A DNA stretch of 64,000 nucleotides from Gnetum montanum (lineage: Eukaryota > Plantae > Gnetophyta): NCBI GenBank assembly GCA_015680685.1, contig MNCI01000808.1:94667-158666 (forward strand), given 5' to 3'. Below are positions 1-64,000 of this stretch, piece after piece. Position numbers and translations under genes: made by a program. Under the pieces are notes generated by a model. That model saw nothing but the letters and a program-made list of their open reading frames with translations. It made no database searches and was not told the DNA's origin. Each line of letters opens with the position of its first letter. Positions within the stretch are counted from its first letter, which is position 1.

Positions 1-1068
1 ACCTTTAAGTTACCTTGTTGATACTAAGGTATGTTTCTTTTGATATGGCAGGCAATGAGATCACTTCATCCATCCACCCACCAAAGTCTATGGTTTCTCT
101 TGGCTTGGAAATGTACAGTTCCCTTCCAATAAGAACTTTAACGAATCGGTGACTGGGTATTTCCCAAACCAAGGAAGGACTCAAGGGTTGTAAAGGGTGT
201 GACTTCAAGGGAACTTGATGCTTTTGTGTTGGTCATTCACTTGGGTGCTTGGTTGTTTTCTTCTTGGGTTTTCTTACCGTTCCGATGTAACCCAATAATC
301 GAAAGCTGAGCCAATAAAAATAAAGAAGTCTTTGCATGGTGTGGTCCCCACACATAAAAACATAAAACACAAAAAAAAAAAAGCTAGAAGTGAGGATTCA
401 AAGCACACCCCTTAGACGGAATAAACTTTGGGCTACAAGCAGTGGTTATGGAACCAAAGTGTTCCCTCTAACTAAGGCCCTTCTCGCTTCCCGTTCTCTC
501 CTTTGTTTCATCGGAATGGTGATGGCTCTCGAAGGTGCATCCTTGTTATCCAAGTGGATGATTTAACCAAATGCATTGATGCGAAGTCACTGGAAGTGGT
601 TGGTTTGAGCCTGGCGTTGGGATGAGATTCGCCAAGTCACATTAATCATAAACCACACAAGGGGTTGTACACCACCTTGTTCTTGGGATTCCATTCCACT
701 TCTCTTCTCCCCATCCTTCTCTCCATTGTTCACCTCATTGCCGGTTGTATCATTAGTGTATATTTTGGTTGATGCATTGTTTTCTTTTTGGTAAATTCTT
801 ACGGTTAAGACTTTAACTCTTGTTCCAAAGGACATTCCCAGAGCCTACGGATTCTTTGAATGTGGGATTGTCAGGGCATTAAGGGCATGAGCCTGCCTTG
901 GGGAGGACCCACTGACATTCCTATTTGGAACATTAGTTAACTTCTTTTCCTTAACATTTTTGCAATTAATTTTATTTTTGTTCATTTCCATCTTGACATC
1001 CATTTCACTTATGCCATAGTTGTCCCTTTTTACCTATCTTTCTTACTCCTTTTCTTTCTCCATTCTAA
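1..1068 (+). mobile_element. Post-integrase non-coding region of an Athila-like LTR retrotransposon
   Basis: Reverse complement matches ~40900-42000, e.g. cttagttagaggga...ccataacca.tgctt.tagc...tctaagg.gtgtgctttgaat. That region lies immediately downstream of an Athila-type integrase C-terminus. Confidence 0.6.
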
Positions 1069-2030
1069 NNNNNNNNNNNNNNNNNNNNNNNNNNNNNNNN
1101 NNNNNNNNNNNNNNNNNNNNNNNNNNNNNNNNNNNNNNNNNNNNNNNNNNNNNNNNNNNNNNNNNNNNNNNNNNNNNNNNNNNNNNNNNNNNNNNNNNNN
1201 NNNNNNNNNNNNNNNNNNNNNNNNNNNNNNNNNNNNNNNNNNNNNNNNNNNNNNNNNNNNNNNNNNNNNNNNNNNNNNNNNNNNNNNNNNNNNNNNNNNN
1301 NNNNNNNNNNNNNNNNNNNNNNNNNNNNNNNNNNNNNNNNNNNNNNNNNNNNNNNNNNNNNNNNNNNNNNNNNNNNNNNNNNNNNNNNNNNNNNNNNNNN
1401 NNNNNNNNNNNNNNNNNNNNNNNNNNNNNNNNNNNNNNNNNNNNNNNNNNNNNNNNNNNNNNNNNNNNNNNNNNNNNNNNNNNNNNNNNNNNNNNNNNNN
1501 NNNNNNNNNNNNNNNNNNNNNNNNNNNNNNNNNNNNNNNNNNNNNNNNNNNNNNNNNNNNNNNNNNNNNNNNNNNNNNNNNNNNNNNNNNNNNNNNNNNN
1601 NNNNNNNNNNNNNNNNNNNNNNNNNNNNNNNNNNNNNNNNNNNNNNNNNNNNNNNNNNNNNNNNNNNNNNNNNNNNNNNNNNNNNNNNNNNNNNNNNNNN
1701 NNNNNNNNNNNNNNNNNNNNNNNNNNNNNNNNNNNNNNNNNNNNNNNNNNNNNNNNNNNNNNNNNNNNNNNNNNNNNNNNNNNNNNNNNNNNNNNNNNNN
1801 NNNNNNNNNNNNNNNNNNNNNNNNNNNNNNNNNNNNNNNNNNNNNNNNNNNNNNNNNNNNNNNNNNNNNNNNNNNNNNNNNNNNNNNNNNNNNNNNNNNN
1901 NNNNNNNNNNNNNNNNNNNNNNNNNNNNNNNNNNNNNNNNNNNNNNNNNNNNNNNNNNNNNNNNNNNNNNNNNNNNNNNNNNNNNNNNNNNNNNNNNNNN
2001 NNNNNNNNNNNNNNNNNNNNNNNNNNNNNN
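1069..2030. other. Assembly gap (N run)
   Basis: 962 consecutive N; the 338-aa ORF at 1020-2036 is an artefact of it. Confidence 0.99.
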
Positions 2031-2298
2031 ACTTAGGACATTAGTTAGAGTTAGTTAGTTTCTCAACCCTTTCCCTCATAGCTTAGGAGATAAACTGAAA
2101 AATACCAAAAAAATCATATACCTCAGACTTGCTTAACCATACACCGTGACACATACAAGCAAGCCTGGGAAGACAACGAACGATTAACCCCAAGTGTTTC
2201 TTGTGGCGTTAAGGCATTTAGTCTGCGGAGTTCGATCGGATCGCGCGTGCACGCTCGTATTCGTATGGTTGAGTGTAGGGGTACCTCACCACTCATCA
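2031..2298 (+). mobile_element. 3' end of an Athila-like LTR (CpG-rich, young) nested in the older element at 2299-5527
   Basis: Ends ...gtatggttgagtgtaggggtacctcaccactcatCA and is homologous to the LTR ends at 5528(-), 24538 and 34774. It is followed directly by pol sequence of another copy, not by a PBS. Confidence 0.75.
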
Positions 2299-5200
2299 GC
2301 TATCAACCACTAGGTACCCTCTTTCTTTGTGGCTACTGCATACAGACACCATTGAATGCTAATTTCTTATGCACATTGATTACATGCTTTAAGGTATGTA
2401 CTCTTGATTGACCAAATCTTTTACATGCAATTGCACCCATTATCATTATACACGATGCATGGAATATGCTTCTTCTCAATTTTCCTAGCTCATTTTCCTT
2501 GGATATTTCTAAAGATAGGTCCCTTATGCCCATTCTTATGTCAACCATGCTTAACTAAGCCCTTTCCATAATGATGGGAAAGTCATTTTTGCAATTGTCC
2601 ACCTTGATCACCAGAAAATCAGCAAGATAGGATCACCCACAAACTATGATTATAATGTCCTCTACTAATTCCAAAGGGATAGTAATTGACTAATCTACTA
2701 ATTCTAAATGAATGTTGCTCTTCTTGAAAGGTGGTAGGTTCTGAGACTTGTACATGTCGGGAGATGAGATTAACTTAAAAACTATAGTCAAGAAGAGCTT
2801 TACATGGCTCTTGTCTAGCAATCTATAGATAGATGAGTGGACTTCCTAGATCAAATTGTTTTGTAGGAATATTACCAACCTTGATCTAATCAGAAATAGC
2901 ATGAGTTAGCATTACAGTGTAGATCCTAGGTAGCACTTGGTTTGAAGGGCATTCGAAGGTATTTGATGCAGAGGATGAGGATGCTAGAGATGCAAGGTGA
3001 CCAACCAGAGTAGGTTGGGAGGGCTGAAGAGGACTACTAAGCCAGAAGAAATGTCTTTTTCTTGATCAATTGTCCAAACTACTTGGCTGAAAAACTAGTT
3101 GTGAGTGTATAGTCCTCGTAGCATTACGTTGTTACGGCTGTGGAGGAATCTCATCCTAAATGGATAGAGCATGAGGTAACTAGGTTGGAGGTGGAGCTGT
3201 ATGTGTAGAGAGATGTAGAGGATGATATGGATATGGCTATAGGTTTTCCCCTTGAGTAGATGTTGAATGTGTTTAGTAATACTCTAGAGGTTAATAGTGA
3301 TGCTAGAATGATGTATGACTTGCAAATCTTCTAGTGGATATGGGTTACTGAACATAGTACCCATATGGATCTGGTTGCCTATAAAGGTACTGCTACCTTG
3401 GTGGTGACATTCCCCATAATTGTGGTTGGTACCATTGTTGGTATTGTTCATAAGATCATGGAGGAGTTCCACTTGGGTAGTAAGCTTGTTGTTGCTAGTG
3501 GAACTGTCTTGGACTACATTGAGGGTAAGGCAATTGTCTTAGAGCTTGCCTACATGCTAAGCAAGGATTCAATGCATACACTCCAAACTCTTGTAAGTGT
3601 GACACTATAGGGAAACATCCCATTGGATATTCATATTGGCAAATGTCACATTCAATTTCATCATCAACGTGAGACTCCACAACTTCCTCTACTGCAGCAA
3701 CTTTGCCTTTACCTCTTTGGTAGGCATATTCAACTTCTTTTTGCTCCTGTGATTATGATCACTATTTTTCTCTTTGGATTCTTCAACAATCTTTAAAGTA
3801 GTTTGAAATTTTTCATCCAAAGAGTCCCATAACTTGTTAACCTTGGCCAAAATATCTAAAATAAATTTTTGGGTGGGCAAGGTCTTTTTGTTCACCACTT
3901 CATCAAGTGGTGGCTCCTCCTCATCACAAAATTGGACCTCTCATTTTCTGATGGATGGATCACTAGTATACTCTTTAGCACTTTCCCTTTTTTGTAGCTC
4001 ACCTTCTTCTTTTACTACCCACTCAATTAGCCTCTAGATTTGATGAGATATCAATTCAAACAATCTTTCTTGGGCATACACCCCAAGGGTTCTTCTTTAC
4101 TCTAAGCCCATCTATGATATGGCAAAGTTGTTCTCTCTAAGAATAACCATGGCCAAAGCATCGATGTAAGAGTGAATAGTAGTGGCCCATGGTAGCATCC
4201 AAGGGTTCATGTGCTTCTTGTTTTAGATCAGACACTCTAGAGTACATCTGGTATTTGTCATTGAATAGCTCTAACATGGTACTCCATCTATGAATAGATT
4301 CCAACTCTAAGGACCGGTATCAATTTTCAACTTCTTTAATGAGTGTCATTGGAAAAAGCTTGAGTTTCTACCACTTGTTCTCTATGTTCTGTAAGACATA
4401 GACATCTTGAAAAGCTTGTAGATATGTTTACATATCAGAGTTATATCCCCCTTCAAATCTTGGGATATTGTTCATGTCTAGGTGCTTGATCCGGCTATCC
4501 TTCATACACCTGGATGGAATTTTCACTACCTCTACAATGTTGAGCATACTTTGAGTTACCAATAGAGCATCATCATCATTGCTGCATCGATGATACCAAT
4601 GACAGTTTCAGCCACCCCTTCAGTTTTGGTGGCCTTCACAGTCATTGTTATTTTGTTGATCACCTTCATCATGGTTGTTCCAATGGCAGCTTTCATGAAA
4701 ATCATCAGATGAAGAGGAATGTTTGGAATTGGATGAAGAAGATGAAGAGGATGAAGAGGAAGGTGGATTTCCATTGCCACTGCAGTATCTGCCATCACTC
4801 TTACACTTATTGTGATTACCATCCTTAGATCCCTTGCTATTATGGTGCTTACCCAAGTCCCTGCCTTGGCTATCACCTCTTTCTAAACCCAATTTATGAA
4901 TAGTGGATCGTAGGGTCAAGTTGACACCCTCACCATCAATAGTAAGGGGTGGAGAATCTTCATGTTGAGAACCTTTAGTAGGAGGATCCTCTATGTCATC
5001 TTGATTTAGTAGGAACAAGGGATTAGCGTAATGTTTTCCCTTTGTAGTTTCATGGAGTTTTTTCTGATGTTGATCTCATTTGCATTATGTTTCAATAGAA
5101 CAATATTTTCGAGTGTCATATCCATTCACAGCATATTCTTTGTGAAGATCTACTATGCCCAACTTCTTAAGGGTTTTGAATAGCATCCTGGGCACAGATG

Positions 5201-5527
5201 GATCAACGGGCAAGACAACATTGCCCTCCATATCACGCCATCGCAACTGTTCATCGTAATGTAGGATGAAGGTGAAGTTTGGCACAAACTCATCTAGATG
5301 AGTGTATACCACCTTGCATTCTTGTCGAATCAGTGGTTTGGTATCTTTGTGCTTGTGAGACGAAGAAGATATTTTGCAAAACAAAATAAAATTGTCAATG
5401 TGCTTTTATAATTTTATGTATAGTAGGAATGATATTGACCTTGAGGTTCATACAATGAAATTAATGGTATTCACTTAGACCTAAATAGCACACATTCCAC
5501 AAACAAAGTCCCTAATAATGGTACCAA
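2299..5527 (-). mobile_element. Degenerate Athila-like Ty3/gypsy internal region, copy 1 (N-terminal extension, gag, Zn knuckle, protease)
   Basis: Colinear with 24540-27860. Motifs: IPRFEGGYN gag start, [45 protein letters not shown]. Many TAG/TGA/TAA stops. Confidence 0.85.
5508..5526 (-). promoter_or_regulatory. Primer-binding site (decayed tRNA-Asp type)
   Basis: tggtaccattattagggac 1 nt after LTR end ...gctcatca; transition-decayed form of the Athila PBS tggcgccgttgccggggac. Confidence 0.7.
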
Positions 5528-6430
5528 TGATGAGCAATGAGGTACCCCTATGCCCAACCATACGAATCACGAAGTGTCCAAAAGTGATTCGATCGAATTC
5601 CGTAGACTTTATTGTTTCCAATGCACTAGTCCTTTAAGAAGTGAATCTAGCCTTAAGGTTAATTGTTGTCTTCCCAATTATACTTGTGACATTCATTGGT
5701 ATGGTTAAGTGTAACTGAGGCATCCAATTTTTATCATTTTATGTTTTATAAGTTGGTGCTCAAATGTAGATAAAAGGAAATTGATTAACTAATCTAAATT
5801 AACTAATTAACTAGCATTTAACTAATCCCAACATAAGTATTCGATCCCACTTTCTATACATGTCCTAAGCCCACGTATCCACTGCTAGGAGACCAAGTGC
5901 TATACTACTAGGTGTAGCAAGTAATAACGCTATTGGAATTACCAAGCGAATACATGTTATGCTCGAAGTGGTCATACTTATGTGTGTAATCTATTTAGAT
6001 TAATTGATTCACTAATATAATAATTGGAAAATATTTAATAAATAATGAAAAATATTTAATTAAATAATTAAAAACATTAAATGCATAAATAAAATAGCTA
6101 ATCTATCCAAGTGTTGCAAGGTTTATCAAAAAGCTCATCTTTATTGCTGCACAAACTATCATGCTCAAGTACAACAATGCTCAAATAAAGATTTGTACAC
6201 TCAATGACTCCTCCTACGAGCACTTGGGGGAAAATTCTAACTTTCAAATGGAAAAAATGCAAACGCTCTGCTACAACTACAATCTCTACTTGCCATAAAT
6301 GCAACTGCAAGCATGTATTTATTACCAACTATAGGCACTACGTCGACGGGGCCACATTGATGCATGATATGATGCATCAACTAGACCTCGTCAATGAGGC
6401 CTAGACGATGAGGCCATGTTGATGAGGTTT
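5528..6430 (-). mobile_element. 5' LTR (3' part) of Athila-like copy 1; may extend to ~9967
   Basis: Homologous to 23690-24538. A possible LTR start TGATAAGTGC is on the - strand at 9967, but that boundary is unverified. Confidence 0.65.
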
Positions 6431-7439
6431 CATCAACGCAATCGACAAAATGTGACTCATCAAGTTTCAACTCAGAAATTTGTGAATCAAGTATTTGTAA
6501 AAATGCTAACCCTATTATGCACTAGAACTAATTCTTTTAGCTCTGTGAATCCATTTCTATTGATTCAAAGCCTAGCTAATAAGCTAAGAAAGAGATATTC
6601 CTTAAATCAAATTGCACCCTCTTGAGCTCTTCTCCTAGAGCTAATTAATTATCCAATGCTACAAAAGGATATCTTATATAATAAAATCTGGCTTGAAATC
6701 CTAGCTCTTCATGTAGATTCTCTAAAACTTGGCTAATGAGCTTACATAATTAACTCCTAAACAATTTTCGAGCTACTACCATATATCCATAATTTATAAA
6801 ACCGTTACAAAAATAAGTTGAATCATTTTCTACATTTCTATAAACAATATACTCTTATAAGCTTCACTCTTCATTTATGGCTTTTACTTTGTGCACTCTT
6901 ATTTGGGGAATATATGACTATGAGCTAAAATCTAATGTAAATCCACAAAATTTCCTTTTAAGCTTAAACAAAATACTTCTTATTAATTTGGCACAAGTGA
7001 TTCATACTAATCATATCCTGTTAGTTAATTAATCTTACTTTTTAGAAGCTTTTAAACATTTTCAAATTGAGCCCAATAATTCTAATATTTGCTATTCCAT
7101 AGTGATGGCAATTGTTGTTATAACAACAACATCCAAGAGGAGGTCAAATATCAAACATCTCAAGGGAATCCATCTCCAACTAGTCATACAACTTGGTGCT
7201 AGCTCTTAACAACCAAACATATGAACATCCAAATAAATTAAACTAAACATTGATGATGGAAGAATACAAATAGCATCCAACATGATCACATAATCTAAAA
7301 AGTCTAACAATTGACTCCGAACTAAAATCAACATGCCAACATAGTCTAGGTCTAACAAATTAAGTCAAATGGGGTTAAAAGTTGTTGAAATGGATCAAAG
7401 TAAGCTCCAATAGTAAGAAGAGACTAAAAATAGTAAAAT

Positions 7440-8290
7440 TGGTAAACCACAACCTAACCATGACCTCACCATAACTTGTGATATTTATAGAACACTTAAT
7501 AGAAAAAACTACAATGAAAACCATTGATAATGACTTGACCACAAGCTAACAATGATCCATGGGGGATAGATGATGATTTAACCATGACCCATGGTTAATT
7601 GAAATTCACAAGAAATGGTGCAAGATGGCAAAAACAACAAAGGAAAGGTATAGCATTACCTCATCAAAGCTTCTAGTTGACCATAAAACTCACAAAATGG
7701 CATAAAATAGTGACAATAGCAAAGGATGTTGGATCATGATCTCACCATAACTCATTGTTTAACCATGATTACACCACAACTTATGGTGTTACAAGTTTAT
7801 GAAAATAAAGAGTGAGAAATGCATAGGATGGCTGGGGGTAGATGACAACCTCACCACGACCCTACCATAATCCATAGTGATGAATCATGACTTGACCATG
7901 ACTCATGATCAACACTAGTAGTCACATCATGACTCATAATTGACTTGTGGTTTTGGTGCTAATTCCAAAATTGTGCAAAAGGAAAGATATAGTATTACCT
8001 CATCATAACTCACAATTGACCATAAAACTTACAAAATGGCATGAAACAATGATATTAGCAAGGCTAGATTTAACCAACCATGATTGGACCACAACTAGAC
8101 CACAACTCATTATGTTGCAAGTTTATGAAAACAAAGAGTGAAAATTTCATAGGATGGCTTGGGGTAGATAACAACGTCACCACTACCATGACCCATGATG
8201 ATGGATTAAAACATGACCATGACTCATGGTTAGCATTGGTAATCACATCATGACTCATGGTTGACTTGTGGTTTTGGTGCATATTTTGAA
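7440..8290. repeat. Degenerate ACCA(C/T)GAC-rich short repeats with a ~350-bp tandem duplication (7630-7960 vs 7985-8280), probably LTR-derived
   Basis: Duplicated blocks such as attacctcatca...ttgaccataaaact.acaaaatggcat, and cataggatggct.ggggtagat. A similar array lies at 21880-22280. Confidence 0.6.
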
Positions 8291-9383
8291 AAAGTGCAAA
8301 AAATAGCTCAAAAAGGTCAAAAAAAATCATCAAATGACAAGGGATACTAGGGATGCAAAGAAGAAGGTCAAGAAAGCATAATTAACTTAACAAACTAAGG
8401 AAGAAAAGACTAACAAAACAATAATGCAACAAAAGGATTCAACCTAAAAAAAACTTGTTGAAAACTCATAAAATAATGAAGACTTGGAATCTCGTGAAAC
8501 TACTAGAACCCAATAGAGTCTACACTAAGATGAACATATCAATACCTTAATATAGATAGAAAGATCAATACTCATGCCCCAAATAGTTACTAGAATAATT
8601 CTCAAAAAACCCTTGAAAATTAAAGATGGTGAAAAACATAAAATTACAACAAAAAGGAACATTGAATTAAAGCACAAAGATTAAGCAATAATAGTGTATA
8701 AAGTAACACCTAAACCCAAATAAAAATTCATATAAATCTAAGAGAATTAAATAATTCCTAACCCTCATTGAAAGTGCACAAACCTATGAACTAAAAAAAA
8801 TAGAAAAAGTGCCAAGATTACTCACCTAGAAGATCAAAACACACAAACTCAACCACAGACTCTCGTAATTCCACACTTATGAATTAGCAAAGATCCATGT
8901 ACCACCATAAGCCTTCAATTCAGTAACACTTCCATGTCCAAGAAATTGGATGCCAAAGAACCCATTGAAAAGAGTATGGTATTTTTATGGAAAATCATCC
9001 CAAAACCCATGGTAACTAAAACTAACTAATTTTCTAAAAACTAAAATATAATTATATTAATCTATCATAAAAATCTCATGTAACGTACATAACCTCCCAC
9101 AAAGTCAAAAAGCATACAAAAACCATAAAAATAGGAAACAACACATATCATAATAATATAATTACTAAAATAAAATAATGCTCACATATAAAAATCAATT
9201 GTGCCATTACATGGCCATACCATGTACATACCATATCTTCCATGAGAATTTGTGAAAACTCATCTATTGGTTAGTGCATAGTAGTTACAAATAATAATAC
9301 ATAATTAAAATAATGCATAATATTAAAATATACATATACATAAAATATAAAGCTAGAAATACCATTAACTAACAAGCATAACC

Positions 9384-9446
9384 AAAGCATAACATAACAT
9401 CTAGACATCATAAAGCATAACATAACATCTAGACATCATAAAGCAT
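9384..9446. repeat. 28-bp tandem duplication
   Basis: aaagcataacataacatctagacatcat x2. Confidence 0.85.
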
Positions 9447-10194
9447 GACAAACAAGAATAAATATGCTAATCATAACATCTAAAGATGCAAGTTGTCATA
9501 GAAGTCCACTACACTATTTTAATAATATGAATGTTATTCTTTTTATGATGCTTTTTTCCACAAACATAGCTTTTAAATTTATTATGTTGCACTAATGCAC
9601 AAGATAGGTTTTGTTTGCAAGGAACTATTTGCTACTATTTAATGGTTTTTAATTTTCTACCCCCTTGCATTTTTCTAAGGATGATAATTGCCTTGCGTGT
9701 TCAATTTATAGCCCCAATGTTGGGGTGGGGGGAGGTGGGGAAGGAATAAGAGGAAAGGGCAGGGAGGAAAGGGGAGGAGAGAGGATGGAAGGAATGGGAA
9801 AGAGAGTGTTGAAATAGTAAAGAATGACAATAAGTACACCATAAGACATATAGCTAACATGATACTTTGGAAGAATTATATAGGAATATAATGATGTCTC
9901 AAGTATAACTTGAGCTAGCAAGCTCTTACCTAACAAGATAATGAGCTAACTACATAAGCACTTATCATTGATAGACTTTACTAAATAGATTTACAAAGAT
10001 AGAAATTTATATAACAAAATTTCAGACCAAACAAAGATAAATTTAGTAAAGTGAAACAAACATTTATAAATATAAACTAAAAATTGAAGTGTACTTGAAA
10101 TATATTTGTAACATTTTTATTTTATTTTTATTTTTTTGAGGAGGAGGAAGGGTGTTAAAATCCAAAAATCTTTTTTTGGGTAATAATATTTACC

Positions 10195-10300
10195 CACAAG
10201 ACATATAGTCAAATTATAACTTGGTATTGCCCACTAGAATTAAATCCATAGCTTAAAGCTTTCAAATCAAGAGCCTTACCACTAGGCTAATACCTCACTA
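10195..10300 (-). mobile_element. tRNA-derived SINE (family 2)
   Basis: Reverse complement reads tgaggtattagcctagtggtaagg (A box-like); homologous to 10584-10700 and 44352-44450. Confidence 0.6.
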
Positions 10301-10374
10301 TTAAAATAATTTAACTATAGGTACACCCCAAGAAATATAGCCAACATTATAAATTAAAAGTATTATACTCACAT

Positions 10375-10515
10375 GGGTTATTAGCTGGTTGGTTAGCACA
10401 CATAGCTTTGTACTTACAAGTGTTAGGTTCAAAGCTTATTATTAGCATCCCCTTTGAGCTTGCTATGTTGCTAGCCTAAGGGCATGTCCTAGGTAGATGT
10501 GATCTTTCCATCAAA
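10375..10515 (+). mobile_element. tRNA-derived SINE-like fragment
   Basis: tagctggttggttagc (A box) ... ggttcaaagc (B box); no intact cloverleaf. Confidence 0.5.
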
Positions 10516-10583
10516 AAGTATTATAAAAGAATATAACAATGTTAGATTAGCATATCACTCAGGATCAAAATTATAAATTAATA

Positions 10584-10700
10584 ATGAGGTATTAGCTTAG
10601 TAGTATGGGTCTTGGCCTAATAATGCCAAGTCATAGGTTCGTTTCTACTAGGTAAAATTGAGTTATAAACTTCTCTAAATCTTGGGTTGTACCTATGTTT
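10584..10700 (+). mobile_element. tRNA-derived SINE (family 2)
   Basis: tgaggtattagcttagtagta...ggttcgtttct; inverted relative to 10195-10300. Confidence 0.6.
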
Positions 10701-11541
10701 TAATTATTTCAGGATTCAACACACACATACACAAACCCACCCTCTTCCCTATGCACATACTTTAATCATGTGATTAATGTATTAATGATAATATTTTCTT
10801 TTTATTAAAGGGAGAGGGGGTGTTAGTTGGGGAGGGAGAGGGGGAGGTAAGGGATGTCAAAATTTAAAGATATAAATAATAATATTTAAAAAATTCAAAG
10901 TACATCATATCATTTGAAGAGATAGTCTAAAGAAAAAGCCAAATAGTTTTAGAATACCTTTTCAAGTTTTCATCATTACAACCAATCTTGAAAAGCCTTC
11001 CCTTTAGGCTAGGAAAGGATCAAACCTTACCCTTATTTAGAAGCACACTCGTGAGTTTTCACTTCTTACTAAAGGATTTTTTATAAGGGTGTTGAACCTT
11101 AAAAAGAATATTGATAATGAATAAAAAAATTCAAACTACATCACGAGTATATATGGAAAGAAAAAGTTTTCTAATTTTAGAACCATCTACTCACCTATGC
11201 AACCTTATAGTTGATACTTTGAAAAAAGAACTAAGTGAAGAAAATTAATGATTAGTATGAAGGAAGATACCAATTGTAACAAACTTTACATCACTTTCAA
11301 TATCTATGATGGAACTTAAAATAGCAAAAGGATTTGAGATAGAGAGCTGTGTCTTAAGACTAATATTTGTATCAAAGCAAGAAAGTGGTAACACTTGTGG
11401 AAGATCTTCATTTTGTCACTTATTATTGATCTTATATCTATAATCTTTATCATTAATTATAACCTTTATGTTGACATTAGTCTTAATCTTTGAGTTAATA
11501 GTATTCTTGTTAGACAAAGAAAAATTTGTCTTACGAGCTTT

Positions 11542-11871
11542 TTATCTAGGTTGCTTGATACTTTCTCTAGTAACAATAAAACTATACATAGGAGCTTTTG
11601 TCTTCTCTAGATTCTTTATTGCCTTTTGATCATTCTTATCATTGACATTAACTTGACTCTTCATATCTGTCAGTTCATATTGTTTTTTCCTATCTTCAAC
11701 ATTAACACATTTTTTCTTTTCGTCATAATCTTTTTTCTTGAGTAGAAAAGGACAAGCATTAAACAAATATCCTTCACGATGGCAAAAGTTGCAAGAATTG
11801 GTAAGATTATAATATGTAATTGGTTGAATATAAGATGATATGTATATGTAAGGCAACTTAATATGAATCAA
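11542..11871 (-). pseudogene. Retroelement gag zinc-knuckle remnant
   Basis: CNFCHREGYLFNAC, a decayed CX2CX4HX4C, followed by Lys-rich sequence. Confidence 0.45.
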
Positions 11872-11971
11872 TTGAAAATTTGTTTATTTTATATATTTTA
11901 TTAAGGAATAAGCTAATTCTTTAAAGGATTGTTCTTAAAATGATGGATGACTCAATTTATATAAGTCTATT

Positions 11972-12065
11972 ACATCATCATCATTATCATCCTAGCCTTG
12001 TCCCAACAAAATAGGATCAACTACATAAGTTTTTTTTCATCATTTGCCTCTATAAAGAGCTAGAT
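11972..12065 (-). mobile_element. 3' tail of an RTE-clade LINE
   Basis: (cat)n microsatellite tail followed by gccttgtcccaac...ggatcaactacata, resembling the reverse complement of plant RTE 3' ends. Confidence 0.45.
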
Positions 12066-12329
12066 CTTGTTTATTTGTAGTTTCTTCAAATCATCTTCAT
12101 ATCTACTTTTCATAACATTTGAGTAACAATGTTGCACGTCATTTCTAGAGGATGTAATAGTAAGTCATTGTCCATACAACTAAGCCCTATGACTACTATG
12201 CATTGCTTTTGGAGAATGCCCTAGTATTTTCAAAATCTGAAAAAGAACTCATCCATGAGATTTGACAAGGTCTAATGGTCAATTGCCAACCTAACTCTAA
12301 CGCTCCTCCTTTTGTATCCAAGCTTGTGA

Positions 12330-12520
12330 TTGGCATTGGTGGAGTTTTATAAAAGTCTATTACCAATGACATAAATAAGGTGAAGATGTGTTGCATCATT
12401 ATAGTAATGGTTGATCCTACCATTTAAAGGATTGCTTTTACAAGGGCCAAGGAATCAATTTATAGAAGTCCATTAGCAATGCCATAAATAGGGTGAAGAT
12501 GAGTTGCTTCATTATAGTAC
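12330..12520. repeat. Diverged direct duplication (~120-bp period)
   Basis: tttata.aagtc.atta.caatg.cataaata.ggtgaagatg.gttgc.tcattatagta occurs twice. Confidence 0.7.
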
Positions 12521-13810
12521 TATATTTTGGGGTAGAGTTATAAATCGGATGAAGATGAGTTGGTTCCCTACTTGTTAAAAAAACTTGGAAGACATGGTAC
12601 AAGCTTAGTAAGTATTGGAAGTACAATCATATTATAGTTTCAAAAGATATGCTTAAGCAAATTATTGCATAATGGCTTCCTTTTAATGAATTAGCTTAGG
12701 TTATTAACTCATCTAGATTATGTATCACTTGGAGCAAGTTTGACATAATTGCAGTTTCTTGTCTAGGCATGCATGATAGATGAATTGCATGGAAGGAGGC
12801 TTGTAGCCTCAATGGTTTGAGGGTTTAGGGTTTAGGGTTTCTTACATATCAGGTCCAAAAAACTCTCATTTCTTATGGAAGATCCTTAGGCCCATCATCT
12901 TATATAATATTTGGAAATGTAGATATACCACACATTTTCAAAAGACAATTATTTCAAACTCCTTACAGCTAACTACTTCGGAAAAAATGCAAATTTTACG
13001 GCATGTTCACTTCTAAATTATATCTCAAGCCCCAAAATTCAAGATGAATGCTAATAAGTTGTTTCTCTTATTGCAGCCATGGAGTCATATCGGAGATCCA
13101 AATAATCACCATCATCAAGCCTCGCTTCAGAAGAAAGTCTCCTAATTAAGCCACAGTTTTCTACATTAGTCGGCCTTTTTCTTCTTTCTTCCACCTTTGT
13201 TCTCATTCGACAATCCACATCTAGGAAAAGATACACACATTTCAGCGAATGGTTGATCTCTGGACTGCATTTCCATTCCCTGTGGAATGCTAAATTTAAC
13301 ATGTTTCCTCTATAATAGTCTCAGTCAACATGGTTTCTCTTCCTCCTTTCCTCACTCTATATGTCTGGAAGTAGCTTATGTACTAAATTTTGTTTTCTAT
13401 TAATAAATTTCTGTTTTTGGGATCCGACACCCCCCCTTAACCCTTTGTTTTTTTAATTTTTTTTTAATAAATCTACAAACTTAAGGGTAAGAATAGACAT
13501 AAGTTAGGTCTCTCCGTTTGGTACCCCTACAAAAGCTTTCAATGACAATTTAAACTTTTTGCATCCTACATTCAAAACCCTGCAAATTTGTTGACTTCAC
13601 CTACCGGGAGAAGGAATGGAGGAACATCCGTTCAACGTTTCAGCATAGCAACGCCGTACTTTGGAGGATTTGTAAAGAGCTTTGCTGCAATATCTGTGCA
13701 ACAAATACAAAGTACTTAGCAGAGATCCAGTCATTTGATGTTTTCGCTTTTTAGCAATTCACGATTATGTGATTGCCAGGCATTTTGTAGGATAGAGATT
13801 GAGACCCAGG

Positions 13811-13959
13811 ATGGGTTTCCAATGGCAGCTAGCAATACATTTGTTTTTGACGGCCGTTGTGGTAGTTTCTTTCTTGTGTGGTCACTGGCCAATATTCGAA
13901 GGCACCCCAATTGAAAAAATTCATTACTTCATCAATGTTGCTGCCCGTAATTACTTGCT
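13811..13959 (+). CDS. PAT17: PAT17-like exon 1 (coding part)
   Basis: ATG at 13811; MGFQW...[21 protein letters not shown]...; donor ct/gtaagt. A possible 5'-UTR intron acceptor (ttttgtag) ends at 13790. Confidence 0.9.
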
Positions 13960-16900
13960 GTAAGTCAACCTCTTTCATCTATATGTTCTCCCTCATCGTC
14001 CTCTCGTCCGCTGATGATAATTTGCAGATACCCTCAACATCATATAAGAAATATACATGTTTCTTTTGTTTAGCTTTTCATCGTTGACTTGCCATACTTT
14101 CAGATCTAAAATAACTATGTGCAGTGTGCGAGAATGGAGGGATAATTCTTTATGGAAATTACTTATTTGTGACAATTCTAGGCTTCTTATTAGGAGATTC
14201 TTGCTTTACAAGTCAAACTGAATTGACATAAATTAAAGTTCGACCTGCAGGTAGTGAAATTTAAGAAGAGATTGGACTTAATATTCTTTAAAAGGAACCG
14301 ACATGAACGTAAACCATAAACACCACTTGATCTTGCACGTTATTTTCTAGAAAGGTTATAAAGAGAAACTTGGAAGTTGAGAAGGTGCAGCAGTTCAATC
14401 GTCTGTTTGTCATGAAGTTTTGGATTGGGCTTGTTGAAGAGCTGTGGAATCTAAACAGTTAAATTTTTTAAGGGAGAAAGACAAATGTCCATAAATTATA
14501 TGAGTTTGATGATTGATGCTGCGCATGCTTTTAACTCAAATGGGTGAAATCGCATGGAGTGTTATAGACTCACATGTTTAAAGAAAATCTTTAGCATTTA
14601 GATTGATGGAATAGAAGTAGAAGTAGTTAATATATGTTCAAAATACGATAGATGCAAGATGATTTACTCTACAGTTCATAGCCAAAGGGCTTAAGTGAAA
14701 AAAGGAGGGATTATTTAATGAAATTTTTTTCGTTATAAAAAAACATGTTTTTATAATAAGTAGCAGCAACCGGTAAGTTGTAACTATACTTGGATTTCCC
14801 CTACCCATGCTTCAGTGTTCGGTGATCTACTTCAAGTTGGTGATCTATTGAGCATCAAGTTGGTTATATTTCTGTTATTGTAAATGGATGACTTCATATA
14901 CAGTCACTTGAATCTTGTGCTAATCAAGCAGAGACCAGCATGTCCAAGTCATGACCTGTCAAGCAGCCTTTTAGAGGTCAACTTGCACTGACAAATTAAA
15001 CCTTTTTGCGAATAATCTGCCTTTTAAGAACATGAGGTCTGTTGGCGAGTAACTGCTGTACCCTGCAATTAGCTTACAGCATCTTAGTGAGCTTTACAGA
15101 AAAGTCTTTGGCAGACCAAAAAATAGAATCCATAAAATAAGCATCTTTCTTCACTTGAGCCAAACATAGTTATCCATGTAGACTACAAATAAAGAACTCA
15201 TACGCGGACTAACCAAAGGTTGCCCTAGGTTATTTTGTGTGGTATTTTTAAACAGGTGATTTAGTTAATAATATAGGGCTTTGTTTACTGGTTAGTTATT
15301 TAACTGTTTAGAAAATACAGGAAGCATAGTCAATGCAATGGTATTACCTTTGCTGAATACAATTTGCTAAATATTCATACAGGTATAGATGGTTCTACGT
15401 GTATTACCGGTGCAAAGTACATTTATAGTGAAAACTGAAAAGTTGTCATCTATATTGAAAGAAAAGTAGAAATATATGCAAAAAGTGAAAGGGGTAAAAT
15501 AACTTAAAGTGGAAATAGGCACAATTATTAACTGTCTGAGAACTGATGACTCTGAATCCTTTCCATTCACTAAATATGGGAAAATAAATTTCTATACTCA
15601 AGGAAAAAGTTTTTTTTTCCCAATTGTTTTTAAGAAACAGTATCGTAACATTATATGATGTTTTAGTAATTTCATTTTCTTTTTTTTTTTTAAAGAAAAG
15701 AAAAGCATTAACATCCTTTTTTACTGTAAAATATCAATAAAATGTGTTATCAGGGTGTATGCTGATTATGCTCTCAGCCTGTATTCAGGAAAGAAAAAAA
15801 AAAAAAAAAGACTCAATGCTCATCTTGCCAAGGCAGGGTCCTGGAAGGGCTAGTGGATGAGTGAAAGCCTAACTTCTTTTGAGTGGTTTTATTGAGGCTA
15901 AACCTAGGTCTTATGACTTGAGAAACAAGGACTTTACCATCACTCCAAATAATAGTCTTTGCTCTCAGACTTTACAGATATCCTTAATTATATCTAAGTG
16001 AGTATAGTGCAAACTTGTATACAAATAGACACACTCATGGTATAGGTTTGAGATCTCTTCCTTAGTCGACTAAGCAAAATCTTTGAAATGTGCATCTGAT
16101 AAAAATATCCAGTTTATGTGGTAATGATTCTAATCAGATATACGAAAAGCTGGAAGCCTTTATGCAACTCCTCCTAAGTTCCAATATCAAAGCATATTTG
16201 GCTTCTCCTTTGTTGAATCTGAAGGGATCCACTAATGAATGAGAAATCCACATTTTCTCAGCATGTACATTTTTATAAAAGGTGCTTTTGTAATAACTTA
16301 GCCTTCACACATCTTCAAAATTATTGAGGTTCAATTTGATGGTTGGTTTTGATGCATGATGTATGTTAAGGAATGTCAACATACCTTGTCATATTATGGA
16401 AGATTGTATTTTTAGCCAACAAAGCAGCAAGGAACATAATTGAAGATTCATGTATATTGTTTTTTTCAAAATAGTCATAAAGATTTTAATGTTGTAGGAA
16501 GGCTGCAGAGGCTATTTGTGGAACAAAAGGGAGACTGCTGTTTCTGACTATAGAGCATTACTGCTGTGAGCGTCCAAACCCAATATTGCAGGTAAGTGAA
16601 AGTTTGGAGTTACTTTTAATTGACTATGTGTTGCTGTTTTTTAACACCTAATACATGTTACTGAAGGGTTAACATTCTGCAAAACTTCCTGTCATTGGAA
16701 GGTTAAAATGACATACTGCCTTTTATAATTGAAACCATTTTTGAAAAGTATTCTGAAGTATTTCTGTTTATAAGTTTTCTAAGGTATTTCTTTTTTTTAA
16801 AAAAAAGTTCTTGTTTGCCATGTTTTTTAAATGGTGAATTTGTGAGGGGTTCATAAAAATGCAAGATTTATTCCAGTGACAAACTGATATTTACTTTGAC

Positions 16901-19900
16901 AACAGAGACATCTTATGGCATCTATATAATAACTATAAAAATGTTAAGTGAGTGGCAGAAATATTAGCAGAATTAAGGCTAACAATCAGGCTTCTATCAT
17001 TTAAAATTTAAGCTTCATGAGAAGAACCAGCTTTTCCTGGCAAGAGATTGTGATTCCATAAGTTGTTGATGAAAATATGCATCCTTATGTAACTATTGGC
17101 AGTGAGTCATGTGAGTAATCACAAAGAATAGATGTGTGCATGTGTGATCCAAAGAACAATGTATGCAGTTTAAGTTAAAAGGAGGGTGTTGGAACCCAAA
17201 ATGATAACTAAAAGTATACCTTAAAAACATTCATGGGTATCAGAACCTGAAAGAATGATTATAAATAGACCCCAAGACATATAGGCAACACAATACTTTA
17301 AAAGAATTACAAAGTAATATAACCACGACTCTTTACATAACATAATTAAGTAGTTATTGAACACCAATGAAGAGATGTGTTTTTTGATGTATGTTTGTGT
17401 CCTTACTCAGTTTGAGATAAAAGAGGCTCTCTCTATAGCTTTTTGCATATAGTACAACACACACCATCTACATTTATTTGCGGTTGCAGATACCTCACAC
17501 AATCCAGATTTGTTATTGATACAGTTAGACTTTTTATTCTCTATGTTGTGGTTATCATTTATCCTCTTTGTTGTTAAGTTATATTCACAACTGCCATGTA
17601 CTCTTATTGTGGTTTAACATTATAGATGGTGGCTTACACATTGTGGTTTTTCCACTGTATTTTATATCTTACTATATTAATGTTTATCATATTCATTACA
17701 GTTTGGGACCATCATTTGGAGTGATGGTAAGGTGTTCATTTCTTAAGTCAAAGACCTAGGTTTGAGCCTGGCATAGCCATTCGAAGAGGTTAGGTTTTCA
17801 CTCATCTACTGACCCACCTGAGATTCCACTTGGTGGGATAAGCATTGTGGCTCCGGGTGATGATCCTTTTTGTTTTTGCTCATCACATTATTGACATTAT
17901 TACTATGACTGTTGCATACCTGTAACATTGCTGTCACAGTTTGATATGTTTGAATCATTTCTCTCAATTTCCTCAATGAACTAGGTTTTTCACTTCTTGT
18001 GGACCTCAAATTCCAACATGTGCTAGTTTTCCTTTCCTCATTGTTCATTAGAACCTCATAGATTTCTATGAGAATATTGAATCACTCTTCCCCCATGTGT
18101 ATTTATCTGAGTGGAGGGTTCTAGATATTCCCCTCTAGTTGTGAGTGAATTTTCTTTGTGCAGTTTCCTTTGTGAGGTCCAGATTCTCGAAGGGGCATTG
18201 GCCTGAATTACGGATCATATTCCTGGCTGTCTTTTCCCTATCAACCATCATTTTCATCCTTTTGGCTTTTGATTCCTGTCTTCCATGAACTGTCAAGTTC
18301 AGTAACAGTCATTTACTCATTTTTTCCTCTTCTTTAGGGAGGTACCTTATGATGTTCCCCTTAACTCTCAGAAGCTTTTTCTTGAGTTTTACTATTGCAT
18401 CCCCTTCTCAATAGCTAGTCAGAGCATCCTGGTCTTCAGAGGCAATATTGTGTAGACCTCAAATACCATCCTTCTTCTTTTCCATATCTTTGGTTGCTTG
18501 TTGTTGGTCTTCTGAAGAACTCAGAGGAGTCTTGGTGATGTATTTGTGTATTCTATTGGTGATGCGTTTGTGGTTTGATTAAATTTAGTACTGTTTGTTG
18601 TATTATTTCATGTAAGAATAGACATGTTGAGATGATTTTCATTAATACTATTGCTGGGAAATATACTATTTTGATTCTCTGTTGAATAAAATTGAAACTA
18701 ATGTCTGGTATGGTTCTTTTCCTGTTTGACCAGCAGTTCACTTAAACAGGGTATGGATTTCATGTACTTTTGTATTTCTAGCTAACCCATGAATATTATG
18801 GCATTGATACTTTTCTTGTGAATAAGGGTGGAGAGGATAAAAGTACTATATTTTCTTTATATTTCAATTTTGAATTTATCTGGGTTATGCATAGTATGGT
18901 TATCAACATTGTAGTCTTTTATGTGATTGATGGTTTATAACCATGCCTACTTTGGAAATTGTTGGAAGGGTAAAGTGATCGAGTTAATTTGCTTTGTTCA
19001 TCGTTGTTAGTAAGAAGTTGAGTAGTCTGATTCCATGTTTATTTCACATTGCATTTGTTTTGACAGGTTTGATGCATAGTGGATTTTTAGATATGTCAGT
19101 TTGACATATTGGCATGGTCTTTAGACTAGAGCCTTGGTCTGCTATTTGCATATTATGTTTTTCTGTGCTTATACCTAATTTCTTACACTGAATTTATTTG
19201 TTGTTAATGATAGTTTGATTGCAAGCTTTGATTTTTTTTGTTGCCTATTATGCCACAATGATCGGCAGATTGTTGGAATAAAAGTACCCTTGCATTTTGG
19301 AGCAGCATTTTGAGTATTAGCTCTTACTTCCTAGCGTAGGAAAGAGAGTTACATCCTGATACGAAGTTCATACTTGGCCATATATGGGTTCCTGGTATTT
19401 TAGATTTTTATTTAAGAATGTTGTCTGTATATCAAGAAGTAATTTCCACCTTTGCAGCAGTTAGAGTTCAAATAGTTGTCTAGTTAGATGCAGTAAAGAT
19501 ATGCTTGAAATCCACTTCTCATTGTCGAAATCCAATAGTAATGAGTCTGATTTTATATTTGTTTAGGATGCCATTTGCCTTAAGTTTTGTGCTGAAAATC
19601 TACACTTTGGGTAAAGGTTTTTTAGTCAAATGAAAAATCACAAGCCGATGAGAGCATAATTCAAATGGTAAGGTAGTTTATACGAGCATAATTCAAATGG
19701 TAAGATTCTTCTAGCTGCCTCCTGAAACACCTTGTATCATTCTTCTAGTTGTGCTTGGGCCTTCTTGTGGAAGTGTTTGACCTTGTTAGGGTGGAGCCCC
19801 CTAGAAGTATTCTTGATGTACTTATGTAGCCCCATCCAAGGTGATTTCTAGTTAATACCTATAATGACATATCGGCACTTGCCTACCATTGGATTTGTGA

Positions 19901-22900
19901 GTGTTGGAGTTTGAATTTACACCTTATGGAAACTCCAAAATTCTTCAGGATCTAGTGAGTAGGAAGTAATATTGCAGAATTGTAAGATCATAACTTTCTT
20001 CGTAATGATAATTGCTTTTCGTAATTTTTTGTAGTTGTGAGTATTGTAAGTCTTATTAAGTTAATTACTTACGAATCCTCTTATGATGAATAGAGTTACG
20101 TTGTCTTGATTTTGTAACTTAGTATTGATCATAAGCTATTATAGATGGTCTACAACAAGTACTATTTTGTAATCGAAGTTCAGCTATGCTAATGTTTGTA
20201 AGAATTTCTTGTGTTTCGGTGGTGTTGCTCTTCCTGTGGTAATACATCTTTTTTTGGATTGCATTTGACTCTTCATCGTAAGCTAATAGTATACCTATGA
20301 CCATGGTTCGTAACTCATTATATTACAAATGCTTGTACATGGACTTATCAAAGTTCCTACTTGGTACATCATTAATCTTTTAGTGAACTCAACTTCACCT
20401 TGTTCACTGTACTTCGTTAAGTCTTCTTTAACTTAACTTCACAATCTTTTTTCATACTTCGCTAAGCCACCCTTGTCTTAGCTTTATTTTCTCACAAACT
20501 AATTCTTTGTAAGTCTTCCTTTTCTTATTCCATTGTAACCTTTCAGATGACCTTCTCTTCCTCTTTAAGAAACTGGACCAAACTACATATGACACAACTA
20601 GGATCTTCTCTTCCTTTTTAGGAAGCTGGATCCTATGTTACAAGGATTGCATGTGTCTCTTGGAACACTTATTAGGTCTTTGAATGGAACTGATTAACTC
20701 TTGATCTTCCTATTCACACTTTTAGCTTACAATATTCTTCATTCGTACTTTTATGAATCACTGCTGTTTGTATCTTCTGGTTCACCAACATTACTTGTGG
20801 TTGTTGTTCTAATGCCACTTCTCTTCTTCTTCTTTAATTATTGTCCATTTGTTCATTCATGCACTTGTTCTACTTATTCTTATTCCTTATTCCATTTCCT
20901 TTCTTCACCACACATTTATTTTGATAAGAGCTTGAGAGTTCTTGTATTTCATGAGGGATTGTGACTCTTGTTAAAATGTCATAACCTTTTGTAACAACTC
21001 ATAGATTAAGTTAAGAAACTAATGATTGTATTTGAACTTAGGATTATATTCTAATAGTGAGCTAGGTTTTTGTCTCTTTCTCGTCTTCTCCTCTTAGAAG
21101 CTTTTAACATGCTGAACCTTCTCCTCTTCCTCCTTCAGATATTGTTCCTTTGCTTCTCTTCTCTAGTCCTCTTGGATTTGCTATCTTAACTAGTCCTCCA
21201 AGGAACTATAGAACGCAACCTTCCTAAGTATTCATTGTTGGTTGTCTTCCTTCTTCTGCTTTTTGCAGCACTATTGCTCCTTTCTTCGCACTTGTTCCTC
21301 CAAATTCCTTTTGGCCTATTCCTTAGCCAACATGTGGTTCTTTATCTCACGCATGTTCACTGCAAACTTCGCTTCCAACTTCTTTGAATGTTAGCCTCTG
21401 TTTCTCTTAGGTATTGCTGAAAGAGGTCTTGTGGCCCCATTGTAGATTGAGAAAGGGTCTCTTGGTGTTTGGATGTGTTGTTGAGGTGAGGGGGTTAGTT
21501 CCCCTACCTTTGCCTCCATTGTTGTTGCAAGCTTTGGTAGACTTTGCAAGGAAGATGCCTCATCTTGCAGCACATGATGTTGGGAGTAGAACTTCTTGAA
21601 GTAATGATTGGTGGCCAGCCGTATAGTCGGGCCCTTTGGCGGCTTCATAGCTCCCCAAAGAGCAAGGATAAGTTTTGAGTGATGGCCCTTCCACCCCCTT
21701 CTTAAAGCTGCCAAAAAGAATTTTGGCAGATTGACCTCTCGTTCGAGTTGCAAATAGTGCATGAAAGCAAAGTGGACTTCTTGGAGTTGTTAGAGTTGGC
21801 GTGGTGGAAGGCTTTGGAATGCATGGAGAATGGTTTTAGAGTTTGGAGTTTGAAATTGGCAAAATCTACAAATTTGGCTTGACCATGCGTTGTGGTTCGC
21901 TCATGGTCTTCTCGTGGTGCTTGACTATGGGTGGTGGTGGTGTCATGGTGTCCTGACCATGGGTGGTGGTCAGGTTGTAGTGGTTGCTACAACTACTTTT
22001 TTGTTGTCCTCAACCTCTTGAATTGTTTTTTCTTGACCATGAGTCATGGTGAGCTTGTGGTTCATGGTCAGCTCGTGGTGACCTTTGAAACTTGAAATTT
22101 GTTGCCCTTCCCTCCTACATTCAAATTGTTAAGACCATGAGTCATGGTGGCCTCATGCTATAATACTATGAGTTGTGGTGGTCCAAAATAGAGAGATTTT
22201 TACTCTATGTATATCACAAGTTGACCATGGGTCATGGTTTGACCTTTGTACAAACCACGAGTCGTTCTTGGGTCATGGTCTCACCGAAAAACATAATAAA
22301 GAGCCATAGCTTCAAATTTATGAAGAATTTGAGGATGGAATGGCTTGGAGACAATTTAGGGAGCTTAGATCTATGGTTTTATGGGCTGACTTTAAGCTAT
22401 AGACATGATAATGGGTCACATGAGATAAATTTCGAAGGAAAATGACATTCTCCATGAATGGACAGCTTAAGATGAAATTTGGCAACAAGATGGTCATGCA
22501 TGTGCACTTGAAGTGCTCAGAAATTTAGCTGAACATCAGAGGCTTCTTCTTAAGACATTGGGAGGCCACTTCCATACAATCAATCATGGAAATTAACTTG
22601 CTCTTTGACATACATAAAAGAGAGCTTCAACATGCATAAATATGCCTATGCTTTAACACAATTAACACGTAAATGGGGCTTAATAAGACATCAATCGTGC
22701 TCAGAAATGTAAAGCATGAGGACCTCAAGCATTTAGTGGCTTGAGTCTCTTCAATTTTTACATAAAGCATTAAAAACAAAGATTCAAACTAGAGCCATTG
22801 ATATATGGTCTCTTTTCTTGAACTAAAACCTGCTCCAAATACATGCAAAAAGACCTCCAATCTCTTCACATATTCTTAATGAGAAACATCATACATAATC

Positions 22901-25900
22901 TATTAACATATTGGAGGAAAAAGCATTGATAGTCATCAAATTTAGAGTGGTTTTGAAGCTAACATATGTGCATATTCTTCTGACCTCTAATCCTTTGATC
23001 TCTATTCTCCTAATTCCTTTGAACATGCAACATAGATTCATGGTATCCATGACCAATATAGAAAGATAGGGTGAAAGTGGGTCTCCCTGATGTAACCCAT
23101 GATTAGGGGAGGAAAATCCCAAAGGCACCCATTGATGTCAAAAGAAAAAGCTTCCATACTTTGGAGGTGGATATACATGTCAACAAATCGAGGGTGAAAT
23201 CTATTTCTTAACATTATCTCTTTAAGCGATTTCTAGTTCACTGGGTGATAAGCCTTGGCGATATCAAGCTTAAGGAACATACCTAGGAACTTGGCCTTGT
23301 TGGTGTAATGCATGATCTCTTAGAGTAGTATAATTTGATTCTAGATGTATTTAGGGCATCAGTGGTTGCAACCTTCTAACAAGAATCTTTGTGAATAGTT
23401 GAAGTCAAAGTAGTTTGTTGTAGACCCTAATTGGTGTTAAATTTGAAGGTCGGAAGGGTTTCTGATTTTTGGCACAAGAACAATTCTTGAATAGTTTATT
23501 TCTCTTCTAATTTGGCCCCACTTGAGCATAAGGTTGAAGGAATATACAAGATTGTCATCCAAATTGTCAAAGAATTTCTTGAAGAATTCAATTGACCAAC
23601 CATTGGGCCTAGGGGCCTTCTCGATTTGATGTTGAGGCTAGCATCAAAGATCTCCTACTTAGTCATGGAAGTGAGAATCCTACGGTTATGGATAAAGCAC
23701 CATATGTTCGGCAGTTGTGTTGACACAGGCCCGTCAATGCATGTTAGATGCATTGACGCCTTGCTACTCGAAATCTATAAATATGCACACACCTTGGCAT
23801 TGGGCATGATAGTTTTAGTAGTGTAGCAAAGCTTTTGCAGTTTCTCTTTGTAGGACTTAGTTAAATTTCTCTCAAAGTGCCTGCAGTGTGGATTGAATTG
23901 ATTGTATGGAATATTATTCGAGTGCAAGATGCACCTGGACACTTCTGCATGAATGACAATAAAATCAAGATTGATTCCCTCTATTGCAGCATTTGGATTA
24001 GCATTTAATTTACCTTTAAGCACTTCACTTTTCATACACTTTACTTTCAAGTACATAGGAAATTAATATTTTATTTTGTCACAACGTGAGTACGGCCACT
24101 TCGAGCATAATGTATTAATGCTTGGTAATTCTAGTAGTGAATACTTAGTACATTCAACAGTAGACACTTGGTAACACAGCAATGTTTATATACGTTTAGG
24201 ATGTGTATAGAAAATGAGAATAGATGCTCCACATTTAGGATAGTTTAGTTAATTAATTAGTTAATTTAAATATTAAACCTTTCTTTATTAAATCATTTTG
24301 TAGTCAAAGAAGATAATAAAAAATTATAAAAATAAATGTTTTACACTTCAATCACACTTAACCATAAAAATGAGTTAACACAAGTGATGATTGGGAAGTC
24401 AATGACTTGTAACCACGTCTTTAACCATATAAGAACATAGGCCACTTAGATAAAACATAGTCTATTGAATTCGACTAGATTGCACGTACATGCTAGTGAT
24501 TCATATAGTTGGGCATAAGGAATACTTGCTGCTCATCATTGGCATCATAGTTGGGGACCTTCATTTTAGCTAAGTGCACTAAGTACTATTAGATAGTGAA
24601 ATCATACAAAGTCATTGTAAAAAGTAAATAACACAACATCTTTCAGAAAATTAATAATAATATTTTATCAAAGCATACTATATCAAAACAAACTAAGATG
24701 TCTTCTTCTTGTAGGAATGATTCACCACCACTTGTCGATGACTCTAACCAGCAACATGATAGAACTAGAAGGTATGCTAGTGAGATGCCTCAATAACTGA
24801 AGGTTGTCTATGCACATCAAGATCCCTATTATCCAAACTTCAACTTCATCCTCCATCAAGATGAACAACTATGCTAGAGGGATTTGGAGGACAACATTGT
24901 GTTACCTCTCGATCATTCTATTTCTTCAATGCTCATGGTAGCTCTCATGAAACTGGGGCTTGAACTAGTAGGCCCAAATTACCAAGTAAAAGGGCACCTC
25001 ACTGGGGATATCAACCAACAAAGGCCCAACTTAGGAAAGATCAATGCATGGAGGCATGCCATGAAGCCTCCAAGGGCAAACAAGTCTCTATCTTACTATT
25101 TTTGCAATCATAGGAGGGCCTAGAATTTATATTAGGGCAATCTCAACACCAAGGTCCTCTTTTCGATGAGGGAGACACAACTTACCAATGGTTACAATCA
25201 ATCTTGGTGGGTAACCAGGGTGAGGGGAGAACTGGTTCTAGAACCAGGAGAACCTCAAGGCCAAGGTTTCTGAACCATGCATCAAAAGATCAACCAAGGA
25301 ACCAAAGGAGAAGGGCAAGTTGGCACCACTCTCCTAGTCCTTCACCTTCACCATTCTCCTCATCGTCAAACTCTGATAGGAGGGACTATGACCAAGATTG
25401 GAGGAATGATCAAGATTGAGATGGAGATGATCGAAGGTTCCATCGTAGGGATGTGAGAAGAAAGCATAGTCATTGGCAAGAAGAAGGGAAGCATCAATAG
25501 GAAAAAAGACATAGTAGGTTACATCATAGGACACATGACCATGATAGGGGTTATTGTGAACATAATGACTATGATGAACTATTGCTTGCTACAAGAAGCA
25601 TGATCAATATTTTAGAAGCAGTTCATATTCCTATCAAACATCAAAGGAATAGTTGAACCAAATAGCTTGATATGAACAAAATCCCTAAATTTGAAGGAGA
25701 GTATAATGCTGATCCACAACATCATTTGCAAGCCTTCCATGATGCTTGTGCCTTGCAAAGTATTGAAAACAAGAGGTAGAAACTTAAACTATTTCCTAGG
25801 ATACTTATCAAAGAAGCTAAAAGTTGGTACCGATCCTTGAAGCCGTAATTTATTTACAGATGGAGTACAATGCTAGAGTTGTTCAACAATAAGTATCAAA

Positions 25901-28900
25901 CGTACTCTAGGGTGTCCAACTTGAGAAAACAAATCTAAGGATGGAAACAAAGCAATCATGAAGCCCTTGATGTAGCCTTGGGTAGGTATTGCTCTCTTTT
26001 GCATTGATGCCTAGGCCACAGTTTTTCTCAAAGGGAATAGCTTTGCCACATGATAGATGGGCCTAAAAACAAAACCAACGAAAATCTTGGGGTTTATGCC
26101 CAAAGGAGATTATTAGAGATGAGGGCCCATCAGATCCAAAGACTCATTGATCAAGTGGCTAAAAATGAAGGAGAACTCAAAAAGAGAGAAAGCACAGAAG
26201 AGTACAACAGAGACCCCTCTATTTGCAAAAGGGAGGAATGCTTTTGTAATTCTAAGGAGGAAGCACCATTGGACAAAGTGGTACAAAGGAAAACCTTGTC
26301 GATCCAAACATCTATTATAGAAATATCGGCCAAGGTGGACAAAATGTGGGACTCCTTGGATGAGAAGTTCCAAACTACTTTAAAGATTGTGGACAAGAAT
26401 ATGGGGTAGGGAAATTGAGATAGGGATAGAAGAAGGAGAAAGGATACATGCAAGAACTATTATCAGCAAAAAGGTAAGGTTGCAGCAGCTGATGAGGTTG
26501 TAGATTTTGAAATAGATGAAGAAGAATGTAACATATGCCAATATGAACATCCTGAAGGATGTTTTTCTATACTATCACACTTAACAAGAATTTGGGATGT
26601 ATACTTTAAGTCTGAAGTCTGCAAAAAGGCAACCACCTAGGAGATTGCGTTATCCACAAGGTAAGTATTGGTAGCAATTACATCAACCATAGTATTATCC
26701 AAGTGGAGCACCACCTTAACCTCAAGACCATTATCATCAATGGAAATACCCACATTTGTAGGGGATGCTACCACCAAGGTGGCCATACCCTTATCGTCAA
26801 TTGGATCTGTATGGTAATTATGTCCAACAACCTATATCTTCTTGTAGCTCTGCAAACCACACTTACTTCTCCCATCACTATTATCCCCTTGAATATCACA
26901 AAATGCCTAGTTCATGAGCTGAATCTCCTTCCACTTATCCTCCTCATTATCCACCATCTCATCTTGCACCTTCCAATTCCACTCCTTTGCCACTTGCATT
27001 GCCCATGCAAGGTAAAATTCCACCACAACTTCAACAATGCAATGCAACAAGGGCCATGGACTTATAGTTGGATTACAATTTGAATGGCTCTGAGTGTAAG
27101 CTTAAGAAAAGGACTTTATTTAAACCTAACAATTGACTTAAATCCTCACAGACATCTGTGGTTGCTCATCCTTCACAAACTACTTCAGAAATTATCAACG
27201 AGCTGTCTTCAAAGAAAATGTTCCAAAATGTGCATATTGGTCATGTTAACTCATGCAGTTACCAATTGGATTAAAGCATGTCATCATCTCAGGAAAATAT
27301 CTGATCCTAGAAGTCCTCTACTCTACTTCCATTTGTAGGAAATGATTCATATAAAGCTCTACTAGGCTCAGGTTTCTGTTTGAACTTAATTTTTCAAGAA
27401 ATGTACAAAACTTAGAACCTGCCTCTACTAAAAAAATGTAACATTTGATTACAGCTTGTTGATTAATCCATCATTGTTTCCTTGTGATTGGTGGAGGATA
27501 TTGTGACCACCGTTTGTGGGTGGTCATATCTAGTGGATTTCTTGATAATCCATGTGAACAACTGTAAGTGGGACTTTCATATTATCTTGGGAAGGGCTTG
27601 GCTCAACATAATTGATGCCAAGCTAGGAATTAGAGACCTTTCTTTGGAAATCTCTAAGGAAAATGATTTTGGAAAAATAGAGAAGAAGAGGGTTCCATGG
27701 ATCATGTATAGCGACACAGGGTGTCATTGTGTGCAAAAAATATGGGCTATAAAAAACACCTCCATCACAGTATGCAAAAAGTGTGTTGAAACGTTAGATG
27801 TTCAAAGGTGCCTATACGTAGCAATCACAAAATAGGAAGGTATCCAATGGTTGACCACAGATGATAGCTCCAATTCAACAGTGTGCATGAAACTAGTTGA
27901 GCTTTTCACAAGTACTTATATAGGTAAGATGGATGAAATGCAGCAAATTCAGACCCAACTCTTTCACACAGAAGTAGATATAGATTGGGGAGAGTTGGAA
28001 ATCCTTGAGAACTTTAAACAAGAATCCCTTGAATTCAAATCTTTACTAGCAACTCTAAAGTATGTATTTCTTAATAATGGCAAGTTGGTAATTATTAATG
28101 CAAATCTCACTAAAGAACAAAAGGAAGGTTGCTAAAAGTTGTGAACAAATGACCAACAACATTTGCTTAGTCATGTCATGAATTGATTGGAATAGATCCA
28201 TGCATATGGCAACATCGGATCTATACGGACAAAGTGATTGCCTCGAACCTGCACCGCAAAGCACCAACAAAGAAACCCTCAACAAACTCACAAGCTAGGG
28301 GGCGAAAATTCAGCGTGCCCTCCCCAACCCCCACAAGGACACATTGGTTCCAAAAAGAAAAGGGAACACCGTGAATGCAAACCAAGCCCAGAACCAACCC
28401 AACAGAGAAAATAGACCAAGCAACAAACTAGCCGACTGAACCTAAGAGACGAGACACGAGTTCTATCAGAGCCACTACATATACATAGGCAGGGTGTGAC
28501 ATTTGCGACTCTGCCTCTTGAGGATGTGCAGAATGTCAAGCGTGTTCTTGTGTAATTCAGAATCCATGAAACTTGTGGCCTACTAGAAACCTTGAAGTGC
28601 AGCCTCCCTTCGAGCCCACTCCTTAGTTGACCCACATTCGTTCGAATGGAAGTGCACGGAAGTTCGGTGAATATGTTGCCAAAGCGCTATCCACGTGGCC
28701 TCATGATTTATCCCCAGAGTAACGTGTGGGCACTATTCTTCCTCTAGCCATTGTTGCATGCTCTGCTTGTGTGCCCTATCCGATTGGTGTTGTTGCTACA
28801 CCTCCTTCACCTGCTCTCGAGCCCGTTGTATGTGCTCTGTTTGTTCCCTTTTCCTTTGATTGATGTCCTCCTGCTTTAGCTTGGCTTGGACTTGGTCGTG

Positions 28901-31900
28901 CAGCTCATCCACCATCCTTGCTCGAGAGGTCTTTGCCTATAGGGCCTGCTACCTGATGAGCTCCTGCTCCCGCTTGCGGAATTGTGACTCTAGGTCGGCT
29001 TGCACCTGTTGGAAGGCCTCCTCCCAATGGGCCTCTCAAGCTCGTCACTCTTTAGCTTTGGCCTTAGTTGTTGCCTCCTCAACAACCTTGGCCAGCTTTG
29101 TAGTGAGCACCAAAGCCCCACCTGAACCCGTATCGGCTGGATTTGCCCCTACCATGGCCATTGGCATTGGAGTTGGTGCCCCTTGCAGCTTGACCTGCTT
29201 CCTGGAATACACCATTGCAGCTTTTGTGGTTGCCCCTAACCTAGAAGGTGCAAGGATATCTTTCACTGGCTGCCTAGTAGCCAAACCCCACCAAAGGGCT
29301 AGGATGAGCCCGGAATGTCATCCCCTCTTCCGCTACCACAAGACTTCGAGAAAGAATCAGGGCAAGTTGATCCTTCGCCCAAGTTGCATGCATTTCAAGA
29401 AGGCAAAGTGCATGCCTTGCAACTTGGAGGCATTGCTAGATTGGATGAAAAATCTACCTACTAGCTTAGCAGCCCGTCTCCAAATCAATGGTAGGCCAAA
29501 CTTGGGCACCTGTCTGCTCTTTGTACGTGGTATCACTCTAGCAGGGAAAAATTGTTCAGCATCCTAGAGCCCTCTAGCAGAAGAGAGAATAATTTCTCCA
29601 GTTGTCGGGGCCTCCAAGTAAGCAGCCAGTGCCATCTTTGTCAGCGTGATCTCAATCCCCCTAAACTCCATCTTGTCAGCTCGCTAGTTGGAGAAGAAAG
29701 TGTTGTCAGGGAGAGCTAGGTTGTCCTCTAAATGCGGTAGCAACTCTACCTAGCCAGATTGTTCAACTAGACACTAGAGCTCCATGTGTGTGCAAAACAC
29801 CATGTAGGCTGGCTCATACATTGGCGTGATCCCCATGGCCACGACAATTTCCATTCACACCTTCTCCATTCGAGTGACAACATGCACAGGGTTAGGGACA
29901 CGTTGTTGTCGGAAGATTTTATTGTTTCTTATCTTCCATGCCTCCCATAAAAGTAGCGTGGCCTTTGAATCTCTCGTCAGCGGTGCTAAGGCATGCCACC
30001 CCACCTCCTGTCGCGTGTCCTGCATGTAGGGGCGTTGAAACATGAAGTGAAGTACGATCTCGGGCCCACTACTGCACATGGGATAATTAATGTCGATGTT
30101 GAGGTTGCACCTTTGTAATAATGCCTGTACGGGTAGGGCATTACTCTCAATCAGCCAGAGGAACACTTTGATTTTCTTTGGTAGTCTCCCCTGCCAAACT
30201 TGCTTCTAGCCAGAGACCGGCGGGTATATCGATTTGATGAGTTGGCACAGTGTCTTCCCCATCCATCCCTGTGTTAGCATGCGCTAGGCATGCATGCAAA
30301 GTGTCTTTCAGGGCCTACAATCATGCACCTTCATTTGTTGCCTATCATATTTCCATCGCATGATGTGAATCCACTGTGCAGTCCCATCTCCCTATTGGGT
30401 CAATTGTAACATTAGTTATTGTTGTTCCATAAGAAGCTCGTCTTTAAATTTGAAAATGCCTAGGCCCCCTGCTTCTCGAGGGTGGGCAATCCTGTCCCAT
30501 CCAACAAGATGCAAATTACTCCCCCCTTTATCCCTTGACCATACAAAGTTTCAGATTAGCTTATTGATATTTTGGTTTACGGTTAGCGACCGGGGGGGGG
30601 GTGGGTTAGCAATGGCAGCCACAAAACATGCCATCATCGCAAGTACCCAACATGCTAGCACCAGTCTCCCTTTCTTGGAGAGAAAGTAGTTAGCCCAATG
30701 GCCTACTTGCTCCTTAATTTTTTGAAGGACCGTAGTCCAAGAAGTGCACTACCCCTAGGCAAACAATGGGATCCCAAGGTATGAGTCCTAGGGTGACCCT
30801 GGGAGAAACCCCAGCACTTGCGTGATCCAACTCCTTATCTGCACGTCCACATTAAGGAACTAGGCCAAGGACTTCTCTTGATTAATTGCCTAGCCAATCT
30901 CCCCCGCCAAAGATTCCAGTGACTTGTTAATTTTGCATGCTAGGGGCACCCCAACCTAGCTGAGAAGCATCATGTCATCAGCGTAATGCTCCACTAGGCA
31001 CTCCACCCCTGCAACTTCCAGCCCTTGCACTCTCGCAGCCTTGAAATAGTATTTTAGCAGGTCTATGGTGATAATAAATAGCAACGGCGAAAGGGGGTTC
31101 CCTTATCTTAAACCTCGATTGGGGGAAGCAAAACCCCCATAGTTTACCCCCCACATCAAAGGAGAAAGTGTCCAACTCTTGCATTTGGATGCATAGGTGC
31201 ACAAAGGTAGGATCAAAGCCCTTTTGCAGCATAATGGTAGCGAGCACCTTCCAACTGATCATATCATACGCCTTCATAATGTCTAGTTTAAGAAATAGTC
31301 TCTGGAAATTCGAGATTCGCAAGGAGTGCATAATTTCCTACATAGGTATCACCTGGTCCTACAAGAATTGCCCCAGAACAGACTCCGTTTGGTGCTCACT
31401 CACGACCTTTGACATGATGGGGACTAGCCAACGGACGATCATCTTAGAGAAGATTTTGATCAACACATTACAGACCCCAATGGGCCTGAAATGAGTAAGG
31501 GAAGAGGCATTGGCCCACTTGGGGATGCAAACGATTCTCAAGCAGTTAATCTCTTGACGCACTTGGCGTTTAGCCAACATCAGGTTGAAAGCATTGAGAA
31601 CATTGGGCCCCACAATATCAATATACTCCTTAAAGAAATCAATGTTCCAACCATCCAGCCCTGGCGCTTTACCCCCAACATGGATCCAATGGTGACTTTT
31701 AACTCTTGTAGGGTGAATGGGCCCATCAACTGAGCGTTGTGCTCTTCATCCAACACCTGCGGGACATGCACAAAGATCGGCGACATAGGTTGCTTTGTCC
31801 AAATCATGCCCCAATAGTTAGCCAACAACTGAGCCACCATTTTAGGATCATCCATGAGGGATTCATTCAACCATCATATGAAGGGGGTGTTGGTTCAATC

Positions 31901-34900
31901 CTTGAGACTTGGTTGTCACAAAGAAAAATCTCGTTTGCTGGTCGCCCTCCTAGAGCCATTTGATTTACGACCTCTGTTGCTAGTAAGTTTCCTCTTTGAG
32001 GTCTAGTGCCTGCAATTGTTTTAGAACCCCTACTTCATTGTCTTGTAGGTCCTCTCCCATCTTTTTCCCTGCTTGGATTGTTTGCAACTGGACTGGAGGT
32101 CCCTGCAAGCAAATTGAAATGAAAATTTATTTTGCACAACTTGTGATCAGATAGTCCACTTCAGGCAGAGGAGGCCATCCCGCAAAAAGTTCTTGGGGTC
32201 CCTCCAATATCCTCGGTAGTCTACCCAAATTTCTTCCACCAAGGGGTGTAGCCATGAAACTTCAAACCTGAATGGTTGACACAATCATTTCCAAGGAGTC
32301 CCCAGACAGCAAATGATCAACCAGTGATCCGAAGCTTGCTGCTCTTTATTGGAAACTTGCACATCCAATCGTATCAGAAGCTTCGAGTTGGCCCAAACCC
32401 GATCGATCCTAGAGAGGACTCATTTGCCCCCCTATGTTCATTACTCCATGTAAATTGACAATTTGCGATTTCCCAGTCAACCAGCAAGTGCAACACTAAA
32501 AAGTTTTGAAATTCCTGACCCCTTGGGGGGCTGGTATAGTCAATGCTCAACTTTTCCTAGGGGTAAAGCCATTGGTTGAAATCATCCACAATGAGCCAAG
32601 CCCGTTGATTTGGGATCAGTGTTGCCACTTGCTCTAGCTCCTGCAACTAGAGTTCCTAGGCTTGGGCCTCGTAGAAGTTTATCAACCAAAGGCTTCGGGA
32701 TGGCACATAGACAATAATGCTCCATTGCAATGAATTGATCATCGAAACCTTAGGACGTGCCAGGATGGCCAGACCCCCCACATGTGCCTGACATAGTCTC
32801 GGGTGTAGATTCCAACCCACCCATCATGGGTGGAATGTTTTAGAAGCCTACATCTTAGTTTCCTGCAAGCAGACAATGTCACATTCCTCACTTCGCACAA
32901 TCTCCTGTAGGGTATTTCTTTTATAGGGTGTACCTCATCCCCTATAGTTCCATGAAAGGATCTTCATGCATGATTGGCAGATTGTCGTTGGTAGACCTCT
33001 TTCAGGGTCTGTTGTATACCCAAGTTGATATGCCTCCTTGTTTGCTTGTCCTAGGATAGCAGACTGGACGGGTAGGCTGGCTTGCCACCCCCCCTCCCCC
33101 CCCTCCCTGTGGCGAGATTGGAAAACTACTAAAATCTTCCAAAGGCGGATGAGTTGAAATTGGCATCCATGGCTTGGAACTCCCCCAAACCACATTAACC
33201 CAATCGCCCAGTGGGGGGAGCTCATCCCTTGATTTAGTGGTTGTGACAAAAGATGGGGTAGCGGGCGATGGGCTATGCGCTCCCCCATGCACCACTTGGG
33301 GCACATGAGGACTAGTAGGTGAAGCCAGCAACCACCCTTGTTGCCCCACCAAACCCTATCCCCTGCCTTGAGGGTTTGCCTTCGGGTGACGTGCAGGAGC
33401 CTTGGCCTTGCATCGTCTAGGACCTCGAAACCGACACTTGCCCTCATGGTGGTCATTTTTCCCACACAGGGAGCACCCCTTCTTGGCCGGCTCGATTATC
33501 TCCACTAGCTGCTCCTCCTCCAAGTTCTCAAATTCTGCCTAGAGTCGTTTGTCACCCCTCGGCAATTTGAGCACCACCTCCTTGACCAAGTCCTTGGATG
33601 ACTAGGCCCACCAAACATAGAATCAAGCGAAGCCCATGCACTCCATTGACAATGTAAATTTATCAAAGGAGATAAACTCCTTGAAAAAACTAGCTATCTT
33701 CTGCAAAAACTCCAGATTCCACATTTTCCGGGGAATCCCAGAAATGCGCACCCAAATCAGTGCACAAGAGAATAGGTCTAGCTCTTGGTGGGCCCCCCAT
33801 TGCCAATATGGAATTGCTAGCCCCCTGGCACTATAGAACCATGGCCCACCCTGAAGGACTACATCCCAGTCCTCGAGGCTCTTGAAGATGGACAATAGCA
33901 GGTTGTTTGACAAACTATGCACCTCTACCTCCGTAATCTTCTAGACCTCCATAGTTGACTTGCGGATGAGGTCTAGCCTAGGCTGGGCCCCAAATGAAAC
34001 AAAATGCCCAATCAGGCTACACTCCATGGTCCAAACCCCCGTGTTAGGAGGTTGATTAACTTGTAACCTCATCACACCGTCTTGGTAGGAGCACATCTCA
34101 ATACCCCCATTCGCAAAACCAAAACCACCGCAGCACCTATGTCCCCCGTTGAGCCTTTGCTAGCCTAGGGATCCCCCCCAATGCTACCACGCATAGCCTC
34201 CCCCATGCCAGCTTTGGCCCCCGCACCATCCCTAGCTTTGGCTTCCGTGCTTACCATCTCCAGAACTGTCTCTAATGATGTTACTTTCATGCATGTTACT
34301 TTCAAGTACTTAGGAAATTAATATTTTATTTTGTCACAATGTGAGTACAACCACTTTGAGCATAATATATTAATGCTTAGTAATTCCAGTAGTGAATACT
34401 TGGTATGCCTAGCAGTAGACACTTGGTAATCCAACAGTGTTAATACACATTTAGGATGTGTATGGAAAGTGGGAACGGATGCTCCATGTTTAGGATAATT
34501 TAGTTAATTAATTAATTAATTTAAATATTAAACCTTCCTTTATTTAATCATTTTGTAGACAAAGAAAATGAAAAATTATAAAAATAAATATCTTACACCT
34601 CAGTCATACTTAACCATACAAAAAAGTTAACACAAGTGATGATTGGGAAGACAACAACTAGTAACCATATCTTTCACCATCTAAGAATATAGGCCATGGA
34701 ATTTGACTAGATAGATCATGCATACATGCTAGTGATTCGTATGGTTGGGCATAGGGAATATTTGCTGCTCATCAGTTATCCTCCTAGCCAAGGATCTGTT
34801 GAGTAGGAATCATTATGGGGTTGGAATTTCCCCTCTCCAAAATTTCATTCCAAAACTTTTGCATCACTTGAGCTATATTCTTAGTCATGGATAACTTGGT

Positions 34901-37900
34901 CCTCATCCTTCACAGTGTATGACTTTGGTCTCTCTAGTAGAGTTGGTAGCTTCCTCCTTTAGCCATCTAATCCTTGATCTTTCTCTCCAATAGGTTCCCT
35001 CTTCCATTGATATTTGGTGATACTCCTCTTGGAGGGTATGCTCCTCCTCATACAAATCTTGCCCTTGCTTTTGCAGTTCTTGTACATGTTGTAGCTTCCT
35101 CAACAACTCGTCTTTTAGATATTTGAATGAGTACTTGTCATGCTTAGCAATGTTCCTTATGCCTTTCCTTAATAACTGCAAACCATGTTTAAGAAGATCT
35201 CGTGGTTCCTTACGATTGGGGTAGGGTTTCCAAATATCTGCCAGAAGCTTTCTTGGCCATTCCTTCTTGAGCTAGGTCATCTCAAACCGAAAAGGCTGGG
35301 GAGTAGTATTAGTAGTATCCTGAAAAGTGTAGAACAATGCCCTGTGATCTAAAGCCCTTTGCTCTAGGGCTATGACAGAAAAATATTTGTTGATAACCAA
35401 TGAGGAACTAACCTAGACCCAGTATATTTTGGACATTACCATATCTGTTTCTTTCCTCCTTTTACTTCAAGTGTATTGGCATTCCTATATATCCAAGTCA
35501 ACCAAACCAAAGTCATTAAGAAATTTCAGGAAATCTTAGCTTCCTTGTGGCTCTATGCATTCGCCTCCAAGCTTCTCCTACTCATACAATCTCTGATTAA
35601 AATCCCCAATCAAAATACAAGCATTATGATTAGGGATTCTGGCAGTAAGCTGATATAGTTCATGAAGATGATCAGTCCAACTTTGAGGGCCATAAAAATT
35701 CTTAAGCCAGAGGCCATGGACTAGTAAACAGATCATGATGTTCCAGCTTGAGCTCTAAATAAGCTCTGCTTGTATCTTGGATAGGGTTGCTAGCCTTGGC
35801 CAACCTCTAAATTTCACAAAGTAAGATGTCCACCCCTCCCATCGCAGAAAATCCCATTGGGTAGCCTGCAACTTTGTCTCTTGAAGGCAAACAATAGCAC
35901 AATTCCTCCACTTCACTAACTTCTTTAGGGTATTTCTTTTGTACAATGTGCCCTGCCCTTTGCAATTCCAAGAAAGAATCTTCATGGTCTATTGGTAGAT
36001 AATTTTTGTAGACCTCTTTCAAGGTCCTCTAAACGCCTGAATCCAGCTCTTGCTTTGTTTTCTTGAGTCGAAGATTCTGAGAAATTGGTCTAACAAGCTT
36101 TTTGGTTTCAGGGCAAACTTTGAAACCTTCATTGTTCTCCTTCAGGATCTGCCTTTTCATTGGCTCTAGCAATGGGGTGGAAGAGCCCTGTGAAGGTATT
36201 ATCCATCATCCCAAGGGAGGGAGCTTCTTGTCTAGGGGAGGAAGCTCCTTGTCTACCAACACCTCAATCTTTCGACTTTCCCCTTTCTTTGGGATGAGCA
36301 CCCTTTGACCTTCTTGTTGGACACCGTGACCAATGGAGGTGTCTTATCCCTCACTTGTTGGGAGGGCTCCACGAAGTTGTGCAAAGGAAAAAAATTGTTC
36401 TTTGACTTTATCGAAAATCCCCTAGCTAAATCCCTAATCTTCAAGTTCTTTGGATCCTTGACCAATGTAATGTTCTTGAGTGACATTGGCAGCATGATTA
36501 GCATTGTTAAACCCTTTTGGCTTTTGTGGCCTAGGAGTAGCTTTACCATTCTTTCCCATAATGTGCTGCTTTGATGGATTATATTTCTGATTTTGGGCCT
36601 CCTTTTGTATTTGGACCCTGCACTTCTTCACTTAGTGGTTCACCTTCCCACAAAAGTTGCCCTCAATGTCCTAAGTAGGGACCTTGGTTTTCCCTTCAAT
36701 GGGAGCTTTCTCATGCTACATAGTGAGGACTTCCTCCGTTGTGTTGAATGACCTTCAAATATAGAAACATGCAAAACTTATGTGTTCTCATAATGTTGTG
36801 AACTTATCAAATGTGATGAATTCGCCAAAGAACCCATCTAGGGTTGTGGGGAAGTTGTCTATCTAGAGCTCCTAGGGGAGTCTTGAAACCTTAATCCAAA
36901 TCAAAACCCTAGTGAACAAGGCAGGATCCTTATGGGCCCCTGAGTGCCAGTGTGTTAGGGCTAGGCCACAAGCGCCAACAAACCATGGGTCCCTTTGCAT
37001 GGTTTTTTCTTGATCCTCAACTGACTAGAAAACAAAGAACAATAAATCCCCAAGGAGGGAGCAAACCTCAACCTTGACAACACCCTAGGAGGAAGCAACT
37101 TACCACTTGATGAGGTCAATCCTTAGGCTAGCCCCTCATTTCCCAATTAGACTTTGTTGAAGGGTATCTAAGCCTGCTGGTCAAACCCTTGGATTCATCT
37201 GAATGTGGAACTTCCCTAACTCCAACTACGACGAGTCAATGCCTCTGTCCCTAGGGAGCCAACCTCCAAAACCTCCGAATCCCCCTAGTGGCTGCGATGA
37301 TGCTCCCCCTTAGCTCACAAGTGACCAAGAATGGTCCCATTGGAGCTTGTGCCAACTGTTCCTTGTGCATGCGAACCTCCAAAGCCATCACTTGTCTTGC
37401 ACACATTGCCCTTCTCAAATGTTCCATCTCCTGTGCTCTGCTTTGGCACATTGTCTTCCTTGTTGCTTGTTTTCCGCAGCCCTCCCTCTCTCAGCAGTCC
37501 ATTCCATCTGTGTAGCTCAGTCTCTCTAGTCAGTGCACCCTTCCCACCTTTTCCTAGTAGCCCACCTTGCACTTTGCCTTGCGCTCTGCTTGCTCCGCTT
37601 ATCTTTGATTCCTCCCTCTATGCCTTAGACTTCTAATTACTGCATCCTAAAGATCTTTAAGAATCTAGCTTTATGTAATTCACACATAGTACAATTTCAG
37701 AATTCTGCCTTTTCCATCGTTCTATTTTGATTTATCGATTCCATATCAAGTGGCTCAGCTTTTTAATCCCAAGCATGTTGTCAGGCCTTGAATTGGAATC
37801 TTAATGAAAGGGGCTGGAAATTATGATTCTAATGCGAAACTTTGCTAATGGTTAATGTTCTAAGAAATACAAATAACTAGAAACATTACATACCCAAAGA

Positions 37901-40900
37901 AAAAAAAGTGAAACTAAAAGAAAAAAGAGAGAGTAAATTTTAACCAGATTGTGCAAGTCACCACATATGATCAGAACCATACATACAAGTCTACAACATC
38001 TGTAAACTATAAATAATAGGTAAACAACAAATATGACATATTCTAAGGTGAAACCTGCGACTAACTTACTCCTGTTTTAGACTAGAACAACCTCCAAATT
38101 TGTTAACAAAATATACAACTTTTAGGTTAGAACTTTAGATCTGTTGTGCAGAACAATCCTTAGATTTAACAATGAAATGGGTTTTTAGTTTGAATCTGTT
38201 ATAGAACCTATTTAGTACCAGAAACATTCAGCCATAATTACGTAGCCATAAACTCATTGCTAATGATACATAGCCATAAACTCAATCTTTTAACTATTCG
38301 CTCCACTTGTCCACATCGCATAATCATATACACTTATCCAACACAGAGGTATAAGAAAAAGGTAAATACAACCCACCAATTGTAGTGGCAGAAAGTTTGA
38401 AACAAGTATAAAATGCTTGAAAATCTGGCAAAACTCTGTTTCGCTCTAAACAAGTTCCACACCTATGTAGATACGACTGCAGCAATCCCAAATCCAGGTT
38501 TAGAGCAAAGAAAAATCCTTCCATGAAGCTCAAAGTTCTGAAAAAGGGTGGAAAATGAAAGAAAGAAGGAAAGAAAATCAACGAAAAATAACCTTCAATT
38601 TCTTATTTCTATTTTGAGAAACTGTAAAGAAACTAACAAACCCAATTTTTATGTGTAGGTGGTGGCAAGGGTGGTGGGTCTCCTTTTTTGTTAAACAAAA
38701 AAAAAAAAAGAAAAAGAAAAAAGAAAAAGGCTTATGCCTTATGCATAAATGATACTCTTTTTTTTTGTGGTTAAGCACGTATGTGCAAAACCTGATTCAC
38801 TTATACCTTATTTTTTTAAAAAATTGATATTTTCATAAACCTATTTTTTTAAAACCATTTTATTTTTATAAGCTAATATTTTTTTTTACCTCTACAACTA
38901 ATGCCCTGCACTTCTAACATGCATAACAAACACACCAGGACTCCAAATTAAAATCCGTTTGAACCTGCGAGATCCATATAAGATGCTCTACACATTCACA
39001 TGTTAAAATCTTAGCCAAACATCACACAACATAGTGCTACAATTCAAATGCATAAATATTGAAATTACATATAAAGCATAAATGCATACCAAATAGGTGC
39101 TTTTGAACCCCAATCCAACACCTTGGCCAATAACATCTCTTGTCTAACACATCACATAGGGCTAGTCTACATAATCATGTTAATTAAACATGTTAATACA
39201 TCATAATTGTAACATAAAGACAAAGCCTCATAACATATAAAATACATTTATACTAAACTAGCTCATCCTTGACAACCCGTCGAGACTATACACATGATGT
39301 ATAAATGGTAATCGTATAGCCATACCTAATGTATTTGGATGGGATGTAACATGGGGTTATCAAGCCCATCTAACTCAGGGTATGGAAAACCATATTTACC
39401 CTCTTCAAGAGGTGGTGGATGGTGTTGTGGTGAAGCCAATGCCTTTTCCAGCTCTTGCCTTTGTTTTTTCTCCACACAAGGAAACTTTGGAGGATGGCAT
39501 TGTGGTGGGCAATTTTCTGCTTAGAGCTGCACATGCCTTGGCGGAGAAGTCTGTCACCCTACTTGGCCTCATTTTTGGGGTTTAGGTGGCAGGCTGCAAT
39601 TTTGAAGTAGGTTTGTTCCACTTTCATTAGGGCATCGTACTCTTTACAGTTTACTCCGTAGCATCAATGAACCCATTCCTTTTTCACCTCTAGGTCCGCA
39701 TGCGTAAAGATTTCAGCAAGCTTTGCCCTAGTGTTGGGCAAATCTAGGGCTTCGGCAATGGCGTCAACTAAATAAGAGATGGTGATGTTCTTAATTTTGA
39801 CTGACACATCTCTTTGTTAGTTGTTCCAAAATAGGTATGTTTTCCCCATGTACCACTCTTTGCTATTGGAGACAATGGGCCACAAGGGAGATCCCTGCAA
39901 TTGTGTTCTAACCTCCTCAATTGCCAACTCCATCAAGGGTCCAAATTTCAACTCTTGTAGAATAGAACTTTGGACCTCCTTGGTTCTTATTTGCTCTAGG
40001 CAAGCCTTTGTAAGTGTGACCTCTAGATTAGGTCTTAATCTAAGGACCTCGTACTGCCTGGATTTGCTTGTCTCCACCGTGGGAATTTGCTTGATAGATT
40101 CCACTTCAGGTTCTTCCTGAAGAGGCTCGGTAGCATGTGTCACCTTAGCTACTTGGGGTTGTTGCTATTGGTCCCTTCCTCCTCGAGGTCATTTCTCCTT
40201 GGGTTGTGATGGCCCTCCTGCTTGTAGTTCTTATTTAGGTGCTATCTATAATCACAAACATAACCCATGATTAGCTCTTTAGTTCATAACCTTTAGTCAT
40301 TTGAATACCTTTCTTTGTTAGATTAGGTTATGTTAATTTATTGGGCTTTAGGAGTTTCTTGTTTAAGTGCTTGTTTATAATCACGGGCTAGGTATATTAT
40401 TTTATTTCTACCTAGCAGAGTTTGTTTGTTGGTCTTAACCCTTTATGGTAATTAATTTAATATTATTTAAATGGGTTAACCATGGGGAGTTAGAAAAAAT
40501 TTGAAATTTTTTTTGTGAAAAAACCAAAGGTTTGTGGCCTCCATGATGTAAAGTGTACCTTTGGTTGCTTGAGGGTTGAAAAATGGGTGAAATTGGGTAA
40601 GTGGTTTTGAAGTTAGGATGCTTGGAAGGTTCTTGGGCTTTGAAAAATTGCAAAAACTCCTCTAATGCTTTTGAAAAATTATGAAAAATAAGCTAAGTGT
40701 CATGCATATTTATAGTCTTTTTATGTTGTGTTGACAAAGATGCATTGACTCATCCCAGTGCGTCAACAAGGATGCATTGATGCAGCTATCTGTAGCTACC
40801 TTTCCCATTGAGAACTGGAGGAATTTTGGATGAGTTTTGGAATGACACAAGAGCCAAATGGCAGCCAAAAAGATGTAGAATGATGTTAACAACATGAAAG

Positions 40901-43900
40901 AGGCTAGGTTTGGTCAAGTAAAAGCAATTCAAGTGGATTGGATGAGTTCTCCAAGGATGTTCCTATGTCAAATAAAGCAAAACTGGATGCAAAAATGCTA
41001 TCGATAGGATTGATCAATCAAGTGGCCCATGGTTAGGGCATTTAACTTAAGGTAGACCAAAGTAATGCAAGTGGGTCCTTACCAAAGCAGGTGTATGCTG
41101 ATTATGACCTTGCATACCTTCATCTCAAAGAGTTTGTGGGCCCCAAGGATGATGAATGGCTGGGTTAAGTTAAATTCCATACCCATGAAAGGAATTGTTT
41201 GGGGGTTATGATATCTAGAAAGAAAAACTGAATAATTGGCTAGGGTATGAGGTAGTGAGGTGGTAAAGAATGAGATGAATGAATGGGAGAGAGGGAAAGA
41301 GAGAATGGGGGAGAGATAATTGGCATCATAGTCAGATGAGGTTCTTGATGAAAATTGTGATTAAGATGATTTGATACTAGTCTGTTCCAAGTCTAGACCA
41401 AGTCCATTCCTCTTTCAATGACCTTACATGAACATATGCCTTCTCTACATCAATCAAAAGTTTAGGATAACCACAAAGGACAAAGAGGAGGAGAAAAGAG
41501 AAGAAAGAATTAGAGAGGGTCTTAGTTAGAGGGATGCCTTTAGGCATGAGTAACATGTCTTTCTAGCCCCATAACCAGTGCTTCTAGCTCATTATTAACT
41601 CTAAGGAGTGTGCTTTGAATTTCTATGTTGTTGTGTTTTGTTTTTTCTCATAGAAACCACATCATGCAAAGACATGCTTCCTTTTATGGGCGACAACATG
41701 AGTGATGATATAATAGTGGAGTATCATAAAACTTAAGAAGGACGTTGAGAGAAAAACGATATCAAATCCCATTGAGGTCACACCTTTTTCCATTTTCACT
41801 TGGTCCTTTTCTAGTTCCTTGGGTACCAAGATCATTGGTTATTTTTATGTTGTAATGTGAAACAAACTTTCTGCTTCTAGGATACTAATTTCCCATGGAA
41901 TAAATGGAATGGGTGGATGCTGTGAACTCATGCCTGAAAGCACTAAAAAATTGACAGATTTTAGTACAGAACATAATCCAAAGACAAAATTTGGTCTTTT
42001 GGTTAATCAATCTTAATATTGATAGCTTCCTTAAATAACTTTCCAAAATTTGCAGTAGCAATAAACAAAATCAACGATTTCCAACAAGAGTAGATGAAAT
42101 TAATAAAGGTGAAAAGAAAAGATATAAAATAATCAATAAACTATTCAAGAAAATGGAAAGCATATAAAGAAAGTTGCAAAAAAGGAAAAAAAAGTGTAAA
42201 ATTGGTTAGCCTCATCAAGGTGTTAGTACGGATGACCATCTCCCCCACAACTATGTTGAGAAGAGGACATTTGAAAAATAGAGCATGCTTGTTCCTATGT
42301 AGATGTATCAGTGTTGCTAGTTTCTTGGGGTTCTAGGAATGGCTTAAGTTGTATGTTGACTAACAGATGTTTTTGAGGGCTCAATGGGTGGTAAATTGTC
42401 ATGGCTCTGAAAGGAAAAGTTGAATGAATGATGTAAGTTCCTTCCCATAACAATTGAAACTTAGTGCATTGTGGCACATGTATAGGATTCAAGTAAAGAA
42501 CCTTATTGTAGCACAACAACATAGAGAGAGGGCTGTGGAGGAGAAGCACCAGGGGGAGGTTACAGAGGCAGTGCGTAGAATGAATGTTGTTAAATTTTGA
42601 TATTTGAAAGACACATTAACAATAACCTACTAATTAAAAGATATTAGGGCGAATTGTTGCACATTAGTTAGAAATAAAAAAAGTTCATCACTTGAAGGTG
42701 CAATGCTTGTCCCACCAAGTAAGGTTCCAAGGGCTGGTAGATGAATGAAAGCATAATATTTTTTGAGTAGTTGTATTTAGGCTCAAACCCAGGCCATGGA
42801 ACCTCATTAGTACAAGGATATAAACTACATGTCATGTGAAACATAGGAGTACCTATTAATTTTGGTCATTGATTTTTTGAGGCTCTCCATGAATACTCAA
42901 TCTTATAGTCCTTGTTTTCTTCATCTCATTTATATTGCCGGCCTTTATTAGGGACTAATTGCACTGATTTAGTTTTCCTAGCTGCAACAGTGGAATTCTA
43001 TAGGTGTAAGGGGATTTGCAAACCATTGCAATTTCTTACTTTGGCCTTAATTTAACTTGATTTGTGATTACCCTTTTTAATTTGTTTTACTTTAATTTTT
43101 TAACTTCAGTCTAAACATTAACCAGCTTGAAGATTTCTTTAATCATGTATTGGATTACTAGTTTTACCTCCTAATGATTTTAGTTTGTTTATCTTGGCAG
43201 ATTCTCTATTTAATGACCATTGGAATAACATACTTTCTTGCTTGGAAATCAGCATTACCCTTTATTCCTGGTTATTATGTCTCCGAAAAACATTGGTGAA
43301 TTCCTTAAACTTTGACATATGCAACAGAGTCTGACGTACTGATTTATCTTACATGCAATATATCTATATTTTTTAATGTATTCCAATATATTATTATAGG
43401 TATGTGAGCGTTATAGGAGTATTTATGGGGATTTTACTCTTCATTATAACTAGCGTGTCAGATCCAGGAACCATAAATTCAAATAATGCTACAAACTACC
43501 TTGCAGCATACCCTTTTGATTGCATCATATACACTACAAAGCAATGTTCAACATGTAATATTCCAAGGTTGCTAGCTTTTCTCTCTCTCGCTCTCTCTTT
43601 CATGGTTGTATTCTAGTGTATCATTAATATGCTTGTTAATATCCTATTACTGTTTTCCTGTAATTGTATTCAGACCTGCAAGATCTAAGCATTGCAGCAT
43701 CTGCAATCGTTGTGTTGCACGTTTTGATCATCATTGTGGATGGATGGTGATTTACTTTTTTCACAGATTTCTCTTTTTTACATTGAGCAATTACAAATAT
43801 GTGAACTTCTCAAAATCATTGAATCTAGCTCGGTTATAATGTGTTATCTTTTTTTGTTTGTTCTCAGAATAATTGCATTGGAGAAAGAAACCTTAGGTAT

Positions 43901-43920
43901 TTTCTGGCATTCTTGTTTTG
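13811..43920 (+). CDS. PAT17: DHHC-type protein S-acyltransferase (PAT17/Swf1-like), 5' part: join(13811..13959,16498..16591,43201..43295,43400..43567,43674..43746,43868..43920), 3'-incomplete
   Basis: All introns are GT-AG with consistent phases (632 nt, open). Protein: [33 protein letters not shown]...[10 protein letters not shown]...IPGYY...SDPGTI...[49 protein letters not shown], matching Arabidopsis PAT17 as I recall it. Confidence 0.93.
15789..15958 (-). mobile_element. tRNA-derived SINE family 1 (oligo-T tail)
   Basis: Reverse complement is homologous to 17705-17878 and 50461-50632. Confidence 0.75.
16498..16591 (+). CDS. PAT17: PAT17-like exon 2
   Basis: tgtag/g ... [13 protein letters not shown]/gtaagt. 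Confidence 0.92.
17705..17878 (+). mobile_element. tRNA-derived SINE family 1
   Basis: tggagtgatggt (A box), ggtttgagcc (B box), RTE-like 3' part ccacttggtgggataagc, T tail. Confidence 0.75.
19705..19901 (-). pseudogene. LINE copy B 3' module: J-domain-like segment
   Basis: [56 protein letters not shown]; HPN at 19793-19785. Confidence 0.75.
19902..21056. mobile_element. Solo-LTR-like insertion with perfect 5-bp TSD GTGAG
   Basis: gtgag|tgttggag...ttctaata|gtgag (19897-19901 and 21057-21061); the 3' CA has decayed to TA. Removing it rejoins the LINE B module. Confidence 0.75.
21057..21805 (-). pseudogene. LINE copy B 3' module: conserved core plus coiled-coil segment
   Basis: [40 protein letters not shown], homologous to 29410-29290 and 62900-63020. 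Confidence 0.8.
21830..22880. mobile_element. LTR-retrotransposon-derived fragment with CCATG/CGTGG short repeats, replacing part of LINE B
   Basis: Repeat motif like that at 7440-8290; no TSD found. Confidence 0.45.
22880..23689 (-). mobile_element. L1-clade LINE copy B, RT domain portion
   Basis: [38 protein letters not shown]. Confidence 0.88.
23690..24538 (+). repeat. 5' LTR of Athila-like copy 2
   Basis: Ends gctcatCA; ~24030-24538 is a direct repeat of ~34284-34774. Confidence 0.85.
24540..24558 (+). promoter_or_regulatory. Primer-binding site (decayed tRNA-Asp type)
   Basis: tggcatcatagttggggac versus tggcgccgttgccggggac; differences are nearly all C>T or G>A. Confidence 0.75.
28235..34275 (-). 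mobile_element. Near-full-length L1-clade LINE copy A (ORF1, ORF2 EN-RT-zf-RVT, plus ~460-codon 3' module)
   Basis: ORF1 DUF4283-like GGPWFY...[12 protein letters not shown]2 ATG at 32967 [45 protein letters not shown]...[12 protein letters not shown], then in-frame continuation to 28475. Confidence 0.9.
28475..29854 (-). pseudogene. LINE A 3' module (ORF2 extension or ORF3): Athila-env-like domain, coiled coil and J-domain
   Basis: Single reading frame, same as the ORF2 end, for 460 codons, interrupted only by TAG/TGA stops. Homologues sit downstream of two other LINE RTs. Confidence 0.75.
34284..34774 (+). repeat. 3' LTR (5'-truncated) of Athila-like copy 2
   Basis: Direct repeat of ~24030-24538, with about 17 mismatches in a 120-nt stretch counted by eye, mostly transitions. 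Confidence 0.85.
34775..37635 (-). mobile_element. L1-clade LINE copy B, 5' half (ORF1, endonuclease, linker)
   Basis: ORF2 ATG 35985 [10 protein letters not shown]...VCLQETKL; PFRFE; [13 protein letters not shown]. Joins seamlessly to 23689 across the TSD. Confidence 0.88.
38279..39351. mobile_element. LTR fragment, same family as 51695-54972 but lacking its nested insert
   Basis: Colinear with 53289-53616 plus 54311-54972; ends gggatgtaaCA. Confidence 0.8.
39352..42560 (-). mobile_element. 3' part of an Athila-like element: integrase C-terminus, long UTR, env-like extra ORF
   Basis: 42549-42295 KVLYLN...[18 protein letters not shown]...VNIQLKPF is a GPY/F-like integrase tail. Extra ORF starts at 40245 (ag/ATA GCA CCT AAA, a decayed MAPK start after a splice-acceptor-like site). 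Confidence 0.7.
39590..40245 (-). pseudogene. Athila env-like (plant-transposon-protein-like) ORF remnant
   Basis: ...[37 protein letters not shown]; located downstream of integrase on the same strand. Confidence 0.55.
42675..42800 (-). mobile_element. SINE family 1, partial
   Basis: caatgcttgtcccaccaagt...ggtagatgaatgaaa...ggctcaaacc is the reverse complement of the family 1 body. Confidence 0.65.
43201..43295 (+). CDS. PAT17: PAT17-like exon 3
   Basis: ggcag/[31 protein letters not shown]/gtgaat. Confidence 0.92.
43400..43567 (+). CDS. PAT17: PAT17-like exon 4
   Basis: tatag/g YVSVIG...SDPGTIN...CSTCNIP ag/gttgct. Confidence 0.92.
43674..43746 (+). CDS. PAT17: PAT17-like exon 5 (DHHC motif)
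   Basis: ttcag/a [24 protein letters not shown]/gtgatt. Confidence 0.95.
43868..43920 (+). CDS. PAT17: PAT17-like exon 6
   Basis: ctcag/[17 protein letters not shown] tg/gtaact. Confidence 0.93.
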
Positions 43921-44351
43921 GTAACTTCCTATCCTTGTTTTGAAATCCAATTATGATTTATTTATTTTGCAAAACTTAGGTTTGCTCAACGTTTAAGTAC
44001 TTTTATTTAAGCATGTTAATTAGGTGAAAACTACTTTTACATTAATGAATTTATTGAATTGTGAGTTATTTCAGATAAAATATAATTATTACCTTGTCCT
44101 ATGTCAATGTTATGTGGAAATCCAAGAGGAAAAATAAAATCATAGTTAAAGATTTAGATGAAACTTGAGATGGCATGTTTGCTGTAAGATGCTGGTTTTG
44201 AAATGCTTGGGAAAGATTACGTAATGACAATACAGCCAAGTGAGGAAGTTATGGTGAGAAAATGATACAAAGAAGCTTGTGCATGCTTGTACTGATACAT
44301 TTTTTGATGCTTCTTTTTACTTGTACCAAAAGTTGTACTAAGACAATGAAG

Positions 44352-44450
44352 TGTTAGTCTAGTGGGTGACTTTTGATTTGGATACTCAAAGATGGGTTTG
44401 ATTCTAGTGGATGGCGTTGAGTTATAAAGTTCTACCTAAGTTCTGTATGT
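44352..44450 (+). mobile_element. SINE family 2
   Basis: tgttagtctagtgg...gggtttgattctagtgg...gagttataaa, similar to 10584-10700. Confidence 0.55.
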
Positions 44451-46024
44451 TCTTTTGCATTTGCTCAAGATAATAAAGCCAAGAATTCCCACAGTCAGGA
44501 GGTATCACAGAAGTAGCATGGCTGGGAAACTAATGATTTTTTTCCCCTGAAATGCAATTTTCAGTTCTTTTATGCAACAGTGTTCTTTACTTTTTGTAGT
44601 ATCTTTTCTTGTTGCTACTTCCAGAAAATAAAACAGCAGTTTAAATGTTCGTTTTTCTCTTTTGTTGGGATATAGTCTGATGAATGTATAAATTTACTGT
44701 GTATTGTTATTCATATTTAATGTTGAAGACTAAAGCAAAAGACTAGGCAGCATAGCTGGTTCATATGAAAATGGCTGTTACTTTCTTTCAAAGTTACGAA
44801 GTGCATTTTGTATGACTATTGTTGCCGGACTTTTGAACTGAGAGTTATCCCACATGAGTTGTAGGGAGAGGGCCAAAAGCCTCCAAAACCTATGCTTATC
44901 CCAACTACAATTGAGAAACATGGATGAAGTTTATGAAGAACTGAACTGCTGGCAACATTTCATCTTGATATCTGGGCATGCTCTTCTAATTCTTTTATAT
45001 GCATTGTTCTTATTATTTTATATGCATTGTTACTTTGAGTATCATCCCTGTAACAGTATTTTGCTTCTATTCTATATATGAATGTTATAATATCAGTAGT
45101 TTACTTTGAGTAGTCACTTCCAAAAATTTTGTAGTTGATTCATGTTTTCATTAGGCGTTTATGTTGCATGAAGCGTTGCCTCCTAAACCTTTAAAAATAC
45201 ACTTTAAGCTTGTGTGTTTTAAGCTTGTGTGTTTTGGAAGCCAAGAATTTCAAGTATGAAAAAGACTTGACCTTTCTCAATTTTTGCTACATTTATTATT
45301 TTCTTATCAAATTCACATTATAACAGTTAAAACATCCAGAAAAGCTCATGCTTCTTCAAAGACGGGGAAAATTGGAGTCATGGGCGGAGGTAGTGAAGGT
45401 AGCAAGTGGTACAGTGCCCTAGCATGGGGGTGGGGGTGAGGGGGGCAGCGAGATGGAGGGCTAGGGATGCACTTGGCGGAGATGGTGGCTTGTTTGTGGC
45501 GAGTGAAGCACTCGGGAAGGAGGGAACTGATTGTAGTGAGGGTGTGGTTCTTTTGAGGTTGTCATGGGGGATACATGGCTTGGTGCAAGTTCCCCCATGG
45601 ATGGTGGGGGTTTGGCGTGTGAGAGTGTGCAGGTGAAGAGTACCAAGTTTGTGAGTGGTGTAGAGTGCGCAGATGGCTAGCGCCCTAGAGTGGGTGGTAT
45701 TGATGTGATTTTGTGGTCCAAGGGATCCATGTAGTTGCAAATATGTGGCCCTACACTAGAGGGTTTGCAAATAATGAAGCTTAGCCTCATTGGAAAGTTC
45801 CATGTCAGCTAGTGCTCGACTGTGTTTGGAGTTCATGTGGCACTAGGTTGTTACTTCATGGAGGGTGGTAGAGGTACAAATTCGCTCACTTATGGGGGAT
45901 CTTCTGCTGTTTACCTTTCAAAGCAACAAGGATTGGGACTGTGTGTTGTTGTGTGGTTCATAGTTTTTTGATGCTATGGGCTTGGCCCTTACCCTTTGGT
46001 GACCCCGCCAAGGGGGGGAGGGAG

Positions 46025-46114
46025 GTGGGGGGTGTGTCCATTGGGATCCTAGCCTTTTTACGTGATCTCGTGGGGGGTGTGTCCATTGGGATCCTAGCCT
46101 TTTTACGTGATCTC
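46025..46114. repeat. Perfect 45-bp tandem duplication in LINE C ORF1
   Basis: gtggggggtgtgtccattgggatcctagcctttttacgtgatctc x2. Confidence 0.9.
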
Positions 46115-47344
46115 CGGTGTGGATGGGGGTTTTAGGGATCTCGTGGGAATTGTGGACCACTGACTTCTTAAGGATGCTTGCTGGCTTGGCAAGCTTATTA
46201 CTTTTGACAAGCTCATGACATCGAAAGAACAAATGGGATTTGCTAGGTTTTGTGTTTATTGGTCTTTATCTTTAGAGAATCTCCTTCATGAGATTCATTT
46301 GGACCTACCCTTCGGGGAAGACAAGTTGACCATTGAATATGAGAATGTTTCAGCATATGTGCTGGCCCCTTCTCTGGCTAGGCCTTTGAGGCCATGTGGA
46401 ATTTGTGGCAAAGAAAATCATAGCACAAGGATTATTGGGTACATCCTAAATAGACCAACCTAAAATTTGCTACGCTTGGGGATGGTTAGATGCTCCTTCG
46501 AAAGAAGGGTTGTGCCTCCTCGATTGTCCCCTCCCCCTACTTCTACTTCAAGGAGTCATTTTTTCCCACTCTTGAATTAGATTGAGGATATGGTACTGTA
46601 TTACACTCCTCCTTGCCTTGTGGAGAGCTTTTGCCACTAGGAGATTGGGTTTCGGTGATCTGTGGCTTTGCCTTGCCACCCCTAGAGCTAGTTGCCCACC
46701 AGATTCTAAGAGATGAAGACGAGGGCTTCTTGGTAAAGACAGAGATAAAGAGGGTGGGGTGACCAAGTGGCTAGGAAATGTGGATTAAGAAGACATAGTA
46801 GGAGATTGATTTGGGGACTCAAGTGATGCTAAAAGGGATTACAAGAAGGAGTCTACTAATAGACCATGAAGATTCTATCATGGAATTGCAGGGGTTAGGG
46901 TGCCCCTTACAAAAGTACCTTGAAGAAATTAGTGTGCATAGGAGAATGCATTGTTGTTTGTCTCTAGGAGACTAAGCTCCAAACCACACAATGCAATGTT
47001 TTGTGTTGGTAGGGATGGAACTTGTGCTTTGTTGACCGTTGTGGTAGGGTGGGGGTCTTGCAACTCTCTCTAAATTGCCATTGGACATTGTTGATACTTT
47101 TGCAAGGAGTATCAGAACTTTCAGCCCTCCTAGGGACTTTGGCTCATGAACTTTTATGGACCCCAAGACTAGGGTGACTGCTTGCAGGAGTTGCATAAGA
47201 TTGCTAGGCAAATTCCGAACTACCAAGCTTGGATGTTGATCGGTGATTTCAACTAGTGCCTATATACATTGGAAAAGATTTTGGGGATTTTTTGGTTGTC
47301 GGGGGCGGGGGTTGGTGGGGTGGCGGGGCCCTAGCCCTCCCCTA

Positions 47345-47523
47345 GGAAGCCAAGAATTTCTACAATGCCTCCAAACCTTCGACATGGTGGAAGCCAAGAA
47401 TTTCTACAATGCCTCCAAACCTTCGACATGGTGGAAGCCAAGAATTTCTACAATGCCTCCAAACCTTCGACATGGTGGAAGCCAAGAATTTCTACAATGC
47501 CTCCAAACCTTCGACATGGTGGA
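47345..47523. repeat. Perfect 44-bp tandem repeat x4 in the LINE C endonuclease region
   Basis: ggaagccaagaatttctacaatgcctccaaaccttcgacatggt starts at 47345, 47389, 47433 and 47477; no spacers. Confidence 0.95.
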
Positions 47524-50460
47524 TGTTGACATCAAAGGTTGCCACTTCACCTAGAGTAATAGAAGGAAAGGACCTAATCAGGTTCTTTCTAGGATTGATA
47601 GGATTTGGGTTTGTACAAAGCTTTTTCTCACTTGTGGAATTTCTATTACTTGTCATGAGTGGAGAGCATTGTACCATAGGGGTCTTGTGTGTTCTATCTG
47701 TTCTACTCATAAGCCATGACCTGCCCCCTTCAGGCTGGAATGGGCTTGGCTAACTAAACCCTTGTTCAATCAACTATTGTTGGATATATGGGGAAAATAT
47801 CCCTTGTAGGTTGATCCACGAGAGTTCCTGAAACAAGTGCTTTCCTTGGTTGACAAGGGGATCTTGAAAATCTAGATAATTGAGTAGTATACTTTCAAAG
47901 CCTACTACGTTGACCTACAATGAAGGCTACTAGACATTCTGACTAGATAGGAAGGTGGTGAATCCCTAGATGAGAAAGAACATGATCTCTTTGTTAGCCT
48001 ACAATAGCTATCAAAGGAAGAATAGTAATGGAAAGAAAGATTGCATGTTAAATGGCTTAGGAACGATGACAGAAACACAAGATTCTTTTCTACCATGGCA
48101 AAAGCCAACAAGGAGGCCAAAAGGATACACATTATCTCTTGGCCCTAGGGGGAGGAGGAACTTGGTACATGATACTTACACCATTGCCCAAGCTATGTAG
48201 CAGTATTGGTCCAACATCTAGATTGGGGGAGAACCCTCCCTTGTCTCCATCCCCATTCAACGGGTCATTTGGAAGGAGAACAATGAAAGACTCATCACTC
48301 CTATCACCAAACAGGAACTCTTAGAAGCCATGTCCTTGAAAATGGCTAGGGCCCTAGGGCTGGATGGATGGCCAATTGAGTTCTTTAGAGAATTCTTCAA
48401 CATCCTAGGGGATAATATCATTGATGCCTTCAACTTCATGCTCAAATGGGACCAGGTTAGACATGAGATTAATTGCTCAGGAATTGGGCTCATACCAAAG
48501 ATCCCAAATCCCATAGGACAAGCACACTTTTAGCCCACAGGGGTATGTAATAGCCGTCTTAGGTTGTTCATGAAGATCTTTGTCAAGCATCTCCAACCAT
48601 TGATGCCATCCCCTGTGGGTATTCAACAAGCTGGATTTGTGAAGGGGAGGTATATTTAGAACAAAGCACTACTATTACAATTGATCATGCATTTTATTTA
48701 GAGAGTCAAATTTCTAGGTATGTGGATCAAATTGGATATCACTAAAGCATACAATACTATGTATTGGGCTCTTTTAGAAACATTATGCTTCATAAAGGAA
48801 TTTACCTAAAGTTTGTTAATTTATTTGTAGATTTGAAGGAGTTAGAGGGCTTAACATTAAGGGAATTAGATCCATAGCTAAACATTATGTGGATGACACA
48901 ATTTTGGTGACTAGGACAGTCGTATTATAGGCAAAAGGTGTTGCTACAATCCTAGAATGTCCTAGGAGGTTGGCCTTGCAGTCAATTGGGATAAGTCTAT
49001 GGCCCATTTCTTTTGTATGGAGGTGACGATTAAAGGCAAAATATGTCACTCGTTGGGAACCTGTAGGGGTCCTCTAAAGATTCCTATTTGGGAATCACCA
49101 TTTGCCCCTAGAATAGGAATCTGTCGTGGACGTTGCTTATCCAAAAGATCCATATTATAGTGAAATACTGGACTTTTCGTTTTCTAACTAGCAAGGGGCA
49201 AATGCTTCTTACCTTGTTAGTCCTCTTTGCCATGGCTAGATTCGTTGCCTCTGTCATTGCACCTTTGAAAGGAGTTATTAGAAAAGTGGAACAAATCGTT
49301 TGGAACTACATCAGGTTAGGAGGAAAGGGAGGGGATTGAATGCACATTGTCTGCTAATTACGAACTCAATTTTGGTAGATTTTGCATGTTGTGTTTTGTC
49401 CATTCATGTAAAACCTTGTACAAACTGCATGTTCCTGTTTAATATTAGTGAGTTTTCAAAAATGTGTTTTGTTTACTCAATTTTGCAGAGAGGCGACTAT
49501 AGTTGCTAGTAGATACATAGATGTCGATCAAGGTAGTTGTCTCTAGCCAAGCTTGTAGAGTGCTGTAAGAGGTAGGGAACAGGGAAGGAGTGATCCACCA
49601 TAGATTGTTTGAGGTAGTGGAGGTTGTTGGAATTCTGGGGGGGTACACTTAAGGGTACTAAGTTCTTACTTGGGGGATTTGGCCAACCACTAAGCATGAG
49701 TAAGGGATGAGTGTTGTGGACTAGTGGTTGTGTGAAAGAATTGTTTGTCAAAGTGCATAATGTATTTTTTTCCTTTACTCATGGAATTGTTGAAACTTCT
49801 AGTTATTGTAAGCTAATTCAAGATTTTGGTTTATAGACAAACCTTCTTGTTGCAGCCATGTCAACCATTTTGGTTCAAATCTTGTTTTGTGTCTGTTGGT
49901 GGTTGTGGGAAGTTAATCCTTATTGAGATTGTGTATCACTCCCTTTTTTTTTATTATAAAAAATTTACAATAGGGTGAGGATGTTCAGTTGTTAGAGGAC
50001 CATACTATTGCAAGAAAGATTCAATCTTGATTAGGATTTTTTTTATTTGTCTTAGAAGGTGAGGCAAATGCTAAACTAGTTTAGACAATAGAATTATGTG
50101 TGTGTGTTTTAATATTGATTATTGAAATGGTTGTATTTTAAGTGTTGAACTTTTGAGATTGGCCATGCCATATAGTCTCTTTTGTTAGGACAATATATTT
50201 AAACAATTGTATGCATATGTGTGTTTCTAGCTAATCAAGTTCTAAGTTGAACCACTATCTATTGTGGCACTAAACTTTGAATAGTTATGTAGTTGCAAAT
50301 CTGCTTTGGAAAACATTTTTTGTGTTGTAAATCATTAAGCGGTACTCCTTTGTTTTTTGATTGATTGATCATGTAAGCCCACGTATATTCAAAATGTACT
50401 ACATAATGTGATTTAGAATTTATTATTTTAGAATTTGCACATGGTATCCAATTGATCAAG

Positions 50461-50632
50461 AGACTACCACTTGGAATGATGGTAGGGTACTTGTTTCTCA
50501 AGTCATAAGACCTAAGTTCGAGCCTGGGCATAGTCACTTGAAAGAGATTAGGCTTTCGTTCATCTACCAACCCTCCTGGGACCTCACCTTGCTAAGATAA
50601 GCATTAAGTTGTTGGGTGATGATCCTTTTTTT
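50461..50632 (+). mobile_element. SINE family 1
   Basis: tggaatgatggt, agttcgagcc, 3' gggtgatgatccttttttt. Confidence 0.78.
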
Positions 50633-51694
50633 ATCCAATGGATCATTTTTTAATGGTTGACTATTTGAACTAATATTAGTTCTATAATTTTCACCTTCTT
50701 GTTTAGGTCTCAATTTGGGGCTTGATAGAACTTGAGCAAATATTGCTTCCAAACTAGAGAAGCAAAGTATTAGAAGTAAAATAAAATACATGAAATGTAA
50801 TTTTAGTGAATGTATGAACAATGATGAAATAGAAATAATAATTTAAGGCCAAAATGCCCCTTGTTGTAAACAAGTTTCTTATCTATGTAAAAGGCTTCGA
50901 ACAGATGGTGAAATTGATAAGGATATAAGAAATAAGAATGAGGTAGCATAGTCAAAATAGAGATAGGCTAGGGAGGGCTCTAAAAATTGGTTTTTTGTTT
51001 TGGAGCAGATAAATGAAGAAGTGTTGGACCAAGAAGGTGTGGTGGATGAGAACATGAATTTTGCCCCTTAAAATGAGACCCCAATGAAATAGGCTGTTGA
51101 GGAGTTGCTTGCCAAAAAGCTATTTAGGGAGCTTCCTCCCTTGGGTAAGAGGGTTACACCACTTCAAGGGATGTCCAAGTCCTCTCCATTGCCTAAACTA
51201 GTTAAGCACCAGATTCTTAAGCAAAATAATACTAGAGGTTTTAATGTCTATTTAGAGTCCTACAAGGTGGGAAAGCTGACTTTCTTGGAAACTAGGCTTA
51301 AGAAAACAAAGCAAGATCTAGATATGGGAATTCAAGGGACCCTTAAGGAGGTCTATAGGAAGTGGTCTACTAGTAGACCATGAAGCTCCTCACTTGGACT
51401 TGTAGGGGCCAAGGTATTCCTTATAAAAGGCATCCCCTTAAGGACATTACAAGATAGGGAGATTGTGGCATGGTTTTCTTGCATCAAACAAAGATTTTGA
51501 GTCCATGGCGAGATATCCTTTTTTTGGCAAGGATGAGATTCTTTTTTTGTGGATGCCCAAGGTAGCATAGGTGGGCTAGCTACGCTAACAAAGCTTAAAG
51601 TTCATTACCAATTTAGTTTAAATTATAGCTTGATAGTTTTTCTCCTTGGGGAGAATCTTTGCGTCATACATTTTTATGGTCTATAGGTAGTGGT

Positions 51695-54600
51695 TGTAAC
51701 ACACTGCCCTAGCTAGGGTAGGGTGATGCCTAGGATCAAGTAATCTTAGAACGGAAGCATGATAACTAAAAACCAACAATGTGTAGAATACATGATGTTA
51801 AGGAAGGTCAAATGGTACAGAAATTTCCTACCACACCAAAAACTAAACATACATTTCACTTTATAAAAATGCATGTCTCTACATAAAGCAAACTATGCAC
51901 TGCTATGCTAAAATACCAAAACACATAAACGTCATTATCATACAACAATATCTAGTCCACACTACTATACATGAAAATATTTATTAACCAAGCACTGAAG
52001 ATTTTCCCCTCTACTCTCCCTCTCCATGCTCGTCTAAGCTCTTGCGCCTTTCACCTATAATTAAATAAAGTCAATACACAATTGAGTGGGAAGCCTTCAC
52101 GCTTCCCTTGCTAGATGGTCGAGAAGTGCTGCACTAAAGGAGAGGAGTGGGGTACAAGGCAACTTGTAACAACTGTTAGTCTTATGCATGCTCAAAACAA
52201 CACACCATATAATCCATAATGCTAACATACTCTCATACAATCATAGATAAAGCCATGGCTTGACATCATATGTCTTGCCCATGTCATCATACCCAAACAG
52301 TCCATGATCCACACAATCATAATCCAATCAGAACACATATTATCAATGATATGACTCACAAACTGATACTATCATATACATAGCCCATGTGGTTACTAGC
52401 ATATTCGCACTTAGTGTAGTATGTGAAATGTTGCCATGAGTACTCATAATAGCCATTGCTTGTAGGTCTTTTATTTATCCAACTAGTGCTAGGGCCTGTC
52501 AACTTGTGACCTGCAACCACTAGCCTTTTGGAGGATTGGCGATAGGGATGAACACACCTACACCATGGACTAGCCATAGGGACAAACACACCTACACTCT
52601 CCCACTCTCAGGATGAGGCCTGAGATAGGAGCCTCACTGATGCATCACAGTGGAAGTCAATCCTTACTACCTTCAAAGTGCCTCATCACCAATAAGTCCA
52701 CACCCTCATCCTAGCACCACCCGCCAATGACCCACCAACACATGTCATAAGCACCACACCCCAAACAAACATAACCACACATATCCACCCCTAACAATTA
52801 TAGTCATTCCATGAAAACAATACCATGATTCAACAAAACAACATGAATACCTTGATATGACAAAACAATACCATATTTCTCAAACGACATGTATTTCCAT
52901 ATAAATGGCCACTATCATAACCTTTAGAAAGATATATGCCCAAAGAGAACTAATTCCACGATTAGAAAGCCTTTCCCAAAATGATCCCAATGACACTAAT
53001 TTTACCTAAATCAGACTCTCCAGAGCAAAGTTATGCGCATTCAAAGTTTGATTAATAAAATAATAATTAAATAATATTTAATTGCCACCAAGAAGGATTG
53101 GAACTCCCAAAAATGCTCGTGCCCCAATAGGCCCAGCAAATATCATATTCCAATCATACAAGTCTCATCAACATCACATATCATATTCTACAAGTCCACA
53201 TCATACCATACATTGCATATATATTAATATACAATTTGTAACCAAAATCGGATAATTTCGAGAAGTAGGCACAATAACATGTCCAAGCTCAATCTTTGAC
53301 TGATCTGCCCCACATGCCGACATCGCATAATCATATACACTAATTTAGCACCAAAATGCAGGGAAAAGGTAAAGACAACCCACCAATTAAAATTGCTGGG
53401 CAGAAAGGCCAAAACAAGTTTTGCACCTACATAGACATGATTGCAACAATACCAAATCTAGGTTCAGAGCAAGCAAAAATTGTCCACAAAGCTCAAAATT
53501 TAGAAAAATGTAGAATAGAAGAAGAAAGCAGACAGAAAAATAGAAGAAAACAGGCTCTTGTGCATTTTTGTTTCCTCAAAAACAAAGAAAATAGACAAAA
53601 CTGGATTTGTTTATGCTGTTATAATCAGATCTGAAAACAATTAGATCTGAAAACACAGATCTGAAAAACACAGATCTGAAAACACAGATCTGAAAACACA
53701 CTACAAATGCTCTAGAGAAATTATTAAAAACCCTACAGATCTGAATAAATTATTAGAGGCAAAATATTGCATTGTAAGAAACACTATAAACCACTCTCAA
53801 AACATTCCAAACTCTAGCAAACATTTGCTGTGATAACAGAATGAAAGCAGAATGAAAACAGTAAAAAGGAAATAGCACAAGAACATAGAGAGTTACGTGG
53901 TTCGGGCCCCTTTTACCCTACTTCCACAACAATGCTAATCTGCCTTCTATTCTTCTCAAATCTTAAGGACACAAGCCGTCCTTGCAACTTTTCAAACACA
54001 CAATCTATTATTCCAACAGATCTCAGATCAACACCAACAAGACTCACGTCTCCAAGGTAAAACCTTGATACAATCCTTTCACTTTGAAGCACTTACTAAA
54101 GGCTACCCCAAACCTTCTATTTATGAAGAAACATGAGGACCAAACCCCAATCCTCATTCATGTGGGATAAAATATCAAGCCTCCTATATATGAGGAAACA
54201 TTAGGACTAAACCCCAATCCTAATACATGTGGGATAAAACACATCCCCACATCAAATGCAACATAAAAGGAAATACAACAATTAATGTATTTGGCTTCAT
54301 TTTTCCAACATATGCGTGGCAGCGCAAAAGGGCGGTGGGAAAAGCATAAGAATAAAACACAACTATGCTTTTAAGCATATGTTAAAAACAAATATACAAG
54401 CAACCTTTTTTTTCCCTTGGCACACGTCACGTGCAACCTAACGTTAGTTTTTTTTTTGTTTTAAATTTAATTTATTTTATTTTTTTAAATATGTCATTTT
54501 TATAAGCTAAGATATTTTTTTCCTTTGCAACTAATACTTTGAACTTCAATTATGCATAACAAGCACACTGAGACTCTAAATCAAAATCCGTTTGAACCTA

Positions 54601-54972
54601 TGAGATTCTTATCATACGCTTTACACATTCACATGCCAAAACCACACCTGAACAATTTGCAACATAGTGCTAGAGTACAAATGCCTAAATATTGAAATCA
54701 CACATAAAACATAAAGACATACTAGATAGGTGCTCTTATAACCTAGTCCAACACCCCTATGAACAACCTCATCTACTTAGCACATCACACAAGGCTAGTG
54801 TATATAATCACGTTAATTAAGCATGTGAAGACATCATAATCGTAGCATAAAGACGAAGCCTCATAACATATGAAATACATTAACTCGTCCTCAACAACCC
54901 ACCGGGACTCCACACGTATGTATAAATCATAAGCGTATGGCCATACCTACCATCATTAGATGAGATGTAACA
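51695..54972. mobile_element. Solo LTR (Ty3/gypsy-like, TGTAAC...GTAACA) with TSD GTGGT/GTGGC
   Basis: gtggt|tgtaacacac ... gagatgtaaca|gtggc. Confidence 0.8.
53617..54310 (-). mobile_element. Copia-like solo LTR with perfect TSD TATGC, nested in the solo LTR above
   Basis: tatgc|tgttataatc...ttccaaca|tatgc; gaaccacgtaa motif on the - strand; internal cagatctgaaaaca repeats at 53626-53700; absent from the paralogue at ~38650. Confidence 0.88.
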
Positions 54973-55344
54973 GTGGCTAAATGGTTGTAGGAGTTTTTTT
55001 TAATTGTAGGAAAAATCCAAAATCATGACATTGAATTATAGTAGGGGATTTCAATTAGAGACTCCACAGTTGAAAGAAATCCAAAGGAGAAGAGTTTGAG
55101 CCTCCATGGAGTCTTGAATACCTCCAATTTATGCAACATTTTAATATGGTTGATTTGGAGATCCTGGGATAGGAATATACTTGGTCTAGTCAATACAAAG
55201 GTGTAGATCATGTTCTTTCTAGAATTGGTCATATCTAGGTAAGCTCGTTACTATTATTGTGGTTCCAATTCATGCTTTCTACCATTGACTATAGAGCCTT
55301 TTATCATAGATCTCTTATATTGGCTTAAGTGGAGCATGTTCACT

Positions 55345-56240
55345 CTGATAATTAATCATCTTCAAATTTGAAACCTAGATATTATAAAAAGATAATAACT
55401 TTTGCTAGAAAATAAGAAACCTAGATATCTTCAATTATTCAATTAGAAGATTACAACAGGGTTCCCAAAACCCACAAAACATCAAAACCTCTCAAAATAG
55501 TCAAACGATGTTGTAGAGCATGAGGCTTTGCAACTACACAATGGTTGTTCTTAATGCAAGACACAACTAATGGAAAATCTCTCTCACAACCCAAGACTAA
55601 GATTCAATTCAGAGAAGTAAACAAGAGACAAGAACACATAGGCCAATGCATACGCATTGACCTTGGAGATGCAACCACACCTGCACTAACTCGATGTGCT
55701 CTATCACACTCTTGCAAAGCTCTCCTCAACTCAAGAGTTTTCACCAAGACTTCTCTCTCACTCTTGGTCTATCCATGTATAAGCATGAAACACCAACAAA
55801 ATTTATTAAGAAAACAAGATACAAACCTAGGGAAACCTTCCACAAGCTCAACGTGGAGTTCTCACACTATTTGTCTTTTTCCTCTATCTTTTAATTGTTT
55901 CCCAACTGAGAACGGCAAAATTTGGAAGTTTCCTGACCATACGGGTCATCTTTGGCCTCCTTGGGTTGTCTCCTGCAAAAAACATCACTTTCAAGCAAGA
56001 CATTTGCTATTTTGGGAGACGTCTCCTCCTTAGGTGAGATGTCTCCTTCTACACAAGACATCTTACTGGAGACATCTCCTCTATAGGCAAGACGTCTCTT
56101 GTAATTCCAAGATGCCTTTTGCCAAACCAAGACATCTTCTGTGAAGATTCCACTCCCGGCCAAGACATCTCCACAGAGCCTGAAACTTGCAAAACACACA
56201 CATAAGAAAGAACAAGGGGATCGGAAGAGGTGTCCCTACA
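55345..56240 (-). mobile_element. LTR fragment interrupting LINE D
   Basis: Ends gtgtccctaCA, with internal agacatct repeats; LINE frame resumes at 56241. Left boundary and TSD unclear. Confidence 0.55.
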
Positions 56241-56796
56241 CTATTAAATCATGAAACGATAAATAGAATTGGTTCTTCCTCTTCTAGGTTTGAAGGTGTT
56301 TGGCTACAAGAACCTTGGTTAAAGAAGTTGATTGTCGAAGCTTGGGCCAATTACCAAATATATATGACCCTAGGGAGTTCCTAAAGCAAGCTTTGGCTTG
56401 GATCAAGAGGGGCATTAAAAGGCAATCCAAACAAGACAAATACTTCTTTAAATTCCTTAGGGATTCAAACCTGCAATGTGTTATCCAGATTTAGACATTG
56501 CAAGAGTAGGGGCTAGACTTTGCTAATAAGGAGATTCAGGTTCTAAGAGAACTCCAACTTCTATCTCAAGGAAAAGAGCTCTATTAGAAGGAGCACTCCT
56601 GGACATGATGGCTAAAGGAGGGTGATGATAATACAAAGTTCTTTTTGCAGCTACTAAGGCTAATAGAAATGCTTGTCAAATTCATATGATCTAGGTTGGG
56701 GAAGAGTTAACAATTGACCTTAACAAGATTGTGAAGGATGTTCAGTACTATTAAAAACTATTGCATCTATTGCATATTATCTATATTTAGTAGCAC

Positions 56797-59700
56797 TGTG
56801 ACACTTTAAAAACTAGCATCGTCTAGGGTTATTGCTAACACTTTGCATCACTATTGAAGCTAGAAAACATCAAACATTTGCATGACTCACTTGTTTCGAG
56901 TTTCATTTTACAAGTAGCAAAAATGGATGTGGTTGGATGTACTCTTATTCTTCCACTATGTTTCCACCATACAAGATCATTTAATCTATAATAGGCTTCA
57001 AAAAATGGTTGGGAATAAAAATGTATAGATTTCAACAACTTTTCTCATGTAATGTGGCGTTGCATTTCCACATTGAGGGTCATACAACACGATGAATTTG
57101 GTCACCATTTGGCCATGAGTTGGGTTATCTTTGGGTTCTAACTACATAAACAAAGCTTGGCTCAACCACCATTTTTAGACTACACCTCAATATACCCTCA
57201 AGATAGGTGACTAGGGATCATACATGAGGTGGGTACACACTTACGAATGGCACTTGCATCATTGAAAACCTTCGGGTGTTGTGCAACTCAACCCCCTTAG
57301 GTCCAATGGCTTAGGATATTAGGTTAAAGTAAGCATATGTATGGGTAGGGTTGGATAGTGGTGTTCATCTCCACATTTAGGGTGTATGCAAAATAAATAA
57401 ACAATGCAACCCATCCATTCAAGGTATTGAGATGAATACATTAGTATTAAAATGATTAATTGATCCCTAAAAATAATACATGCTTCACACAATGCACACC
57501 AATCAAATGCATCATCCACCTAGTTACTAATTGTGAGTTTAGGTGAACTGCTTATCTGAGGGCCCAAAGGGCTTCTAATCATAATTCATGTAGGTTAATT
57601 TTATGGAAAGCAAATAAACATACATGATCACACATATTTTCTTTTTTTCTTCTTTGCATAAATAAAAGAATATAATTGTTGATAAATAAATAGGGCTAGC
57701 ATATTGAAGCAATTATAAATAAACAATATTTATCTTGCATGAAAGAAAAATCTAACTATTAAAAAATACACAAAACATTCATGTAATAAAAGACTTACTC
57801 CAAGGAGACTTTTATGCTTCCAAGATGCAATATTCCCATCAGACAAATGAAAAAGTAACTATGCATCTCAAGTGTATTTTAAATGCCATATAAGAACTAG
57901 TTTACATCATGCAATAGAGGGAGTTATAATAGTTAGGGTTTGTTTTTCATTGGACAATTAGCCAATGCTTTCCTTTATTTTCAGACATCCAAAATTAGGC
58001 AACCAAAGTCTGAAAGTAGGGCTTTAATTTTTAGCAAACAAATCTGTGTTTACGAGAGATGGAGGACCTAAAAATAAATATGAAATTATAATCTACACAG
58101 TTCCGGGGAGTTAGGATTTGACAAGGTTTTGTTTTGGGAGATAGAATCTTGGGAAATAGATTACCAGCCATAATAATAATAATAATAACAACAATAACAG
58201 TCCCCTGTGTTTTAATTTCTCAAGCTAAAACAAAGTATAGATAGTCTCTTAATTCCTTTTGTGAAAAAAAGAAAAATAGAGGCATATTCTATACATGATG
58301 GTTATCATTTCCATTTTACCATTATTTAAAAAAATTCAGAAAACAATAAACACTAGATAATGACAAAAAAAAGAAAAAAAGTTATGGCAGTCTTTATACT
58401 AGGTGCAAACATTAAATAATCAAAACTCTGATTTTATGAAGTAAAAAATAAACAAAGTCTCATGTACTCATGTGCAATATGGAAAGGAGGAATAACAATA
58501 AAATCTTATATGTACTAACCTTGAATACCATGATGGATTAACATGGTTCTAAATTTTGAAATCTTTGTTAATAAATTTTCTAGCCTCTTATGTTTTCACC
58601 CTGAGAGAAATGTAGGTTTGAACAAACAACCATTTAACAATGATTTGGGACACAACATCTCTCTTAGAAACCCCTTAAAATTGACCCAACATGAACAATA
58701 CAAAACATGTGCACTTAACAAAAGACACCAAAAATCTTCAATATGCAAAGCTTTATTTTTAATTTTAAAATGAGTACTCAATGGACCTTTTGGCCATCTA
58801 GCTGTGATACACCAAGTCTCTCCAACCGTACAACATTTTGTAGCCCACATAAGAAGAACACTGGTGTTGGATAAAATGGTGGCGGCTAACACCATCAAGC
58901 ACCTCTAAGAACTAAGCCCTTGTAGCCCACACAAGAGATCACTAGCCTTGGATAGAAAGATGGGGGGAAATTCTTTTATAAAAAAAAATGATTACAAACT
59001 CATGAAATACCAAGTACACATGACACAAAACAAATGCTAACTCATAAGCCCAAAACATGCATGCCAAAAATTGGATCCAAGACATATAAGAGACTCCATG
59101 CATAGCTTATAACTCACAAGAAATCTCACATGCTTTCATGAAATAATCCTCACTTGTCCAAGCCAACACAACTTTAAAGACTTACTAAGACTTTTGTACA
59201 ACAAGCCAATGAAATACACACCTTTAATGTTGAATTTGACTGATTTTGGGGGGGGGAGAGAAGACACCTCAAGTTTGTGTTGTTGTCCAGCCAATAACCT
59301 CAAGAAATCAACTTCAAACTACAAGTCCAAGGTGATGTTGAATTCTTTCCACAAAATCAAAGAAAACAGTCCCTTGAATCCACCAAACTGTCCCCAAAAA
59401 TCTGTCACGAAAGCCTCCAGCAGCAGCAAAATCACTTCCAAGAGTCCACAGGAACACTCAAGACATTCCAAAAGATGGCTGAGAACAAGCAAGGGATAGC
59501 CACTCTCCCTCTCTTCTCCTCAACTCCTCACCCCTCCAACTAGCATAGTCTCCCCTTTTTGGCAAAAGTGAAAATAAGAGCAAACACGCCCTCTATTTAT
59601 AGAATGGAGGCGAGTCTAAGGCTTGGGTAAAGACTTGTGCACAAAAGTTTACACAATGGGCAAAGAGTAGACAACCCATTCTTCAAAAATCCTATTTTTA

Positions 59701-60532
59701 TTCCTAACATCATTGTTGCTTGACTTGGATAAGCAAGCTCTCATGAAGGAGTGGACATGTGAGATCGACGACACTTAAGAAAGTTGCATGGCCTCTATTA
59801 AATGAGTCATTTGTCCCTTTTCTAACCATTAATATGAAGTAGACAATTAGCATATAAATAAAATAAATGTCATCATAAGCATGTCATGGAGTATACATCA
59901 CCACCCCACATTGCCTTTTCTTATGGCCCCACCTTTTTGTCTTGTTTTAAGTCACTTTTTAGTTGATATGCTACGAGGGTTTTGAATTTATTTTTGGTCT
60001 TTTATCTATTTTTCACATATCCTTTAATTTATCTAGTAAAAATCATTGATACTAAACTTTTTGTCCATCTAACATTTTACACATGCCAAGCTGGTCGTAA
60101 CAAGTACAAACATGCCATAATTAGCATGCCAGAAATTAATATTTCAATTGAATCAAGGAAAATATGGTCCCATTGGGTACTTTTTAATCGTTTATCATTA
60201 AAATTTCAAAATCTAGGGCTCAAATTGAAAAACTAATTGTAGATCTATACTCTAGATGTGAAGCTGAGTTAGTCCACCAAATTTGAGTGCGATTTGACAA
60301 CCTTGAATTTGACATGTTTTAATTAATCAAATATTCAACAATTTCAAAATTTTAACTAAACGTTAAAATAAACCATGGATCCACATCACATTAATTTCTT
60401 AGCACTATTCTAAAATAATGATAGACTTTGCAATGCTCATATATATATATATAACTTAAAATAATAAAAAATTAGATAAGAGTTGAGAAATAAATAGTAA
60501 TCTTGTTTATGTCACCCAAACAAAGGTCTTCA
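56797..60532. mobile_element. Probable large solo LTR
   Basis: tagcac|TGtgacac ... ggtcttCA|tagtac; TATA-like ctataaatagagg on the - strand at ~59595. Confidence 0.5.
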
Positions 60533-60649
60533 TAGTACTAAGAAGCATTAGGCACATCTATAAAAATATATAAGCTTTAAAACAAATTAAATTCTAAGTA
60601 TTTAATAGAATACTAAGGTGACATGTACAAATGCTTGACTTCTTAGATG

Positions 60650-61010
60650 CCACGTGTTATCCCCTTCAATCTTCTCCCACTCATATAACCTCTAGTTAAA
60701 ATCACCCATCAAAACCAATGCATTGTGATTAGAAATCTTTGCAGCGATTTGATGCAGCTCACGAAGGCAATCAGTCCAGTCTTGGGGCCCATAAAAATGT
60801 GAATCAAATTCCTTGGGCCTCTAGAAATGTGGTGATACACCAACTAGAATTGTGTAAAAGTTCCATTGGCACTTTGAACAGGGTGGGAAGCCTCCTAGCT
60901 CATCCCTGACAGTCAACAAAGAGAGATGTCCAACCTTTCCAACACAGGAGATCTCTCTAAATTGCCTATAGCTTAGTCTCCTGGAGGCAAATAATCTCAC
61001 AACTTACCAT
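60650..61010 (-). mobile_element. LINE endonuclease fragment
   Basis: CEIICLQETKL...WKGWTSLFVD...MGDFN. Confidence 0.75.
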
Positions 61011-61774
61011 AAGATTTTTACAGCAGATACTTTCTTTTTATAATTATCTTTTATTTCAGAAAATCAGTATTGGTTGAAACTAAAATCTGAATATGGTACT
61101 TTGTGCAAGTTAGATGATATTGATCTCTGTTTGGGAAACTTGGAATTGTTTCTGTATTTCAATGTAAGAATATTAGAACCATTTATTTCATGAGAGAAAT
61201 TTGTATCCTCTATATCAGAAAATCTAAGATAATGTTAGAAGAATTGGAATACAATATTCCATGATAGATCTTCAGCTTTTGGCTCATGTGTATCTTGTAT
61301 GGGAATTTTAGGGTTTTTTATCACTGTTATAGGAAAAGAAGCAATGCGGCCACTGTAGTTTTCGGCTATTGCAATTTATCTATTTCATAATTACTATGTT
61401 TTCTTATAGTCGTACTCTTCGAATGACTGATTATGTTTTGAAAGTGCATAACTTAAGATTGTAAAGGTAAATTGATTGCATTAATTTGCTTGTAGTTGAT
61501 CTAGAAGGCTATGGATTCCAAGTTTAATTGTTTAGACATTTGTATTGCATCGTGGATTCATATTGAGAGATGTCATTTGTCATATTGGCATTCTCTTCCT
61601 ACTAAATCCATAAGCCTCTATGTACATTGTATAATATACTGTTTATGCTGAAATGATTGTTGTTAATGTTGGTCTATTTTTCTGTTTGAAAAAAAAATTC
61701 ATTCATGCATTTTCAGCCCGCATTGTTTTTTGGGGGTTTAGGTGTTAGCTCTTGCTCCCTATAGTTGGGTGTTA

Positions 61775-62370
61775 CAATTTGTAAAGAGGAGATATATCCA
61801 AGATCAAATCATTCTTCTTCAAGAATTGATGCACTCAACAAATAAAGCTGAATTCATGGGTATGTTTCTCAAACTTGATATTGTCAAGGCCTATGATTCG
61901 GTTGGTTAGTTTGCCTTGCAGGAAATAATGATAAGGAAAAAAGTCCACAATCACTTTGCTGAGCTATGTTTACAAATATAGAGATTTTGTGCCTTTGCTT
62001 TTGATTTCAGTGGACAACTAGGGAGGTTTTTCTCCCCTCATAGAGGTTTGTGCCAAGGGGATTCCTTCTCTTCCTACCTATTCATACTAGTTATAGACAC
62101 AATGAATGACTATTGTAGGCTTGAAGAAGTAGGGGGGCTCTAAGTGGAAGGTATTGCTTGCCTTGCAAATCATTATGCTGATAACACCATTGTCACCACC
62201 AAGGCCATAGCTCCAGATGCTATTGCTATCAAGAGAGCCCTAGACCACATGGAAAGTGAGCTAGACCTTAAAATTAATTAGAGGAAGTCTAATGCGCACT
62301 TCATTCACATGGAGAGTAGTATGAAGCTTAAAATTTGTAGACTACTGGATATTCAAAATGGATCCTTGCA
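61775..62370 (+). mobile_element. LINE RT fragment (probably copy D)
   Basis: FLKLDIVKAYD, RGLCQGDSFSSYLF, HYADNT. Confidence 0.85.
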
Positions 62371-62867
62371 AGCAATGATTTAAAAAGTTTGGAAAATAAT
62401 TTTGTCGGCTACTTGAAAAAGTCAAAAAACTAAAAAAATGGGCAAAAGTTTTGGAAAAAGTTGGAAAAAATCAACAATATGCAAAAAAAAAAATAATTAA
62501 AAAAAATCAAAATCATTTTTGATAACAAATTATAGGCAATGCAAAATAACAGCAGAAAACACAATTAAGTGGACATAAAAATAATAATTGCTACATAAGT
62601 ATATGATCATGACATAATGCATACAAGTTTCTTCATCCTTCCACTACCAACATATGTTTAATCTGTTATTGACATAAAAATTATAGTATTCTTTTTCAGC
62701 ATAGCCTTTGTAATTCTTCACTAATTTTTTTAATATAAGAAACTACAATGCTTTTTTATTGAAACATTTCATTATTTTCTAATAATTGATATTATTAGCC
62801 ATGTACATGCACACACTCTCAATTTTATTAAGTTAAAGTAGTGGTATTAATAAAGCAATAAACTGGA

Positions 62868-63960
62868 AAGTTTAGCAATGTTTGGAAGTTGTAGGGTGTG
62901 CACTTTGCCTTCATGCAGTGTCTCTAACTAGGAAGATCCATCAATCTTCCAAAGTTCTTTCTTGTTGTGCTTCAGCAGTGGTAGCAAGGAAGGCATTCAG
63001 GTTTGATTTTGACCCTTTGGAGGGCTGCTTGACCACCAATGGCTTTGCCATCCTTGGACTAGTGTGTTGAATGCTCTTTTACTAGGGTTTACACTAGATG
63101 TTGGGGGGCACGTGAGACAATGACCTTGTTTGGCAAGGGGAACATTTTCCCTGAGGGTGTTTCTGCAACTTTCCCTTTGTAGGGAACAATTTTGGTTGGG
63201 GAAGGGCTTGAGCAACATGAGGAAGAGTAGGAACTTTGGTGGTAGAGGCAATTGTTGGAGAGAGAGGCTACCATGAGAAAGGGATTGAAGGATATGTTCT
63301 TGGTGGACCTTTGCAGGGTTGCATATGAGATTGAACAATGCACAAGGGACGAGGAGTAGCTGAAGAGAGTGAGGGAAGAATAGGCTTGTAGACAAGAGGA
63401 GGAATAATAACAAAAATGAAAGGAGAAAGCTTAGTCGTAATGGGTGATGTAAGAGGTCATTCAGCAAAGCATCCTTGAGGAGCACTTGTCTGATGAAATC
63501 AAGGAATAGTTGTGGAGGGAGACAAAGGAGTAGGAAGTAAAGGAGAAGGAGGAGACCCTTAGGCATGTGAAGGAGTTTTTGGAGGAGGCTATGAGGAACT
63601 GCCAAAATAAAATGATGGCATCCAATGCCAAACTATTGTTTAGGGAGGGTAATTGCCTATACACTATTATGGGTATAAAAAAGACATACTTTGGGATAAT
63701 CTCAAAAAGTACATCATGTAGACCTCTTGCACACTTCATTCTGATAAGGTATTCCACATGGCAAAATATGTTTAGGATTAGCATGAGGAGAAATACAAGA
63801 ATTTCCAACAAGCTGCAGGGTTCATGTCTTCAGAGGAGAATTAGGAAATTGTGCATATGGTGCATAGACAGGAAATGCCTTGTTACACCTGCAAGAACCT
63901 ACTGTTCACAGTATGAGTTGTTGTTTTTGAAAGGGTATGGCTGTCAGATTTTGTGTGTTT
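62868..63960 (+). pseudogene. LINE D 3' module: conserved core, coiled coil and J-domain
   Basis: HFAFMQCL*LGRSINLPKFFLVVLQQW*QGRHSGLILTLW ... CLYTIMGIK/DILWDNLKKYIM*TSCTLHSDKV...HEEKYKNFQQAAGFMSSEEN*EIVH; HSD at 63737-63745. Confidence 0.78.
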
Positions 63961-64000
63961 CTAGTTACAGGTTTTGAAGGAGATGTAAGTCATCTGCTCT

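What the first reader, a model, noticed from the sequence alone, without database searches (positions are those of the whole stretch)
19705..19901. Hidden J-domain of LINE B supplies the Pro that reconstructs HPD
Seen: after removing the TSD-flanked insert at 19902-21056, LINE B continues into [32 protein letters not shown]...[12 protein letters not shown]. Codons at the motif are cac cct aac (B, HPN), cat tcg aac (A, HSN) and cat tct gat (D, HSD). Inference: each differs from HPD only by C>T or G>A transitions, the dominant decay in this window, so the simplest ancestor is a canonical, potentially functional HPD.
Basis: partly seen in the sequence, partly recalled or inferred. Interest (0 to 1): 0.8.

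Follow-up and report, generated by a model that had tools for sequence, protein, structure and literature searches.

The report
Plant LINE carrying a chaperone-recruiting J-domain
Three dead copies of a plant LINE retrotransposon end in a decayed J-domain whose His-Pro-Asp switch was likely intact in the active ancestors, so the element would have brought its own adaptor for the host Hsp70 chaperone, a part our searches did not find described for LINEs.

Summary
Observation confirmed: copy B (minus strand) is split by a 1,155-bp solo-LTR-like insert with a 5-bp TSD and reads HPN; copies A and D read HSN and HSD. B also has a frameshift after the insert and lacks helix IV. No single copy passes Pfam, but their joint profile matches J-domains (hhalign E 6e-5; top three PDB hits). 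A metagenome contig (L001) holds a whole L1-type LINE (DUF4283, endonuclease, RT, zf-RVT) with the same accessory domain and a Pfam-passing DnaJ domain. The proposed consensus test does not give HPD outright: nine B-family loci read HPN 5, HSN 1, HLD 2, xPD 1. But Leu and Asn are the two alternative decays of one symmetric CHG site in cct-gac and never co-occur, and only HPD reaches all four full copies in few C>T/G>A steps, so ancestral HPD is likely (about 0.8). The scan already noted this J-domain family on other DNA of this genome (e1-10417404/5) without its upstream part; copy A and L001 now tie it to L1-type LINEs. Hsp70 recruitment is inferred, not shown. B itself is dead.

The parts
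22985..23619 (-). LINE B: reverse transcriptase remnant
   Evidence: tblastn to copy A ORF2, 38-40% identity, E 1e-26 and 1e-5; no Pfam hit on its own; separated from the extension by about 1.1 kb of other DNA
21620..21810 (-). LINE B: core of the shared accessory domain
   Evidence: z 20.6 to A, 27.3 to D, 9.4 to L001; alignment A7
21062..21400 (-). LINE B: charge-rich helical segment (inferred coiled coil)
   Evidence: tblastn with A's extension, E 1.6e-10 over 21789-21070; coiled coil not tested by a tool
21057..21061 (+). target-site duplication GTGAG, right copy
19902..21056 (.). 1,155-bp solo-LTR-like insertion, TG...TA ends
   Evidence: no long ORF in six frames
19897..19901 (+). target-site duplication GTGAG, left copy
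19712..19880 (-). LINE B: J-like domain, helices I-III; frameshifted against the upstream helix, two in-frame stops, helix IV lost
   Evidence: relatives continue past 19730 as A and D do (loose ends)
19785..19793 (-). LINE B motif cac cct aac (HPN), 22 residues after the helix-I Gly
   Evidence: family states
33625..33958 (-). LINE A: ORF1 DUF4283
   Evidence: PF14111 60.6 bits, cut-off 27.2
32737..32958 (-). LINE A: ORF2 endonuclease
   Evidence: PF03372 29.7 bits, cut-off 24.5
31206..31499 (-). LINE A: reverse transcriptase (part)
   Evidence: PF00078 39.3 bits, cut-off 29.6
30020..30205 (-). LINE A: zf-RVT
   Evidence: PF13966 34.9 bits, cut-off 27.5
29260..29839 (-). LINE A: accessory domain, in frame with zf-RVT (one TGA at 29857 between them)
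   Evidence: 27% identity to L001 over about 190 aa, z 33; no Pfam or PDB match
28736..29100 (-). LINE A: charge-rich helical segment (inferred coiled coil), same frame
28480..28735 (-). LINE A: J-like domain (motif HSN 28648-28640) and short His/Cys tail
61790..62365 (+). LINE D: reverse transcriptase remnant
   Evidence: tblastn to A; PF00078 E 5.8e-6, 26.6 bits, below cut-off
62874..63029 (+). LINE D: accessory-domain core
   Evidence: 63% identity to A, E 1e-12
63633..63895 (+). LINE D: J-like domain (motif HSD 63737-63745), one frameshift in an A-run after helix I

Best explanation
The stretch is the broken J-domain at the 3' end of a dead plant L1-type LINE; the active ancestors likely carried an intact His-Pro-Asp motif and would have used it to recruit host Hsp70 to their own ORF2 protein-RNA particle. 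Shown: LINE domain order (DUF4283, endonuclease, RT, zf-RVT) followed in the same frame by a shared accessory domain in A and L001, then a helical linker and a J-domain; decay by C>T/G>A, mostly at CG and CHG. Inferred: HPD in the master elements of B and A (about 0.8); fusion to ORF2p rather than a separate ORF3 (about 0.7); purifying selection on the J-domain; Hsp70 recruitment acting in cis, to fold or activate the very long ORF2p or to remodel the particle at the insertion site.
For: J homology: hhalign of the window copies against 58 bacterial J-domains E 6e-5, probability 65%; top three of 177,635 PDB sequences are J-domains, E 0.0094, 0.25, 1.0; Gly-to-His spacing 22 without gaps in A, B, L001 and in 103 of 120 bacterial J-domains, 17 unparsed; L001 passes PF00226, 35.4 bits against 27.8. 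HPD: of all tripeptides only HPD, HPG, RPD and RPG can decay to all four observed triplets by C>T/G>A, HPD in 7 steps, the others 11-15; B family HLD 2, xPD 1, HPN 5, HSN 1, HLN 0 of 9; neighbouring CHG sites 19777/19779 and 19813/19815 show the same either-or pattern; star-model likelihood ratio HPD:HPN 6 to about 5,000 over 18 assumed rate sets; A family Pro, Leu, Gln, Ser at codon 2 and Asp in 2 loose-end rows. Selection: in 23 ungapped codons, second positions 14-18 identical, third 2-10. Fusion: L001 has no frame change and only TAG/TGA stops from zf-RVT into the accessory domain. Precedent: helix II-HPD-helix III is the Hsp70 interface (PMC10410713, passages); Hsp70 plus Hsp40 suffices to activate the hepadnaviral RT (PMC2094093, abstract and outline).
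Against: No intact copy and no single contig showing all nine HPD bases was seen; Asn is the majority at codon 3 in the B family (6 of 9), though the sample is biased to B's own letters. D's Ser needs a CHH change and the A-family HQD row needs a transversion. No window copy passes Pfam; B is within the shuffled null. L001's J-domain is not detectably closer to A/B/D than chance (hhalign E 0.54; z -0.8 to 1.6). Copy A has TGA-ATG at the junction (29857), which fits a separate ORF3 as well. Canonical helix II basic residues are only partly kept. Some plant J proteins work without HPD (bioRxiv 10.64898/2026.09.14.751395, passages). The likelihood ratio assumes independent copies and guessed rates; locus identities across runs were deduced from coordinates and depth sums, with 4 of 32 records unlisted.
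Confidence: 0.5

Rival explanations
1. Same anatomy and HPD, but the accessory domain, helix and J-domain form a separate ORF3 protein that acts on chromatin as an anti-silencing factor, bringing Hsp70 to methylated copies.
For: TGA-ATG at the junction in A and a Met 7-8 residues before the shared YEP in A and L001; plant J proteins act in silencing (SILENZIO with MBD5/6) and against it (DNAJ1/2/3 with SUVH1/3) (bioRxiv 10.64898/2026.09.14.751395, passages); earlier notes liken the accessory domain to LTR-element additional ORFs (unchecked); many 5'-truncated copies would keep only this part.
Against: L001 shows no frame change or clear natural stop at the junction; the accessory domain has no Pfam or PDB match here; nothing shows DNA or chromatin binding.
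Confidence: 0.24
2. The late master element of B (and perhaps D) had already lost Asp or Pro: a J-like domain that binds but does not stimulate Hsp70, or acts as a plain scaffold.
For: Asn in 6 of 9 B-family loci; none of the four long copies shows HPD; the A/B/D domain is far from canonical J-domains; HPD-independent plant J proteins exist (bioRxiv 10.64898/2026.09.14.751395, passages).
Against: Asp occurs in loci on both sides of the only visible split among B relatives; HLD would need two unfavoured changes twice; no HLN.
Confidence: 0.15
3. A host J-domain exon was picked up by 3' transduction and carried as a passenger without function for the element.
For: LINEs transduce 3' DNA (established knowledge); L001's J-domain may be a separate capture.
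Against: Kept in frame at the same place in subfamilies whose RT pieces are only 40-53% identical, with third positions near saturation and second positions conserved; all four share Cys six residues before the helix-I Gly, found in 1 of 120 bacterial J-domains.
Confidence: 0.08
4. The tail is a conserved helical domain that only resembles a J-domain by chance.
For: No Pfam hit and null-level score for single copies; hhalign probability only 65% (22% without D's helix I).
Against: Three J-domains head the PDB list; exact spacing; the homologous element L001 ends in a bona fide J-domain.
Confidence: 0.03

Closest known systems
Plant L1-clade LINEs (DUF4283 ORF1; endonuclease-RT ORF2; some with an added RNase H)
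   Same: DUF4283, endonuclease, RVT_1 and zf-RVT in that order in A and L001. PMC5203782 (passages) describes DUF4283 as the main plant ORF1 domain and RNase H as an extra ORF2 domain downstream of RT.
   Different: An extension of about 450 aa (A) to about 880 aa (L001) after zf-RVT with an unassigned domain, a helical linker and a J-domain; 'DnaJ' occurs 0 times in that paper's main text.
Class C J-domain proteins (PF00226)
   Same: Helix I, Gly-to-His spacing 22, HPD-type loop and helix III pattern align with DnaJ; L001 passes the Pfam cut-off.
   Different: Encoded by a retrotransposon, at the C-terminus; Cys in place of the usual Asp before helix I; divergent helix II; no intact HPD seen. 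PMC10410713 (passages, one supplement) mentions no RT or transposon architecture among about 280,000 J proteins.
LINEs with captured C-terminal ORF2 domains, e.g. viral SF1 helicase in insect R1 LINEs
   Same: Extra domain added at the ORF2 C-terminus (PMC4686597, search listing and start of abstract; PMC6338049, passages).
   Different: Here a chaperone adaptor, not an enzyme; plant L1 type.
Additional ORFs of plant LTR retrotransposons (Transposase_28/32, ATHILA ORF1 type)
   Same: Accessory ORF at the 3' side of pol with a helical part (PMC7264820, PMC11728184, passages); earlier notes give this label to the accessory domain.
   Different: No Pfam match to these families here; host element is non-LTR; 'DnaJ' occurs 0 times in either paper.
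Hsp70/Hsp40 activation of hepadnaviral reverse transcriptase; viral J-domains such as polyomavirus T antigen (recalled)
   Same: A mobile replicon depending on Hsp70 (PMC2094093, abstract and outline).
   Different: Hepadnaviruses borrow the host Hsp40; this element would encode the J-domain itself.

Membership tests
J-domain (PF00226) | Pfam gathering score | tested here: not met
   No hit for decayed copies A, B, D; met for relative L001, 35.4 bits against 27.8
J-domain (PF00226) | Profile homology over helices I-III/IV | tested here: met
   hhalign E 6e-5, probability 65%, 60 columns; PDB top three are J-domains
J-domain (PF00226) | HPD motif present in the copy | tested here: not met
   B HPN, A HSN, D HSD, L001 YLD
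J-domain (PF00226) | HPD motif in the active ancestor | tested here: inconclusive
   Favoured by parsimony and CHG pattern, about 0.8; no intact copy seen
J-domain (PF00226) | Four-helix J fold | tested here: inconclusive
   AlphaFold2 model pLDDT 48, helices 26-45 and 52-64 flank the motif; fold searches uninformative
J-domain (PF00226) | Stimulates Hsp70 ATPase | not testable with these tools
   needs an assay
Plant L1-clade LINE | ORF1 with DUF4283 | tested here: met
   A 60.6 bits, L001 75.3 bits; not seen for B or D
Plant L1-clade LINE | ORF2 with endonuclease, RT and zf-RVT | tested here: met
   A and L001; B and D keep RT remnants only
Plant L1-clade LINE | 3' poly(A) tail and target-site duplication | tested here: inconclusive
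   None found for A; L001 has a 9-A run about 140 nt after the J-ORF stop but no TSD; B is cut; D runs off the window
Plant L1-clade LINE | RT groups with L1 in a phylogeny | not tested
   no reference L1 RT set was fetched
Transposase_32 / ATHILA ORF1-type accessory domain | Profile or fold match | tested here: inconclusive
   No Pfam hit at E<=1, no PDB hit, model pLDDT 41; label comes from earlier notes and recall

The most novel reading that the evidence does not exclude
An old lineage of plant L1-type LINEs encodes, at the end of ORF2p, its own HPD J-domain that recruits host Hsp70, making it a non-LTR retrotransposon with a built-in co-chaperone; the J-domain may have been captured more than once.
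Probability: 0.5. Interest if true: 0.8.

Novelty: new variant of a known kind. Interest (0 to 1): 0.6.

Why it matters
Extra domains on LINE ORF2 are known to be enzymes such as RNase H or a helicase. A J-domain would be a built-in handle on the host chaperone system and would make two questions testable: whether LINE particles need Hsp70 to mature or integrate, and whether transposons use J-domains against silencing machinery that itself relies on J proteins. The case also carries a method lesson: in a CHG-methylated genome a majority consensus turns HPD into HPN, so such domains are easily missed or called dead.

Tried and rejected
Pfam scans of B, A and D J regions: no DnaJ hit. Blind J-HMM scan of the window: B is the only near-full-length alignment among the top 8 but within the null; with the motif columns masked the signal is lost. 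Protein database searches: 0 hits in three homologous-protein runs; 1 hit among 1.84 billion representatives (P0003), a singleton cluster. Metagenome scan: 1 locus from 243 pattern matches. AlphaFold2 models poor (pLDDT 48 and 41); Foldseek 0 matches and VIA-align best Z 6.6 to unrelated helical bundles, uninformative; the second model was not searched. The protein Atlas gave no result, so remote homologues of the accessory domain stay open. Direct homology of L001's J-domain to A/B/D not shown. No TSD or A-tail for A. No RNA holder listed; the one RNA run laid gave 0 reads from about 2% of the run, no test. No complex prediction was run: no intact J-domain was available. Rows for D in the anchored comparison were one codon out of register and were dropped; redone. 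Alignment A1 used a wrong frame and was replaced by A3. Plain majority consensus was rejected as the test because CHG decay and seeding on B bias it to Asn. Literature searches for a LINE-encoded J-domain: 0 papers; 0; 3; 1; 35, 30 listed; none of the listed titles, abstract starts or passages read describes one. The supplement of PMC5203782 that likely holds the ORF2 domain table could not be searched and may bear on novelty; Repbase and subscription journals are not covered.
Full report
1. Setting. The window is plant-like repeat DNA, GC 30-48%, CpG observed/expected 0.12-0.42; no whole genome is held. It contains several decayed LINE pieces.

2. The observation. The insert at 19902-21056 is 1,155 bp, has GTGAG on both sides and TG...TA ends, as a decayed solo LTR would. 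The quoted peptide and the three motif codons are correct. Two additions: after removing the insert the frame is still shifted (a relative shown as a loose end has 7 more bases and reads through), and B stops matching its relatives at about 19712, so helix IV is gone (loose ends; A and D continue). A weak Copia-type RT trace follows (RVT_2 E 0.078). C>T/G>A decay dominates: 63% of 1,081 differences in 12 repeat pairs are transitions, C/T differences are about twice as frequent at CG and CHG as at CHH, and 27 of 28 stops in two frames of A are TAG or TGA.

3. Is it a J-domain? Single copies do not show it: no Pfam hit, and an HMM from 120 bacterial J-domains gives B 4.8 bits, inside the range of 15 shuffled windows. 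The family does. The three tails are homologous (z 8-15). Their profile's best PDB hit is a J-domain (E 0.13); with D's frameshifted helix I added, the top three are (E 0.0094, 0.25, 1.0), and hhalign against 58 bacterial J-domains gives E 6e-5. The Gly-to-His spacing is 22 as in DnaJ. The conserved accessory core led to one protein (P0003) and one metagenome locus, L001, which is a whole LINE: DUF4283, endonuclease, RVT_1, zf-RVT, the accessory domain, a long low-complexity linker and a DnaJ domain above the Pfam cut-off (19 PDB hits at E<=0.01), then a 9-A run. Its motif reads YLD. Its J-domain is not measurably closer to A/B/D than chance, but all four have Cys six residues before the helix-I Gly, against 1 of 120 bacterial domains. 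One capture with fast divergence, or two captures, are both open. Structure prediction was uninformative.

4. Was the motif HPD? The copies come from old, separate subfamilies (RT pieces 40-53% identical; J third positions 2-10 of 23 identical against 14-18 at second positions), which also points to purifying selection. Across A, B, D and L001 only four tripeptides can reach all observed codons by C>T/G>A alone; HPD needs 7 steps, the others 11-15. I then laid public contigs. On B (32 records in four DNA runs, 28 listed) depth sums resolve nine distinct loci over the motif, B's own included (some sums have several solutions within a run and were fixed by agreement between runs): HPN 5, HSN 1, HLD 2, and one Pro-Asp locus whose His codon lies beyond its aligned part. 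A majority vote gives HPN. But cct-gac contains a symmetric CHG site: loss on one strand gives Leu, on the other Asn, and either loss destroys the site. Both outcomes occur, the double (HLN) does not, and two neighbouring CHG sites behave alike. A star model favours HPD over HPN by 6 to about 5,000 over 18 assumed rate sets. Asp and Asn both occur inside and outside the one visible subgroup. The sample is biased towards B's letters. On A (134 contigs in three DNA runs, few crossing the motif; 25 variant rows and 69 loose-end rows hidden) one contig has Pro at codon 2 (its codon 3 is Asn or Asp, unresolved), and loose ends in register read HLD (2 contigs) and HQD (1; needs a transversion). D has no sampled relatives and its Ser needs a CHH change. 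I put ancestral HPD at about 0.8 for B's and A's families.

5. Architecture and mechanism. In A the frame runs unbroken in phase from zf-RVT to the J-domain, with 16 TAG/TGA stops; in L001 it runs from zf-RVT through the accessory domain with four such stops and no frame change. A's TGA-ATG at 29857 leaves a separate ORF3 possible. The accessory domain (27% identity A to L001 over about 190 aa) has no Pfam or PDB match. [quoted passage not shown] I favour a cis role: ORF2p is made in few copies per RNA (established knowledge), so a fused J-domain would bring Hsp70 to its own particle, as Hsp70 with Hsp40 activates the hepadnaviral RT (PMC2094093, abstract and outline). The main rival is a separate anti-silencing protein, since plant J proteins act for and against silencing, and some need no HPD (bioRxiv 10.64898/2026.09.14.751395, passages). 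None of this is shown by experiment.

6. Comparison and novelty. The element meets the domain criteria of plant L1-type LINEs in A and L001; tail and TSD are unresolved and no RT tree was built. Described extra ORF2 domains are RNase H (PMC5203782, passages) and viral helicase (PMC4686597, listing). Seven searches found no LINE-encoded J-domain; one supplement could not be searched. The scan had already noted a poly(A) J-domain retroelement on other DNA of this genome (e1-10417404, e1-10417405) with its upstream part unseen. Sequence look-ups with A and B matched nothing there, so identity with that family rests on the described anatomy. What is new here is the link to a complete L1-type LINE and a test of the motif.

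7. Verdict. Observation confirmed with two corrections; interpretation supported at about 0.8; function inferred. New variant of a known kind; interest 0.6.

Noticed in passing
window 28480-28560 (-), 63860-63895 (+): After the J-domain A and D keep a short His/Cys tail, and A-family contigs read C-x-C-H there (loose ends); possibly a small metal-binding end.
   Followed up: no
window 24030-24538 and 34285-34774: An 82% identical direct repeat pair that looks like two LTRs; LINE A lies between them, after a gag/protease-like region on the plus strand, without a TSD.
   Followed up: partly
window 19652-19704: A 21-bp direct duplication at the point where B is cut, followed by a weak Copia-type RT trace (RVT_2 E 0.078).
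   Followed up: partly
window 34900-37300 (-), 45657-49351 (+), 51300-56644 (+), 60629-61001 (-): Further L1-type remnants related to A; none keeps the 3' extension, all end before it.
   Followed up: partly
window 47345-47523 and 46025-46114: Perfect tandem arrays (44-bp unit, about four copies; 45-bp unit, two copies) inside a decayed LINE: recent duplication or assembly artefact.
   Followed up: no
window 21900-22300 and 7639-8301: Short degenerate repeats shared in inverted orientation; another element lies between B's RT and its extension.
   Followed up: no
L001 5980-7500: About 500 codons of charged low-complexity linker between accessory domain and J-domain, several times longer than in A, B and D.
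   Followed up: no
window 1069-2030: A run of 962 N.
   Followed up: no
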